A DNA stretch of 64,000 nucleotides, from contig JAUCBJ010008580.1 of the NCBI GenBank assembly GCA_032718475.1, positions 1 through 64,000 of the forward strand, given 5' to 3'. Source of the DNA: Nemertoderma westbladi. Its lineage: Eukaryota; Animalia; Xenacoelomorpha. Of this stretch, positions 1 through 64,000 are shown piece after piece (positions within the stretch are counted from its first letter, which is position 1; every line of letters starts with the position of its first letter). Both the position numbers and the translations under genes were made by a program. Under the pieces are notes generated by a model that was not told the DNA's origin, ran no database searches, and saw only the letters and a program-made list of their open reading frames with translations.

Positions 1-469
1 GCTGTCATTGGCGCCAGACTGTCTGGTTGACACCTCCTAATTAGGCTAATTAGACCCCAATCTACAGGTGTCATCAATTAATTAGTACAATTAAACCCTA
101 ATAGGTGTCTTATGACTCCTAATTAGGGTTTAATTGATTATCCTAATTAATCAGACCGATTAGCGCCCCAACACGCAATGGTTATCAGTTATGTCCAACT
201 GTCGCAAAGCTGCCTAAGAGGGTGTCATAAGTGACACCACGGCTCTTTTATTTATTAATACTTATTTATTTGTATTTATTTGTATTTAATTTTTATTTAT
301 TTATTTGTATTACTTTTACTTTATAATATTGTTTTCCATTTTTAGTTTTAACATTAATTAGTTTATATATTACTTACCGTCGCTAAATGACCTCATTGAC
401 TTTCATCTAGTTATACTTAGACATAGGGTATACAGCTCCCTTACTGGTAACTAATTACTCTTATCTATA

Positions 470-2126
470 CTACTATTACTACTATGATCGGCATGCTGCA
501 TTGCAGCTGCATTTTTAAGAATGCTATGCCGGCTTGTCAACAAAATTGCACCGCCGCAACTCCCTATCACCCATGACATTTGCTAGATCATCCGCATCTT
601 TAAGGCCAGTGTCATTTAAGATGCGTCTCAAGAAAGTCATGGGCTGTCCACCATGCTTATTCCCTACATGAGGCTGCCAAAGTACAAGATTATGCACTGG
701 CTGGTCCTCACGTTGAAAGCAATGTCCTGCAAAGCGGAGGCGATTTTGTTCTAATGTCAAGCTTGGGGGAACCAATGAGACACCTCCAATGTTATATAGT
801 GTCTGGTTGGAGATGTGTGCATTGTACTTGACACAATGAACCCGGCGTAGCATTCTTGTGAATGTGCCATCCAGAGATTTGGTGTCCTCAGCAGTTACAG
901 CCCAGCATGGACTCCCGTAGAGGAGTACTGGAACTACTCCTGCTCTAAATAATCGGACCTTAAAAGTTTCCGATTAATTCTCGGTGACTTCAAAATCCTG
1001 GAAAGCCTATTCAAGGTCGCTCATGCCTTTCCCTTACGTATTCGAAGGTCCTCACCTGACTTCCGGATCCATGATCCCAGGTAACAGAAGTCATCAACAT
1101 GCTCAAGCATACCATCCTTTGAGCTTATGCTCATCCGATCAGAGACTTGCTGAGGACTTTCAAAGTTAACTGTCAGAATTTTGGTCTTTCTGGAGTTAAT
1201 AAAAAGACCAACACTAGAAGCAGCATGTTCTAATGAGCTGAGGAGCCGTTGGGCTCCCTCTAATGATTCTGAGAGTACTCCTAAGTCATCAGCAAAGTCT
1301 AGATTAGTTAGGTACTTGGCAGGATTTCCTCGACTTCTGGAGCCAGTAGGTGGAGTTGTCATCACCCCACCATCATTATAATGATCTAAGGACATGCGTA
1401 GAACATAGTCAACCACAATAATGAACAATAATGGTGCAAGTGTGTCTCCTTGGAGGACGCCCCATAACACTTCAAATGGTTCTGTGTCACCGTCAACAGT
1501 AGACACAAATGTTGTCGAACCATCGTATACTGATCTGATTGCTGCAATAATATCATCAGGAATCCCATATAATGAAAGTATGCTGAACATACGTGAGCGA
1601 GAGACTGAATCAAAGGCCTTGAAGAAGTCAACAAAGATAACAGCCAGATGCCTGTCTTTCTTTTTTGATAACTTTTCAATTATCCTTCTAAGTGCCAAAA
1701 TGGGCTCCATGGTCCCACGACCTTTACGGAACCCATTCTGATTTCCACGGAGCAGTCTCTCAATGGGATCTCTGATGCGATTTAATAGAACCCTATTGTA
1801 TAGCTTTGCAGCAATCGAGATCAATGAGATTCCCCGAAAAGAACCATAGAGTGTTAGGTTGCCCTTCTTGGGAATTGGCACCAACTTATTTGCTTTCATT
1901 TCTTGTGGGACTCTTGTTGTTCGGTACATGTCTACTATGATGGGATAGATGAGCTTTAAACACTCAGGTATTTTAAAGACCTCAGGGGGAACACCATCTA
2001 CTCCACTGGCACGATTGGTCTTAATGCACTTTGCAGCAGCCTTCACTTCTGCAAAGGAGATATCGCCAATGGGAATATCTGGGAGTACAGACTCAGACAC
2101 TTTTACTTCTATAAAGTTCTTATCTC
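470..2126 (-). mobile_element. 5'-truncated RTE-clade non-LTR retrotransposon (LINE)
   Basis: 15-bp TSD TTACTCTTATCTATA at 455-469 and 2127-2141; (TAG)n-like tail at 470-485; the empty site is visible at 46757-46771 in the other copy of the host repeat. Confidence 0.92.
524..2100 (-). pseudogene. RTE reverse transcriptase, disrupted (ORF pieces 1021-2100 and 524-853)
   Basis: Motifs QNGFRKGR, FVDFFKAFDS, GVLQGDTLAP, LDFADD, FCYLGS and C-terminal RLRFAGHC; stop at 1021-1023 and a downstream frame disruption. Confidence 0.92.
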
Positions 2127-2299
2127 TTACTCTTATCTATAACCAGGCAGCTTTATCGTTGACCTTTGACCCCCAATTAGCTTTAACCAAGCAACAGGTT
2201 TTTAATAATAGTTGGATCCAAGTGCACCGCCTCCCTCTCGTGACACCTTTGATTACTAATTACTCTTACCTATATCCAGCCTATATCCAGTATATAGTC

Positions 2300-2756
2300 T
2301 GCTGCTAGAGGGTGTATTATCTGAAAATTAACATCTACTCTAACTTTGTTACTTTCATTCCGATTAGGTTTAAACTCGGTAGGTATCTACTATATCATAG
2401 GCTGTATATTTTACGGAGTCACAGAGTAGTCTGAAATTCCCCAGTATGCCGCTCGAGGTCGTATTATTTGAAAATTAACATCTTCTCTAACTTTCAATTT
2501 ACACTCCGCTTAGGTTTAAACTCGATAGGCATCTACTACATCATAGGCTGTATATTTTACGGAGTCACAGAGTAGTCTGAAATTCCCCAGTATGCCGCTA
2601 GAGGTCGTATTATTTGAAAATTAACATCTTCTCTAACTTTGCAATTTACAATCCTCTTAGGTTTAAACTCGATAGGCATCTACTATATCATAGGCTGTAT
2701 ATTTTACGGAGTCACAGAGTAGTCTGAAGTTCCCCAGTCTGTCGCTAGAGGGCGAA
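2300..2756. repeat. Tandem repeat, about 146-bp unit x3
   Basis: GGAGTCACAGAGTAGTCTGAA recurs near 2415, 2561 and 2708 with the intervening sequence conserved. Confidence 0.9.
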
Positions 2757-2858
2757 ATGTTTCAAGTGAAAACCATACAGTAGCTATGAATTGGTTACTA
2801 GGCAATAATACTGCATTTTGTATAGTTAGGCCTATTGCTGACCGAACGAAAACTGCCC

Positions 2859-2933
2859 TGTTCCATGCGGGGATCGAACCCACGACCTATGGGAGATGTG
2901 AATTCAACGCAACCACTACACCAAGGTGGAACA
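2859..2933 (-). pseudogene. tRNA-derived sequence (SINE head or pseudo-tRNA)
   Basis: Minus strand reads TGTTCCA...TGGAACA with paired ends, A box TGGTGTAGTGG and B box GGTTCGATCCC; the anticodon arm does not pair well. Confidence 0.6.
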
Positions 2934-3017
2934 GTAACATTCAAATTTGTTCGTTAATGTTCGAATTTGTAAGACTCTGATTTAAGACCTGAGGCACTCC
3001 TAAAGTCTCGAGTTTTA

Positions 3018-3190
3018 GGTCTGAGGCAAAGACTATGCCTCACTGTGGCACAGACTATGCCTCACTGAGGCACTGGGGCACAGACTATGGCTCACTGAGG
3101 CACAGACTATGCTTCACTGACGCACTGAGGCACAGACTATGCCTCACTGAGGCACTGAGGCACAGACTATGCCTCACTGAGGCACAGACT
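3018..3190. repeat. Minisatellite, unit GCACAGACTATGCCTCACTGAG with optional GCACTGAG (22/30 bp)
   Basis: About 6-7 directly adjacent copies. Confidence 0.9.
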
Positions 3191-3444
3191 AAATAGCCGA
3201 GTTATATTGCATTACATGAATAATACATTACAATATACGAGCACAAAAGAGTTTGCAAGCATAGGTTCAAATCCAACTAAAGCTCTATATATTTTGCACT
3301 GAAGTGGAATACTTAGATGCTGGGGGGGGGGGGGGGGGGGAATCTGGTTTTTGAGGGATATTTGAATGGGAGTATAACTATCCTTGGGAGTTACTGTGAT
3401 GTTATCTCACCATGGATGGGCTTTTTCACTGTACTCGCATCTGC

Positions 3445-3580
3445 TCTCTCATTGGCTGCCTAACGTTCCGCCCTCGAGTCCTGATTGGCTGCCTAACTCA
3501 CCCTCGAGCTCTGATTGGATAATCCCTTCTAGCCTACATCTATAATAGCCCGCGTTCACAGCATTCCCATTCATACTCTA
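3445..3580 (+). promoter_or_regulatory. Putative Pol II core promoter: three reversed CCAAT boxes, TATA-like box, initiator-like motif
   Basis: ATTGG x3 at ~33-bp spacing (near 3451, 3484, 3514), TATAATAG at 3541, CATTCATACT near 3568, upstream of the ATG at 3688. Confidence 0.45.
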
Positions 3581-3687
3581 ATTTTCATTTTTAAAAGTTT
3601 TATCTATTTTCAAAAAGTTTTATTTATTTAAAATTTTGTAAAATCATTTAGCTAAAATTCAATACTATCAATTAACATTGCTATATA

Positions 3688-3998
3688 ATGCATGGAGATG
3701 AAAGATGTTTGGTTTGTAATAAAGAAATGTGGGAGACAAGACAATCTATCACGTTATTTGGAAAGACATAGAAAGGATAAACTAATGGATCCTTTACCAA
3801 AGAAACTTAAAAATCTGAAGATATTTTTAGTGAAGATGAAAAGAAAAAGAGAGATGAGCGTGATATATTAAAGATAAAACAGACAATGGAAAATAAATTT
3901 CATAAAGTTATGAATATTTTGAAAGGATACAAAAACAGTTACCTTTATAAAATGAAGAAAATTTGAGTGAGAAAGATGAAGAAGAAGAGGACGATGAG
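3688..3998 (+). pseudogene. 5' part of a decayed intronless gene (one C2H2-type finger followed by an acidic region), split by the BEL insertion
   Basis: With one frameshift it reads CLVC-NKKCGRQDNLSR-Y-LER-H, i.e. C-x2-C-x12-(H>Y)-x3-H, then DEEEEDDE up to the TSD; it continues at 24920. Confidence 0.5.
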
Positions 3999-5158
3999 TG
4001 TTCGCGCTTTCAGACCTTTAGCAGTTTAACCCGCCAATTTTAGGTGTCCTCTTGTTTATAAATCGACTGTAGCCTATAACAATTATTTAAAGCACATGAA
4101 GTAACATTAGCCGAAGCCAGTCTATGCGCGATCATTCACCCACGGTTAAGGGAGACTGGATTCGGATGCTTTGAAGTGATTGCTGTGCAGACCTACGGTA
4201 TTATTCGATTGGTAGTTACTATATAATCTCTGACAATATTATTCACTTTCGGGGAAATATTAACAGTTCCTTTAGGACGTGGCGCTTTAAGTATAAAACA
4301 GAGTTATGACTTACACTAAACACAACGAGATGGCTATTGATTTTCGTAATTGGCGCATTCTTTAGGAGATGCTTTATTATCTGTTACACTTCTGCATACG
4401 ATTTCACACTGCTGCACACTGATCTGCCGACCGTCACTGAATTTAATCATATATAAGGAGGATAGCAACTGACACATGTAGGGCTTATGAAATAGCATTG
4501 AATGCACACAAAAAACACTGTAATGTAAGTCGCAATTGCTACCGGTAACCGGTCTCTCTAACCTTTGGTAATCAAGAAGATTGGGGTTTTATGATTATTT
4601 CTCGATATTCTCCAAATATAACAACATATCCATCAACAGGTAACAATTAATAACTGACAGTAAATAGCAGTAAAATAATGCGGTGAAATTGGTGCAGTTT
4701 GGATTGTTCAGTGTAGTGTGTTTGGTAATAGATTTACGCTTTTATAATCAAAGCCGTCTAATGTTGGCCAAAGTCTGAAACTTCCAACACAGAAGCACAG
4801 AATCATTTCCAAGCAGTTGTTCTCGCTCAGAAAGGTAAACAAAGACCGTCATGCATTGCGCGGTTTTCCGTAGGCCTCTGTGCAAAATAAAATGAAAATC
4901 GCTCTGATTGGTCGAGCGAGCCGAACAAAGGAAGTTAAGAAAGCTCCACATCGACATCAAATCAGCTGACAGATTTCGTCATCTGAACTACACTGTATTA
5001 AGAGTATTTGGCGTATTGCGGCATAAAATGGCTTGTTATGTCCGCTAAAACACCTACAGAGTACATTGTGGAGAAAATGGCTTGTTATGTCCGCTAAAAC
5101 AACTAAACAGTTCATTGCAGAGAAAAAATGACTGGTTATATCCACAAAAGCTTTTACA
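3999..5158 (-). repeat. BEL-1 3' LTR (type A, 1160 bp)
   Basis: Matches 23771-24919 apart from roughly 17 substitutions (counted by eye) and an 11-bp indel; PPT GGGAGCGG abuts it on the minus strand (5159-5166); ~52-bp tandem units at about 5018-5150. Confidence 0.96.
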
Positions 5159-5236
5159 CCGCTCCCAGAAAATGGGATTTAATTCTATAAAATATAAAAA
5201 ATCACAGTTTCTAAAATATAAAAATACTCTAAACAG

Positions 5237-6049
5237 TTAGTCTTTCTTACGCAGACGGCGTTTACGCAGTTTTTTGAGGCTAGCGAGAGTCCTTTTCTCT
5301 TTGGTGCGAGCCACTTTACTAGGAGGGCTATAACTCCTGGTTGAAGGGTGCAATACAATTGCATCGGAAGTTTTAGGATTACGGTCGGTGTATCCGCCGG
5401 TCGAGGTACCCGGTTGATCAATATCAATCTCAGTGGAGCGAGGTCGAACAACCTTCAGAGCGCGTTTCAGTACAGCAGCTCTTACTGGTCCCTGAAGAGT
5501 CGTTTGCACGAGAGCGGTGGGTAGACCGTGAGTAGTAAGAAATTTCCTCGGTTTGATAGTTCTTTCTAACTCGCGTTCTCGGGCTCTATATTCATAGGGT
5601 CATCTATGAACTTCCTGTAGTTCTGGATGCGAGTTGATGAACAAATCGCCATATTCTGGATCTCGACGAATGAAGTTGATCAAGTTATAGGAATTGAGAT
5701 CATTGGGATTAATGTTCCTAAGATATTTACGAACAAATTTGGTTGAAATACTCTCGCCAACACGCTTCATTAGTTCGTAACTCGGTATGCGAGATTTTTG
5801 TTCAACAGACGCGAATAGATAAGGGTGGAACGCATAAACTCCTTCGTAGGCGCGTCCAGGGTAATAGCAGTGACGTGACTCACAATGTAAATCCGCGTTC
5901 GCTTCCCAGGCTCGGACGTAGTGCATGGTAATCATTTCATCTACGCTTTCTAGATCGCGGTTGAAAGGGCAATCAAAACTTGCATGTCCTTTAAACTGAC
6001 AATGATGGCATTGAGTCTTAAATTGGGGGCAGACTGAGAAAATGTGCAA
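5237..6049 (-). pseudogene. Second, diverged copy of the C-terminus of the accessory ORF (zinc knuckle plus basic tail)
   Basis: ORFs 5600-6049 and 5237-5509 share a frame, separated by one stop, and align with 7836-8650 (CHHCQFKGHASFDC vs CHYCQLKGHESYNC). Confidence 0.9.
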
Positions 6050-6050
6050 G

Positions 6051-6536
6051 TTAGTGAGTTAGTTAGTTAGTTAGTGATTAATAAAATTTTCGTTATTGGT
6101 GATTTTGAGATCGGTGATTTCATTTTCGATGTCAGTTCTAATTTTTGGTTAAATCTGATCTGTCTGCCTGTCAGCCCGTTTGCCTGTCTGCCTGCTGTCT
6201 GCCTAGTATTAACATGCTAACATGATTAACACATAGGGGGTAAGTACAGTATCACAACCCTAAACATAACCGCAATACACTACAGGAAATGATACCGATA
6301 GTAAACTGCACGGAAGCTAATCTAAGCCTACTGTATATATTCTATAAGAAAATATAGGACATTTTGACAAGGGCAAAAGGGATAGAACTAGGGCAAAAAT
6401 AATAAATTTATCAAAAATATACAGTAGTTGCGTTTCGGTGTCTGAGCCCAGTACAGTACGCGCTAACCTCCGGAGACAAAGGCGCTAAATGACCGCAAAT
6501 TCCATAATCCCTGTGTTTAGTGGTTTGGGGGGGTGG
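6051..6536 (-). other. Foreign segment inside BEL-1 ending in a (TAAC)n tract; possibly the 3' end of a non-LTR element
   Basis: No similarity to the other BEL copies in the window; (TTAG)n run at 6051-6075 at the junction with the accessory-ORF fragment. Confidence 0.4.
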
Positions 6537-7756
6537 TGTTCGCGCTTTCAGACCTTTGGCAGTTTAACCCGCCAAATTAGAATGTCTTCTAGATAATAAA
6601 TCGCTTTTTAGTCTATGACAAGTATTTGATTCACTACACTAGTCGAAACCAATCCGTGCGCGACCATTCACCCGCTGGATATTCCCGGGAGATTGGGTTC
6701 GACGGTTTAATTTTTATTGCTATGTAAGCCTAATGTATTATTCGACTGACAGTACTATATAATCTCTGACAATATTATTCACCTTCGGTAATATTAACAG
6801 TTCCTTTAGGACGTGGCGCTTTATCTACATAAACAGAGTTATGACTTAAACTACTCACAACGATATGGCTTAATTATAATTCACATATATGGCGCATTCT
6901 TTAGGAATTGCTTCTTTAACAGACTCACTCATACACTATGCTGCACAATACTGCACACTAATCTGCCAATCTTCAATGATTTTAGTCACATATAAAAGGA
7001 ACACAGGCTGACTCATGTAGGGTCTATCAAATAACATTAGATTCACTTCAAACCACTTTAACATAAGTCACAATCGTTATTGGTAACCTTTCTCTCTTAC
7101 CTTAGGTATATCAAGAATATTGGGTTGCGGGGTTATTTATCGTTATTCCAAATATAATTATTCATCAACCATATTATGAAGAACTGACAGCAAATAGCAG
7201 TATAAAACAACAAGTCAGTACCGGTATGTCAGCAATGAGATATAGGCATGAGATATTCAAGTAGTCAGTTTGTTGCGTTAAAGGATATATGCCCTTTATA
7301 ATTAAACCTACTAGTGTAAGACTAAAAAGCAGTACAGCACAAAATACTTCCAAGCCGTTCTTTCTTTGGCTCAAGACTGAATGTAAACACTGCACATAGG
7401 CATTGCGTCATTTCTCGGAAATTTTCTGTACAAGGAGCCACAAAAACGCTCTCATTGGCTGACTGAACTGAGAGACGCCGTAGAACAAAGGAAATCAACA
7501 CGTATGAATGTCAGCTGTTAACTGTAGTCATAGTAACTACTGTTCAAGAGTAGCTATCACCCTTTTGCGTCACGAATTGCCATAGAATCATAAAATATGC
7601 CTTTCACAGTACACATACGGAGGAAATAGGTCTTAGATCCTCTAAAAACACCGATACAGCAATAATACGGTCTCTTACACTTATTAAATCAACTACAGAG
7701 TATTTTAATGTAAAAGATAATAAAAATAACGGGGCAATTCAGCAAAGGCTTTTACA
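6537..7756 (-). repeat. Internal diverged LTR (type B, 1220 bp) of a sister BEL subfamily
   Basis: Same termini as type A (TGTTCGCGCTTTCAGACC ... GCTTTTACA) and the same adjacent PPT, but clearly diverged inside, especially in the presumed U3 half. Confidence 0.9.
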
Positions 7757-7835
7757 CCGCTCCCAGAAAATGGGATTTTCAGTCTATAAAATATAAAAAT
7801 CACAGTTTCTAAAACACAAAGATACTCTAAAACAG

Positions 7836-10800
7836 TTAGTCTTTCTTGCGCGGACGGCGTTTACGCAGTTTCTTAAGATTAACCAGAGTCTTTTTCTCTT
7901 TGGGGCGAGCCACTTTACGAGGAGGGCTGTAGCTCCTAGGCGAAGGGTGCAATATAATTGCATCAGAAGGTGCAGGGTTACGATCGGTATAACCGCCGGT
8001 CGAGGTACCTGGTTGATTAATATCAACCTCAGTGGAGTGAGGTCTAACGGCCTTTAGAGCGCGTCTCAGGACAGCAGCTTCTACGGGTCCTTGACGGGTC
8101 GTCTGGACACTAGCGGTGGGTGGACCGTGAGTGGTGAGGAACTTTCTCGGTTTAATGGTTCTCTCCAGCTCGCGTTCTCGGGTTCGGTATTCATATGGGC
8201 GCCGAGATACTTCCTGGAGTTCAGGATGCGAGTTCACGAAAATGTCGCCATACGCAGGGTCCTGACGGATATAATTGATCAGGTGATATGTGGTTATATC
8301 ATTAGGATTAACGTTTCTCAGGTATTTCCTGACAAACTTGGTGGAAATACACTCACCAACACGCTTCATTAACTCGTAACTTGGTACGCGTGTTTTCTGT
8401 TCAATCGATGCGAATAGATAAGGATGGAACGCGTAAACTCCCTCGTAAGCTCGTCCAGGGTAATAGCGATGTCTGGATTCGCAATGTAAATCTGCGTTCG
8501 CTTCCCAAGCTCGGATGTATCGCAGGGTGATCATCTCGTCTACGCTCTCTAAATCGCGATTAAAGGGACAATTGTAACTTTCGTGTCCTTTAAGTTGGCA
8601 GTAGTGACATTGAGTCATAAACTGTGGGCAGACGGCAAATATATGAGAGTTATTAAGCCGGCAATAAGCACAATATATTTCCATCATCGGTTGTTCGAGG
8701 AAATAGGAACAAGGTACGCTCGAGTCGAGAGGAGTGAAGTGGTCTCTCGATGCGCATAATCGACAACGTTTTCGGGAAACGTAGTTGGCGTGTCGATAAT
8801 CGTACGCTGTGAGACGCTGGGGACCTTGATACCACTCTATGACATAATCATTGTCACTGCTCCGAGAAGCCGTAGGTTGAATCGCTTCGGATTCCAAGCA
8901 TACTGGTTCATCCTCCAGTTGCATAGACGAAGTTGGTGCGTCGGTTTCCGTAAGTGGACCCACTGTCTGTATTTCCACGACAGAATAACCTGTAGGTATT
9001 CGGGGTCTTTGTATAACGGATGAATGTGAGTTCTGTATACAAATGTCTTGAAACACGGCAAATCCAGCGCTACTCAGTTTCTCCGCAGCTGAGTCTCTAA
9101 GGCTGAGCTTGGTCAGCGCGCGATCTTTGAACTGACTATCGACGTTACGGAACGGAGTCAGAAAGCGCCGGAAACATTCGAAACGTATGAACTTATTGTG
9201 TTCGTCTAACTTGGCGAGTTTAGTTCCAAGTATTAAGGGATGGGTGCGTATAGTACGACTGCACACATCGGCTAGCCAACCGGCAAGTGCGGCGTTTTCG
9301 AAGATAGTGTATATAGCTAATGAGGGACGAAGTGGAACACTCATGAAGCTATACACGACGCCAGGTGCGGTTAGTGGTCCGTCGAAGTATAATCGAGAAT
9401 AATGGTCTCCATATACTTGTTGATAGTTGATAGGGTTTCCGACTTTGAAATTCCATCCGTATTCTTGAAAGGCAAGGTGTCCGATGGAGGTTCGTTGTAC
9501 TTTGTTGATGCCGCTGGGTGTATTGGCCTATGTAGTTCGGAAGAAACCTCGGCCTTCTGCCCAGGGAGCAATCAGCTGTGTATCTACGAAAGGATAAGGA
9601 ATATTCTCCATGTTCCTAAAGTCGTTTTGGAGATCTCCATAAACAGCTGAGCCGACTTTAAGGATTCTTTCGTTAAACAACATCTCGAGCACGGGCTGAT
9701 GTAACATCGATCCATCGATACCCATGGCCGGTTTGCGCTCGGTGTCGGTGACGTAACGCTGCGCGAGTTCGAATTGTCCATGTCGGAGTTTCTTTTGTAT
9801 CTCAGTGAGGGTCTCAAAAGAATAATCAATCACATCGGAACACGCTCGAGTAAATACGTGAGTAGAACCAGCTAGTCCTCGTATATGTATCATGCGCGTA
9901 GTTCCCAGTTCTCCAACCGGAACGCTACCTTCATTATCGTAAGTGACAACTCCATACATTTCGATAACGTTAAGAGTTTCGTTCCACTCCTTAGTGGCGT
10001 TTTCTAGGGTCATCCCCACTGGATGCCACAAGGTGGCGCATTCGCTAGAGTTAGGTAGATCCCTATACTTCAGATACTGTGTAGTATATGTCTCTACATC
10101 TCCATATCGTTGTATTCTCTCCTCCTCAAATAACACATCGAGGTTTCAGTGGACTAATCGAGTTTTGATAAATCCATCGAGATTATATGGAGGTATTATA
10201 TCCTTCTCTATTCTGGAAACATTGTAAGGTTTTCGGAATGAGTTTACTTTCACTAACTGATCCAGATGTTTCTGCAGTTGCTCGAGTTCGACAAGATCGA
10301 GAGGATTTATTAGTGGTAGAAACCTTAGACTATGTGTAGGATCTTCCGGTTTTACCATATAATATTGAGTTAGATTGACATAATAAGGGTGATCTTTGAT
10401 CCCATAAAACGAGTTCGGTAAAGGTCTAGCGCGTATGTTGACCTCATGTACCATACGATGGACAAGATCCGCTCGATTGTCCGGAGGTTCAACGAGTATA
10501 CCATCGACACGAGTGGCCTCGATTGGCGGACGCTGTAACATAGGAGCGTCAGCGATAAGATCTCGAGATCTTAGGTTGATATCAACCGGTTGGGGTTGTA
10601 CCGTTGCGAAGAGTTTATCTCCGAAATGGGGAACCATCGAGGGATGAATGATGGTTTTGGAGTAGAGATCCGTCATAAGGATTTGAGCTTCAGGTTGGGC
10701 TAAAGCTGCTTCTTCTCTTTCATCCATTTCGATTTGTTTCTCCTCGAGCTGATTTTCCTCCGCTTCTCGTTGTAAGCGTTCGTCTAAAAACTCTTGTAAA

Positions 10801-12073
10801 GAATAGGTTCGTCCAAGTTTGATGTCTTCCTTGAGGTTCTGGATTTCTCGATCGAACTGGGGTAAGGCCAACTCCTTCACCGCTTGGACTTGTTGCTGCA
10901 ACTTGCGTTTCTCCAAACAATCGTAAGTTCCTTTTCCGATCTTCTGTCGAATAGTGTCTAACGCGTTTCGTACAATGCTCTCCTCGACTTCGGTGACGGG
11001 TTGTATTGGGGTTAACCCAGGACGATTGTATGGGTTGAACGGCGATATTAGATGTCCGCGTCCTAATCCGGCTAGGTAGGATGGGCGAATATCCAGCGAG
11101 CCCACTACCGGAGTGCCACCGATTAATTGTTCGGGTAACACAAGATCCGTGAATAGTGAATACAGCTCAGGAGGATCCGTTATACTATTAGGATCAAGAG
11201 TTTGAGGTCTCACTAGGGAATGAGGAGGTCTGACTGAGTATTCCGGAACTCTGATCATGGGTTTATTCAAGGATCGTTTGAGTCGAGCGATCGTAGGTGA
11301 CACGTCGAATAAGTTTCGCTCGAAACTCCCGTAAGTATAGGGAGTAAAACTGTGTTTAGCGCAATGTCTCCGTGGATGTTTATGTCTTTCCGTTTGTTGG
11401 TTGGGTCTAGGGCATTCATCGCAATAATACCAAAGACGCACGTCCTGTAGAGGAAACGCGGGTGACCATTCTCCAGTTTTACAATATTCCTCCATCTGTT
11501 CGAAGGGACAACAGGTAGCGGTCGATCGGCGGTAAGATACATCATAGTGAAATAGAGCCGCTTGAGTTCTATCATAGGATCATGATGTATACCTTGAGGA
11601 TATCGAGTCTCTAGATTTTGTTGGCTGGCAATATTGAGATATGTTTCTCTCAAGAATTCCAGATATTCGTTGAAGTCACTGCGTTTATCCGGCTCTTCAA
11701 AGTCTTCTCTTTCGAGTCGGTTTCGAATAGAGTTCTCGTGTTCGATTCTCGGTTTGTCGTTCCGACTCCGCTGGGTATGATATTTAAAGAGAACCATTTC
11801 CCTTTCGGTGTCTACATCGTCCATATCGTGTAAATCGATAGGATGGCCAGTAGTTAAGAAGTCCATATACGCACCATTACGATGCGTATAGCGAGCAGTG
11901 AATTTTCTATAGTCCAATTCACGCGTGAGTTGTTCCTTGGACATGGGATAACGGCCATCGTCCTCAGTAGTAGAGGGACTAGTGTCACCGCGTATTAAAC
12001 TATCAACAAACGCTTGCAATGGTAGGGTATGTCGCTCTCTGATACCAAGATCATCTTCTATCAACTCCGTCAT
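7836..12073 (-). pseudogene. BEL-1 accessory ORF, about 1410 aa reconstructed: Cys/His motif, coiled coil, DEDDy 3'-5' exonuclease-like domain, zinc knuckles, basic C-terminus
   Basis: ORFs 10146-11495, 9528-10136 and 7836-9356 are one frame broken only by stops at 10146-10148 and 9528-9530; 11267-12073 joins through one frameshift near 11505. Motifs: VVTYDNEG, ILKVGSAVYGD, FVDTQLIA, SIGHLAFQEYGWNFK, PLRPSLAIYTIFENA, CHYCQLKGHESYNC. Confidence 0.85.
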
Positions 12074-12892
12074 AGCTGCTATAAGAGTTTATCAATATTA
12101 TAATTAATTATAATTAGGCTAGCGGGCGTCGCTGCCTACCCCTCATGGCCCCCGGACAGTGCAAGATCCTCAGCGCCGATATACTGTTGTCGCAGTGTCT
12201 ATCGCCAACGTAGTAGCTACACAACGACAACAATAACCAGCGCGAGTCACCCCACTGTCCGTCCCAAGGGCTTGGATTTACTTCAGGTTCTCATTGTAGA
12301 ATTAGGGCTACTTTCACAACTGCGACTAGCTACGGTAAACACACTTTAGTAGCAACATTCACCTATAAACGCACAAACTCCACACAACTGTCACAAATTG
12401 TACACATTCGGGCCATTTGTCCGTTAGTCAAGTGCCTTCCAGAATGCCACGTTATTATTATGTATCCTTGGATACTAGCAGTGCGCTATTTATTCCGTAT
12501 GCTATTCAATGGGGCAAGCTTTCTATTGTTCTTTTAACTCGCTTCTAATTCTAGCGTGGTTGTTGCTATGGTGACATTATGGAAAGCTAGCAGTAGAATT
12601 AGGGTAATTCTCATGCATACAGATCTGGGATGCTATTTAATAGTAATTCTTTAATTGTCAATATTCCCCTTTATACATGATTTTATGAATTTTATCGGCT
12701 ATTGACTATATATTGGAGATTCTTGCACACTAATATACTTAATACGGTGAATCTCCACTCCCATGATCTATTAATTAATGGAATTTTGGGAATGTTATAA
12801 ATTGTATAAAATAACAATTTATCAAATTCATGAAAGGATATGAATTTAAATTTATTCCCGTAAATTTTATTATTTAATATTAAATAGGCACA

Positions 12893-13280
12893 AATTTATT
12901 CCAGAGCATGTCTGGGAACTAGGATCCTTGATTCTAGGAAATTTGTCCTTTTAAGAGTATCGGTAAGTGCTACGATATCTTAATCGACTAGAATTTTTAA
13001 AGGATCTAAATTTTAACAGATTTTGCTTTATAAATTTTCTTGGTTCACAAACTCCTTAGAGTTTATTTGTATGCATTTACTCTATTATAACATTTGTTTT
13101 AATAGATTTTTATAAATATTAACTATGTAATATTTAAGATCGGCACCGATTTATTCCAGAACATGTCTGGGGACGTTAACCACAGATTCTAGAACTTTGT
13201 CTTTCAAGTATATCGGTGGGTGCCGCGATATCTTAATCGACTAGAATTACAGATGGTCAAAGGGTTTAACAGATTTATTT
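12893..13280. repeat. Two imperfect ~130-bp direct repeats in the pol-accessory ORF spacer
   Basis: ATTTATTCCAGA...CGATATCTTAATCGACTAGAATT...TTTAACAGATTT near 12894 and 13149; both also present at 43855-44240. Confidence 0.8.
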
Positions 13281-13803
13281 GCGTTGTACGCTACTGTTAA
13301 AGGGACATCACGCTACTATATGTATTATTTAATATATGGTATGAGAGCAATATTGCAAGAAGCAATGTCAGTGAGAAGAGGCAAGTCGTTTCCAAGGTCT
13401 ACCCAGAGCTTGGTTTAGCCGAGACACGAGGATCTGAACTTTGCATTCCTAATACTCTACTTACCAATAATACTTGAGTATAGTAGGAGCTTTATTGTAC
13501 TTTAATAAGTACGGATATTTCATCTTACTGTAGTCACGTATTTATAATATGATACGGACAGTAAGGAAAGAGAAAATAATTATTTCTCGCCATTACGCTA
13601 AATGCATATAATATAAGTAATTAAGTAATAAACGCGAATATATATTGCACTAATTCTACTAAATAACCACTAAAATAACATTCTACTAAATAAAATTAAA
13701 GAAAATGATTATTATAAAATTACATAATAATACATACCTAAATATAAAAATAATAAAAAAACGAATATAAAATAATATGGTCACACACCCACTCCAGACG
13801 CTA

Positions 13804-16800
13804 TTATGTTGGGGAGTCCCTAGATGTCTGTTGGATTAGGGAGGTGGTCGTGGGAAGAGTATCTTGCCTTCCATAGTTTCCGGACAGTTCTCTGTCTCTC
13901 TCCACTAAACATAAACGACCAACTGGGCGATTGAGCTGCTGCGTCTCGAATACAATTCCCGGTTTCTTAAAGTTACGTCGCATGGCGACGAGTTCTACCG
14001 ATCGATCGCACTAAACCGTCATCTGAGATATGAGTCTCGATGAAACAACCTGTCTGCCACCGCTTACGTGGAAGATCTGTTTCCACAATAAGGACCATGT
14101 CTCCGGCGCTGACGTTTTCTTGCTGCGCAAACCACTTGGTTCGAAGTTGTAGCGTGGGCAGATAATGTTTTTCGAAATGGTCAGCGAAACGACGGGATAA
14201 TAACTGCATAAGTTGCCAAGTTTGTTGGCAGTATTCGTCTCCGTCCGTGATTTCCGATCGTGGGAGCATGGCTACAGGTTTCTTCAGTAGGAAGTGCGCG
14301 GGTGTTAGCGCTTCCAGGGAGTCGGGACTCGATGAGACTGGCATAAGCAGTCTTTCGTTAAGATAGGCGGCGATTTCTTCCATTAACGTCCGCAAAAGTT
14401 CATCGGTGAGATACGCGCGGCACGGCACTATAAAGTGAAATGCGGTCTTCACGCTTCTTATTAATCTCTCCCAACATCCTCCCCACCAAGGGGCATCGGC
14501 GGCGTTGAATGTCCAGCTAGATGCTGTTACTCTTAGCTGATCGTCCACCTGTCTTTGGTTCCAATCTCTAACGTAAGCCTCGATCTCATTATTGGCGCCA
14601 ATGAAGTTCGTTCCCTTATCCGATCTCATCATGTTGCTAGTTCCAAAGCGAGCGATCTGTCGGCGTAGACTCAGTATGAAGCTGTTGGTAGATAGATCGT
14701 TCACCATATCTAAATGGATCGCTCTACAAGTCATACAGACAAAGATGACACACCATCGCTTGACTATAGTCCTGGCACGATATACTTCAATAGGGCCAAA
14801 TAAATCCACACCGGTATTAGTAAAGGGTGGTTCATAGAAGCTTACTCGTTCCTTAGGTAATTCTGCCTCTCGCTGTGTTAAAGGCCTACTGAATGCTTTC
14901 CTACAGGGTATACAGTTCCTAAGAACTTGGTTCAGAGCTCTACGGGGTTTATGAAAATAATAGCGAGTTCGAATTTCGCTAAGAACTCGTTCTCTACCAG
15001 CATGGTAAAGCTTACTGTGAACATCTACAATCATCTTGATTTGTATTTCAAGATTTCTAATGAGTATGGGAAACTTAGTGTCAAAGGATAATGGAGCATT
15101 AGTTAGTCTCCCTCCAACACGTATTAACCCATCTATCATTGTGCTAGAGAAACGATCCCTTAAGCGCATCTGTGGATTTCTCAACAACAGGAAATACTTA
15201 TCGGAATCTTCATAGCATTGCAGGAGTCTCAGTATCTGCTTATTGGTTTCTTCATGCTCCTGGTAACTGATCTTCTCCATCAGAAACCTATCTGAGATTT
15301 TATATTTGGGAAGATCTTTAATAGCATGGACCTGCACAGATGTCAGTGGAGCGGTATCACTAGCGATCTTCGTCCTGGAGTAGTGATAATGGAAGCATCG
15401 CTTCAAATACGCAACGGCCTTACAAAGCTGATTCCAGGAGCTATAGTGATGTATCGCTCTCTGTAGGAGAGGTGAGAGTCCCTGTGAAACGTCTGGTGTT
15501 CCCGATTTCCAGTCTCTCTCTCTGATTTCCACAACAGACTTATTTGTGGCAGGGGAGTTTAGATCCACAGTGTCGTCTCCGGAAATATGTAGTACAGACA
15601 GATCTATCACGGTTAAATAACTTCGATTTACTCGTCCGGGTTTTAGGTTTGACTTTCTCCGCTCCCTTGGCTTGTCTAATCTCAGCCGTGGTGAGATGAG
15701 GAGGCCATTCATCTTCTTCTTTACTATGGAAGTCGGGTCCACCTAACCAGTCCGGAGTGTCTACCAGTTCTTGAGGAGTTGCTCCTCTGGAGGCGATGTC
15801 GGCTGGATTAATCATCCCAGGGCAATGTCTCCATTGATCTACACTAGTGCGACTAAGTATAACGGCTACTCTGTTGGTAACGAAGATGCTGAACTGACAG
15901 ACTTCATTGGTTATATACTCCAAAACGAGTAAAGCATCAGTCCAATAGACAGTTTTCTCCAGTGGATAGTCGATCTGTTCTGTGACATTCCGGCCGATAG
16001 CTGTAGCGTATAGAGCCACTTTTAACTCCGCTCGAGGAACTCGTAGCTTGTTGTTTATCAAGGCCTTAGAGGTAACCAAGGCGACTTTAATTCCATCCGG
16101 AGTTTCAACTCTCAGGTAGGCTACTATACCTATTCCCATATCGCTGGCGTCCCAAACACATGGAGTTGATAGGAATACGTGGGGAGAACATGACCAAAAT
16201 ATGAACGGGAAATTATAAAGTTCTCGATGGATGGTAGAGCATCCCACGAGTGGTTTTCAAGCCACATTTGTTGAACTAAACTCCGAGCGACCAATATAAC
16301 TGAGCTAATAAATCCCAATGGATCGAAATAAGTGCTCAGGATACTTAGACAAATCCGTTTAGTTCGAACTGGATTATCTCGCTGTTTTAGCTGGAAAAAC
16401 AGGATATCTCTCTCTGTGTCCCATTTCAAACCAAGCGTCTTGGTTTCTGGAAGATTGTCTTTGATTAGGTCCAGGTCTTTAACTCCTCAGTCTTCTACCG
16501 GGATCGATTCCAGAAACTCACGGGAGTTACTGGTGAATTTAGTTAGTCGAAATCCACCACGTTTCAAACACTCTACCGTTCCCTTGGCAACATCAATGGC
16601 TTCTTCCACCAATGGGAGGGACTTTAAATTATCGTCCATGTATATATCCCGTTTGATGTTGTCGATAACCGCTTTAGAGAAGGCGTCTCGGTTGTCATCA
16701 GCAGTGGTGCGCACTACTGAACAGGCATTCGAGGGGCTCGAGATGATTCCGAAAGCCTGGATGGTCATCCAGTACTCCACAGGTTTTTGGCTGAGGTCTC

Positions 16801-19800
16801 CTTCAGGCCACCACAGAAATCGCAGGCTGTCTCGATCCCTATCCAGCGCCTTAACTTGTAAGAACATGCCTTCTATATCTGAGGCGAAGGCGATCGAATA
16901 TTGCCGTAATCTTAAGAGTATTCCCAACAAGGATTGGAGTAAGTTGGGTCCCGGCAACAACTCCGAATTAAGGGATTGGCCCATGTAAAGGACGGAGCCG
17001 TCAAATACCAGCCGAACTTCGTTGGGTTTACCGGGTTTGGGAACGTAATGATGGGTTAAATAATACATTCTCTCAGTTATGGGTGTTTCTTCCGGTACTC
17101 GCTCCGCATATCCCTTATCGATGAATTTCCTCAACTGTGTCTTGTACATCTCTTTAGACCAATTTCATACCTCCCTTGATCCCTAAGGAAACGTGTAGTC
17201 GTTGCCTGGATCTGCTTGGCTCTTTCCTCCTCGACTGATAGTGCTTTGTCGTAGGAATTAGGCTCTACTGCTTCTTGAGTAAAGAATCGTACGGCGTGTT
17301 CGTCGCGAATCTTTGCATTATGTCGATCTATCACCTCATTTAACTCATCGTCATAATTGAGTTGTCCGCCATGATGGACGAGATGGCAAAGGTGCACTTG
17401 GTTTCTCCAAGCTTCACTTTCAGTGAGGAGGTCTATCGTATTTTCCTCGTCAAATAGCTGGGTAATATCGTCGTTATCTGAGGAGTATGGTGTTCCCTCA
17501 GGTGTGATTTCTCCCTCACTGATTTCTTCTTCCCATTCACTCACCTGATGCACTTGTTCAGTGGGTAATCTTTCCATGAGCGTTCTATGAGAAGGTCCAG
17601 TGAAGTACCAACCTACTCTAGTTCTTCCTGCATAGGTTTGCAATGGTTGCGGTCGAGCAGGTCGTTTCTCTAATGTCTCAAGCGCCTCATGCGCATTTTG
17701 GCCGATTAAAATTTGCACCCCTGTGTTGAATCGGTGTTGAATCTAGGGATATTATGTTGCTGGGTAAAATCGTCTTCATCCCAGTTGTAAGGTTCTACTT
17801 GGCTGGTAGCAAAGTTCTTTATCGCCACCATTTTTACTGACCTTATACTGTGTTCTCCTAGTTCATCTTGGGGAGTGGACAACGCACCTACATAGTAGTC
17901 TGTAGCTACGGTAGATTTCTAAACCTGCATAATTCCTGAAAGGTTCAACTTAGTTCGGAACTTGGGTTGTCCTGCAAAGATGTCCCCGGCTAGTTCTTTA
18001 TCGATGAACGTTCCTGTGCTGCCGGAGTCCAAGAGTGCGTTGACTATAAAACTCTTACTCAACCCATGGACTCTTAGCTGAACTACGGGGAATTCCCGGA
18101 TTCAGACGTTGGAAGTTGGTGCTTTCCAAGATGGTTGTCGGTCAGGAATAGCCGGGTGCGCTTCGTTATCGGTTTCAGTCTCATACGTAAGCGCTTGATA
18201 CACCGCTGTGTTTATTAGATAACAGGATTCGTTTTCGTCGGAGAATTCATCCGTGTAGAATCCTTCCATCTCAGAACTTTGGTCAGTGTCGTTCACATCA
18301 CTGAATTGGACATGTAGTTCGGACTCACTTACCTGACTCAGGCTGTTTCTTTCAAATTCGGTGTGCAACAAGATATGATGTTTCGCGCCGCACTTAGCAC
18401 ACCTCGCATCAGAGTAACAGGTTCGCCGTTGGTGTCCTTGTCTGAGACAATTATAACACAACCGCTTATCCCACATGACATCACGTCTATCCTTTAGGGA
18501 TTTCTTTAAGAATTCATCACACACACTTAAACGGTGGGGCCCGTCGCACAATGCACATTTTGGTTTGATGTTACTTACTTTACCTTGGGTAATGTTGTGC
18601 ACACTCGTTCTTTCCTCGGGCTTTCTTCCATGAATTCTCTTAGGAGACGTAGGAGGAGTTTTTGTTACCTGTTCTCTCCTGTCACTAGTTCGAGATTTAA
18701 ATTTACTTACATCCTTAGGCGCTTTGTTGACATAGTAAGATCTTTCGGTGTCTTTCCCGTTGCTCCCCTCTTGAGAGGTCTGGCTTTCACAGTCGTCTGT
18801 ATAACACACTGGTGTTACCTTTCTCCTAGAAACGGGTTTTTCACTTACCTTATTTTCCGGTGTCTTCTCTCTGGACTGCTTTAGGAGCTGTAATTTTACC
18901 TCTCCATCTAAGAATGACATGAGATCAGCCATGGTAGGGTCTCTTCGTTGTTGTTACATCATATATAGAACTCTTTTGTCCCAACGAGTACCTACTCCAC
19001 CCTTCGGCAAGGTAGATGCTACAGCTCCAATAACCATAGAACTCTGATACTCATGAGACTTACCTAGCCAATCTAATTGTCTACAAATCTCCTGGATCTC
19101 ATCGGAAAATTCTATAATCCCGCTGCTAAGAAACTTTCGTGGCGCTACCAATTTCGCATACAAATACCTAGCTATGTTATTCCTATTACCATACCTGATG
19201 TTTAGTGTATCCCAGACTTGTCTTAATCCCTCTGGATGTCCAATAAACTTTAACGCCATTAACTTGGGAGATCCTTCCAAGCACTCGATGAGGAATCTAA
19301 GTTTATCTCCATTAGATAGCACAGAGTTCTGTATGTTATCTTTATAATATTCATTAAAAGGTAACAATTTTATCTCATCTCCGTTGAACTTGACGATCTC
19401 TCCCACCTTTACCACTTGTTGGGCTTCGGTTCTAGCCATTTGACGCGTAAAACTTTCTTGGGCCATCGTATTATTTAATATCGAGTTATCGGTATATAAA
19501 TTTCTCGGATTAGGATCAGGTCTATATGGGATATCATTATCAACAGGTTTATCGTTACCCTTAATAGGGTTTACTATAGGAGTTTCTACTTCACTAGCAG
19601 TATAGATGCGTATAGGCTCCACACCTTGCGCATAAAATACTTCAGACCTAACAGGTTGACACATTGTTACAGGGGGTGGTGTTATACCCCTTTGTATATT
19701 TACTAATTTATCGCGTTCTAACGCGATACTCTGCTGCACTTCTTGCAGTTCTAACCTACCCTCTCTTACTGTTCCCTTTAACTGCTGCACAGTCCCTTCC

Positions 19801-21794
19801 ATTTCTCGGACGTGTTGGGAGGAACGGATGCGCTGTTCCTCCAATTGTCCGAGCAGGAGATCCATCCCCCGCCGTCCCTCATCCACCCACTCGACCGCCG
19901 AAGCGGGAGCCGCCAACATAGTAGCGGGTAGACGAGGGACGACGGGTGATAAATCATTGATGTCTCGCTCGGCGTCCAAGACTGGGACTGTTTCTGCGGC
20001 TATTTTATTGGGCACAGGTAATTTAGTACTGTGTAAAGGGAATTTAGAGTTAGGTTCTGGAAGTACAGGTATCTCCATCACCAAAGGGGTGGCTTCGAGA
20101 ACAGGCCTAATTATTTCAGGCTCATCTACTATAGTAGGGAGTCTTTCTACTCTAATAATTTGGTCTGTGGGTTCTGTACTACCTAAGTCTGCTATAGCTA
20201 GTTGCCTTCTCACAGCTGGGGGCAAATTAGGCAATTTCTGATGGTGAGGCATTCTTCTACATCTGCAGGAACGAGATCTATTTCCTCCACCTTCAGGATC
20301 TGTTGTATCGCCTTCATCAGATGATGTAAATCCCTGTCTCTTGGGAGTAGATCGACTTATCATCTGCATATACTTAGCTGTTCTTTGTTTATTGAAGTGA
20401 TCTTGCTTCTCTTGAAGATTTTCCAACTCTAGTTGGACTGTCTCTTCAGATGCTCTCCGTTCTGCTGCTGCCACCGCCTCTGCTGCTTTTCTTTCTGCTT
20501 CTGCCGCTGCTACCTTTCTTTCAGCCTCTGCCTCTGCCTCTTTTCTTTCTGCCTCTGCCGCTGCCACTGCAGCTGCTGCTTTTCTTTCAACTTGTGCCGC
20601 TGCCGCTGCTGCTGTCTTTCTGTCTTCTATCCGTTTTTTCTTTAATTGTTCTTCCTGTTCCCTAGCGATAAGGATGCTTTCATCAAATTTAGCCTGTTCT
20701 ACGGCTAACATTTCCGCATCTAATGCGTCTAACACAAATTTGGCTCCCTCAGTAGTAGGATGAAGTCCAGATAGTCGTCTCCTTAGCTCTTTGTCGCCTA
20801 TAAATCATTGATAGTCCGACAGATAGATGTCAATGGCGTCCTTCTTCTGAGGTTTCTCTAATGTAACCTCGCTTTCCACCTGAGAAAAGGTAGCGTCTGT
20901 AGATTCTCCGTGGGTCGAGCGCTCAGTTAGCTGAATTTTCCATTGGGTAGTCCCTTGGACTTTAAGACTCACCCGTTGGAACCAGGTCTTTACGGCAACT
21001 TGCAACGACGTGTCTTGGCTTTTTTTCGAGGCTTCCTCAAAGGCTGATAGTATTAGTCGGATTCTTAAGATACGTTCTCTAACTTGATAAAGCAGCTCTC
21101 CCTGCTGTTGAGGTCCTTGGGGTTGTTGAAACAGTTGTTCTTCCAATCGCTCCAAAGAGCTGAAGAATCCCTGTACATATCCTGCTGCCGACCTCTTCCA
21201 CACAGCTGGATCTCTAGTGTCCTTTACCACTCCCATCCTGTATAAGTCTTCCCAGGCAGCTTCCGACAAGTTAAACGGGAGTCCAGGTCCGGGGAAGTTC
21301 CATTGCGTCTCGACAATAGACTTCAGTTCCTCTATTGTGTATCCCGCATAACTGACCTTGGTCGTTCGCTTACTTCTCGCCCAATCAATTTGGTGTTCCT
21401 CCACTGCAATCAATACTCTAGTGAGTACGGCTTCAGGAAGAATGAGAAGTGGATCCGAATAAACTGCATCTGCCATCTTTGCTCGGCGCTCGGGTGTCAA
21501 CTCTACCGTATCTGAGCTACCGGAGCTATCGGGCCGCTGAAAAATAAGTTCTCGGCTCGGGTGTTGCTGCTGTTTAACAGCTGCCTCTTGGTCCCGCTTG
21601 ACTTGAGCCCGAGTGCCTATGATAGACCTACGGTGCTTTACTAGCCTAGGGTCTGATACTACTACTGAAGGGATGACCTTTCTTACAGTAGGAGGGGACT
21701 TGAACTTCGGTCTCAAGCATTCGGTACTCCTGTCGGAGTCGCATACTGTTCTTTCTAGGAGACTATCTGACAGAGTTTGCTTTGTGTCAGCCAT
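13804..21794 (-). pseudogene. BEL-1 Gag-Pol polyprotein, disrupted by stops and frameshifts
   Basis: Gag KFNGDEIKLLPF and knuckles CYNCLRQGHQRRTC, CAKCGAKHHILLH; protease LLDSGS (~18030); RT ASDIEGMFLQ and YMDD; RNase H DAS and NPADIASRG; integrase GVDLFGP, RSDKGTNF, WERLIRS. Confidence 0.95.
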
Positions 21795-21924
21795 GTTTGA
21801 TTGTACGATTGAATGCCTACTACTATAACGACAGTTAAAGCAAGTCTAGTAATTCAGTATCAACTGTTAGCCTAGTAATTAATTACCGATATCGTTACTT
21901 AATGTAACGCGATATATATATAAT

Positions 21925-22190
21925 ATATTAGAATACCGGTATACACTTATAGTATATATATAAGTATTATTACAGACTAGGGTTTGTCACAGAATACCGG
22001 TATATAATTTCAGCACAAATATATATAAATATGTAATAAGCCTACCGTGAATACCGGTATACAGCTTACACTTATAGTATATATAAGTATAATTATAGAC
22101 TAGAATTAATTACAGAATACCGGTATATAATTTCAGCATAAATTTATAGAAATAAATATAATAAGCCTACTATAAATACCGGTAATGTCA
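21925..22190. repeat. Degenerate ~60-bp tandem repeats in the BEL-1 5' leader
   Basis: AATACCGGTA recurs near 21932, 21993, 22050, 22116 and 22175. Confidence 0.7.
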
Positions 22191-23770
22191 ATTATTTTAG
22201 AATAACTGAATTTCTGAATTTTAGGGTTACTTTTCTTTACTTTGTTACTGTTATTAAGCAGTAGTCCAACTGATATTAAGACCTAATTGATGTATGACAG
22301 GCCTACTACTTTATAAATCGGTTTGAGTTGATTTATAATATATATATACCCTTATAATGGGTTTTTGACAATATTTGAAATAAATGTTATTATTTCTGGT
22401 AAGGAGTCACTACACAGAAGCTGAACGCTCTCAGTGAAGTGCTACTTATTGGACACTAAAACAAATAATTCTACTTGACTAAGTTACTTATTACTACAAA
22501 TTACGTACAATTACAGGGTGAGATTACAATCTCTAGATAAATACAAAAATTACACGTACAAATTTTTTAGGGTAATTTTACAGGAAATCTACAAACCAGC
22601 CTAACAAGGGTTAGAATTTCTGGTTTATTCAACGGACAGGATACTACGGTATTTGAAAATAATTAAGCAGTAGTAAATAAATTGCGTTGTCCAGATAAGA
22701 AAATACCACCGTCTGACGACTTATAGTCTTTAGCTGTACAGCTCTATAAGTACTACGTTATGTACCCGTAGTGTTCCTACCTAGAAGTTAATTACCGCAG
22801 CCAACCAGAGCTAACTTGCCTATTAACCACTTTATAACACAAATATACTGCCTACACACTAATTACCTTCGGAAAGTATTGTACACTAAACCCTAAATTA
22901 GGTACAAGTACTTATACAACAAATAACCAGCAGTTAAATATACTTGTACAGCTAAAAGAACCACGGCATCTGCTGGAGTGACTAGAGCATAAAATCACCA
23001 GTCTTTACCTACGCCAAGCAGCCCTGATGCAGTACCGGGGTTAATTTAACTATAACGGTATGTATAACAAGCACAATTACTGTAGGAATAAACTTGGGGA
23101 GTTATGTATGTTGCGAATACTCGCAAATACTCTGAATAATAAATAAATACGCTACCCGTACAGACTACACAAACAAAATACAAACCAAACGCTGGCATAC
23201 TACTATCAAGCCTAAATAAACTACAGTATATGCAGACTCCGAAATGGTTAGTTAGTATGCGTTCTAACCGAGTAGCACGACTTATTCTTTCGGGGGGGAT
23301 TTACCTTACAGCACTGGATGCCCCCACCTTCCTAAGTAGTACTTTATCGGACATACACTCTACACACACTGCAATCTCTTCAGACTCAACAACAGTCAGA
23401 CAACAATCCAGCCTACAAATTATTTGTACAATCTGAGCAGGCTTACACACCCTCTGCTCAATATTACACTTACAAATAAATAAAACTGACAGAAATAAAT
23501 AAGCTCTAAAAGAAACAAGGGGTGTACAGTACAGTCCCTAATCTCTTAAACAGCCTACCTATATACAATATCACAATCGAAATAATACTGGTACCGGTAA
23601 GTACCGGTTCGGGTGGTTAGGTAGTTAGGCCTACAGGTTACCGTCCGACTGGTACAGTCGAATTTATTGCCTACGTGCAATCAAAACATAAAATCTATTA
23701 CTGTTCTTACCAGAACAGTAGACAACTGTATTTGATGTCTGCTCTGCAATCAGAAACTGAAATCTATTAC

Positions 23771-24919
23771 TGTTCGCGCTTTCAGACCTTTAGCAGTTTA
23801 ACCCGCCAATTTTAGGTGTCCTCTTATTTATAAATCGACTTTAGCCTATAACAATTATTTAATGCACATGAAGTAACATTAGCCGAAGCCAGTCTATGCG
23901 CGATCATTCACCCACGGTTAAGGGAGACTGGATTCGGATGCTTTGAAGTGATTGCGGTGCAGACCTACGGTATTATTCGATTGGTAGTTACTATATAATC
24001 TCTGACAATATTATTCACTTTCGGGGAAATATTAACAGTTCCTTTAGGACGTGGCGCTTTAAGTATAAAACAGAGTTATGACTTACACTAAACACATCGA
24101 GATGGCTATTGATTTTCGTAAATGGCGCATTCTTTAGGAGATGCTTTATTATCTGTTACACTACTGCATACGATTTCACACTGCTGCACACTGATCTGCC
24201 GACCGTCACTGAATTTAATCATATATAAGGAGGATAGCAACTGACACATGTAGGGCTTATGAAATAGCATTGAATGCACACAAAAACCACTGTAATGTAA
24301 GTCGCAATTGCTACCGGTAACCAGTCTCTCTAACCTTTGGTAATCAAGAAGATTGGGGTTTTATGATTATTTCTCGATATTCTCCAAATATAAAAACATA
24401 TCCATCAACAGGTAACAATTAATAACCGACAGTAAATAGCAGTAAAATAATGCGGTGAAATTGGTGCAGTTTGGATTGTTCAGTGTAGTGTGTTTGGTAA
24501 TAGATTTACGCTTTTATAATCAAAGCCGTCTAATGTTGGCCAAAGTCTGAAACTTCCAACACAGAAGCACAGAATCATTTCCAAGCAGTTGTTCTCGCTC
24601 AGAAAGGTAAACAAAGACCGTCATGCATTGCGCGGTTTTCCGTAGGCCTCTGTGCAAAATCGCTCTGATTGGTCGAGCGAGCCGAACAAAGGAAGTTAAG
24701 AAAGCTCCACATCGACATCAAATCAGCTGATAGATTTCGTCATCTGAACTACACTGTATTAAGAGTATTTGGGGTATTGCGGCATAAAATGGCTTGTTAT
24801 GTCCGCTAAAACACCTACAGAGTACATTGCGGAGAAAATGGCTTGTTATGTCCGCTAAAACAACTAAACAGTTCATAGCGGAGAAAAAATGACTGGTTAT
24901 ATCCGCAAAAGCTTTTACA
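23771..24919 (-). repeat. BEL-1 5' LTR (type A, 1149 bp)
   Basis: Direct repeat of 3999-5158, flanked by TSD ATGAG. Confidence 0.96.
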
Positions 24920-25581
24920 ATGAGATGGAGAATGAAAATAGTGAGGGTCAGGATGAAGTTGAAGAGAGTGATGTTGAGAATGAAGAAAGTGAAGATCAGG
25001 AAGAGGATGAAGAAAGTGAAGATCAAGAAGAGGGTGAAGAAAGCAAAGGTCAGGAAGAGAATGAAGAAAGTGAAGAACAGGAAGGGGATGAAGAAAGTGA
25101 AGAACAGGAAGAGGATGAAGAAGAGGAAGAGGAAGAGGATGAAGGAAGTGAAGGTGGGGAAGAGGATGAAGAAAGTGAAGGTCAGAAAGAGGGTGAAGAA
25201 AGTGAAGATCAGGAAAGTGAAGAATAGGATGAAAATGTTGATAATGAGGAAATATTGCGACAACTACTTGAAAATAAGATTAAATTGCAGAAAATTATTA
25301 ATCATTTGAAGGAAAATGAAGAAAATAAAGAGGTGACATTGACCCAAGTTCTAGGAAGTAAAATTAAATTACATAAATTTATTAAATATTTAGAAGAGAA
25401 TGAATAAAGAAGAGATATTGAGGCAAATATTAGTAAACAAAAATCAAATGCGGAAATTTATTAAACAAATAGAAGAAAATGAAGAAAATTGAGAAGAAAT
25501 ATTAACACAGGTCCTGGTAAATAAAAGTAAATTATTGAAAATTAATGAACAATTGAATAAAATTAAGAAACAGTTGGTTAA
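24920..25581 (+). pseudogene. Continuation of the decayed acidic-protein gene; Glu/Asp-rich 27-bp tandem coding repeat
   Basis: EESEDQEED-type repeats at about 24980-25225 continue the DEEEEDDE run cut at 3998; after removing the TTAA element it resumes at 27178 (QLV/NEEDESKENQPSF). Confidence 0.55.
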
Positions 25582-27173
25582 CCCTATTAAACCCGGGGGG
25601 GGGGGGGGGAGGGGTCAATATGACCCCCCTCGCGGTTTTTTTATTATAATTCTGAAACAAACGCAGTTGGGAATCTGAAATTTTATGAATTTTCCTAAAA
25701 ATCTATTGTCTTCCTAGTATTGAAAATCGTTTTCAAAAATATTGGGTAGTTTTCGAGTTATAGCACCATTTTTTAACCCTACTTTTGGCACTTTTTTGAG
25801 ACGTTTTTTGAAAATTACATTTCATTAAATGTTAATTGTAACATCTCTATTATTGATTTACACCGGTTTTTTGGTGTTAGAAATTGGATGGATTTCATAT
25901 AAATTGATTTAGAAATTTCAAACTTGTTTTTTTCGGCGGGTGCCAATTTTTGGTGCCAGCACCAAATTTTGAAATATGTCAATTTTGTAAATTGATTGTG
26001 TGAAACTTGTTTTTTACGCAATTGGGGTTTTTTGGGGTTCTGGTTTCGATGAAATATATACGAGTTGCACCAAGCGTATCAAACTTGTATTTTTCGGTGG
26101 TGGGTGCAAATTTTGGTGCTGCACAAAATTTTGAAAATCCATTCAATTGATAAAATTGTTTGTGACAATTTATTTCTTGCGTTTTAGAGGTTTATGGCTA
26201 TTCTGAATTGAATGGAATATATAATTTTCGATCTAGGTATCTCAAACTTGTATTTTTCGGAAGTGGGTGCAAAATGTGGTGCTAGCACCAAATTTTGAAA
26301 ACCATCAAATATGTCAATTGATTGTGTCACCTTGTTTCTTGCGTTATACGGGTTTGTGATGGTTCTGAATTCATTGGAATCAGTAAAAATTTCATAAGAG
26401 TTCTCAAACTTGTATTTTTCGCCGGTGGGTGAAAATTGTTGTGCCAGAACCAAATTTTGGAAAATATGCAAATTGATAATTACATAGTATCACCTTGTTT
26501 CTTGCGTTATACGGGTTTATGAGGGTCCTGAATCCGATGGAATCAATAAAAACAGCACTGGACATCGCAAACTTGTAGTTTTTGGTGATGGGTACGAAAT
26601 TTGGTGCTAGCACCAAAATTTGCCAAATTACGCCAAAAAATACAAGTAGCAATGATCTGGCATATTAGAAATGTATTCCATTAGAATCAGCGCCCTCGAA
26701 AACCTGAAAATGTGAATTTAAAGCATCGTATAAGTGAAATAAAAATTTTTGTGTTCTAACTGAAAAGTGCTGGTTACTTGTTTTTTTCATTTTTTTCCTA
26801 CGCAGAGAGGACTAAACACCCATTTATAGTAATCATATCATTTTTTAATATTTTCCAATGTATTTTGCACCCCAGAAAACCTGTATTGAAAAATAATTAG
26901 CCGAAAATGTAACTTTCAAATTTGGTGAAAATTGTGCACTACTTGTAATTTTGGTGCTGCAATATAACAACCCCAGTACATTTTTTCGAAAAATTTTTTT
27001 TCGGTCGGATCCAGACAAGTGAAACCTACGTACAAACAAAAAATCAGACGTTTTCGTAAATATTATTTTGTAGATTTTAGAGGGGGGGGGGGGGGGGGGG
27101 GGGGGGGGGTGGGGGGTCAATATGACCCCCCCCCGGTATTTGTACATCATTTTATAGCCCGGTACTAATAGGG
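25582..27173. mobile_element. Non-autonomous piggyBac-like DNA element
   Basis: TTAA TSD (25578-25581, 27174-27177), termini CCCTATTA...TAATAGGG, subterminal GGGGTCAATATGACCCC palindromes, internal ~120-bp degenerate repeats, no transposase. Confidence 0.85.
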
Positions 27174-27312
27174 TTAATGAGGAAGATGAAAGTAAAGAAA
27201 ATCAACCATCTTTTACTTATTTTCGAAGACCTATGATAAAAAAAACTCTCATACAGTATATACCCGCGCAGGAGGACGCTATTGATATTTGTTTGTTTGA
27301 GTTGCTTTCATA

Positions 27313-27430
27313 ATAGTATTAGGACTATTTATCCATAACAATTATATTAGTATTATGAGTATTTATCCATAACAATTATATTAGTATTAGGAGTATTTAT
27401 CCATAATAATTATATTAGTATTATAAATAT
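27313..27430. repeat. Tandem repeat, about 34-bp unit x3
   Basis: AGTATTAGGAGTATTTATCCATAACAATTATATT repeated. Confidence 0.8.
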
Positions 27431-27497
27431 TATTTACCCACAATATTTATTGTGTCATACAGTAGATATTGTGTAATAGTCATACAGTAGATATTGT

Positions 27498-28509
27498 GTA
27501 ATAATAATAATAATAATTGTTTATTCGAGGACCCCCAAGTTTCCCTGGTGTCCCATAACGTACATGGCCTATAGTTCTAGCACAAACAAAAAGTAGAGTA
27601 AAGTAATGTAGTAAGGAAACACAATTGTATGTACACGTAATAAATTAATAAGACCCTTATTCAGCCCAATTTCTTAAAACAGACATCCCCATGATTCTAC
27701 TATGGCAGCAAGTGGTCATAATAGTTGCCTGTACGAGGCTATTCGGGCAACTATAGGCACGGCCTAAAAAAGACGTTATAGCCCCCGATCTAATATGAAT
27801 AAACTTTGATAACCCCAGGCTACCAAACATATACGAAGCACTGCACCCCCATGGAGATTTGAATAACCTCCTTGCTGTATTATTATACGCTACCCTAAAC
27901 TTATTATGCACCATACTAGAATAATTTGACCTAGCCCACAGTGAATTACAGTATATCTGGGTACAAAAACTACGAAATAATTTAATTTTTACCGTAACCG
28001 AGCACCCCCCGAATTTCCTAATTATAATATTTGCACGCCTACAAAAACTACGAAGTTGATTGTAAATATCAAAATCATCATCGGTAGAGCTACACAGGAT
28101 GTGCCCTAAGTACTTTACCTCTGACACTACTTCAATATTAAGACCATTAATTGTAACCTGACCGACATCTGTATTCTTCGCACATTTTGGATAATAAAAT
28201 AAGCACTTGGTTTTCTTACAATTTACTTTTATACAATGCTCTAATGCGTACGATTCAAAAATATGAAGTAACTTTTGTAACCCATTAATCGATTTCGAAC
28301 ATATCGCTAAGTCATCCGCGTACATTAAATTATTAATACGGACCCCTGACATTTGACACCCTATCCCCGAATTAGAAAGTTCCTTACTTAGGTCATCTTC
28401 ATCTATATACACACTATACAGGTACGGCGATAATATCCCACCCTGTTTCGTACCATTTGAAACCTGAAAACTCTCTGATATGCACTCCCCCCATTTTTCA
28501 AAAAGAACC
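27498..28509 (-). mobile_element. 5'-truncated non-LTR retrotransposon, RTE-X-like; RT C-terminal ORF 27657-28412
   Basis: KQGGILSPYLY, NNLMYADDL, KYLGH, VAYNN and CSASYMF motifs; AATAAA followed by an (ATT)n tail at 27498-27526. The clade call is from recalled motif style. Confidence 0.8.
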
Positions 28510-29589
28510 TGTGATATGTGTAATGTGTCATATATAGTGTGTTATATGTTATATGACAGTCTGCATGTAGACGGGCAATATACAGTTATCTGATACATAC
28601 TGTACTTCATGGCGATGAGGATGTCAGGATAGGCCTGCAGGTAGTAGGCCACAGTATTGCGTTAGGCCTAAGAAACCTGCAAGTAGGCAGGTAGGCCAGG
28701 CAAGTAGCCTAAACATGACTGCGAGATAAGCGATATAATAAATAAACTGCCGGCTAACTGATAAACTGTTCGATTATTGTTGTTAAACATTTGAATTTAT
28801 GATTATGGCCCATGGAATTGATCCACGTACATTTATTCTGAAAAAATGTGGTCCAGAGTTTGATGTTTCATCGGACCGCTTAGATATTTGGCGTGCACGG
28901 TATGATGTGAACACAACTGTTAAAATTCATCACTAAGAAGACTACTGAGGATGTAGTCGATGATGCGGAGTTGGTAAATAATGACGATACTGCTAGTGTA
29001 ATACTGCAACTTAACGATAAGCTTCCTGTGGCGGATAAATTCGATATCGAATTAATTTTGAATGGAATAGAGGCACACATCCGGGGTGCAACCAACATAC
29101 GAGTATACCGAGATGAACTGATGAAGAGAACTCAGAAAAGCAGAGAACGGTTTCGGGATTTCCTTCTGGACCTACGAGATAAACTCAAACACTGCGGATA
29201 TAAAAATGAAGCAGGAGACCCTGAAGACAACCGACTGCTCGATACTATTATATTCAACGTCCATGATGGCGAGGCTAAACGTAAACTTCTCGAGAAAGGA
29301 AACGATTTAACCATTGATGAGGCTATACGAATATGTGAAGCAGATGAAGCTTCACGTATGGATCAGGCAAAATTAACAGGAAATTCACATATTGTTTGAG
29401 ACAGTCTAAATGATATAAATAAACTCAGTCAGTATAAACAGCCAAAGTCCCCACAAGAATGTCATCTTGTAATATGAATGCCGGTACTAGAAATAGTTCT
29501 GAACCACTCCGGGCCCAGGGCTATGGGCCACGGTGTAGGCAGTGTGCAAGACACCCACACAATCCTGGAGAAATTTGTCCTGCTAACTA

Positions 29590-29738
29590 ACAATCTCCGA
29601 TGCGATAATTGCGGATCGTTCGGGCATTTTCGAGCAGTATGTAGGAATTCAACTTCTGTATACAGTACACAGAATTTGAATTCCTACATACTGCTCGAAA
29701 ATGCCCAAACGATCCGCAATTATTGCATCGGAGATTGT
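29590..29738. repeat. Near-perfect fold-back inverted repeat, ~73-bp arms with a 3-nt loop
   Basis: ACAATCTCCGATGC...TTCTGTATA cag TACACAGAA...GCATCGGAGATTGT; both strands translate NLRC(D/N)NCGSFGHFRAVCRNS. Confidence 0.95.
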
Positions 29739-31892
29739 GGTGGTGGTGGTCCACCTCGCCAGACCAGAGCATTCCAAAGTAGTCGAGGTAATCCTCGTTA
29801 TAACCATGTCCACATGTGCAATGCAGACTATGAACAGGACTATGACAATGAAAGTTATCCCAATGTGGGAAATATAGATCTTGATGATAATGTTTATGGT
29901 TCATACCATAGTAGCAACACAGAATACAACGAAAATTCTGATGAATCTTTTCTCACATCTTTAATCGCTGTTACTAAAAATGCAGATGTAAGAGGCTTGG
30001 ATGTTCTGTACATCATCATCCGAGGTGCTGGATTACGTGGTCTAAGGGATGGGAGTATTTTAGATTTGGTTGGCTACCGGACAGTGGGGCCAATGTCACC
30101 ACATTGACTATGAAAATATTTCATAAATATGGGGGAATTTATATCAACTCCATGCAGGAGACAACCCACATGGTCCAGACGGTACACCAGCATCGTTAAC
30201 CACTATAGGTTTATTTCAGGGGGAGTTATGGCTAGGCACTAAATATTATCATACAAGTATCATGGTGAGTGAAGGCCTTATAACCCCAATTCTATCACGA
30301 CAAGGCTGTATTAAACTAGGTTTATTGCCAGAAAGTTTCCCTCGACAACTATTCAAAATTCACTCTCAAGGGCCAGCAGTATCCCCTAGCTCTAAACATA
30401 TCAACATAGATGCTGAATGGCTACGCACTGGTGAACCAGTGCAACTACGCTTTCATAATGACATCACTCCAGTAAAAGTATATACTCTACGACAAATACC
30501 CTTACCATTACGAGATATTGTAAAATCTGATTTAGCAAAACTCAGTGAAGACTGTGTTATCGAACCCGTAATTGATGCCCCCGATTGGATATCTCCCATG
30601 GTCGCTGTCCCCATAAAGTGACAGCCACAAGAGAAAACTAAAATTAGGTTAACAGTTGACTTTCAAGCTCTCAATAGAGCTATAGTTCGACCCATATTTC
30701 AAATTCGCCCGCCACGTGATATCGTAAGCTCACTACCAGACTGGGCCATGCATTTCACAGTATTGGATGGCCTAAAAGGATACAATCAAGTAGGCCTCCA
30801 CGAGAATAGTCGCCACTTTACAACATTTGTTACCCCATTTGGACTCTACCGTTACCTTCATATTACCATGGGGATCTCGTCAGCTAGCGATGAGTAGAAC
30901 CGCCGACTATTTGAGGCTATTGACCCTTTGCCATGCGCAGATAATGTGGTCGAAGATATTATTATTTTCAGCAGCAATGTAGAAGACCACATCCATGATG
31001 TTGAATTTATTGAAACAATGTGAACGATTTGCAATCTCACTCAATCCTACTATGGTACAATTCTGTCAAACAGAAGTGTCATTTGGCAGTTATAAGGTGT
31101 CAAAAGGTATGTGTGATGTAATACCAGTCGAGGTTAATGAACTCATAACCTGACATGGGCGCCAGAAAATCATTATTACAATATTAACTGTAATTCTCAA
31201 GAATGATTATTTTCGCTCAGATTATTGACCTTCGGTTAATGTATTATAAACATTAGGTGATGGGCTTATTGAGTTGGGATATTAGATAGGTATACCATAT
31301 ACTACTACTGTGTAGTTTATTGACCTATGTTTGATGTATTGTAAAACATCTGGTGATGGGTTAATTGAGTTGAGATATAGTTTATATCATTATCTTGGTA
31401 TAAAAAAGATTTATTGTTACCAACACCGATCGTGTTGGATTTAATAATTTCAAAGATTAATATAGGTAACATTTATGTTTCTATAAATTATATTTTGAAC
31501 TTACATATTATGTATCTTATATTGATACCACAACATTTGCGCAGTGTGAGGTGCATCATTCAATATATTTGCATATCCTATATTTGCTTTCTTCTTCCGC
31601 TCTTGCTTAGAAGTCCAGCAACACGATGGCCGATATAAAATCATTAAAAACAGCCAAATCAACTGCTCAATCATGGGTCTCCAGAGCAATTATTAACGAA
31701 TCGAAGGAAGTTGTTCTTTCATTGTGGTCATCAGATGCATGACGCAAAATTCACATTCACCGTGCCCTGCGCGATGTCGACCTTATACTACCCCTTATTG
31801 AATCTTTTCGGAAAGCCATTGCTGCTTATGAAAATGAAACCCAGATACTAGACGACGATGCTCAATATCGTGCAACACGTGCATCTTTAGAA

Positions 31893-33599
31893 GTGGAAGA
31901 CCTCCGTGTAGAACTCGACGTCATTCTTAATGAAACTAAGGAAAAGATAAAAAATACTATTGCAAAGGAAGCAGCGCGTGAGAGAGCAGAAGAAGAAGCT
32001 CGAGCTGCAATACACGCAGCTCAACTTCTAGCCATACAAACATCACATCATGGAAACACATCTATTAGTACACAACCTACAAGGAACGTTCCTACACCCC
32101 ATAAGTTAAATAAAGATACGGATGCGATGTTTTTCACAGATTGGCGCGCCCAATGGTCTGCATTTGTTCAGGCCTCACATATCCCAGCTCGTGATGAGTT
32201 ATCACACCTACAACTTTCAATGACTCCAGATTTCTTCAGTATAATCAAAACAAATTCCCCAACTGTAGATGTTACTACATGTTCTGGAGAAGAATTCTTA
32301 AACGCAACTGCTAAATATTTAGAAAATCTTTGTAACACCAACATGTCCTGGAAAAAATTACTATCCACGAGACAATCAAACCTAACACCAGGTGAATATA
32401 AAAGCAAACTGGTGGCTAACCGTCGAGGCGTTGGACCCATTACTGACGACACTCTATTATCTGCTTTATTCATTATGGGTCTTGATGATGAAATTCGTAA
32501 ACGAGAATTACTCTCTAAACGGCCACCTCTCAACTTCGATGCTACCGCAGAATATGCAATTACTTTCACTTCAGCATCTGAGGATCCGAAAACGAATACT
32601 ATAGCCGAGATTAAGGAGATATCTGAAAATGAACTTATTGGTGCTGTGTCAGCATACCGTCGGAATAAAGTTACAAATATGACACCACCACCACCAGCAA
32701 ACAAACCTGGATTTAAACAAAACATCAACCAAATGGGAAAACGACCTACCAGTTTTACTCCAATTCATCGAAATGATCCCCGCCCTGCCATGTACACTGC
32801 AGAGGCCAAAAATCATGCCCCGGGAACTTGTTTACGCTGCGGACAAATTTATGATGGGATTGGAGCACACAAGGATTGTCCAGCGAAAGGAACAACATGT
32901 GAGTTTTGTGGAAAAGTTGGTCATTATAAGAGAATATGTTTTCAAAGAAAAGCTTCTCATAACAGCAACATTAATGCCATTACAATTGCTGGTGTTTCAA
33001 ATAATTGTAAAACTGTAGAACTCGATTTTACAGTAAATGGTCAATATATCGGTAAATATTTAGTTCTACCAGATATGGGAGCAGACGTAACAGTCATGGG
33101 AAACGATTTTGCTAGTCAACTGGGTGTCTCAATGGCACCCCTACGTGACAATGACAAGAGGAAATTCATAACTGTATCTGGACAAAACATAAAAAAGGTT
33201 GGTCGAATTGTTTTTACTGCCACATTACATTCAAAATCTGTCAACGTAGATGCCACAGTCTGTGAGGGAGTTAAAGGTCTGTTCTTGGATTGTGAATGCT
33301 GCAGAGCTCTCAATATAATACATGAGCATTTTCCTGAACCAATTTCATTTGATTCCATCAACACCATTAATACTGTTGAAGGCCAATCCTATCCTAATGA
33401 TACTCTTCCTACCAGGTTGCCAGTATATTCAAAAGAACAAACCCGATTATTAATTGAATCGTTACCAAAAAACCCAACATCGAGTCAGATATCAACCCTA
33501 TGGAATAAATTGTTGTATGATTTCTCCACAGTTTTCAATGAATCGGATGAGCTTCAACCAATGAGAGGATCTGCCGGAGTACCATGGAAATTCATCTAA
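31893..33599 (+). CDS. Gypsy-B Gag-protease (true start probably upstream near 31626, disrupted)
   Basis: Two knuckles CLRCG...H...C and CEFCGKVGHYKRIC; protease PDMGAD (variant of DTGA); frameshift into the RT ORF near 33580. Confidence 0.85.
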   Translation: MEDLRVELDVILNETKEKIKNTIAKEAARERAEEEARAAIHAAQLLAIQTSHHGNTSISTQPTRNVPTPHKLNKDTDAMFFTDWRAQWSAFVQASHIPARDELSHLQLSMTPDFFSIIKTNSPTVDVTTCSGEEFLNATAKYLENLCNTNMSWKKLLSTRQSNLTPGEYKSKLVANRRGVGPITDDTLLSALFIMGLDDEIRKRELLSKRPPLNFDATAEYAITFTSASEDPKTNTIAEIKEISENELIGAVSAYRRNKVTNMTPPPPANKPGFKQNINQMGKRPTSFTPIHRNDPRPAMYTAEAKNHAPGTCLRCGQIYDGIGAHKDCPAKGTTCEFCGKVGHYKRICFQRKASHNSNINAITIAGVSNNCKTVELDFTVNGQYIGKYLVLPDMGADVTVMGNDFASQLGVSMAPLRDNDKRKFITVSGQNIKKVGRIVFTATLHSKSVNVDATVCEGVKGLFLDCECCRALNIIHEHFPEPISFDSINTINTVEGQSYPNDTLPTRLPVYSKEQTRLLIESLPKNPTSSQISTLWNKLLYDFSTVFNESDELQPMRGSAGVPWKFI

Positions 33600-35546
33600 A
33601 ACCAAATTATACACCATCATGTATTCGGACGTCCAGATCAATTCCAATCCCATTGAGAAATGCTACCAACAATGAATTGAACAGGATGGTACGCACGGGC
33701 ATCATTGAACGTGTTGGATCCGATGAACCTGCGATATGGTGCCATCCAATGGTAGCAGTCCGTAAGCCAGACAAAACTGTACGCATCTGTGCAGATTTAA
33801 AAGCGCTAAATGATCAAGTCTTATCTCCAATTCACCCGATTCTTACACCTGTGGATGCAGTTAACATAGTAGGATCCGACAACAAATATTATACAAAGCT
33901 AGATGCAGCAAAAGGCTACTGGCAGATGCCATTATCAAAGGAATCTCGCCATCTAACAACATTTCTGTCTTCAATTGGTCGCTTTCGATACTTACGGTCA
34001 CCAATGGGATTCAAGAGTACTGGTGACAGTTATGGTGCCCGTGGTGATGCTATATTTACAGAAATTCCAAAATTTACAAAAATCGTCGATGACTGCCTGT
34101 GCCTATTGGGCGCTAAGACTTTTGCCGAAATAACTCACAACACAATTCAAACATTAGAAATATGCCATAAGTTTGGTGTCACACTCAAAAATAAAAAATG
34201 CCAATTCGCAGTCCCCGAAATAAAATTCGCTGGCATAATCGTAGGCAGAGACGGAACCAAAGTAGATCCTGAAAAAATAGCTGCTATTCATAAATTCCCT
34301 ATTCCCAAAAACATCACGGATATGCATGCCTTTATGGGATTGGCCAATCAGCTAGGTGGCTTCAGTACACAATTAGCTACAGTAACACAACCACTCCGGG
34401 GATTATTAAAGAAGTACACCAATTTTCAATGGTTACCAGAACACCAAGCAGCATTCGATAATACTAAATCAGCACTAACTAACTCACCGATTCTAGCCCA
34501 ATTTAAAATGGACAGGCCAACCAAACTATGGACTGATGCCTCATGTTTAAACGGACTTGGATTTGTCCTGTTACAGGAAGATGAATCGAAGGAATGGCAT
34601 CCAATTTCTTGTGGTAGTTGGTATATTTCAGAAACCGAAAGCCGGTATGCCCCTATCGAACTCGAGGGTCTAGCTATTGTTTGGGCAATAAATAAGGGCC
34701 GGATATACCTTGATGGCCTTGATCATTTCATTGTAAAAACAGACCACAATCCCCTCTGTTCTATTTTCAATAAACAAACCATTGACCGCATTGAGAACAA
34801 ACGTTTACAAACAATGTGTAGTCGTATTTCTCACTTTAGCTTCACAGTAGAATGGACCAAAGGGAAACAGAATCTCGCAGCAGACGCCCTTTCCCGCTAT
34901 CCAGTACAACAACCAGTAGAAGACGATATAATCATTAATGATGAAGCTGATGTCCTATCACCGACACAAACAATTGCTTATTTAGCCAATCTCAGAGAGG
35001 ACTATGACATCACTAATGCAGCCGTTGAGAGAACCCCTTCCATAGATCTCCGACTTAATCGTCTTGTTACTGCGGCAATGGAGGATGATAATTACCAGGA
35101 ACTCATTACCTCAATTAAGGAACATACAATATCAGTATCAGCTAATGAATATGTACGACTTTTTCGCCACTGTTCCAATGAAATGTCTCTAGGAAATGGA
35201 TTTGCCCTTCGCAATAATAGAATTGTAATTCCTCCAACACATGTTGATCAAACTTTGAATGATTTGCATCTATCACACCAGGGATCAGAACGAACAAAAC
35301 GTAGGGCACGTCAGATATGTTTCTGGCCTGGCATGAACAAAGCTATCCAAATTATTGTCAACAATTGTGAGATGTGCCAGTTATATCAAGCATCACAGCC
35401 AAAGGAGGAACTCCAACGCAACAGTCTACCAACCAGACCTTTTGAAGTAGCCTCTTCTGATCTATTTTCTTTGGATCATGCTCATTATCTCGTATATTCT
35501 GATCGGTATTCCGGCTATCCATTTGTCCGACATTTCAATAATGATC
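33584..35546 (+). CDS. Gypsy-B RT-RNase H-integrase N-terminus, cut by a solo LTR
   Basis: LDAAKGYWQ, PMG, IVDD, TDAS, IELEGLA, TDHNPL, ADALSR, HHCC motif (HLSH...CEMC), SDLF. Confidence 0.92.
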
Positions 35547-36108
35547 TGTGACGGGATCCGAGAGGATCCCGGTTTATCCGGTGTCGCTTATGTACGCGTC
35601 AAGGGCCGCACCGTTCGGTGGAAAAGATATAGGAGTTTTGCTTGTTCCGACGTTCTCTAATAACACAGGATAGATAAATATCTGATAGCACGAAATGAGA
35701 TAACTGATGTACCGGTAGAATGTACTGAGTAAACTGGTGTGGCGATGACAGTCTAAATTGTCACCGTACTACCGTGACTGTAGTGACAGACTGAGATAAC
35801 TGAACAAATGATCACTGTACAGATAATATATACTGCACGGGTTGGCCTCATTGCATTACCCAGTCGGTGCCTTCCCCCCATTGGCTAATATCCCTGTTTG
35901 TCACCCTTTGCCCCCCTCTGAAGTGCTTCCCTTCGCCCTTGCTATTCTCTCTCTGTCAGGGGTGTAACCCCTGACCCCTATTGTGCGTTTCTCCTTCCCA
36001 CTTTATTGGGGTGACACGAGGTTGATATTGGTAATCAAACTCGTGTTCCCAATATTGCTTAACGGCTCATTTTATGGGGTTTGGTGAGGCGGAATTGATT
36101 CGCTAACA
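35547..36108. mobile_element. Solo LTR (562 bp) inserted in the Gypsy-B integrase
   Basis: TGTGACG...CTAACA termini; TSD TGATC (35542-35546, 36109-36113); removing it restores FNNDPSAHTVCNALEEWF...RTDRGPQY. Confidence 0.9.
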
Positions 36109-36856
36109 TGATCCATCAGCACACACGGTCTGTAATGCCTTAGAAGAATGGTTTTCCATTACAGGAAATCCTAATGTTTTGAGAACTGATCGCGGACCTC
36201 AATATAGGGCAGAGGAAACAAAAACCTTTCTACGCGAACATGATGTATCATGGGAACCTTCATCCCCTGGTTGCCCATCTAGTAATGGGCATGCGGAATC
36301 ATCCGTAAAACTAGTTAAAACCCTTCTTTGTAAAACCGGGGGTAAATTCCAGAGTTGTTCCTTCATGAAGGGCCTCTTGGAATTGCGAAACACACCGCGT
36401 GAAGATGGACTTTCATCAGCCCAACGCTTTCTAGGCAGAACACTTCGTACAGCCGCTCCAGTTGACCATTCTATTTTAATTAAACCCATCAATACAGACA
36501 CCATATTGGAAGCAGACCGAATTTATAAGGACAACTTAACCAAGCGAGACACTAACTACAACCTTACAGCTACAACATTAAAACCTTTTGAACAAGGAGA
36601 TTTAGTTGATGTTCAGAATAAAACAACCCATAGATGGGATCGACAAGGGATTGTTCATGAAACCAATGTTCCTCTCCGCACTTATACAGTTGCTTTCAAC
36701 AATGGGGCACATCTCATACGGAACAGACGATTTCTTCGCCCTTTGTCCAACTTTCAACCACCTCCGGGAACTCACCCAAGCACGCTACCAAATCCACCAC
36801 TACGACGAAGCACACGACTAAGATCCAATCAATATAAAGGTGAAGGGAACCCTTAA
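36109..36856 (+). CDS. Gypsy-B integrase C-terminal part
   Basis: TDRGPQY, SNGHAESSVK, LRNTP, RNRRFLRP. Confidence 0.9.
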
Positions 36857-37600
36857 GGGTCGGGGGCGTGTGATGTAATACCAGTCGAGGTTAATGAACT
36901 CATAACCTGACATGGGTGCCAGAAAATCATTATTACAATATTAACTGTAATTCTCAAGAATGATTATTTTCGCTCAGATTATTGACCTTCGGTTAATGTA
37001 TTATAAACATTAGGTGATGGGCTTATTGAGTTGGGATATTAGATAGGTATACCATATACTACTACTGTGTAGTTTATTGACCTATGTTTGATGTATTGTA
37101 AAACATCTGGTGACGGGTTAATTGAGTTGAGATATAGTTTATATCATTATCTTGGTGTAAAAAAGATTTATTGTTACCAACACCGATTGTGTTGGATTTA
37201 ATAATTTCAAAGATTAATATAGGTAACATTTATGTTTCTATAAATTATATTTTGAACTTACATATTATGTATCTTATATTGATACCACAACAGTATGTTT
37301 AGTATTGATCCAGTTCTTACACAAGATATGCGCGATTTCCCTGTACCAAAGAATCGAACAGACCTTAGATCCTTTATGGGATTAGCAAACCAATTGGGAG
37401 ATTTTGACCACAATTTAACAGCCATCCTAGAACCTCTACGTAGCTTAGACCGCAATCATTCCACCTTTACCTGGAACAGCATATCAACAAGCTTTCGATG
37501 CTGCGAAATGCCTTCTCTCTATGGATAAATTCCTCACCTAATATTCTCCAGACCGGCAAACACAAATCCACACAGACGCATCTCGAGAGGGGGGGCCTCG

Positions 37601-38696
37601 TGTTGCCGTTATTCCCGACACCATGGGGAAAACGCTGATGCTGGTGGCGGAATTTTCAGACCACTGGATTCCGGCGAGTCACCGGATATTGGAAATGGAG
37701 AAGGAGTCTTTATCTGAGATGCAAGATTGCAGTAGGAAAAAAGTCGCATTGGTTCGATATAATCGTTTAATGTAACTTTGAACCTTGATCAATACTGCAC
37801 CTTGATTGAGAATAATTTGGGCTTCCCCACACCAATATACCAAATATTCACAATAATACACGAACATATAAATTCCTACAGTACATTAATTAATTACCCA
37901 CTGTTCGCTTTAGATTTTAACCTAACTAATGTTCCCCATTTTCCCTCGGTCCTAGTCCCGGTACCGTAGTGTCGGCATCGGTCGACCCTGTTGCGTGTCC
38001 ATCCCACCCTTCCCGAACCCCGAAGGGATCGGTCATCAGGAAAGCGGTAGCTTGGCCAGGGGTCTGTCAGCCCGTTGTGAGTCCCAACTGTCGGTAGCTT
38101 TCTGAGTCCCTTTCAGGCTCGTAGTAATGCCGGTCGTGGAACCCACTCCAGGAAGGCAGTCCTCTTCGAACCATTCCTCCGTCTAGTCGGTCGATCCGTC
38201 GCAAGTCCCTGGCGTAGTCGGCAAGCTTTCTGAGTCCCTTTCAGGCTCGTAATAACTGCCGGTGACCAGGGACCGCTAAGGATCTGTCTGTCAGTTCCTG
38301 TCGCAAATCCCTGACGCAATCAGCAGACTTTCCGAATCCTTTTCAGACTCGTAACTGCTGTTGGCCAGGAACCGCTAAGGGCAGTCCTTGTCCCTAGGCC
38401 TAGCGGGTTACCAAAACTACCTCTACAGGCGGTAGGAAGTTGGCTAGGCCTAATTAATTAGTATCAGGTAACCCTGAGTACTGCTTGATTTTACCTCCCA
38501 CCCTTGGCCCTTAAATATATGATTTGAGTCCCGTGCCCCGTAAGTCGCCCCAATATTCGCCCATAAATCGCCCCCAGTCCATTGAAAATACCCAAATTCC
38601 ATGTTCCCGCACCCAGTACTGATATTGGAATATTCATTATAAATAAATCCGAAAAATATTCAACTAACGTTATGAAAAGTTGAAATACCGCGAACA
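37601..38696. mobile_element. Solo LTR (1096 bp) inserted in the Gypsy-A RNase H
   Basis: TGTTGCCG...CGCGAACA termini; TSD CCTCG (37596-37600, 38697-38701); flanks rejoin as TDASR..GLGFILSQ; internal ~125-bp repeats (GCTTTCTGAGTCCCTTTCAGGCTCGTA). Confidence 0.9.
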
Positions 38697-40208
38697 CCTC
38701 GGATTCATTCTTTCCCAGAAAGACCCCAGTGATGGTAAGTGGAAAACGGTTCAGTGCGGTTCCCGACGATTGACATCAGCAGAAAAAAATTGGGACATAA
38801 TCGAATTGGAGTGTTTGGCAGTCACATGGGGGGTACTTAAATGTCATATGAATCTGGATGGTCTCAACCACTTCACCATACACACTGATCACCTGCCTTT
38901 AATACCTATACTGAATAACAAACGCTTAGATCAAATCAATAATATTCGACTATTAAAAATGCGCACAAATCTCGACAGATTTAATTTCACAGCACACCAT
39001 GTCCCTGGAAAATGGCACTCAGCTGCTGATGCGCTATCTCGGTTGGAGCTCCATGATCCTAAAAGTAATGATATAATTATCAGAGATGACATAGACCATG
39101 ACCCAATGATTAATATTGCTATATCTGCCCTCCAGCAAGATGTTGTCCCTGCGAATATTTCGATAGACCGTATCCAACAAGCTGGTGACAATGATGCCAT
39201 ACACCGCCATTTAAAGCATTACATTCAAATCGGATTCCCTGAACATAAAATGAAACTAGAGGAGGAAATACGACCATACTGGCATGCCAGGTCCGAACTC
39301 TTTACTGACAACACTGGCATTATACTATTCGGACACCGTCTTGTTATTCCCAGATCTGAAAGATCTCGTATTCTAGAAATACTACATTCATCACATCAAG
39401 GACAAACAAAAACCCTTGAGTGCGCAGCTACCTCCGTCTGGCGGCCTGGCATCAGTAATGATATACTGCATACTATGGAGAAATGCTATTGCGCCGAATT
39501 CCGACTGTCACTTGCCAAAGAACACTTACAATACCACGAACCTGCTACCTGACCAATAGAAAGGATCCATGCTGACCTTTTCCAAGTTAACGGATGTCAC
39601 TTCCTTGCAACTATTGACGAATTTACCAAATGGCCTAATGTACATGATTGCAGAAATCATACAACCTCTAAGATTATTCCAGACCAGCTACTCAGTGACT
39701 TTCAATTGCTATGTCTGCCATGCATTATACAGTCAGATGGTGGTTCCCCATTCAACAGCACCAACTACAGCTAATTATTACAACGACGGGACATTAAACA
39801 GGAAATTACTTCACCAAGGATGCCAAGAACCAATGGGTTGGTGGAAAATAATGTTAAAACCTGCAAAAAACTTATTCGTGCATGCTGGGATCCTAGCCAC
39901 ATCACTGTGAATAAATAATCATTTACCCAGTGTTTAATTGCTTTAAGAAATTCCAACAGTGATGGTGGTGTGGCTCCATTGGAGAAACTTATGGGGTCAC
40001 GCCTCCGGGAACTCCTTCGAAGACATGAGCTTGCTTCTGCTATTGACTTCAATAATCGTATCGAGCGCCAAGCTACATCCAATCATAGGAAAGAAATACG
40101 CCAAGATCAATACAACACTCATTCCAAACCATTAAACGAACTACATAGTGGTACACAAGTTTGGGTGCAAGATGCTATTACTAAGCGTTAGTGTCATGAT
40201 GACACCAT

Positions 40209-43200
40209 TGTTCGCGCTTTTAGACCTTTAGCAGTTTAACCTGCCAAATTTAATTGTCTTTTTGTATATCAATTATTTAATGTACTGAAGTTACATCAGC
40301 CGAAGCCAGCCTGTGCGCGACCATTCACCCATAGTTAAGGGAGACTGGATTCGGATGCTTTGATAGTGATTGCAGTGTAGACCTACTGTATTATTCGATT
40401 GATCGTTAATATATAATCTCTGACAATATATTCACTTTCGGGGAAATATTAACAGTTCCTTTAGGACGTGGCGCTTTAAGTATAAAACAGAGTTATGACT
40501 TATACTAATCACAACTGGATGGCTACTGAGTTTCGTAAAAAGCGCATTCTTTAGGAGATGCTTTATTAACCTTCACACTACTTCACACGACTTCACACTA
40601 GTTCACACTACTGCGCACTGATCTGCCGACCGTCACTGAATTTGATCATATATAAGGAGGATCGCAACTGACACATGTAGGGATTATGAAATAGCATTTA
40701 ATTCACACAAAAACCACTATAATGTAAGTCGCAGTTGCTACCGGTAAACCTGTTCCTCTAACCTTTAGTAATCAAGAAGATTGGGGTTTTTATGATTATT
40801 CATCGGTATTCTCCAAATATATCAGCAATATACACCAACATAACACCAATTAATAACAGAATCAAATAATGCGGTGAACAGTCAGTATGTGTTACTTATG
40901 CAGTGTTCCATGTGCAGCAATGCATGAATTGCGGTGTGATGCGGTAGTTGAATCGCGTTGCGTAGTGCCGCGTTAATAGTTTTACGTTCTTGTAATCAAA
41001 GCCATCTGATGTTTCTGATGTTTAGGTCAAAGTCTGAAACTTCCAACACAGAAGTACAGAAGAATTTCCAAGCAGTTCTCTCGCTCAGAAAGGTAAACAA
41101 AGACAGTAAGGCATTGCGTGGTTTTCCGTAGGCCTCTGTACAAGATAAAATGAAAATCGCTCTGATTGGCCGAGCCTGAACAAAGAGAGGCTCCACGTGT
41201 ACAGTAAATCAGCTGGCAGATTTCGTCATCGGAGTTCCAGTCTTTTAGAGTATTAGGCGTATTGCGTCAGAAAATGGCTTGTTATGTCCGCTAAAACACC
41301 TACAAGGTACATTGCGGAGAAAATGGCTTGTTATGTCCGCTAAAACAACTACACAGTTCATTGCGGAGAAAAATGACTTGTTTTATCCGCAAAAGCTTTT
41401 ACACCGCTCCCAGAAAATGGGATTTAATTCTATAAAATATAAAAAATCACAGTTTCTAAAATATAAAAATACTCTAAACAGTTAGTTCTTCTTACGTGAA
41501 TGGCGTTTACGCAGTTTTTTGAGGCTAGCAAGAGTCCTTTTCTCTTTGGGGCGAGCCACTTTACTTGGAGGGCTATAACTCCTAGGTGAAGGGTGCAATA
41601 CAATTGCATCAGAAGGTTTAGGGTTACGGTCGGTGTATCCGCCGGTCGAGGTACCCGGTTGATCGGTATCAACCTCAGCGGAACGAGGTCGAACAACCTT
41701 GAGAGCGCGTTTTAAGACAGCAGCTCTTACTGGTCCCTAACGGGTCGTTTGCACAAGAGCGGTAGGTGGACCGTGTGTAGTAAGAAATTTCCTCGGTTTG
41801 ATGGTTCTTTCCAACTCGCTCTCGGGCTCTATCGGAATCGATATGCTTCTCCTCGAGCTGATTTTCCTCCGCTTGTCGTAGGAAGCATTCGTCCAAAACT
41901 CTTTCAGAGAGTAGGGTCGTCCAAGTTCGATATCTTCTTAGAGATTCTGGATTTCCCGATTAAACTGAGATAAAGCTGATTCGTTTACCGCTTGGACTTG
42001 CTGCTGCAATTTACGTTTCTCTAAACAATCGTAGGTTCCTTTTTCGATCTTTTGTCGAATAGTGTCTAACACGTTTCGTACAACTCTCTCCTCCACCTCG
42101 GTGACAGGTTGTATCGGGGTTAAACCGGGACGATTAGACGGGTTGAACGGCGATATTAAATGTCCGCGTCCCAATCCGGCTAGGTAGGATGGGCGAATAT
42201 CTAGGGAGCCCACAACCGGAGTGCCACTGACTAATTGTTCGGGTAACACTAGATCTTTGAACAATGAGCACAGCTCAGGAGGATCCATCATACTATTAGG
42301 ATCAAGAGTCTGAGGTTTCACCAGGGAATGAGGAGGTCTGACCGAGTATTCCGGAACTCCAATCAGAGGTTTATTTAAGGATCGTTTGAGTCGAGCGAGC
42401 GTAGGTGATAAGTCGAACAAGTTTCGCTCGAAACTCCCGTAAATATAGCAAGTAAAACTGTGTTTAGCGCAACGTCTCCGCGGATGTTTATGTCTTTCCG
42501 GTCTGTTGGTTGGGTCTAGGGCATTCATCGTAATAATACCAAAGACGCACGTCTTGTAGGGGAAACGCTGGTGATCTTTCTCCAGTTTTACAATGTCTCT
42601 CTCAAGAATTCCAAATATACGTTGAAGTCACTGCGTTTATCCGGTTCTTTAACGTCTTCTCTTTCGAGTTGGTTTCGAATAGAATTTTCGTGTTCGATTC
42701 TCAGTTTATCGTTCCGACTCCGCTGGGTATGATATTTAAATAGGATCATTTCCCTTTCGGTGTCTACATCGTCCATATCGTGTAAATCGATAGGATGGCC
42801 AGTAGTAAAGAAGTCTATATATGTACCATTACGATGCGTATAGCGAGCGGTGAATTTTCTATAGTCCAATTCACGCGTGAGCTGTTCCTTTGACATTGGC
42901 GGTTCGATATAACGGCCATCGTCCTCCGTAGTGGGTGGACTAGCGTCGCCGCGTATTAAACTATCAACAAACGCTTGCAATGGTAGGGTATATCGCTCCC
43001 TGATTCCAAGATCATCTTCTATCAACTCAGTCATAGCTGCTATATGAGTTTATCGATATTATAATTAATTATAATTTAGGCTAGCGGTCGTTGCTGCCTC
43101 CCCCTCAATGCCCCCGGACAGCGCAAGCTCCTCAGCGCTGATGTACTGTCGCCGCTGTGTCTATCGCCAACATAGTAGCTACACAATGACAACAACAACC

Positions 43201-45280
43201 AGCGCGAGTCACTCCACTGTCCGTCCCAAGGGCTTAGATTTACTTCAGGTTCTTACTGCAGAGGTAGGGCTACTTTCACAACTGCGACTCGCTACTGTAA
43301 ACACACTTTAGTAGTAACATTCACCTATAAACGCACAAATTCCACACAACTGTCACAAATTGTACACATTCGGGCCATTTGTCCGTTAGTCAAGTGCCTT
43401 CCAGAATGCCACGTTATTATTATGTATCCCTGGATACTAGCAGTGCGCTATTTATTCCGTATGCTATTCAATGGGGCAAGCTTTCTATTATTCTTTTAAC
43501 TCGCTTCTAATTCTAGCGTGGTTGTTGCTATGGTGACATTATGGAAAGCTAGCAGTAGAATTAGGGTAATTCTCATGCATACAGATCTGGGATGCTATTT
43601 AATAGTAATTCTTTAATTGTCAATATTCCCCCTTATACATGATTTTATGAATTTTATCGGCTATTGACTATATATTGGAGATTCTCTCACGCTAATATAC
43701 TTAATAGGGTGAATCTCCGCTCCCATGATCTATTAATTAATGAAATTTTGGGAATGTTATAAATTGTATAAAATGACAATTTATCAAATTCATGAGAAGA
43801 TATGAATTTAAATTTATTCCCGTAAATTTTATTATTTAATATTAAAATAGACCAATTTTATCCAGACATGTCTGGGGACTAGGATCCTTAATTCTAGGAA
43901 ATTTGTCTTTTTAAGAGTATCGGTAAGTGCTACGATATCTTAATCGACTAGAATTCTAAAGGATCTGAATTTTAACAGATTTTGATTTATAGATTTTCTT
44001 GGTTTACAAACTCCTTAGAGTTTATTGGTCTGCATTTACTCTATTATAACATTTGTTTTAATAGATTTTTGTAAATATTAAATAGTTAATATTTAAGATG
44101 GGCACCGATTTATTCCAGAACTTGTCTGGGGACGTTAACCACTGATTCTAGAATTTTGTCTTTCAAGTATATCGGTGGGTGCCACGATATCTTAATCGAC
44201 TAGAATTACAGATGGTCAAAGGGTTTAACAGATTTATTTTGCGTTTCACGCTACTGTTAAAGGGACATCACACTACTATATGTATTATTTAATATATGGT
44301 ATGAGAGCAATATTGCAAGAAGCAATGTCAGTGAGAAGAGGCAAGTCGTTTCCAAGGTCTACCCAGAGCTTGGTTTAGCCGAGACACGAGGATCTGAACT
44401 TTGCATTCCTAATACTCTACTTACCAATAATACTTGAGTATAGTAGGAGCTTTATTGTACTTTAATAAGTACGGACATTTCATCTTACTGCAGTCACGTA
44501 TTTATAATATGATACGGACAGTAAGGAAAGAGAAAAGAATTATTTCTCGCCGTTGCACTAAATATATAATGTTAAGTAATTAATTAATAAACACGAGTAT
44601 ATATTGCACTAATTCTACTAAATAATCGCTAAAATAACATTCTACTAAATAAAATTAAAGAAAATGATTATAATAATAAAATTACGTAATAATACATACA
44701 TAAATATAAAAATAATAAAAATATATAAAATAATGTAGTCACACACCCACTCCAGACGCTGTTACGTTGGGGAGTCCCTAGATGTTTGTTGGATTAGGGA
44801 GGTGGTCGTGGGAAGAGTATCTTGCCTTCCATAGTTTCCGGATAGTTCTCGGTCTCTTTCCAGTAAACATAAACGACCAACTGGGCGATTGAGTTGTTGT
44901 GTTTCGAATAAAGTTCCAGGTTTCTTCTTCGTCCTGGAATAGTGACGATGGAAACATCGCTTCAAATACACGACGGCCTTAGAAAGCCGATTCCAGGAGC
45001 TATAGTGGTTTATTGCTCTCTGCAGGAGAGGTGAGAGCCCCTGCGAGACGTCTGGTGTTCCAGATTTCCAGTCTCTTTCTCTGATTTCCACAACAGATTT
45101 ATTTGTGGCGGGGAGTTTAGATCCACAGCGTCGTCCCCTGAAATGTGTAGTACAGACAGATCAATCATGGGTTTAAATAACATTGATTTACTCGTCCGGG
45201 TTTTAGGTTTGACTTTCTCCGCTCCCTTGGCTTGTCTAATCTCAGCCGTGGTGAGATGAGGAGGCCATTCATCCTCTTCT
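40209..45280 (-). mobile_element. Internally deleted, 5'-truncated copy of the BEL-1 family (BEL copy 3)
   Basis: 3' LTR 40209-41403 (type A-like), PPT, accessory-ORF remnants 41480-43034, spacer and pol remnant 44762-45280, collinear with 7757-15720 apart from three deletions. Confidence 0.93.
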
Positions 45281-45284
45281 GCTT

Positions 45285-46541
45285 GTGGTAGCTGCCAAAA
45301 TATACAATAAAATGATTCTATATAGGATTAGGCCTCACATAGAGAAACTACTGCGTAAGAGCCAAAACGGATTTCGACCAAGTAGATCAACAATAGCTCA
45401 GATACTTGCACTACGGAGACTGATTGAAGGAATCAAGTCAAAGAATCTCCCCGCAGTCATGACTTTTGTGGACTTCAAGAAGGAATTCGACTCCATCCAT
45501 AGAGGTAAAATGCTTGAAATCCTAAGAGCTTATGGAATACCAGAAGTAATTGTTGCTGGCATTGGATTGCTATATTGTGACACAGAAGCGCAGGTACTCT
45601 CACCAGATGGTGAAACTGAGTTTTTCTCAATCCTGGCTGGCGTACTGCAAGGTGACACATTAGCACCATTACTATTTGTAATTGTGCTGGATTACGCAAT
45701 GAGGACGGCCACAAAGGGTGAAGATCTGGGATTCACACTTCAAGAACGCAGAAGTAGTAGATATCCGGCAACTACAGTCACAGACACCGACTTTGCGGAT
45801 GACATCGCCCTGCTCTCTAATACGCTAGCAGATGCACAGCTTCTACTAAATAAAGTGGAGAGGGCTGCTAAGGAGGTTGGATTGCATATAAATGCTACCA
45901 AGACCGAATTCATGACCTTTAATGTTGATGGAAACTTGACAACCATTGATAATGATAATAATCAACTAAGGCAGGTCGATGACTTCCAGTACCTTGGATC
46001 ATGGATAGAGAGTAGCAAAAAGGACATAGAAGTTAGGAAAGCAAAGGCTTGGGTAGCTCTATCAAAAATGGATACCATCTGGAAATCAGATCTCTCCAGG
46101 CACCTGAAGACCAAGTTCTTTCGAGCCACAGTGGAAAGTGTATTTTTATATGGGGGTGAGACCTGGACACTGACTAAATCACTTGAACAACGAATTGATG
46201 GTTGCTACACAAGACTACTAAGGGCAGCCCTAAACATCATCTGGAGACAACACATGACAAACGCCGAGCTTTATGGTACAATACCACCTGTATCAACCAC
46301 CCTCCGTGAACGCAGATTAAGATTCAGTGGGCACTGCTGGCGAAGTAAAGACGAGGTCATACCAGATCTACTTCTCTGGCAACCAACTCATGGAAAGCGT
46401 AGTCGTGGACGACCTGCCATAACATATATAGATCAACTTGAAAGGGATACTGAACTTGGGAGAAACGAAATTGCGACAACTATGGAGAATCGGGAAGCCT
46501 GGAAGGATCTCATTTCCACTGTCCGAGTTCGCTCGACCTAG
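45285..46541 (+). CDS. RT ORF (418 aa) of a 5'-truncated RTE-clade LINE spanning about 45281-46558
   Basis: QNGFRP, FVDFKK, GVLQGDTLAP, DTDFADD, FQYLGS, RLRFSGHC; the TAG stop is the first unit of a (TAG)n tail; no TSD found. Confidence 0.93.
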   Translation: MVAAKIYNKMILYRIRPHIEKLLRKSQNGFRPSRSTIAQILALRRLIEGIKSKNLPAVMTFVDFKKEFDSIHRGKMLEILRAYGIPEVIVAGIGLLYCDTEAQVLSPDGETEFFSILAGVLQGDTLAPLLFVIVLDYAMRTATKGEDLGFTLQERRSSRYPATTVTDTDFADDIALLSNTLADAQLLLNKVERAAKEVGLHINATKTEFMTFNVDGNLTTIDNDNNQLRQVDDFQYLGSWIESSKKDIEVRKAKAWVALSKMDTIWKSDLSRHLKTKFFRATVESVFLYGGETWTLTKSLEQRIDGCYTRLLRAALNIIWRQHMTNAELYGTIPPVSTTLRERRLRFSGHCWRSKDEVIPDLLLWQPTHGKRSRGRPAITYIDQLERDTELGRNEIATTMENREAWKDLISTVRVRST

Positions 46542-46554
46542 TAGTAGAGTAGTA

Positions 46555-47290
46555 GTAGAGAAGATGTTAATTTTCAGATAATACACCCTCTAGCGGCAGA
46601 CTATGGAACTGCAGACGGCTGGATATAGGTAAGAGTAATTAGTAATCAGAGGTGTCACGAGAGGGGGGCGGGGCGCTTGGATCCAACTATTATTAAAAAC
46701 CTGTTGCTTGGTTAAATCTAATTGGGGGTCATAGGTCAACGATACAACTGTCTGGTTATAGATAAGAGTAATTACAGTAGTTGCCAGTAAGGGAGCTGTA
46801 TACTCTAAGGCTAAGTATAACGAGTTGAAAGTCAATGAGGTCATTTAGCAACGGTAAGTAATATATAAAATAATTAATGTTAAAACTAAAAAAGGAAAAC
46901 AATATTATAAAGTAAAAGTAATACAAACAAATAAATTAAAATTTAATACAAATAAATAAGTATTAATAAATAAAAGAACCGTGGTGTCACTTATGACACC
47001 CTCTTGGGCAGCTTTGCGACAGTTGGACATCACTGATAACCATTGCGTGTCGGGGCGCTAATCGGTCTAATTTAATTAGGATAATCAATTAAACCCTATT
47101 TAGGAGTCATAAGACACCTTTTAGGGTTTAATTGTACTAATTAATTGATGACACCAGTCAATTAGCCTAATTAGGAGGTGTCACTCAGACAGTCTGGCGC
47201 CAATGACACCCAATGACACCCATAGGGTGACATTGGGTGTCACCCAGAAAGTCTGGCGCCAGTCAGTTAGGTCCAAGTGTCGCAAAGCCG
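46555..47290. mobile_element. Second, inverted copy of the host repeat seen at 1-2340
   Basis: Reverse-complement match to 1-469 plus 2142-2340. Confidence 0.85.
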
Positions 47291-47298
47291 GCCAATTG

Positions 47299-47668
47299 TA
47301 TACTTATTTTGTTTGTGGCTGGCTGAGTTTGTGGCTAGAATGTTTGAACGCTAATAAGTCGGTCAATAACGAATCAAATAGAACCAAACTTGGTACACAT
47401 GTAGTCTATTTAGAAATTTAGAAATTATACACAAAGACAGACTTCTATAGTTCCCCAGTCAGACGCTAGGGGGCGTATTGACAGAAACGTAAAAGTAGCT
47501 GTAATAGAACCAAACTTCAGATGCATATGAAATTTGGTTGTAGTAACCTACGAGCATTGCTTAATTAGAAATTTTACACACAGACAGACTTTTACAGTTC
47601 CTCTGTCTGCTGCTAGGGGGCGAATTGTCCGAGCTCAAGTTCATTGTGCTTAGCACGGTTTAATTAGT
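47299..47668 (+). mobile_element. Short Helitron/Helentron-like non-autonomous element
   Basis: GTTTGTGGCT microsatellite-like start, ACCAAACTTGGTACAC, two GCTAGGGGGCG units, terminal hairpin GTGCT-T-AGCAC followed by TTAGT. Confidence 0.5.
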
Positions 47669-47871
47669 AAAATGGTCGGGCAGTTTATATGAGAAATAAA
47701 ATTAACAATAAATGCAAAATATAATAAAATAATAAAACAACACAAAGCGAGCATCTGCAGGAGGAGTTACCTAAAGAGTACAATAAAAGTGCATTAACGG
47801 CACACAAAATATAGCAGGGGAAATTCGTTAATTTGGTGTGCAAAACCAGATCAGGCGAAATTAGAAGACAT

Positions 47872-48650
47872 TTAACCAATCCTATTAAAACCAGGGGGCG
47901 GGGTTGTGCCAATATGAACCCCCGCCCCCCGAGATATTTTTTGTTATAACACTGAAAAAAACACAGTTTGGAATCTGAAATTTTATGACTTTTACTAAAA
48001 TCGATTGTCTTCCTAATAGTGGAAACGGATTTCAAAAATATTAGGAAGTTTTTGAGTTACAGCACCATTTTTAACACAACTTTTAGCACTTTTTATTTAA
48101 GACGTTTTTTGAATATTTCATTTCATGAAATCTGATTTGTAACATCTCCATTTTTTATTTACACCGGTTTTTTGTTGTTTGCAATTAGACAGAATTCACA
48201 TAAATTAATTTCGAAATTTCAGACTTGTTTTTTCTGTGGGTGCCAAATGGTGCCAGTACCAAATTTTGAAATATGTCAATTTTGTAAATTAATTTTATGA
48301 AGAGGTTTTTGGGATTCTGGTTTCGATAGAATATATAGGAGATGCACCAGCCATCTCAAACTTGTATTTTTCTGTGCTCTGTGCAAAATTTGGTGCCAGC
48401 ACGACATTTTGAAAATCCATTCAGTAGTTCAATTGATTGTGATAACTTATTTCTCGCATTTTATAGGTTTTTGGATATGGGTTCTGAATTCAATTGAATA
48501 AATAATTTTCTAACTAGACATCTGAAACTTGTATTTGTCGGAAGTGGGTATAAAATTTGGTGCCAGCACCAATATTATATCAATTGATAGTATCACCTTG
48601 TTTTTTTGCGTTTTACGGGTTTGTGAGGGTTCTAATTTAAATGGAACATG
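47872..48650. mobile_element. Truncated relative of the piggyBac-like element at 25582-27173
   Basis: Collinear similarity to about 25578-26540 (CCTATTAAA.CC, GGAATCTGAAATTTTATGA, TGGTGCCAGCAC). Confidence 0.8.
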
Positions 48651-48944
48651 ACCTACTTACTACTGTATATATACTGTACGACCATGAAAGCTGCATTCTA
48701 CCTACTAAATTTAGTAGGCACACGTTTTCAAAATTATTTTTCATATATTTGAAGGATTTTATAATAAAAGTCTTCTAGAACATTTTTTTATGATTCATTT
48801 CAATAGTCAAGTATTATAATTTTGAAACAACTTATTTTAATAGCTATTTTTATGTATTATTGGTAATTGCCAGTTCTACTTTGTTGGTGCGTACCTACTG
48901 TAAGCCACCTCCTGGAATATTGTGTCTTAAATTCAGTGACTTAA

Positions 48945-50393
48945 CCCTATTACCACTGGGGTGTTTTGACCATTAGCACCACTGGGGGGGGGGGGGGGGG
49001 GGGGGGGCGATTCGGCCCACCCACTATATTTTTGTAGTCGTCTGATGAAATCCTACAAAAATTGGGCTGTTGGTGAAACAACTATAGATGAACACTACCA
49101 AATCTTAAAAAGTTAAAATTTCATAAGCAGGGTCTCATAATTTTGATGAAAAATAAAAGTAGTCCCAGGACAAAATTACAAAATTTTTCGTTTTATAAAA
49201 ACTAATAGTGTGGCAGTGTTGGCTAGATTTAGTAGGTTTTTCAAGACGCTGAATCGAATGTGATTATATTCCACTTCCAAAAATTGAAGTGGATGCTATT
49301 TTTCGTGCACCTAAGAAGTGGGCGTGGCACTTCAAATTTTGAAAAATTAGATATTCAGAAAATGCCCCTAATTTGTTTATTTCAACGCATCTTTATGGGT
49401 TTTCTGGCCGCTGAATCGATTGAAAGTAATATAGAAGCCTGAAGACTGAGTGGTTCGCCATTTTTGGTGCACCAAAATTAGGGCGTGGCACTTCAAATTT
49501 TGAAAAATACGAGATTCGGAAAATAAACCAAAATTGAAATTTTAACGAATTTATATAGGTTTTCCAGACCGCTGAATCGATTGAAAGTAATATAGAAGCC
49601 TGAAGACTTAGAAGTTAGCCATTTTTTGAAATCAAAACTTTAGTGTTTTTTCCGAATAAAGAAATTTTGAAAATTTGAAGTGCCACGCCCTAATTTTGGT
49701 GCACCGAAAATTACGTACACAAAGGACTTGAGGCTTGCTTGGGGTTCTATATTACTTTCAATCGATTCAGCGCTCCAGAACACCTAGAAAATTAATTTGA
49801 AATCAAAACTTTAGTGAATTTTCCGAATCTCGCATTTTTCAAAATTTGAAGTGCCACGCCCTAATTTTGGTGCACCAAAAATGGCGAACCACTAAGTCTT
49901 CAGGCTTCTATATTACTTTCAATCGATTCAGCGCTCCAGAAAACCTATAAAAATGCTTTTCAAATCAAAACTTTAGTGTATTTTCCGAATCTCGTATTTT
50001 TCAAATTTTGAAGTGCCACGCCCTAATTTTGGTGCTCCAAAAATGACGTACCACCTCACTTACATACGTGTATAGAGCATTAGAGTAATCCAAACCAATA
50101 AAAATAAATAAACATAGCCCAAACATAAATAATTACTAAATCACGAATGACTTTGTAAAATTCGAAAATTTCAAAAAATTTGGTGCTGGAGACCAAATTT
50201 TGAGGTGGCACCCACATCGAAAAGTAGAAATCCAATTGCAACGGCGTTTTTTGCAAAAGATGCGGCATTAAATTTGGCTAATTCTCACAAAAAATTGGGC
50301 CGGTACGTAATGTGGTTGCATAGTTACAGCAACTAAAACCTAGGAAGGGGCCGATACGCCCCCCCCCCCCCCCCCCCCCCAGTGGTAATAGGG
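48945..50393. mobile_element. Non-autonomous piggyBac-like element with internal fold-back repeats
   Basis: TTAA TSD (48941-48944, 50394-50397); 17-bp TIR CCCTATTACCACTGGGG; ~160-170-bp units at 49250-49620 inverted relative to 49630-50050. Confidence 0.88.
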
Positions 50394-50674
50394 TTAAAGG
50401 CCACCAATTATTCTACAAATCTTAACGCCTAAGAATATTTATTTTCACTTTCAAACCTTTTTAACTACAAGCGTTTGAAAAGTGTTTTATTGAGTCTATT
50501 TAATTACTATCTATTAGGGAGAAGGGGGGGGGGGGGGGGACTGGACGCAAAACCCCTTCTTGGCGAATTAATATCCCGCCTTGATGAATTATTTCACTAT
50601 AAGGTAGCATTTGTAGTTTAACTTTAACGTAAAAACTTTTGAAAATCCGACGTATTTTGATTAAGTTACAGTAA

Positions 50675-51239
50675 TGTAATATGCCTATTTATATTTGTAC
50701 ACATAAAACCCTTAGGTACTCTCGTGGCGTAGTGGTCAGATGGTTAAGGCGTTGGTTACATTACGTAGGTTATGAGTTCGAATCCCAGTCGGGAAATTTG
50801 TATTTTGGGGCAATTTATTTTCGTGTGGTGCTAATTGATAGGCCAATGAGAAGCGTACAGCGTAGCGAATAATGAGCCAGGCCAATCATAGGGCATAAAT
50901 TACCTTATTGCTCAAATGTGAGGCAGTGGAAAATTCTGTTAGGATTCCATGTCCCAGATTAGTGTAAGGGCTGGACTGCGTTGAACGATGAGCTGGGCCA
51001 ATCATAGGGCACGACGCACTTCATTGCTCAATTGTGAAGCTGTGGAAATTTCTGTTTAGTTTCCATGTGCAATTTCTAGTATATAAGGCCGGTTTGCCTT
51101 CGGTTATGACTTCTACCCCCTTCGCTTCCAACGTTACTCTATCAGTTTACTTTTGTAAAATTAGTTAATTCGGTTTCTTGTTGAAACTTGTTTGATAAAT
51201 CCTTTGTTAAAACTGTAAATATACTGCAATTTCCTGACA
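50675..51239 (+). repeat. Putative 5' LTR of BEL-2
   Basis: TGTAAT...CTGACA ends, CCAAT x3, TATATAAG near 51080, duplicated ~90-bp block (50873 and 50989), PBS-like TGGTCC at 51250. The partner LTR is outside the window, so the boundaries are unconfirmed. Confidence 0.55.
50719..50794 (+). pseudogene. tRNA-derived sequence
   Basis: A box TGGCGTAGTGG (50725) and B box GAGTTCGAATCCC (50774); no clean cloverleaf. Confidence 0.55.
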
Positions 51240-53760
51240 TGTTTTCCTTTGGTCCGACTTCGGGACAGCCGAACACCAGGGAGATGGCAGCCTAGACCGT
51301 TAGGCCATAAGCAACGCAGGGAAGGGATGTCCACAACACGCTAGCGCCCACATTGGATCGACCGCGCACCCCCTTTGCCCCCCTTCGAAATGCTCAACTT
51401 GCCATGCAGCGCCCGCTTTGTGAGAAAGGTAAGACTTTGTTCGACGCCCTTGCCCGCCGTAAGACCTATAGATCAGGGTAAGCGTGACACCGCACTGGAC
51501 GCCGCAAATTTAGGATCAAATAATTATATCCAGACACCCCCCCCCCTTCTTGTCAGTCCTACGAACCCCTGGGTTAACCTGTACTTCCTACAGGTGCGAA
51601 CTATTGCCATTCGTCAGTACGCGAGTACACATTAGGCACGGACAGCATATGTTCCATAATTTAGTGAGTCGTAGCACTGACTGTTTGGTACCGGTTCGCT
51701 TTGTAGAACGTACATTAGTACCCCCCCCCCCCCCTTGTCTGGAGTTAGCTATTTGATCAGGCAAGGAGTATTTCTGCTACCGGCACACTGCTTGGCCTAG
51801 GGAGGTTTATTAATATCCTACCGCGCCTTGCCACGTACTGATAGGTATTGCTGCTAACTACCGCAGCAACAAAGTTCTAGAATTAAATTAGTATACCAGA
51901 TCAGCTAACGTACGGTAGCGATTAACCCCTATTCTTATCTTACAACCAGAATCTGGTATTAGTGCCGATCACGGGTGTAGTTACTAACACTGTGGTTGCC
52001 CATTGGGTTGTGGATAGGAAGGAGAGAGCTTTGACGTCATTCGTGAGTATAAAGTTCTACAAACGCGACTAGTTTATTTTAGTAGCTAGCGCACGGTATC
52101 ATTTTAGTCAGAAAATCACTAAAACCTAGTAAAAGGAATTACCCGAAATTGTTTTATTTGTAACACACCCACACACACACGCCCTAAAACATATCGCCCT
52201 TAAAGTTCTACTAGCTATAGCGTACTATACATTACGTTAGGTGGAAATTATTTGTATTTGTACAATTAGGATCTGATTTGATTGCGGCAAGATAAGGAGT
52301 ATTTCACTTTCGTTATTAAACTGTTGTTTGTCTGGACAACGGTATTGTTACATTTAGGCCTGACCCTTTAGACTGATTTCGTACAGGGGGATCAGTTATT
52401 GTTACATTTAGGTACGACCCCTTTTCGACTGATTTAGGACTGTCAGTGTTGTTACGCTAGGTCTGTTAACCCACTAGCTCGTATATAACCCATATAAATC
52501 ACACCGCGGCAAGTTACTGTATTTAGGACTGTCAGTGATAGTTAGGATTCGCTGCGTGGGGATTGTTTTCCCGTGAGTTTGGTCTGTTACGGTAACTGTA
52601 CATCTGCCTCACCGGTTAGAGGACAGGTATCCTTCTGTCTAGTACGTAGGCATTAGACCCGCTCACGTACATAGAATAGATACAAGGCTCTGTTCCTCGC
52701 CAGTAGTCGTTTGTGTACTATATCTGTTTGTTTAGATATCCTGGACTGGGATTTGTTTTCAGATACTGTACAAGCCCGTATACATTACTAGAGTCTCATA
52801 GTAAGATACATCGTTACTAGGATCTGGTAAGCGGTATACTACTGGACCCTTACAGTAGGAAGTACTATATAAATTAGTTTATAGTATTATTTCGATTGTT
52901 AGCTATTGAAAGTAGGAGATATTAAAATTTAAGGTTAGTAAATTTAGTAATTTAGAACGTCCCCTGCTTCAGTAGGCTTTTAGGGTAGCTAGTACTTTCG
53001 TATTTAATCTTTGACTAGCTAACAGTTAGTTTGTAGCACTTTGTTTTACGCCGTGTGTGTGCGGTGTTACTTTTCGGTACTTGAAAAGGTACATAGGGTT
53101 TAAAGACCAATTTGTATCGGTACCTAGGAAGATTTTTCGTAAGCGTAGAAGTAAAACTCTCACCTTCGACCTTTTCAGGACTCAAGGACTCATTTCTGGA
53201 CCGCTTCGAGGATTAGACCGCTTTTCGCAAAGTTTGGGAGACAATAAATTCGTCCGCGCCGCCGAAAAACGGAAAGACCCACGTCCGGTTTGTATTTGGG
53301 AATTTGTACGACTGGAAGATCAAAGGAACGTAAGTTTTACGACTCGCGTCGTTTAAACTTAAGAAAGCACAGTAGTACTCAAAATTTGTGGGTTTCACTG
53401 TCTATTAGTAGTGTTGTTGGTACATATTTTCCCTTTAGACGTTGCTGTTTGGCCTATTGTTTTACTTGTTGATCTACATTTTGTTAACGTATATCGTTAT
53501 CTCACTTATTCGTACAAATTTAGCCGGTAGGCTAGATTACTACTTATTTTATTATATACCTTGTTAGTTTATTTGTACCGGTTAGGGTATATATATGATA
53601 TATATATATATCAAGGTAAGTTTGACATTTGTGCATTTCGACATTTTGACATTTCGACATTCTGACTTGTTGATTTATTTGTACCGGTTAGGTAAGTTTG
53701 ACACTTCAACATTCAGACACTTGACATTTTATTACCCGTACTTGACGTATATAATAAGAC

Positions 53761-56700
53761 ATGAGTGACACACCCCATTCGACGAGATACCCACCTACCG
53801 ACTATGACTCGTGCGACCCGGACAGATCGACAGTAGACGAACCTAGAAGGAGAACCCGAGATTCCACCGATGTCACACCGCTTGCGTCGCCGGTACCCCA
53901 AACGGAAATACCGGAAGCCGCAACGCGTGGCGACGGCAGAATCGAAGATTTCCTTACCGTCCCGCAGACTAGATCGCGGGAACCGGACATGGTAAGTTCG
54001 ACTGGGAGCCAGGAGAACGTTATTAGAAGTATAGGAGGACACATGGCCCAGATTACTCGGAACCTCGGAGAAGGTTTTCGCGTTTTACGCGAGTTAACCG
54101 CCCCGATGTCGAGATACGAGTTCTACACCTTACAGGTAAGGATAGAAAGTAGGGTACATGCCTCCGTAGATAAACTTAAAGGTTTGCACGAACTTGCAGA
54201 GTTGCGTGGCGACAACTTTACTCAGGTAAAGATAGTGGATAAATTGGTAAGTGCGAGAGAAAGCATTATCCAGTTTAAGTCGGTAATAAGCTTGGCTCAA
54301 CAGGAGCAGTTCGACCAACTGCTAGGTGAGTCAGTTTCGGACGCGTTGTTACAACCCGAAGAGGAAGAAGAACTCTACTGCCTGGACGGAAGGTTGGAAA
54401 CGCTGACCAATTTTCTTCGTAGATGCGGCGTACCGATCGACGAACCGGAAGTCGAACCGCGAGGGACGACGGAAGTTCTCACTACGGAAGGCTCGCGAGC
54501 CTACCAACATCCACCACTGGATAGATCGTTCGTTAGCGTACGGAGCGACGTTGGCAACGTTGGCGACGTTAGTAGAACAGCGTCTGGAATTACTCGACAA
54601 CAACAGGAGGTTGCACGCCGACAACAAGTCGCCGAGGAAGAAGCGCGACACCAGATGGCACAGATCGCCATCGAAGGAGAGAAACAACGTAGAGAAGACG
54701 AGGCAAAAATTGCACAACTCAAGGCGCAAGCTGAATTCGAAGCATCAGAAATGCGCAGATTGGAGGAAGACTTAGCGCGAGAAGCGGCCGCGGCGGCAGC
54801 AGCGGACGAGTTAGCACGGAAGAAAGCAGCATCAGACGCTCGTGCCAAGTTGGAGGCGCGGCAAATAAACGCTCGATTAGCTATACAGGAAGCGGAATTA
54901 GCGGCACAACAACAGGACGCAGATCGACGCGAAAGGGAGATGCAACTACAGTTCGAATTGAATCGTAGATCGCGCGAGACAGCGAACGCGCAAGCGGACC
55001 TCGAACTCGACGCGAGAGATAGATCTATGAGATCGCGGACTGGACACGACTTGTCTGCCCTGGATCGTATGGAAGCTCGATATCGCGGAATACAGAAGCG
55101 GATCGAGGAAGGAAGCGTGGGAGCGATAGATCGAGGAGAGGAGTTCGTCGAGGATTACTGTAAACGTTTTCCCCAAGTTATTCCTATGCTCAAACCCACG
55201 ACTCCGATAAAACCGGTCTTCGTTACGAAACCTAAGGAAATAACGCCAGTGCGTTCGACGCAAGGCAACAGGTTTGTTGTGACGGAAATACCGCAACCTA
55301 GGGCGACTTCATCGCCAATTTTAGCAGGTAACGTTACTAGTCCACCTACAGTAAGTCGTAGTCTACTTGTAGGAAGAGAGGAACCTGCGTTTATGACCAT
55401 TAAACAGGTGAGTAAACCATTACAAGTTAAACCTGTGACGTGCTGTGCAAATCCAGTTATTTACAGACCGACTACGAAACCCGACTATTTCACTCGACCG
55501 TTGACACAATGTTCGACGCAACCTACGACTTCGTGGAAGGCTTGCGAGCCTACCGAACTACGAAGGAGGATGGATGTGGGTAGTACTCACGGGATCGGAC
55601 AACGTATAGCGAGACCTACGACTTCGTGGAAGGCTTGCGAGCCTACCGAACGACGGAGAGCCGTAGATTCCGGACCACAACGGACGAGACCCAGGATAAT
55701 ACGCCGGACACGAACCCGCCAGCCACCTTATCCGGACGACAGCGATTCATCTAGTGACTCGGAGTCGACGGAACGGGAAATATTCCGTACTGGAGCGGCG
55801 GAAGATTGTAAACGGGAGGAACGATCGACGAATCCATACATCGACAATCCTCCACGAGAAACACCCCAACAGAAACCCACGTTGAAACCAGCGGAAACGA
55901 TCAGCGCTAAACAGTTCACCGAGATGACGGACAGAATAGCTCAACTCGAAGAACGACTCGAAGCGCAACCGTCGGATCGATCACGGACCAGCGTGGAATT
56001 GGAACAACCTAGACAACATCGACCACCGAGGAGAGAACAGGAGACTAGACGGACTCCGACACATCGAGAGGAAGATCCCGTTAATAATTCCTACCGACGA
56101 ACAACGCGCGGAAGGGAGCGACTGGACGACGCCACCGAACAAGGACGCGGACAGTTGGATTTAGTTAGCGAGATTGCGAAATTCGCGGCTAGACACGGAT
56201 TACCGGCACAGCAACCGCCGAAGTTCTCTGGCAACGCGAAACACTGGCGCACACTGGTAGACTACGTAGAGTCCCAGATCGCTAAGTGTGCTTTCACCTC
56301 GACGGAGAAGTTTAACTACTTGCTCCAAGTCCTGTCTGGTGAGCCGAAACGATTAGCGGAAACCTTTATAGGTGTTCCCGATGCCTTCGAGTTGGCGTAC
56401 GACCGTTTGTATTCGATTTACGGCGGTAATGTCGCCATGGCTAAATCCATCATAGAAGACCTCTGCAGAGGAGGCAACATTTCGAGACCGATCGATCTTT
56501 TACGACTCGCGGACGAAATAAAGAACGCTATAGGGACTTTACGGTCCATTGGGCAACTCGAGTACGCTAACGCACCGACGGTTCTCATTCGAATAATCGG
56601 TCGACTTCATCATCGACTACGACGAGAATGGCGACGCATCGAGTACCAGCGCGAAGAGGCCGGAGGGTTATTAAAACTCACCGATGTCTATCAACTTATT

Positions 56701-59700
56701 TCACGGGAGGCCGTGATCGAGACTCGATCGAACTATACCGATCACCATATCGCGGCGGAAGGGATAACTGTTTCTGCGCCGAATCGGACTAAACCATTTC
56801 CGACGAACGCGAAAGCCGTTACTTACGCCACCCCTACTGAGACTTCTAAAGTTCTGACGCCTATCGGCACCACGCAGCCACGACAACAGTTGCCGGCGGA
56901 CTTTGTGGGATGCTCATACTGCGAGCGGAACGGCAGAAACCATAGCGGACATAAACTACGTGCATGTCGCGCTTTTAAAGAGTTAGGGATCGAGGAGAGG
57001 AGACTCCAAATCCGATCTCTAGATTCCTGTTGGAGATGTATGAAGCCAGGACACGTCCGGAAGGATTGCCCGAGCGATGATACATGTTCTTTGTGTGGAC
57101 GTAACCATGACGCGTTGCTTCACACAACCAGTCATACTCCGACCCGACGCTTTCGACGAGAGCATCCAGATAAAGCGGCTAGATGCGACGCGCTTTATAA
57201 GGAGCGTGCGCCGCGCGAGATCCGTACCTTTTATACCGACTGTATGGATCAGTCAGGATCATCGGAAGAGGACGAGGAGGAAGACGACACTTTCTACGTG
57301 CATGCAGGTGAGGAACAACCATCGATAACGCTCCTCACACAGAACCAATTGAAAGGGTTTAGCGTGATTCCTATAAAGATTACCGGGACCCGAGGGAGCA
57401 AGCGTATATACGCCATCTTAGACTCTGCGTCATCGCATAGCTATGTCGACGAACAAGTAGCCGACGTAGTTACGGACTTGAGTCAAGGTAAGACTGCTCA
57501 GTATACTGTAAGCAGCATGCATGGTAAGAGAGCGATTCCTGTGACAAGAGTAAAACTAACTTTAGACACTCTTCTTTCCAAAGCGGAACACAGCAAGGAG
57601 GAGCGCTCATTACTTCCGGTAAGAAATTTGACCTTTGCAGCTACGAAGGACTTTAGTAACTTGCTCGGCCCTGTGCCAGAGCAATCTCCGGAAGATCGTA
57701 AGTATTTCCGACACCTTGGAATACCGGAATGTCCTGTCAATTATCGTTCCATTGCGATGTTAATTGGGACAGACCAGTTTAACTTACATCAGGTATGGGA
57801 GACACGCCCATCTGTTATTACAGCGGGCAACCCCTACGCATGTAGAACTCCCATAGGTTGGTATACTAGAGCACCAATACGTTCACTAGAGGTAAGTGAC
57901 CAGGAGGACGACGTTTTGAGTACGTGTAGTTTATTGACTAACACGATAGATAATTCTCCCTCACACTCCTGTGGTCCAATTGTACGGACGGCACTACGAC
58001 AGACTTGCGTCACTAACGCAGACGCCACCGATACTGACGTAACCGATCTGGACACGACCATACGGACCTCTGACTTACAACTACTTGCAGTAGACCAGGT
58101 TGTATTGACTACTGAAGACCTGAGGGTTGTTGCTGTGGATGACTCGATGAACGAGGATTTTGGAAGGCTTGCGAGCCTACCGAAAAATCCGAAGGTCATT
58201 GACCCCACCCACCAGGCTTCGACACCGGTCGTTGATCTTGGAAGGCTTGCGAGCCTACCGATAGATCAAGAAGTTGTCAAACCGCCGCACGACAATTCGA
58301 CGCCGACTAGTGACACCGGAAGGCTTGCGAGCCTACCAGACACATTGACACTAGCCACCGCAGCGGACGAAGACGTGGACGAGGACCATGGCGCAGTGCA
58401 AGCAGCGCTTGACCGACTGCTGACTGAACGGACCATACAATGGTTGGAACAGGACTCAGCAGAACCCGGTAGTTACGAGACCGCTATGTCAGAACAGGAA
58501 AAACGGTCATTAAATATTATGAGAGATACCATTCGCCAGACCGCGAATGGCCACTATGAGGTTGGTATGTTGTGGTGCAATGGACAACCTAAGCTCGTTA
58601 ACAATTACCCGCTTGCTTTGAGGCGACTCAAATCAATAAGGCAGCGATTGTTGCGAGACGAGACGGCCCATATGCAATACAATGCACAACTTCAGACGTA
58701 TCTCCAAAAGGGATACGCCATTAGGATGTTAAATCCTGAGGTAACTACAGACCAGACATATTACCTGCCACATCATTTTGTTCGACACCCGGACAAACCT
58801 GGCAAGGTGCGTGTAGTCAACGACTGCGCTGCACTTTACCAAGGGATGTCTATGAATAGCGAACTGATGGACGGGCCGAATATGAACAATTACCTCATGG
58901 GAGTCCTAATGCGTTTTAGACAACGCAAAGTGGCTTTCACCTGTGACGTAGAGGCCATGTTTCACCAGGTTAAGGCTTTGGAGCGGGACAGGGACAGTTT
59001 GAGGTTTCTTTGGTATCCGGACGGAAACTTACAACTTCCGCCAGAAACTTACCAAATGCAGGTAAGAGTATTTGGAGCCAGGGACAGCCCCAACTGCACC
59101 ATGTACGCATTGAAGCAGACAGCATTAGACAGACGAGACCAATTTGACCCAGAAGTAGTTCGGACCATGGAACGAGACTTCTACGTGGATGACGGCCTCA
59201 AGAGTTGTGACACCTTGGAGCGCGCTACAACCGTAGCACACCAACTCCAGGATTGTCTCGCTGAGGGCGGATTTCACCTGACGAAGTTCGCTTCCAACGA
59301 ACCCGAACTGGTGAACTCATTTGACCCGATGGACCGTAGCGGAGGTGACTTGGACTTAGACCTAGAACCTCTGCCGACGACCAAAGTACTAGGACTTAGT
59401 TGGGACCCTAACACCGACAATTTTAGGGTACGTGTAAGGTCCAACGACCAGACTAGACCTCTCACTAAGAGGACTTGCTTATCGACCATGAGTCGATTGT
59501 ATGACCCATTGTGTTTCATTAGTCCAGTGATCCTACATGCCAGGATCATACTCCGCAGCATTTGGCAAGCCGGACTGGAATGGGACGATCCCATCCCAGA
59601 AAAGTTAGCTGAGCGATGGAGGGACTGGGAAGCCCAACTGACGTTCCTACAAGACTATACCATACCAAGGGTATACTTTCCTTTGCAAACCACCTTTCCT

Positions 59701-62601
59701 GCCGATTTAGAGCTTCACAGCTTTAGTGACGCTAGCAAGGATGGATTGGGGGTTACTTTATACCTTAGACGACAAGTGACATCGGACAGCTACGATGTAT
59801 CTCTCGTTACTTCAAGGGCTAGAACAATGCCATTGAAGTATATGACTGTACCTCGTGGGGAGCTGCAAGCCGGGACGATATCCACCGATATTGTCAGTCT
59901 AGTTCAACGCGAGCTGGAGGCTAACTTGAAGGTCACATATTGGACGGATGCGACGTTGGTACTTTGGTACATAAACAACGAAACATTTGAGTTCAAGACT
60001 TTCGTAGCCAACAGACGGGCTGAAATACTAGACCGGTCGCTCAAACAAGATTGGCGTCACTGTCCAGGGAAGCTGAACCCAGCTGACATCGCGTCACGGG
60101 GAATGCAACCACTTGACTTTTGTAAACCGGACAATAAATCCTTTTGGTTTAGAGGACCCGATTTCCTACAGCGACCATCAGACGAATGGCCACCGTTATT
60201 CGACGCGACAACCAACACCATACCAGAGGGTGCCGAGATAAAACTCGACAAGGTTGTCAAGTCTAAAGCGAAAGCCAACGCCAAGGTCAAGAGGAAAAAG
60301 GGACGGACGAAATCTGATGACCTGGACGCCAGACCTGACATTACGCCAGACGTCTCGCCAGACACTCGACCAGACGCTTGTACGAATCCTTCGCCGGATG
60401 TTCCGCGGGAGATTTCACCAGACGTTTCGCCGGATTGTTCACCAGATTACTCGCCAGACTATTCACCAGAAGAGACACCAGATTGTTCTCCGGATTGTTC
60501 GCCAGATTGTTTGATGGAACTCTCGACAGAATGTCTACCGGACATCTCACCAGATTGTTCACCAGACATCTCGACCGACTGTCCACCAGACTTTGAATCA
60601 GACTTTCTGACAGAAGTTGCGCTAGACAGACTTTGGGACCGACGACCGGACATTTCGCCGGATGTTCCGCGCTATGTCTCACCAGACGTCTCACCAGACT
60701 GTTCACCAGACGCTTCACCAGACTGTCTACTAGATACTCCATTAGAAGACCCATTGGAGCGGACTTTTAGAGACGTACTAAATTTGACTTCTTTGGACGA
60801 CAAAGGAGTAGCCACAGGGATTACACTCCGCTCGAAGAAGGTACTTGACTTACCTACAGGTAAAGTGGTGACTAAGGTTAGGAAGCTTACAGGCTCACAG
60901 GAACACACTGACACTGTAGAGTTGAAACCATTACTGCCAGTCGACATATTAGGTGCGGACGGCAAAGGTAAGACCGTAGAGATTGACGTACTTGGGGACT
61001 CAGACAAACCTACCGGAAGGCCCGTGGGCCTACCAAGTCCAGACAAGTATCCACACTACGACTACACCTTACCCGATGACGTCACTAACACTTACGTAGA
61101 CAGGATAGTGAACCTAACTAGATCATGGACTGACGCGTGCCGCAAGTTAGCATGGCTCAAACGATTGAGACAATATGCCAGAGGCAAACGCGACTTTCCT
61201 AGAAGACTTACCTTAAAGGAAATTGAACACTGTGAAGTTGATATCATTCGACATTATCAATTGCGATATTTCGCACGAGAGTTCACAGCGATCAAACAAG
61301 GTAAACAGATTAAGTCTTCACCGATTTTGAGTTGGAGTCCGATTATTTACCGGGGCTTACTTTGTCACAAGTCCAGACTCCAAAACATCGACTTTGCACT
61401 TGACTTTAGGTATCCTATCATCATACCGCAACACCATGAGTTACAGCGCGCTATGATACTGGACGCACATGTACAACTCAAACACGTAGGTAGACACCAC
61501 TGTCTATCACACTTACGCTCGAGGTTTGTACTGATTAGACCTAGTAAGGCACTGAGTTCAGTAACACGGAACTGTATTATTTGTAAGAAGGTGCACGCGA
61601 GGATAGGACACCAAGAAATGAGTGAACTACCATTAGCTAGATTACAGGCATTTAGACCCCCTTTCACTGAGACAGGGATAGACTGTTTTGGACCCATAAT
61701 CGCGAAACGCGGAAGGGTACAGGTAAAACGTTGGGGATTGATCTTCACTTGCATGGCCAGCAGAGCTGTCCATATAGAGCGAGTGACAGACTTGTCCACC
61801 AATGCCTTTATCCTAGCCTTACGGCGATTTATCGCTAGACGTGGATTGGTCAAATCCATATACTGCGACCAAGGGACAAACTTTGTGGGTGCACGGAACG
61901 AGATAACCAGAGCTTTGAGAAAATTGGACCAAAACCAGATTTCCGAGGAACTACGTCCTCACCGTATTGTTTGGTTTTTCAATACTCCAGACAGTCCGTG
62001 GAGAGGCGGCGTTTGGGAAAGGCTGATTGGCTCAATAAAGACAGCTATGGCTAAAGTCGTACCGACGCAACACATCTTGACAGACGACCAACTGACGACG
62101 TTACTAATAGAAATCGAAGCAATCTTAAATACCAGACCGATCGCTTTGATCCCACACAATAACGACGTACAGTTTGCCTTGACACCAGCGCACCTGCTTA
62201 TGCAGGCGCCGACGACACTGTTGCCCATTTCGGTACCCGTTGATAGTGACGGATACGGCAACAAGGCTTGGAAAATCACTCAATTACTTGCAAATAAATT
62301 CTGGGAAATATGGCAGAAATATTATTTGCCCTCTATTTCGACCAGAACCTCTTGGTATATAAATACCCGGTGTTTAAAACGTGGTGACCATGTTTTATTG
62401 GCTGAAGCCAATCTGAGAAGACGGTTTTGGCTGACTGGAGTCATTTTGACCACGCACCCTACATCTGGTGTAGTGAGGACAGTTACTGTACGGACTATCG
62501 ACGGACGTACCGTAGATAGGCCTGTACAACGTCTCGTACTCCTCGAGGAGACTAGAAACGAGACGGGAGACTACAAATCTCCACCCAATATTAGTAAATA
62601 G
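53761..62601 (+). CDS. BEL-2 Gag-Pol polyprotein, 2946 aa, uninterrupted
   Basis: PPKFSGN; CWRCMKPGHVRKDC; CSLCGRNHDALLH; protease ILDSAS; RT CDVEAMFHQV and FYVDD; RNase H FSDAS and NPADIASRG; integrase HHCC, GIDCFGP, CDQGTNF, WERLIG. Confidence 0.97.
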   Translation: MSDTPHSTRYPPTDYDSCDPDRSTVDEPRRRTRDSTDVTPLASPVPQTEIPEAATRGDGRIEDFLTVPQTRSREPDMVSSTGSQENVIRSIGGHMAQITRNLGEGFRVLRELTAPMSRYEFYTLQVRIESRVHASVDKLKGLHELAELRGDNFTQVKIVDKLVSARESIIQFKSVISLAQQEQFDQLLGESVSDALLQPEEEEELYCLDGRLETLTNFLRRCGVPIDEPEVEPRGTTEVLTTEGSRAYQHPPLDRSFVSVRSDVGNVGDVSRTASGITRQQQEVARRQQVAEEEARHQMAQIAIEGEKQRREDEAKIAQLKAQAEFEASEMRRLEEDLAREAAAAAAADELARKKAASDARAKLEARQINARLAIQEAELAAQQQDADRREREMQLQFELNRRSRETANAQADLELDARDRSMRSRTGHDLSALDRMEARYRGIQKRIEEGSVGAIDRGEEFVEDYCKRFPQVIPMLKPTTPIKPVFVTKPKEITPVRSTQGNRFVVTEIPQPRATSSPILAGNVTSPPTVSRSLLVGREEPAFMTIKQVSKPLQVKPVTCCANPVIYRPTTKPDYFTRPLTQCSTQPTTSWKACEPTELRRRMDVGSTHGIGQRIARPTTSWKACEPTERRRAVDSGPQRTRPRIIRRTRTRQPPYPDDSDSSSDSESTEREIFRTGAAEDCKREERSTNPYIDNPPRETPQQKPTLKPAETISAKQFTEMTDRIAQLEERLEAQPSDRSRTSVELEQPRQHRPPRREQETRRTPTHREEDPVNNSYRRTTRGRERLDDATEQGRGQLDLVSEIAKFAARHGLPAQQPPKFSGNAKHWRTLVDYVESQIAKCAFTSTEKFNYLLQVLSGEPKRLAETFIGVPDAFELAYDRLYSIYGGNVAMAKSIIEDLCRGGNISRPIDLLRLADEIKNAIGTLRSIGQLEYANAPTVLIRIIGRLHHRLRREWRRIEYQREEAGGLLKLTDVYQLISREAVIETRSNYTDHHIAAEGITVSAPNRTKPFPTNAKAVTYATPTETSKVLTPIGTTQPRQQLPADFVGCSYCERNGRNHSGHKLRACRAFKELGIEERRLQIRSLDSCWRCMKPGHVRKDCPSDDTCSLCGRNHDALLHTTSHTPTRRFRREHPDKAARCDALYKERAPREIRTFYTDCMDQSGSSEEDEEEDDTFYVHAGEEQPSITLLTQNQLKGFSVIPIKITGTRGSKRIYAILDSASSHSYVDEQVADVVTDLSQGKTAQYTVSSMHGKRAIPVTRVKLTLDTLLSKAEHSKEERSLLPVRNLTFAATKDFSNLLGPVPEQSPEDRKYFRHLGIPECPVNYRSIAMLIGTDQFNLHQVWETRPSVITAGNPYACRTPIGWYTRAPIRSLEVSDQEDDVLSTCSLLTNTIDNSPSHSCGPIVRTALRQTCVTNADATDTDVTDLDTTIRTSDLQLLAVDQVVLTTEDLRVVAVDDSMNEDFGRLASLPKNPKVIDPTHQASTPVVDLGRLASLPIDQEVVKPPHDNSTPTSDTGRLASLPDTLTLATAADEDVDEDHGAVQAALDRLLTERTIQWLEQDSAEPGSYETAMSEQEKRSLNIMRDTIRQTANGHYEVGMLWCNGQPKLVNNYPLALRRLKSIRQRLLRDETAHMQYNAQLQTYLQKGYAIRMLNPEVTTDQTYYLPHHFVRHPDKPGKVRVVNDCAALYQGMSMNSELMDGPNMNNYLMGVLMRFRQRKVAFTCDVEAMFHQVKALERDRDSLRFLWYPDGNLQLPPETYQMQVRVFGARDSPNCTMYALKQTALDRRDQFDPEVVRTMERDFYVDDGLKSCDTLERATTVAHQLQDCLAEGGFHLTKFASNEPELVNSFDPMDRSGGDLDLDLEPLPTTKVLGLSWDPNTDNFRVRVRSNDQTRPLTKRTCLSTMSRLYDPLCFISPVILHARIILRSIWQAGLEWDDPIPEKLAERWRDWEAQLTFLQDYTIPRVYFPLQTTFPADLELHSFSDASKDGLGVTLYLRRQVTSDSYDVSLVTSRARTMPLKYMTVPRGELQAGTISTDIVSLVQRELEANLKVTYWTDATLVLWYINNETFEFKTFVANRRAEILDRSLKQDWRHCPGKLNPADIASRGMQPLDFCKPDNKSFWFRGPDFLQRPSDEWPPLFDATTNTIPEGAEIKLDKVVKSKAKANAKVKRKKGRTKSDDLDARPDITPDVSPDTRPDACTNPSPDVPREISPDVSPDCSPDYSPDYSPEETPDCSPDCSPDCLMELSTECLPDISPDCSPDISTDCPPDFESDFLTEVALDRLWDRRPDISPDVPRYVSPDVSPDCSPDASPDCLLDTPLEDPLERTFRDVLNLTSLDDKGVATGITLRSKKVLDLPTGKVVTKVRKLTGSQEHTDTVELKPLLPVDILGADGKGKTVEIDVLGDSDKPTGRPVGLPSPDKYPHYDYTLPDDVTNTYVDRIVNLTRSWTDACRKLAWLKRLRQYARGKRDFPRRLTLKEIEHCEVDIIRHYQLRYFAREFTAIKQGKQIKSSPILSWSPIIYRGLLCHKSRLQNIDFALDFRYPIIIPQHHELQRAMILDAHVQLKHVGRHHCLSHLRSRFVLIRPSKALSSVTRNCIICKKVHARIGHQEMSELPLARLQAFRPPFTETGIDCFGPIIAKRGRVQVKRWGLIFTCMASRAVHIERVTDLSTNAFILALRRFIARRGLVKSIYCDQGTNFVGARNEITRALRKLDQNQISEELRPHRIVWFFNTPDSPWRGGVWERLIGSIKTAMAKVVPTQHILTDDQLTTLLIEIEAILNTRPIALIPHNNDVQFALTPAHLLMQAPTTLLPISVPVDSDGYGNKAWKITQLLANKFWEIWQKYYLPSISTRTSWYINTRCLKRGDHVLLAEANLRRRFWLTGVILTTHPTSGVVRTVTVRTIDGRTVDRPVQRLVLLEETRNETGDYKSPPNISK
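60325..60730 (+). repeat. In-frame 12-bp coding minisatellite (SPDx repeats)
   Basis: TC(A/G)CC(A/G)GA(C/T) recurring at 12-bp period; protein SPDVSPDCSPDYSPDY. Confidence 0.9.
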
Positions 62602-63339
62602 ATGTGGGACCTTGGTTGGCCGCCACATAGACCTACTGTATTTTAGTTATTTGTATTTGTATTACTGTACGTGCATTTGTAATCCTCTTCACTGTAGATA
62701 GAGACAGCGGTGGAATTCCATTGTCTTTATACGTGAACATGGAGGGTAGTACCCTTATGTATCACATAGGAGCGGGATTGTGTGTACAGTAGGAATGGAA
62801 TTCCACTTGGAACCCACAAGTGAGACATTTTCAAAAATTATTAGACAAATCCATTTATTTGGATTTAAATTTAAGAAAAACGATTCTCCAGTGAAAGCAA
62901 ATTCTAGAATACAGCTAGAAAAAAAAAAAAATTAAAATTGGGGAGGACAAGAGCGGATGGAAGGCTTGCGAGCCTACCGATAAATTTTTTTTGGAAAAGA
63001 AAATCGGTCTTGTTCTACGTAGTCGTGTCTACTATTATTTTGACCAATTAATTCTCGACTGCACTATTTTTCTTGGAAAACGTAGTTTGGGAAATTAAAA
63101 GGTGAGTATTTTAGACTCGCGGCTAGTTTACCCGGAATTCGTTTTTTATCGGCACAATTTTGGATTAGGAGCCAGTGCGAAATTACGCGAACCCGAAATC
63201 ATTAGGCAAAATGGGTTGGGGTTTAGAGCAGAGTTGAGCCAAAAGCCGACAAACTCTGAAGTCACCTCACATCTAACCTCTATTTTGTGCTTCATCTAGT
63301 AGAAACGTAACGATATGTAACCACATATATTCGTATACA

Positions 63340-64000
63340 ATGGAGAAGATGTATAAAGAGTTACGTCAAGGGTTTACGCAAGAACAGGAGCACCAGGCGC
63401 CATTTAATCGTTATGGAGCTAAAAACTTTAGTGTGTTTGGAGTGGAGAGTATGGCTAGGAGTACAGCCAAGCTCGCTAAATCCAAGGCGGACCCGAATGT
63501 TACGCGACAGCGGTTGGACGCATACAACAAAAGAACGGAGGAATTACGCGCGGAATACAATGCGTTATATCCCTACGATGCGTTATGCGACGCTAGCGAC
63601 ATTTGCGAGGATCCAGACACCGAAATACGCCGATTGTATCATACGCTGCAATATTTGACGGTAAACGAACCTTTACCTGCAGCTAGAGACGAATTTGAAG
63701 GAATGCATCTTTATAGACGCGCTCGAGGAGCGGATCCAGAGACCAAGGATGCGTTTTCCGTATATAAACTGTTCTATAAATGCGGAGCGTGTATGCGCGA
63801 GCAAGACAACGCGATTCCTATGCGGTTGAACTCGGAGAACCCCGAGCCGATATTAGCGCGATGTTCACACCACCAAAGTCTACGTTATCAAGAAGGCGGA
63901 TACCCTTTGACAAACCCGTATCATTCGTTTAAGATGAGTGGACCAAACGCGGGTGAAATTGTTATTTACGAACCAAAATTAGTCGAACCAGACGTCTACA
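63340..64000 (+). CDS. BEL-2 accessory ORF, N-terminal 220 codons, open to the window end (absent from the ORF track)
   Basis: Manual translation MEKMYKELRQ...DPDTEIRRLYHTLQYLTVNEPLP...FEGMHLY...LFYKCGAC...RCSHH... has no stop and aligns with the BEL-1 accessory ORF. Confidence 0.85.
   Translation, partial: MEKMYKELRQGFTQEQEHQAPFNRYGAKNFSVFGVESMARSTAKLAKSKADPNVTRQRLDAYNKRTEELRAEYNALYPYDALCDASDICEDPDTEIRRLYHTLQYLTVNEPLPAARDEFEGMHLYRRARGADPETKDAFSVYKLFYKCGACMREQDNAIPMRLNSENPEPILARCSHHQSLRYQEGGYPLTNPYHSFKMSGPNAGEIVIYEPKLVEPDVY

Follow-up and report, generated by a model that had tools for sequence, protein, structure and literature searches.

A conserved third gene was identified in a BEL/Pao retrotransposon of Nemertoderma westbladi, and it is tentatively read as encoding an RNase D-type 3'-5' exonuclease combined with CCHC zinc knuckles, with a predicted 3' trimming of single-stranded RNA that would benefit the element. 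The points taken as established are the position of the gene after pol, its linkage to the element in another copy as well as in a second family, the selection on the parts flanking the exonuclease-like domain, and the presence of three of four acidic residues plus the Tyr. All features lie in one window, i.e. the whole analyzed stretch of 64,000 nucleotides, and are compiled in Table 1.

The element is located on the minus strand and comprises 20.9 kb, with outer LTRs that are 98% alike and a 5-bp target duplication. Its gag-pol matches the Pfam families Peptidase_A17 (3e-9), DUF1759 (3e-9), DUF5641 (7e-16) and Integrase_H2C2, and shows the Pao-type order of gag, PR, RT, RH and IN, colinear with the unbroken element of the second family. 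The hallmarks of BEL/Pao elements (TG..CA ends of the LTRs, a short target duplication and a polypurine tract, PPT) are all present. The assignment to BEL/Pao, already made in the initial annotation, is supported by the Pfam domains of gag-pol, namely Peptidase_A17, DUF1759 and DUF5641.

Table 1. Features of the BEL/Pao element, its third gene and related sequences in the window.
Feature	Position	Strand	Remarks
Target-site duplication, left copy	3994..3998	.	matches 24920-24924
3' LTR	3999..5158	-	preceded by PPT 5159-5166
Second, partial copy of third gene 3' end	5279..6058	-	spans the last knuckles through the tail, with one stop inside
Internal third LTR, sister subfamily	6537..7756	-	79% to outer LTRs
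Polypurine tract after third gene	7757..7764	-	
Third gene, conserved C-terminal region	7836..8567	-	Pro/Ser/Thr-rich stretch, basic tail 7839-7874, stop 7836-7838; 82% aa identity to 5279-6058 fragment
Three CCHC-like zinc knuckles	8568..8765	-	first with atypical spacing; P0002 has three at same place
RNase D/WRN-type exonuclease-like domain	9270..10000	-	interrupted by second stop 9528-9530
Third gene, second piece	10146..11579	-	contains a Cys/His cluster and an acidic helical stretch; terminated by the first internal stop 10146-10148
Third gene, N-terminal frame	11267..12088	-	first ATG at 12073; genuine up to about the frameshift ~11440-11515; dN/dS 0.16
Non-coding spacer, pol to third gene	12089..13972	-	internal ~135-nt repeats; 94% identical at 43050-44926 (deleted copy)
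gag-pol, several stops and frameshifts	13973..21845	-	DUF1759, Peptidase_A17, Integrase_H2C2, DUF5641
5' LTR, 1149 bp, TG..CA	23771..24919	-	97.6% (blastn), 98.5% (aligned columns) vs 3999-5158
Target-site duplication, right copy, 5 bp	24920..24924	.	identical 5 nt at 3994-3998
Internally deleted copy, same family	40209..45280	-	pol piece, spacer, third-gene pieces, PPT, LTR in order; no exonuclease part
Second BEL family, unbroken 2947-aa gag-pol	53758..62601	+	38-46% pol identity to first
Post-pol gene start, second family	63277..63999	+	related to third gene N-terminus; runs off window

The third gene comprises about 1,410 codons (about 1412 aa from the first ATG at 12073 to the stop at 7836) and was found as four stop-to-stop frames on the minus strand, 11267-12088 (273 aa), 10146-11579 (477), 9528-10145 (205) and 7836-9527 (563). 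The last three share one reading frame with 2 stops in 1247 codons, while the first overlaps the second in another frame, which places a frameshift at roughly 11440-11515. When the sequence was shuffled 1000 times at constant composition, the longest run without a stop had a median of 108 and a maximum of 224 codons, compared to the observed 563 and 477. The first internal stop showed another letter in four of four runs; 40 of 1687 sequence differences were listed, 23 of which bear on the main frame and 16 of these 23 are synonymous. With three frames in register and the fourth overlapping, the four ORFs constitute one gene with two stops and one frameshift, as initially annotated. The proposed orientation sense to pol was also found, since the gene lies on the same strand as pol; it ends about 70 nt before the PPT and an LTR. 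The location between pol and PPT stands, whereas the adjoining LTR turned out to be an internal one; the true 3' LTR is preceded by a second 3' fragment of the third gene and by another PPT.

All previously quoted motifs could be located, including YDNEG (9927-9941), VYGDL (9630-9644), FVDTQ (9576-9590), SIGHL (9474-9488), CRLC/CAYC/CHYC (8598-8765) and KKLRKRR (7854-7874), and the claimed zinc knuckles are present as three CCHC-like motifs. A reading of the gene as env was rejected: no TM-like segment was found in it (best 19-residue hydropathy 1.27), in agreement with the earlier statement on TM helices, and no glycoprotein or fusion-protein family was reported by Pfam.

The deleted copy and the second BEL family support the linkage of the ORF to BEL elements elsewhere. 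The post-pol gene of the second family showed 32% identity over 66 aa to the N-terminal frame, with a local score of 76 that was reached by none of 2000 shuffles; a Cys/His match between the families past the frameshift was borderline (91 of 2000 shuffles) and was left out of the evidence. A word-seeded search with the N-terminal two-family alignment at longer lengths yielded nothing, and the ESM Atlas gave no usable match for the second-family ORF. In all five comparisons a dN/dS of 0.09-0.17 was determined (N-terminal frame 0.16, second piece 0.17 over 205 codons, C-terminal region 0.09), with 0.11 for pol as control; these values cover the flanking parts, since no copy in the window spans the exonuclease part. 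The N- and C-terminal parts of the third gene are under purifying selection. Selection together with the sharing by two families argues against a host passenger.

Within the exonuclease-like domain, the D-x-E of ExoI (D 9936-9938, E 9930-9932) aligns to the reference column of the DEDDy group, and the ExoII Asp (9633-9635) with the following DTQ motif aligns without gaps to E. coli RNase D. Among 1.84 billion proteins HMMER gave a single match (E=3.7e-4), an unbroken natural homologue from a 9449-nt contig, denoted P0002, which is known here from the protein alone, with no linkage to BEL implied. At about 30% identity it retains DxE, KVGS..D, DTQ, RT.(L/I)GH, NFK and PL-x6-Y-x3-EN, followed by three knuckles and a basic tail. 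For ExoIII there are two PL-x6-Y candidates in the third gene, neither with an Asp at Y+4: a Glu register (Y 9309-9311, E 9297-9299) and a Ser register (Y 9351-9353, S 9339-9341). In place of the Y-x3-D present in 14 of 14 references, the gene thus comprises Y-x3-E, as also P0002 does, or Y-x3-S. By summed score the references slightly favour the Ser register (60 vs -26), P0002 the Glu register (24 vs 1). Of the DEDDy motif order initially proposed, DxE, ExoII, DTQ and PL..Y occur in order, but the fourth catalytic Asp is absent. With three of four acidic residues and the Tyr present, assignment of the domain as DEDDy-like, not as a canonical DEDDy member, is moderately supported by its sequence, and catalytic activity is uncertain because the ExoIII Asp is replaced.

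The absent Asp could also be explained if the domain derives from a nuclease but now binds RNA with scarcely any catalysis, or none, and the protein serves as a Rev-like adaptor for export, localisation or packaging of the genomic RNA. Knuckles and basic tail would suit RNA binding and nuclear shuttling, the 1.9-kb spacer, 94% conserved between copies, could hold a response element, and EXD1, Exuperantia and the catalysis-independent role of Egalitarian are precedents. However, the third gene and P0002, at about 30% identity, share D, E, D, Y and a fourth acidic residue, and dead domains usually keep fewer motif residues than that. Moreover, bdelloid ORF3s with a D-to-E change (DEED) were read as possibly active (PMC5408684). 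Altogether, the adaptor is a close competitor of the trimming enzyme, though somewhat less likely.

The search results point to the RNase D family as well. NCBIfam reported 2 of 18950 families, both RNase D (TIGR01388, E=0.0024; PRK10829, E=0.02), and tblastn against plasmids gave two rows with rnd as the best (E=4). With a DEDDy profile of 14 sequences, the ORF of the domain ranked first of 71 window targets and the domain reached 5.2 bits, above 1000 of 1000 shuffles (maximum 1.7), while P0002 reached 19 bits across ExoI-ExoII (maximum shuffle 5.4). A two-sequence profile of third gene and P0002 aligned to the DEDDy profile over 48 columns (hhalign probability 90.5%, E=1.3e-6). In the ESM Atlas, PF01612 was found on 24 of 30 matches of the P0002 domain (score 0.94; 34% of the members carry the family), and the closest clusters with a name consist of PF01612 proteins, chiefly from plants. 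Every profile that matched the window protein directly covers only the 44-48 residues of ExoII-DTQ, far below curated cut-offs. Pfam, named initially as a check, reported no exonuclease family for the window protein; for P0002 it gave only E=0.2, and NCBIfam none. PDB sequence searches returned no exonuclease for the third gene, and for P0002 the matches were limited to knuckle proteins. AlphaFold models showed a pLDDT of 29.8 (single sequence) and 32.3 (two-row alignment), for which Foldseek listed no row with E<=0.001 (rank 1 EXD2, E=0.9, TM 0.17) and VIA a match confined to the last helix; these two comparisons weigh neither way. Nothing was found by word-seeded search with the exonuclease region, at near as well as at shorter lengths, by locus scans of viral and metagenome contigs for the third gene or relatives, or by phage tblastn, and PHROGs rows showed E=0.05-0.24 only.

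Such weak, local matches, the low-pLDDT folds and the empty homologue searches and locus scans would be expected if the exonuclease resemblance arose by chance or is a degenerate remnant in another accessory protein or a host passenger. This is considered improbable: separate libraries (NCBIfam, plasmid tblastn, ESM Atlas) name the same family, motif order and spacing fit, the remote homologue keeps the motifs, and a passenger is disfavoured by selection and two-family sharing.

BEL/Pao elements typically, though not by definition, comprise a tRNA-Arg/Gly PBS, a length of 4.2-10 kb and an env-like third gene (ICTV profile, PMC8742986). The 20.9-kb element departs from this, as no TGG-type PBS was found after the 5' LTR, its size is twice that of the family and its third gene is not env-like. 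At the PBS position, directly after the 5' LTR, 11 nt without a TGG start (23760..23770, minus strand) are complementary to LTR positions 24497-24507; this 11-mer was present in 15 of 20000 shuffled LTRs and is possibly a Tf1-like self-priming site.

Both the size and this PBS region would be compatible with an enzyme inside the particle that trims primer or cDNA 3' ends during reverse transcription (WRN-like or proofreading), perhaps serving an unusual priming, and the PF01612 clusters and the non-significant EXD2 rank point in the same direction. This role appears improbable, since the third gene is separate from pol, 1.9 kb away, and Tf1-type self-priming is described for elements without mention of such a gene.

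For the preferred exonuclease-plus-knuckle reading, it is assumed that the domain would adopt an RNase H-like fold and that the Glu at ExoIII would still bind metal. The knuckles would deliver the RNA, by analogy to trypanosome RNase D, and the protein would bind RNA in single-stranded form and shorten it from the 3' end. Expression would proceed from a separate, probably spliced, message, with nuclear import via the basic tail. The most likely targets would be small RNAs of the host or transcripts of the element itself, which is a guess; the gene may help the element to handle its own or host small RNAs. A further-reaching version, in which a giant BEL/Pao lineage encodes an active small-RNA trimming enzyme (Glu at ExoIII plus CCHC knuckles) by which host piRNAs/siRNAs are degraded or wrongly trimmed, perhaps with priming without tRNA, is unlikely, but would constitute an enzymatic silencing suppressor carried by an animal LTR retrotransposon.

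BEL/Pao elements are described with gag and pol plus, at most, one env-like gene, all within 4-10 kb (PMC8742986). A 1400-aa gene under selection that unites exonuclease and knuckles, in two families only about 40% alike in pol, extends DEDDy-like capture to a second LTR superfamily, and suggests that animal retroelements have recruited enzymes acting on RNA 3' ends more than once. The unbroken P0002 makes the question of nuclease versus adaptor testable and, as the element family occurs in many copies in its host, an effect may be visible in small-RNA data.

Juno and Vesta of bdelloid rotifers are gypsy-type and not BEL/Pao, which sets the host of the third gene apart by description. As described by Rodriguez et al. 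2017 (PMC5408684), Juno, Vesta and Athena/Terminon carry a DEDDy ORF3 whose function is untested there and which, like the third gene, is a non-env gene after pol, RNase D-like, without a TM segment and with one D-to-E change. The initially claimed novelty of a DEDDy third gene was therefore overstated. The bdelloid ORF3 is DEED and the third gene, in the Glu register, DEDE (ExoII Asp, Glu at the fourth acid); at about 1410 aa the latter is larger and has an extended N-terminal region, three knuckles and a basic tail, and no CCHC knuckles are mentioned for the bdelloid ORF3s in the text consulted (PMC5408684). DEDDy-like cargo was found described in the literature only for this different element group, not for BEL/Pao.

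In RNase D of Trypanosoma brucei (TbRND; PDB 7c42/7c45) the exonuclease domain is likewise followed by a linker and by CCHC fingers in tandem, which is called a very unusual combination; RNA binding there comes from the C-terminal CCHC domain, which also enhances cleavage (PMC7797062). TbRND belongs to the cell and works in the mitochondrion, trims guide-RNA U-tails and has four fingers after a 28-aa linker, whereas the third gene has a linker of about 170 aa and no ExoIII Asp. No sequence match of TbRND to the third gene or P0002 was found, and the resemblance is probably a convergent analogy. Egalitarian, EXD1, EXD2, WRN-exo and Mut-7 (PF01612) share the order DxE, KV..D, DTQ, (S/G)L..L, PL..Y with insertions in the same loops, and this animal group also has RNA-binding or small-RNA roles; to our knowledge, they belong to the host and lack CCHC knuckles. 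In Egalitarian all five residues are present, yet neither RNA binding nor function depends on any of them (bioRxiv 10.1101/2025.08.03.668247). Third genes of the env type in BEL/Pao elements (Roo F-type, mosquito Chuviridae-like gB; PMC13524379, PMC8742986) occupy the same position from pol to PPT, but are unrelated in content to the third gene, which has no TM-like segment and no glycoprotein family and resides in an element of 20.9 kb compared to 4.2-10 kb. New are the BEL/Pao host, the size of the gene and the TbRND-like fusion of exonuclease and knuckles.

The element that carries the third gene is assigned to the BEL/Pao type since its gag-pol matches Peptidase_A17, DUF1759 and DUF5641, an assignment by domain matches. 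The two outer LTRs are alike and flanked by an identical 5 nt, which gives an insertion of 20.9 kb. As stated in the initial annotation, the third gene precedes a PPT. This PPT and an LTR follow about 70 nt behind its end; however, this LTR is the internal one and not the real 3' LTR. The order in 3999-7756 is gene end, PPT, diverged LTR, a unique stretch of 478 nt, second gene end, PPT and 3' LTR. This part has the appearance of a chimera that arose by template switching between two subfamilies and was inserted in one piece, with one target duplication, and the element copy is probably a recombinant of the two. Between the third gene and gag-pol lies a non-coding spacer of 1.9 kb (12089-13972) with internal repeats of ~135 nt, 94% conserved in a deleted copy, which is possibly a regulatory or RNA-structure region.

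Features of the BEL/Pao elements and the third gene
Feature	Position	Strand	Remarks
3' LTR	3999-5158		97.6-98.5% like 5' LTR
Second fragment of third gene's 3' end	5279-6058		before another PPT, then true 3' LTR
Internal LTR	6537-7756		79% like outer LTR pair
Long ORF 4	7836-9527	minus	same frame as ORFs 2 and 3
Long ORF 3	9528-10145	minus	same frame as ORFs 2 and 4
Long ORF 2	10146-11579	minus	same frame as ORFs 3 and 4
Long ORF 1	11267-12088	minus	stop-to-stop frame; different frame from other three, overlapping
gag-pol	13973-21845		broken; three domain matches
5' LTR	23771-24919		97.6-98.5% like 3' LTR
Second BEL family	53758-62601		unbroken 2947-aa gag-pol; pol 38-46% identical to first family

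Further repeats were observed in the window. A Gypsy-type element (31111-37292) comprises LTRs of 425 bp, 99% alike, with gag/pol frames at 31743-36856. Two non-LTR reverse transcriptase copies in opposite orientation (524-2136 and 45255-46541), which we take to be RTE-like by their motifs, have flanking stretches that are 89-92% identical, and a nested inverted-repeat cluster at 49288-50054 has arms that are 85-89% complementary.

The interpretation of the four ORFs as one gene with two stops and one frameshift was borne out. The 1247 codons of the single frame across ORFs 2, 3 and 4 contain 2 stops, while the longest stop-free run in 1000 shuffles was 224 codons, and since the frame of ORF 1 overlaps the next piece in another frame, the frameshift is located around 11440-11515. 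Counted from the ATG at 12073, the product would comprise about 1412 aa; for translation, stops were set to X and the pieces on either side of the frameshift were kept unjoined. All motifs quoted initially were found in the product, which is coded separately from pol and, as claimed, comprises no membrane segment.

The deleted copy (40209-45280) keeps the order of pol piece, spacer, third-gene pieces, PPT and LTR. In the second BEL family, the start of the post-pol ORF matches the third-gene N-terminus (32% over 66 aa, local score 76, 0/2000 shuffles). The related third gene of this family, which occupies 53758-64000 in all, extends past the window end. In the pol of this family, a 12-nt tandem array (about 60342-60746) sits between the RNase H and integrase parts. 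Pairwise dN/dS of the third-gene copies in the window, determined for regions outside the exonuclease region, amounted to 0.09, 0.14, 0.15, 0.17 and 0.16 (Z 3.3-6.1), with 0.11 for the in-frame pol control. Contigs from 4/4 sequencing runs covered 30/30 bins of 6400-14200; they showed numerous variants, which is in line with a family of high copy number. Since all four runs had a different letter at the first stop, supported by practically the full depth, this stop is private to the present copy. Among the differences listed (40 of 1687), 27 fell into the main-frame range; after removal of the stop and three positions upstream of the frameshift, 16 of the 23 retained were synonymous. The second stop and the ExoIII codons lie outside these 40 listed differences. 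Altogether, the third gene is a real, selected, non-env gene in a BEL/Pao lineage.

The exonuclease-like domain is very probably DEDDy-derived. RNase D matches and motifs speak for this assignment, while a Pfam match and the Asp of ExoIII (Y-x3-D) are absent. Pfam yielded no exonuclease-type family in the product and PDB sequence searches no exonuclease match, whereas both NCBIfam families matched were RNase D (E=0.0024 and 0.02), the matches covering roughly positions 60-109 of the profile. In a plasmid tblastn search, rnd was the better of 2 rows (E=4), and BLASTP against E. coli RNase D gave an ungapped alignment from ExoII (the Asp before DTQ) to DTQ (E=0.001). With a profile of 14 RNase D and polymerase exonuclease domains, picked after the RNase D hint, the domain's ORF ranked first of 71 window targets and exceeded 1000/1000 shuffles, the match comprising ExoII to DTQ only. 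AlphaFold and fold searches on the domain gave no confident model and no informative structural match.

A HMMER search of 1.84 billion representatives returned 1 match (E=3.7e-4), P0002, an unnamed protein of 648 aa with the same layout of exonuclease-like part, disordered linker, three CCHC knuckles and basic tail. Pairwise E-values were 9e-12 for the domain and 3e-5 for the knuckles. On the DEDDy profile P0002 scored 19 bits from ExoI (D-x-E) to DTQ, and hhalign with a two-row profile gave a probability of 90.5% locally and 34% globally. In the Atlas, 24/30 matches of the P0002 domain carried PF01612 (0.94; 34% of members with this family), whereas the 6 best-ranked matches had no annotation. 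The top clusters for residues 25-285 (0.94-0.95) are unannotated eukaryotic proteins of 213-214 aa, from Basidiomycota as far as their source is known, and may represent a relative of the domain that stands alone.

D and E of ExoI and D of ExoII align with the reference columns. For ExoIII, the PL...Y motif named initially occurs twice, as PL-x6-Y candidates spaced by 14 residues. With Ser at its end, the first is slightly favoured by the bacterial references (60 vs -26, sum over 14), and the second, with Glu at its end, is strongly favoured by P0002 (24 vs 1, 8 identities in 27). Since 14/14 references have Asp at this position, the domain is DEDDy-like but not canonical, and judged by its residues it may be a variant or a dead enzyme.

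Our tentative first choice is an RNA-trimming factor, by analogy to trypanosome RNase D, in which CCHC fingers arrayed in tandem after the exonuclease domain bind RNA and raise cleavage (PMC7797062, partial text). Here, single-stranded RNA would be held by the knuckles and trimmed at its 3' end by the exonuclease-like domain, the likeliest targets being small RNAs of the host or transcripts of the element itself. Somewhat doubtful, though possible, is an adaptor, the domain being an RNA-binding module without catalysis; Egalitarian, EXD1 and Exuperantia show that such domains can bind RNA non-catalytically (bioRxiv 10.1101/2025.08.03.668247, partial text).

An action on primer or cDNA ends is improbable, with a slight gain from the odd PBS of the element. 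A TGG-type PBS is absent behind the 5' LTR, and the 11 nt right after this LTR (23760-23770) are the exact complement of an LTR 11-mer (24497-24507, also 4725-4735) adjoining the 3' side of TATAAAA. The 11-mer was present in 15/20000 shuffled LTRs, the motif recurs 69 nt downstream, and the sister LTRs, whose PBS lies outside the window, differ at this site. Tf1 and Tj1 self-prime (PMC4600332, partial text), and the present pair resembles the Tf1 type in having 11 nt at the PBS position complementary to its own LTR. No title on self-priming BEL elements was found in a literature search.

BEL/Pao third genes named in PMC8742986 and in the available part of PMC13524379 are env-like, and the word exonuclease is absent from the available main text of PMC3118150, PMC6238403, PMC8556966 and PMC13524379. 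The literature searches listed no publication on an exonuclease gene of BEL/Pao elements; Repbase, Dfam, GyDB, subscription journals and the supplements of the cited papers, outside this scope, could have such a gene annotated. RNase D-like DEDDy ORF3s are described for bdelloid Juno and Vesta elements and Terminons (PMC5408684, also PMC6431247 and PMC6338049, partial texts), typically expressed from spliced messages (PMC5408684), and by this parallel the third gene would be as well. The initially claimed novelty is thus narrowed, since DEDDy third ORFs as such are known from these elements. Compared to them, the third gene, with its probably DEDDy-derived domain beside zinc knuckles, is new in its BEL/Pao host superfamily, its architecture and its altered fourth acid.

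What the first reader, a model, noticed from the sequence alone, without database searches (positions are those of the whole stretch)
54486..62980. Eight copies of a 20-nt hairpin spread through BEL-2, read in all three frames and in non-coding DNA, with a compensatory change
Seen: GGAAGGCTTGCGAGCCTACC at 55535, 55628, 58162, 58240, 58318 and 62959; variant GGAAGGCTCGCGAGCCTACC at 54486; variant GGAAGGCCCGTGGGCCTACC at 61015. It translates as EGSRAY (54486), WKACEPT (55535, 55628) and GRLASLP/GRPVGLP (58162-58318, 61015), and is non-coding at 62959, so the constraint is on the nucleic acid. It folds as GG-A-AGGCU-(YGYG)-AGCCU-A-CC; the 61015 copy replaces a U-A pair with C-G. All copies have the same orientation and lie outside the recognisable catalytic cores. 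Inference: a multivalent cis RNA element (export, localisation or packaging), possibly bound by the accessory protein, analogous to Rev/RRE or to Egalitarian binding localisation stem-loops. I found no equivalent motif by eye in BEL-1.
Basis: partly seen in the sequence, partly recalled or inferred. Interest (0 to 1): 0.87.

Follow-up and report, generated by a model that had tools for sequence, protein, structure and literature searches.

The report
Repeated RNA hairpin tags in retrotransposon
A BEL/Pao jumping gene carries eight near-identical 20-letter fold-back sequences, seven written on top of its protein-coding sequence, plus an unusual excess of splice-donor signals; the repeats likely fold as RNA hairpins that tag the unspliced RNA for a protein that would get it out of the nucleus, as Rev does for HIV.

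Summary
All eight copies lie at the stated coordinates, on one strand, in three reading frames plus non-coding DNA. Shuffles give none, and no ninth copy exists in the 64 kb. The seven coding copies sit in non-conserved linkers of an uninterrupted 2,946-aa BEL/Pao gag-pol ORF. In the 78-nt triplet the core is 20/20 identical while the flanks share 17-27 of 58 bases, so the constraint is on the nucleic acid.

New here: the splice-donor motif AG|GTRAG is tenfold enriched on the sense strand (12 vs 1.2). One donor position is shared with BEL-1, and an intron from the leader donors to an acceptor before the accessory ORF would remove all eight hairpins.

Best reading (0.37): a distributed, Rev/RRE-like tag on unspliced RNA, probably read by the accessory protein. 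Main rival (0.27): multi-site Gag packaging signals.

Limits: no genome, no RNA data and no relative above about 50% identity, so genome-wide confinement and cross-family covariation are untested. Covariation among the copies is not above shuffle.

The parts
54486..54505 (+). Hairpin copy 1 (loop CGCG; flanking -1/+21 = C/A), Gag N-terminal region, aa ~243
55535..55554 (+). Hairpin copy 2 (loop UGCG; T/G flank), first unit of a 93-nt duplication in Gag
55628..55647 (+). Hairpin copy 3 (loop UGCG; T/G flank), second unit of the 93-nt duplication
58162..58181 (+). Hairpin copy 4 (UGCG; T/G flank), first of three 78-nt-spaced units in the expanded protease-RT linker; predicted longer lower stem
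58240..58259 (+). Hairpin copy 5 (UGCG; T/G flank), second 78-nt unit
58318..58337 (+). Hairpin copy 6 (UGCG; C/A flank), third 78-nt unit
61015..61034 (+). Hairpin copy 7 (loop CGUG; U-A to C-G stem change; C/A flank), in the expanded RNase H-integrase linker
62959..62978 (+). Hairpin copy 8 (UGCG; T/G flank), non-coding, between pol and the accessory ORF
53761..62601 (+). Uninterrupted BEL/Pao gag-pol ORF, 2,946 aa from the first ATG (DUF1759, three Cys-His knuckles, protease, RT, Peptidase_A17/RNase H region, integrase, DUF5641)
63340..64000 (+). Accessory ORF, first 220 aa only (runs off the window); has a CxxC...CxxH motif; weakly similar to the BEL-1 post-pol ORF; no outside homologue
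53616..53697 (+). Two perfect AG|GTAAGT splice-donor motifs (53616, 53692) just before the gag ATG
57892..57897 (+). Phase-0 AG|GTAAGT donor motif just after the protease; BEL-1 has a phase-0 AG|GTGAGT at the corresponding place (17544, - strand)
51429..63107 (+). Span of the 12 sense-strand AG|GTRAG donor motifs (51429, 53616, 53692, 54136, 54326, 55408, 57308, 57488, 57892, 59062, 60968, 63102)
63280..63302 (+). Candidate splice acceptor (last intron base 63299 or 63302; 94th-99th percentile for pyrimidine content among 445 YAG sites), 38-41 nt before the accessory ATG
50800..51255 (+). Candidate 5' LTR end and primer-binding site (CCAAT at 50843, 50882, 50998; TATA at 51080; CA then TGGTCC at 51250). 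Inferred only, since no 3' LTR lies in the window

Best explanation
The eight repeats are a nucleotide-level signal written into an intact BEL/Pao gag-pol element, and they likely fold as short RNA hairpins that tag the unspliced transcript for a sequence-specific protein, most likely the element's own accessory protein, which would let that transcript escape splicing and nuclear retention. Shown: the copies, their strand and positions, their conservation against decaying flanks, the excess of splice-donor motifs, and the fact that an intron from the leader donors to the acceptor before the accessory ORF would contain all eight. Inferred: that this splicing happens and makes the accessory mRNA; that the accessory protein (or a host adaptor) binds the invariant stem with its A.A mismatch at several sites along the 9.6-kb intron; and that this drives export of full-length RNA for Gag-Pol translation and packaging. 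It would work like Rev/RRE or CERV, but with the response element split into dispersed 20-nt units.
For: (1) The constraint is on nucleotides. The motif is read in three frames and in non-coding DNA. In the 78-nt triplet the core is 20/20 against flanks of 27, 17 and 23 of 58 (Fisher 7e-6 for the first pair). A synonymous-codon shuffle keeps 0.04 of 7 stems on average. (2) All 7 coding copies lie where at most 5 of 157 homologues align; the protease-RT and RNase H-integrase linkers are 587 and 652 aa against medians of 412 (n=34) and 386 (n=63). (3) The 14 stem letters and the A.A mismatch never vary while the loop takes three forms. That suggests the stem is read, as for Rev-type or NXF1-type sites (my knowledge), rather than the loop. 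(4) All loop changes are C/U opposite G on the + strand, and all three variants form a 14-bp duplex on + but only one does on -, which points to the sense RNA. (5) AG|GTRAG occurs 12 times on the sense strand against 1.16 expected (0 of 200), with 3 on the antisense strand. In the ORF it is 8 against 1.02 (0 of 1000 synonymous shuffles), rank 1 of 2,519 comparable 7-mers. Such motifs retain unspliced mRNA in the nucleus in human cells (PMC4380460, abstract). (6) Introns from donors 53616, 53692, 54136 or 54326 to acceptor 63299 remove 8 of 8 copies, and a post-protease donor is shared with BEL-1. [quoted passage not shown] The accessory ORFs here carry CxxC motifs, and BEL-1's ends in a basic tail.
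Against: There are no RNA data, so splicing and folding are predictions. BEL-1 has a related accessory ORF (14 of 28 identical, pairwise E 1e-6) but no repeated hairpin and no significant donor excess (4 vs 1.82, 26 of 200). Only 220 aa of the accessory protein are visible, with no homologue, family or usable model (pLDDT 38). Covariation among copies does not exceed shuffles. Longer flanking stems are weak and equal on both strands (Stouffer z -1.6 on +, -1.3 on -), and 6 of 8 copies fold more stably on the - strand with 30-nt flanks. In 220-420-nt context 4 of 8 hairpins (55535, 55628, 58240, 58318) are predicted to be lost at the widest span. Introns from the later donors (57308, 57892) leave 3 of 8 copies in the spliced RNA. 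Hairpin-to-donor proximity is p 0.02 overall but 0.085 within linkers.
Confidence: 0.37

Rival explanations
1. Multiple dispersed packaging signals: Gag, through its zinc knuckles, binds the G-exposing loop of each hairpin, selecting unspliced RNA and compacting a genome of more than 13 kb during particle assembly.
For: Six of 8 loops are UGCG, the loop that Rous sarcoma virus NC binds in its psi stem-loop C (PMC5035970, passages; bioRxiv 2023.11.30.569461, passages). Loop G10 and G12 are invariant. Gag has three CxxC knuckles, one matching zf-CCHC above cut-off. Copies are spaced at most 2.7 kb apart along the coding region. Dispersed packaging signals are established in ssRNA viruses and HBV (PMC6281560, passages). 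Lying inside the putative intron fits this reading equally well.
Against: Dispersed packaging signals vary around a shared recognition motif (PMC6281560), whereas here the stem is invariant and the loop varies. There is no copy in the 2.5-kb leader, where retroviral psi lies (PMC5035971, passages). In the RSV study the UGCG-to-GAGA change did not reduce specific Gag binding. BEL-1 has none.
Confidence: 0.27
2. RNA-RNA linkers: each copy is self-complementary and zips two genomic RNAs together (or folds distant parts of one RNA) at several points, like a multiplied retroviral dimer-initiation palindrome.
For: All three sequence variants form a self-duplex with 14 contiguous pairs on the + strand (-30.7 to -34.9 kcal/mol), against a -7.6 to -9.6 hairpin. 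On the - strand, 7 of 8 copies have C.A mismatches. The YGYG loop is what self-complementarity with G.U allows. Hairpin probability falls to near zero for 4 of 8 copies once a neighbouring copy is included in the fold, which I read as inter-copy pairing.
Against: Any hairpin stem is self-complementary, so most of the duplex energy is automatic. Only two loop substitutions bear on the point, both transitions. It does not explain the invariant A.A mismatch.
Confidence: 0.12
3. A DNA-level site: an imperfect palindrome bound by a dimeric host transcription factor or by an element-encoded anti-silencing protein (VANC-like; recalled, not from a call).
For: A palindrome with a 4-nt spacer and a symmetric change in 61015 also fits a two-fold DNA site. 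The half-site word GTAGGC/GCCTAC is over-represented in the window (37 vs 16.7) and occurs 9 times on the sense strand of the BEL-1 leader against 0.9 expected. Folding tests do not separate the strands.
Against: All copies have one orientation, there is none in the candidate LTR or leader, loop changes are limited to C/U opposite G, and -1/+21 alternate between T/G and C/A (Fisher 0.018 for 8 copies; weaker once duplicates are merged), which has no reason in duplex DNA.
Confidence: 0.12
4. No function: a hairpin that stalls reverse transcriptase is copied about within the element by template switching and kept identical by conversion, surviving only in linkers that tolerate insertions.
For: All coding copies are in expanded linkers. 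The motif has no stop in any sense frame. Distant copies 58162, 58240 and 62959 share 27 of 28 bases, so copies moved as units. There are only about five independent sites, and an antisense copy would hit a stop in 1 of 3 frames, so orientation alone is weak evidence.
Against: The core stays exact while adjoining tandem-repeat flanks fall to 29-47%. The 61015 copy changed three amino acids yet kept the pairing. There is no consistent target-site duplication (1 of 8). Direct repeats are normally deleted during reverse transcription (my knowledge).
Confidence: 0.1

Closest known systems
Cer1 CERV (C. elegans Ty3/gypsy LTR retrotransposon; PMC10309623, abstract, passages and section 15 read)
   Same: [quoted passage not shown]
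   Different: Different superfamily. No sequence link was found (accessory fragment has no homologue). The terms cis-acting, RRE, stem-loop and response element do not occur in that paper's text, whereas here a candidate element is visible. Function here is untested.
HIV-1 Rev/RRE, and MPMV CTE, IAP RTE, MusD MTE export elements (PMC3856414 and PMC12786077, passages read)
   Same: A structured cis element on intron-retaining RNA of a reverse-transcribing element.
   Different: Those are single, larger structured regions. Here there are eight 20-nt units over 8.5 kb, seven inside coding sequence. No Rfam match at E up to 1.
Multiple dispersed packaging signals of ssRNA viruses and HBV (PMC6281560, passages read)
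   Same: Many small stem-loops spread along the genome, overlapping coding sequence.
   Different: Those vary around a shared motif. Here the stem is invariant and the loop varies, and the host is an LTR retrotransposon.
Rous sarcoma virus micro-psi stem-loop C, UGCG tetraloop bound by NC (PMC5035970, passages read)
   Same: The same tetraloop sequence in 6 of 8 copies, in an element with zinc-knuckle Gag.
   Different: That is one copy within an 82-nt leader element. Here there is none in the leader, and 2 of 8 loops differ.

Membership tests
BEL/Pao LTR retrotransposon (carrier element) | Gag-Pol with DUF1759, Peptidase_A17, integrase and DUF5641 in protease-RT-RNase H-integrase order | tested here: met
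   Pfam E 4.5e-9, 1.4e-39, 4.9e-4 (below cut-off) and 1.6e-17; landmark order
BEL/Pao LTR retrotransposon (carrier element) | Three Cys-His knuckles in Gag | tested here: met
   CxxC at aa 1051, 1090, 1109; zf-CCHC above cut-off for one
BEL/Pao LTR retrotransposon (carrier element) | Paired LTRs with target-site duplication | not testable with these tools
   The 3' end lies beyond the window and no genome is held
Rev/RRE- or CERV-type export system | Cis element lies in the intron that separates unspliced from spliced RNA | tested here: inconclusive
   8 of 8 copies for donors up to 54326, 7 of 8 for 55408, 5 of 8 for 57308 and 57892; splicing itself is only predicted
Rev/RRE- or CERV-type export system | Accessory protein made from a spliced mRNA | tested here: inconclusive
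   Separate ORF with a candidate acceptor 38-41 nt before its ATG; no RNA data
Rev/RRE- or CERV-type export system | Accessory protein has an RNA-binding motif and a nuclear export signal | tested here: inconclusive
   One CxxC, no basic run and no NES-like pattern in the 220 visible aa; the BEL-1 counterpart has four CxxC motifs and a basic tail
Rev/RRE- or CERV-type export system | Protein binds the element and export depends on it | not testable with these tools
   Needs experiment
Dispersed packaging signals | Many stem-loops spread along the genome | tested here: met
   8 copies, gaps of 78-2,697 nt
Dispersed packaging signals | Shared recognition motif on otherwise variable sequence | tested here: not met
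   14 stem letters are invariant and the loop has three forms
Dispersed packaging signals | Capsid or NC protein binds the sites | not testable with these tools
   Needs experiment
Any curated Rfam family (histone stem-loop, IRE, SECIS, retroviral elements) | Covariance-model match | tested here: not met
   0 matches at E up to 1 in 50000-64000
Independent micro-insertion or MITE | Target-site duplications and copies outside the element in both orientations | tested here: not met
   1 of 8 with an abutting 5-nt direct repeat; no copy in the other ~51 kb; genome-wide not testable

The most novel reading that the evidence does not exclude
BEL-2 is a BEL/Pao element with a complex-retrovirus-style post-transcriptional circuit: a spliced accessory zinc-finger protein of no known family reads a response element that is split into eight 20-nt hairpins written into coding linkers, overriding a dozen strong splice donors to export the full-length RNA. 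It would be a Rev/RRE analogue in this superfamily, and a minimal 20-nt protein-RNA export module.
Probability: 0.28. Interest if true: 0.85.

Novelty: new variant of a known kind. Interest (0 to 1): 0.62.

Why it matters
How LTR retrotransposons with one long ORF and splice sites export and select their unspliced RNA is largely open. I found no description for BEL/Pao in the paper searches, and the one accessory export protein I read about, CERV, has no cis element named in its paper. Here the candidate element is a 20-nt hairpin with natural variants, and both candidate readers (Gag NC and the accessory protein) are encoded beside it. That makes export versus packaging versus dimerisation testable with short RNAs and a reporter. 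Unchecked notes from this scan describe dispersed hairpins in other large LTR elements, so this may be a recurring, undescribed design.

Tried and rejected
Genome-wide test: no genome is held, and no sequencing-run data were obtained, so expression, splicing and genome-wide distribution stay open.

Motif scans of public collections gave 4 viral, 37 prokaryote-genome and 2 metagenome loci (the third used a stricter pattern). Each has a single match, and none of the 43 encodes a BEL protein. I treat them as chance.

Relatives: protein searches gave only distant BEL elements (best 49.8% over the 305-aa RT core). Motif-derived peptides occur in 0 of 157 proteins and in 1 of 255 with a looser pattern, as a single match. 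No related locus was found in viral contigs.

The BEL/Pao nucleotide supplement of PMC3118150 could not be read (50 characters held). The blank search there says nothing, and that file could bear on whether relatives carry the motif.

Accessory protein: no homologue among 725 candidates of 386-2000 aa, atlas scores below 0.8, no Pfam family, single-sequence model at pLDDT 38, so no fold search was run.

Extended lower stems: the flank-swap test gave p 0.34, 0.03, 0.03, 0.03 and 0.005 for 15, 20, 25, 30 and 40 nt, but duplicated copies are not independent and the shuffle test was not significant. Kept as suggestive only.

Rejected: protein-level constraint (three frames); any Rfam family; tRNA origin (none found); insertion with target-site duplication.
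Full report
1. The observation. A 20-nt word occurs six times exactly (55535, 55628, 58162, 58240, 58318, 62959), once with one change (54486) and once with four (61015), all on the + strand. Shuffles give none (0.00 in 100). A covariance model of the eight copies finds nothing else in 64 kb. The predicted fold is a 5-bp upper stem, an A.A mismatch, two G-C pairs and a four-base loop (UGCG x6, CGCG, CGUG); z is -1.8 to -2.6 for the four 22-mers folded. Fourteen stem letters, both mismatch As and loop G10 and G12 never vary. Positions -1/+21 are T/G in five copies and C/A in three (Fisher 0.018). U.G and C.A are isosteric wobbles (my knowledge), but two ancestral variants would give the same pattern. 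The one compensatory change is real but statistically unremarkable.

2. The carrier. The copies lie in an element with an uninterrupted 2,946-aa ORF (53761-62601) bearing BEL/Pao domains and three Cys-His knuckles. A second ORF starts at 63340 and leaves the window. A candidate LTR end and primer site lie near 51250, giving a 2.5-kb leader, but no partner LTR is in the window. The host is probably an animal; the named homologues are from fish, amphibians, corals, molluscs, a tunicate and arthropods. The best outside relative is 49.8% identical over the RT core, and BEL-1 is 46%. All seven coding copies lie where at most 5 of 157 homologues align, and two of these linkers are 175 and 266 aa longer than the median.

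3. Selection on the nucleotides. The 93-nt pair and the 78-nt triplet are local duplications, so there are about five independent sites. In the triplet the flanks share 27, 17 and 23 of 58 bases (background 25%) while the cores are 20/20. Synonymous shuffling of the ORF keeps 0.04 of 7 stems on average. There is no consistent target-site duplication (1 of 8). There is no copy elsewhere in the window and no equivalent repeat in BEL-1. Public collections give only single matches, 43 loci in all, none in a BEL context. Either purifying selection or continual conversion keeps the core; the 61015 copy, which changed three amino acids and kept pairing, favours selection.

4. Which strand and which form. 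Flanking stems are suggestive only. Cognate flanks beat swapped ones at 20-40 nt (p 0.03-0.005, copies not independent; p 0.34 at 15 nt). Shuffled-flank controls give z -1.6 on + and -1.3 on -, and six copies fold better on the - strand with 30-nt flanks. The core is more telling: loop changes are C/U opposite G on +, and all three variants form a 14-bp self-duplex on + but only one does on -. This favours the sense RNA and leaves a dimer role open.

5. A second signal. The donor motif AG|GTRAG, chosen before counting, occurs 12 times on the sense strand against 1.16 expected (0 of 200), and 3 times on the antisense strand. In the ORF it is 8 against 1.02 (0 of 1000) and first among 2,519 comparable words. 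The shorter GTRAGT alone is not strand-biased (14 vs 11). Two perfect donors lie just before the gag ATG. A candidate acceptor (63299/63302, 94th-99th percentile of 445 sites) lies 38-41 nt before the accessory ATG, with a two-codon upstream frame between them. Introns from the four donors at 53616-54326 remove 8 of 8 hairpins; later donors remove 7 or 5. A phase-0 donor after the protease is shared with BEL-1. BEL-1 has no significant donor excess (4 vs 1.82) and no hairpins, so the two signals go together in this pair of elements, which is only two data points.

6. Mechanism. A 12-kb transcript with a dozen consensus donors must stay unspliced to make Gag-Pol and be packaged. Unused donor motifs retain RNA in human nuclei (PMC4380460, abstract only). 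Retroviruses solve this with Rev-type proteins or CTE-type elements (PMC3856414, passages). The LTR retrotransposon Cer1 uses CERV, a spliced post-pol protein with an essential Cys loop (PMC10309623, abstract, passages and section 15). I therefore favour a distributed tag on the unspliced RNA, read through its invariant stem, most likely by the accessory protein (0.37). Packaging by Gag is close behind (0.27): UGCG is the loop that RSV NC binds (PMC5035970, passages; bioRxiv 2023.11.30.569461, passages), and dispersed signals are known in RNA viruses (PMC6281560, passages). Against it, the stem rather than the loop is fixed, there is no copy in the leader, and in the RSV study the loop was dispensable for Gag specificity. 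RNA dimer links (0.12), a DNA site (0.12) and neutral copying (0.10) remain. The RNA-level readings together hold about 0.75-0.8. Against my reading: BEL-1 has a related accessory ORF without hairpins, and the visible accessory fragment has no homologue, family, basic run or usable model.

7. Comparison and novelty. There is no Rfam match. It cannot be filed as an RRE, a CTE or a packaging-signal system: binding and function are untested, and the variable-stem feature of dispersed packaging signals is not met. Paper searches found no description of repeated hairpins or of such an accessory system in BEL/Pao elements. One search gave 0 papers; one search gave 1, unrelated by title and abstract; one search listed 2 of 3, of which one was read in passages and concerns gypsy-group small ORFs; two searches gave listings, of which PMC3118150, PMC3856414 and PMC5035971 were read in passages. 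PMC12786077 was read in passages. The library lacks most subscription papers, and the BEL/Pao nucleotide supplement of PMC3118150 could not be read. Three unchecked notes from this scan report dispersed hairpins in other LTR elements and one reports a BEL/Pao element with accessory genes; these are leads, not support.

8. Verdict. The feature is real, non-random and specific to the element within the window, and most likely an RNA cis signal. It is a new variant of a known kind, interest 0.62. The main gaps are the missing genome, RNA data and close relatives.

Noticed in passing
window 51429-63107 (+): Twelve AG|GTRAG splice-donor motifs on the BEL-2 sense strand, about tenfold over expectation and the top-ranked of 2,519 comparable 7-mers in the ORF under synonymous shuffling.
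   Followed up: yes
window 57892 (+) and 17544 (-): Both BEL elements have a phase-0 AG|GTRAGT donor shortly after the protease GWY motif; 0 of 36 homologues show the matching peptide. In BEL-2 the base after acceptor 63299 begins a stop codon in that phase, so a spliced Gag-protease mRNA like that of copia (recalled) is possible.
   Followed up: partly
window 7836-12088 (-): BEL-1 has about 4.2 kb of post-pol coding sequence in four stop-to-stop pieces, with no Pfam family, four CxxC motifs (three clustered like zinc knuckles) and a basic C-terminal tail; it is weakly similar to the BEL-2 accessory ORF.
   Followed up: partly
window 21801-23770 (-): Nine GTAGGC words on the sense strand of the BEL-1 leader against 0.9 expected, none on the other strand; the BEL-2 leader has 3 against 0.84. 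The word is the reverse complement of the hairpin's 3' arm.
   Followed up: partly
window 60340-60750 (+): A degenerate 12-nt tandem repeat encoding SPD-C/V units in the RNase H-integrase linker, after a lysine-rich stretch at aa ~2169-2186.
   Followed up: no
window 41838-45280: A second BEL-1 fragment, 88-93% identical to 10729-13968 and 15367-15720.
   Followed up: no
window 31111-37292 (+): A gypsy-type element with a 425-nt LTR pair at 99% identity (31111-31535, 36868-37292).
   Followed up: no
window 3999-5158, 23771-24919, 40209-41403: A repeat of about 1.2 kb in three copies (98% and 80% identical) with a weaker fourth at 6536-7205; one copy abuts the BEL-1 leader.
   Followed up: no
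window 50715-50792 (+): A tRNA-like stretch by eye just upstream of the candidate LTR; ARAGORN finds no tRNA, so it may be a SINE head.
   Followed up: no
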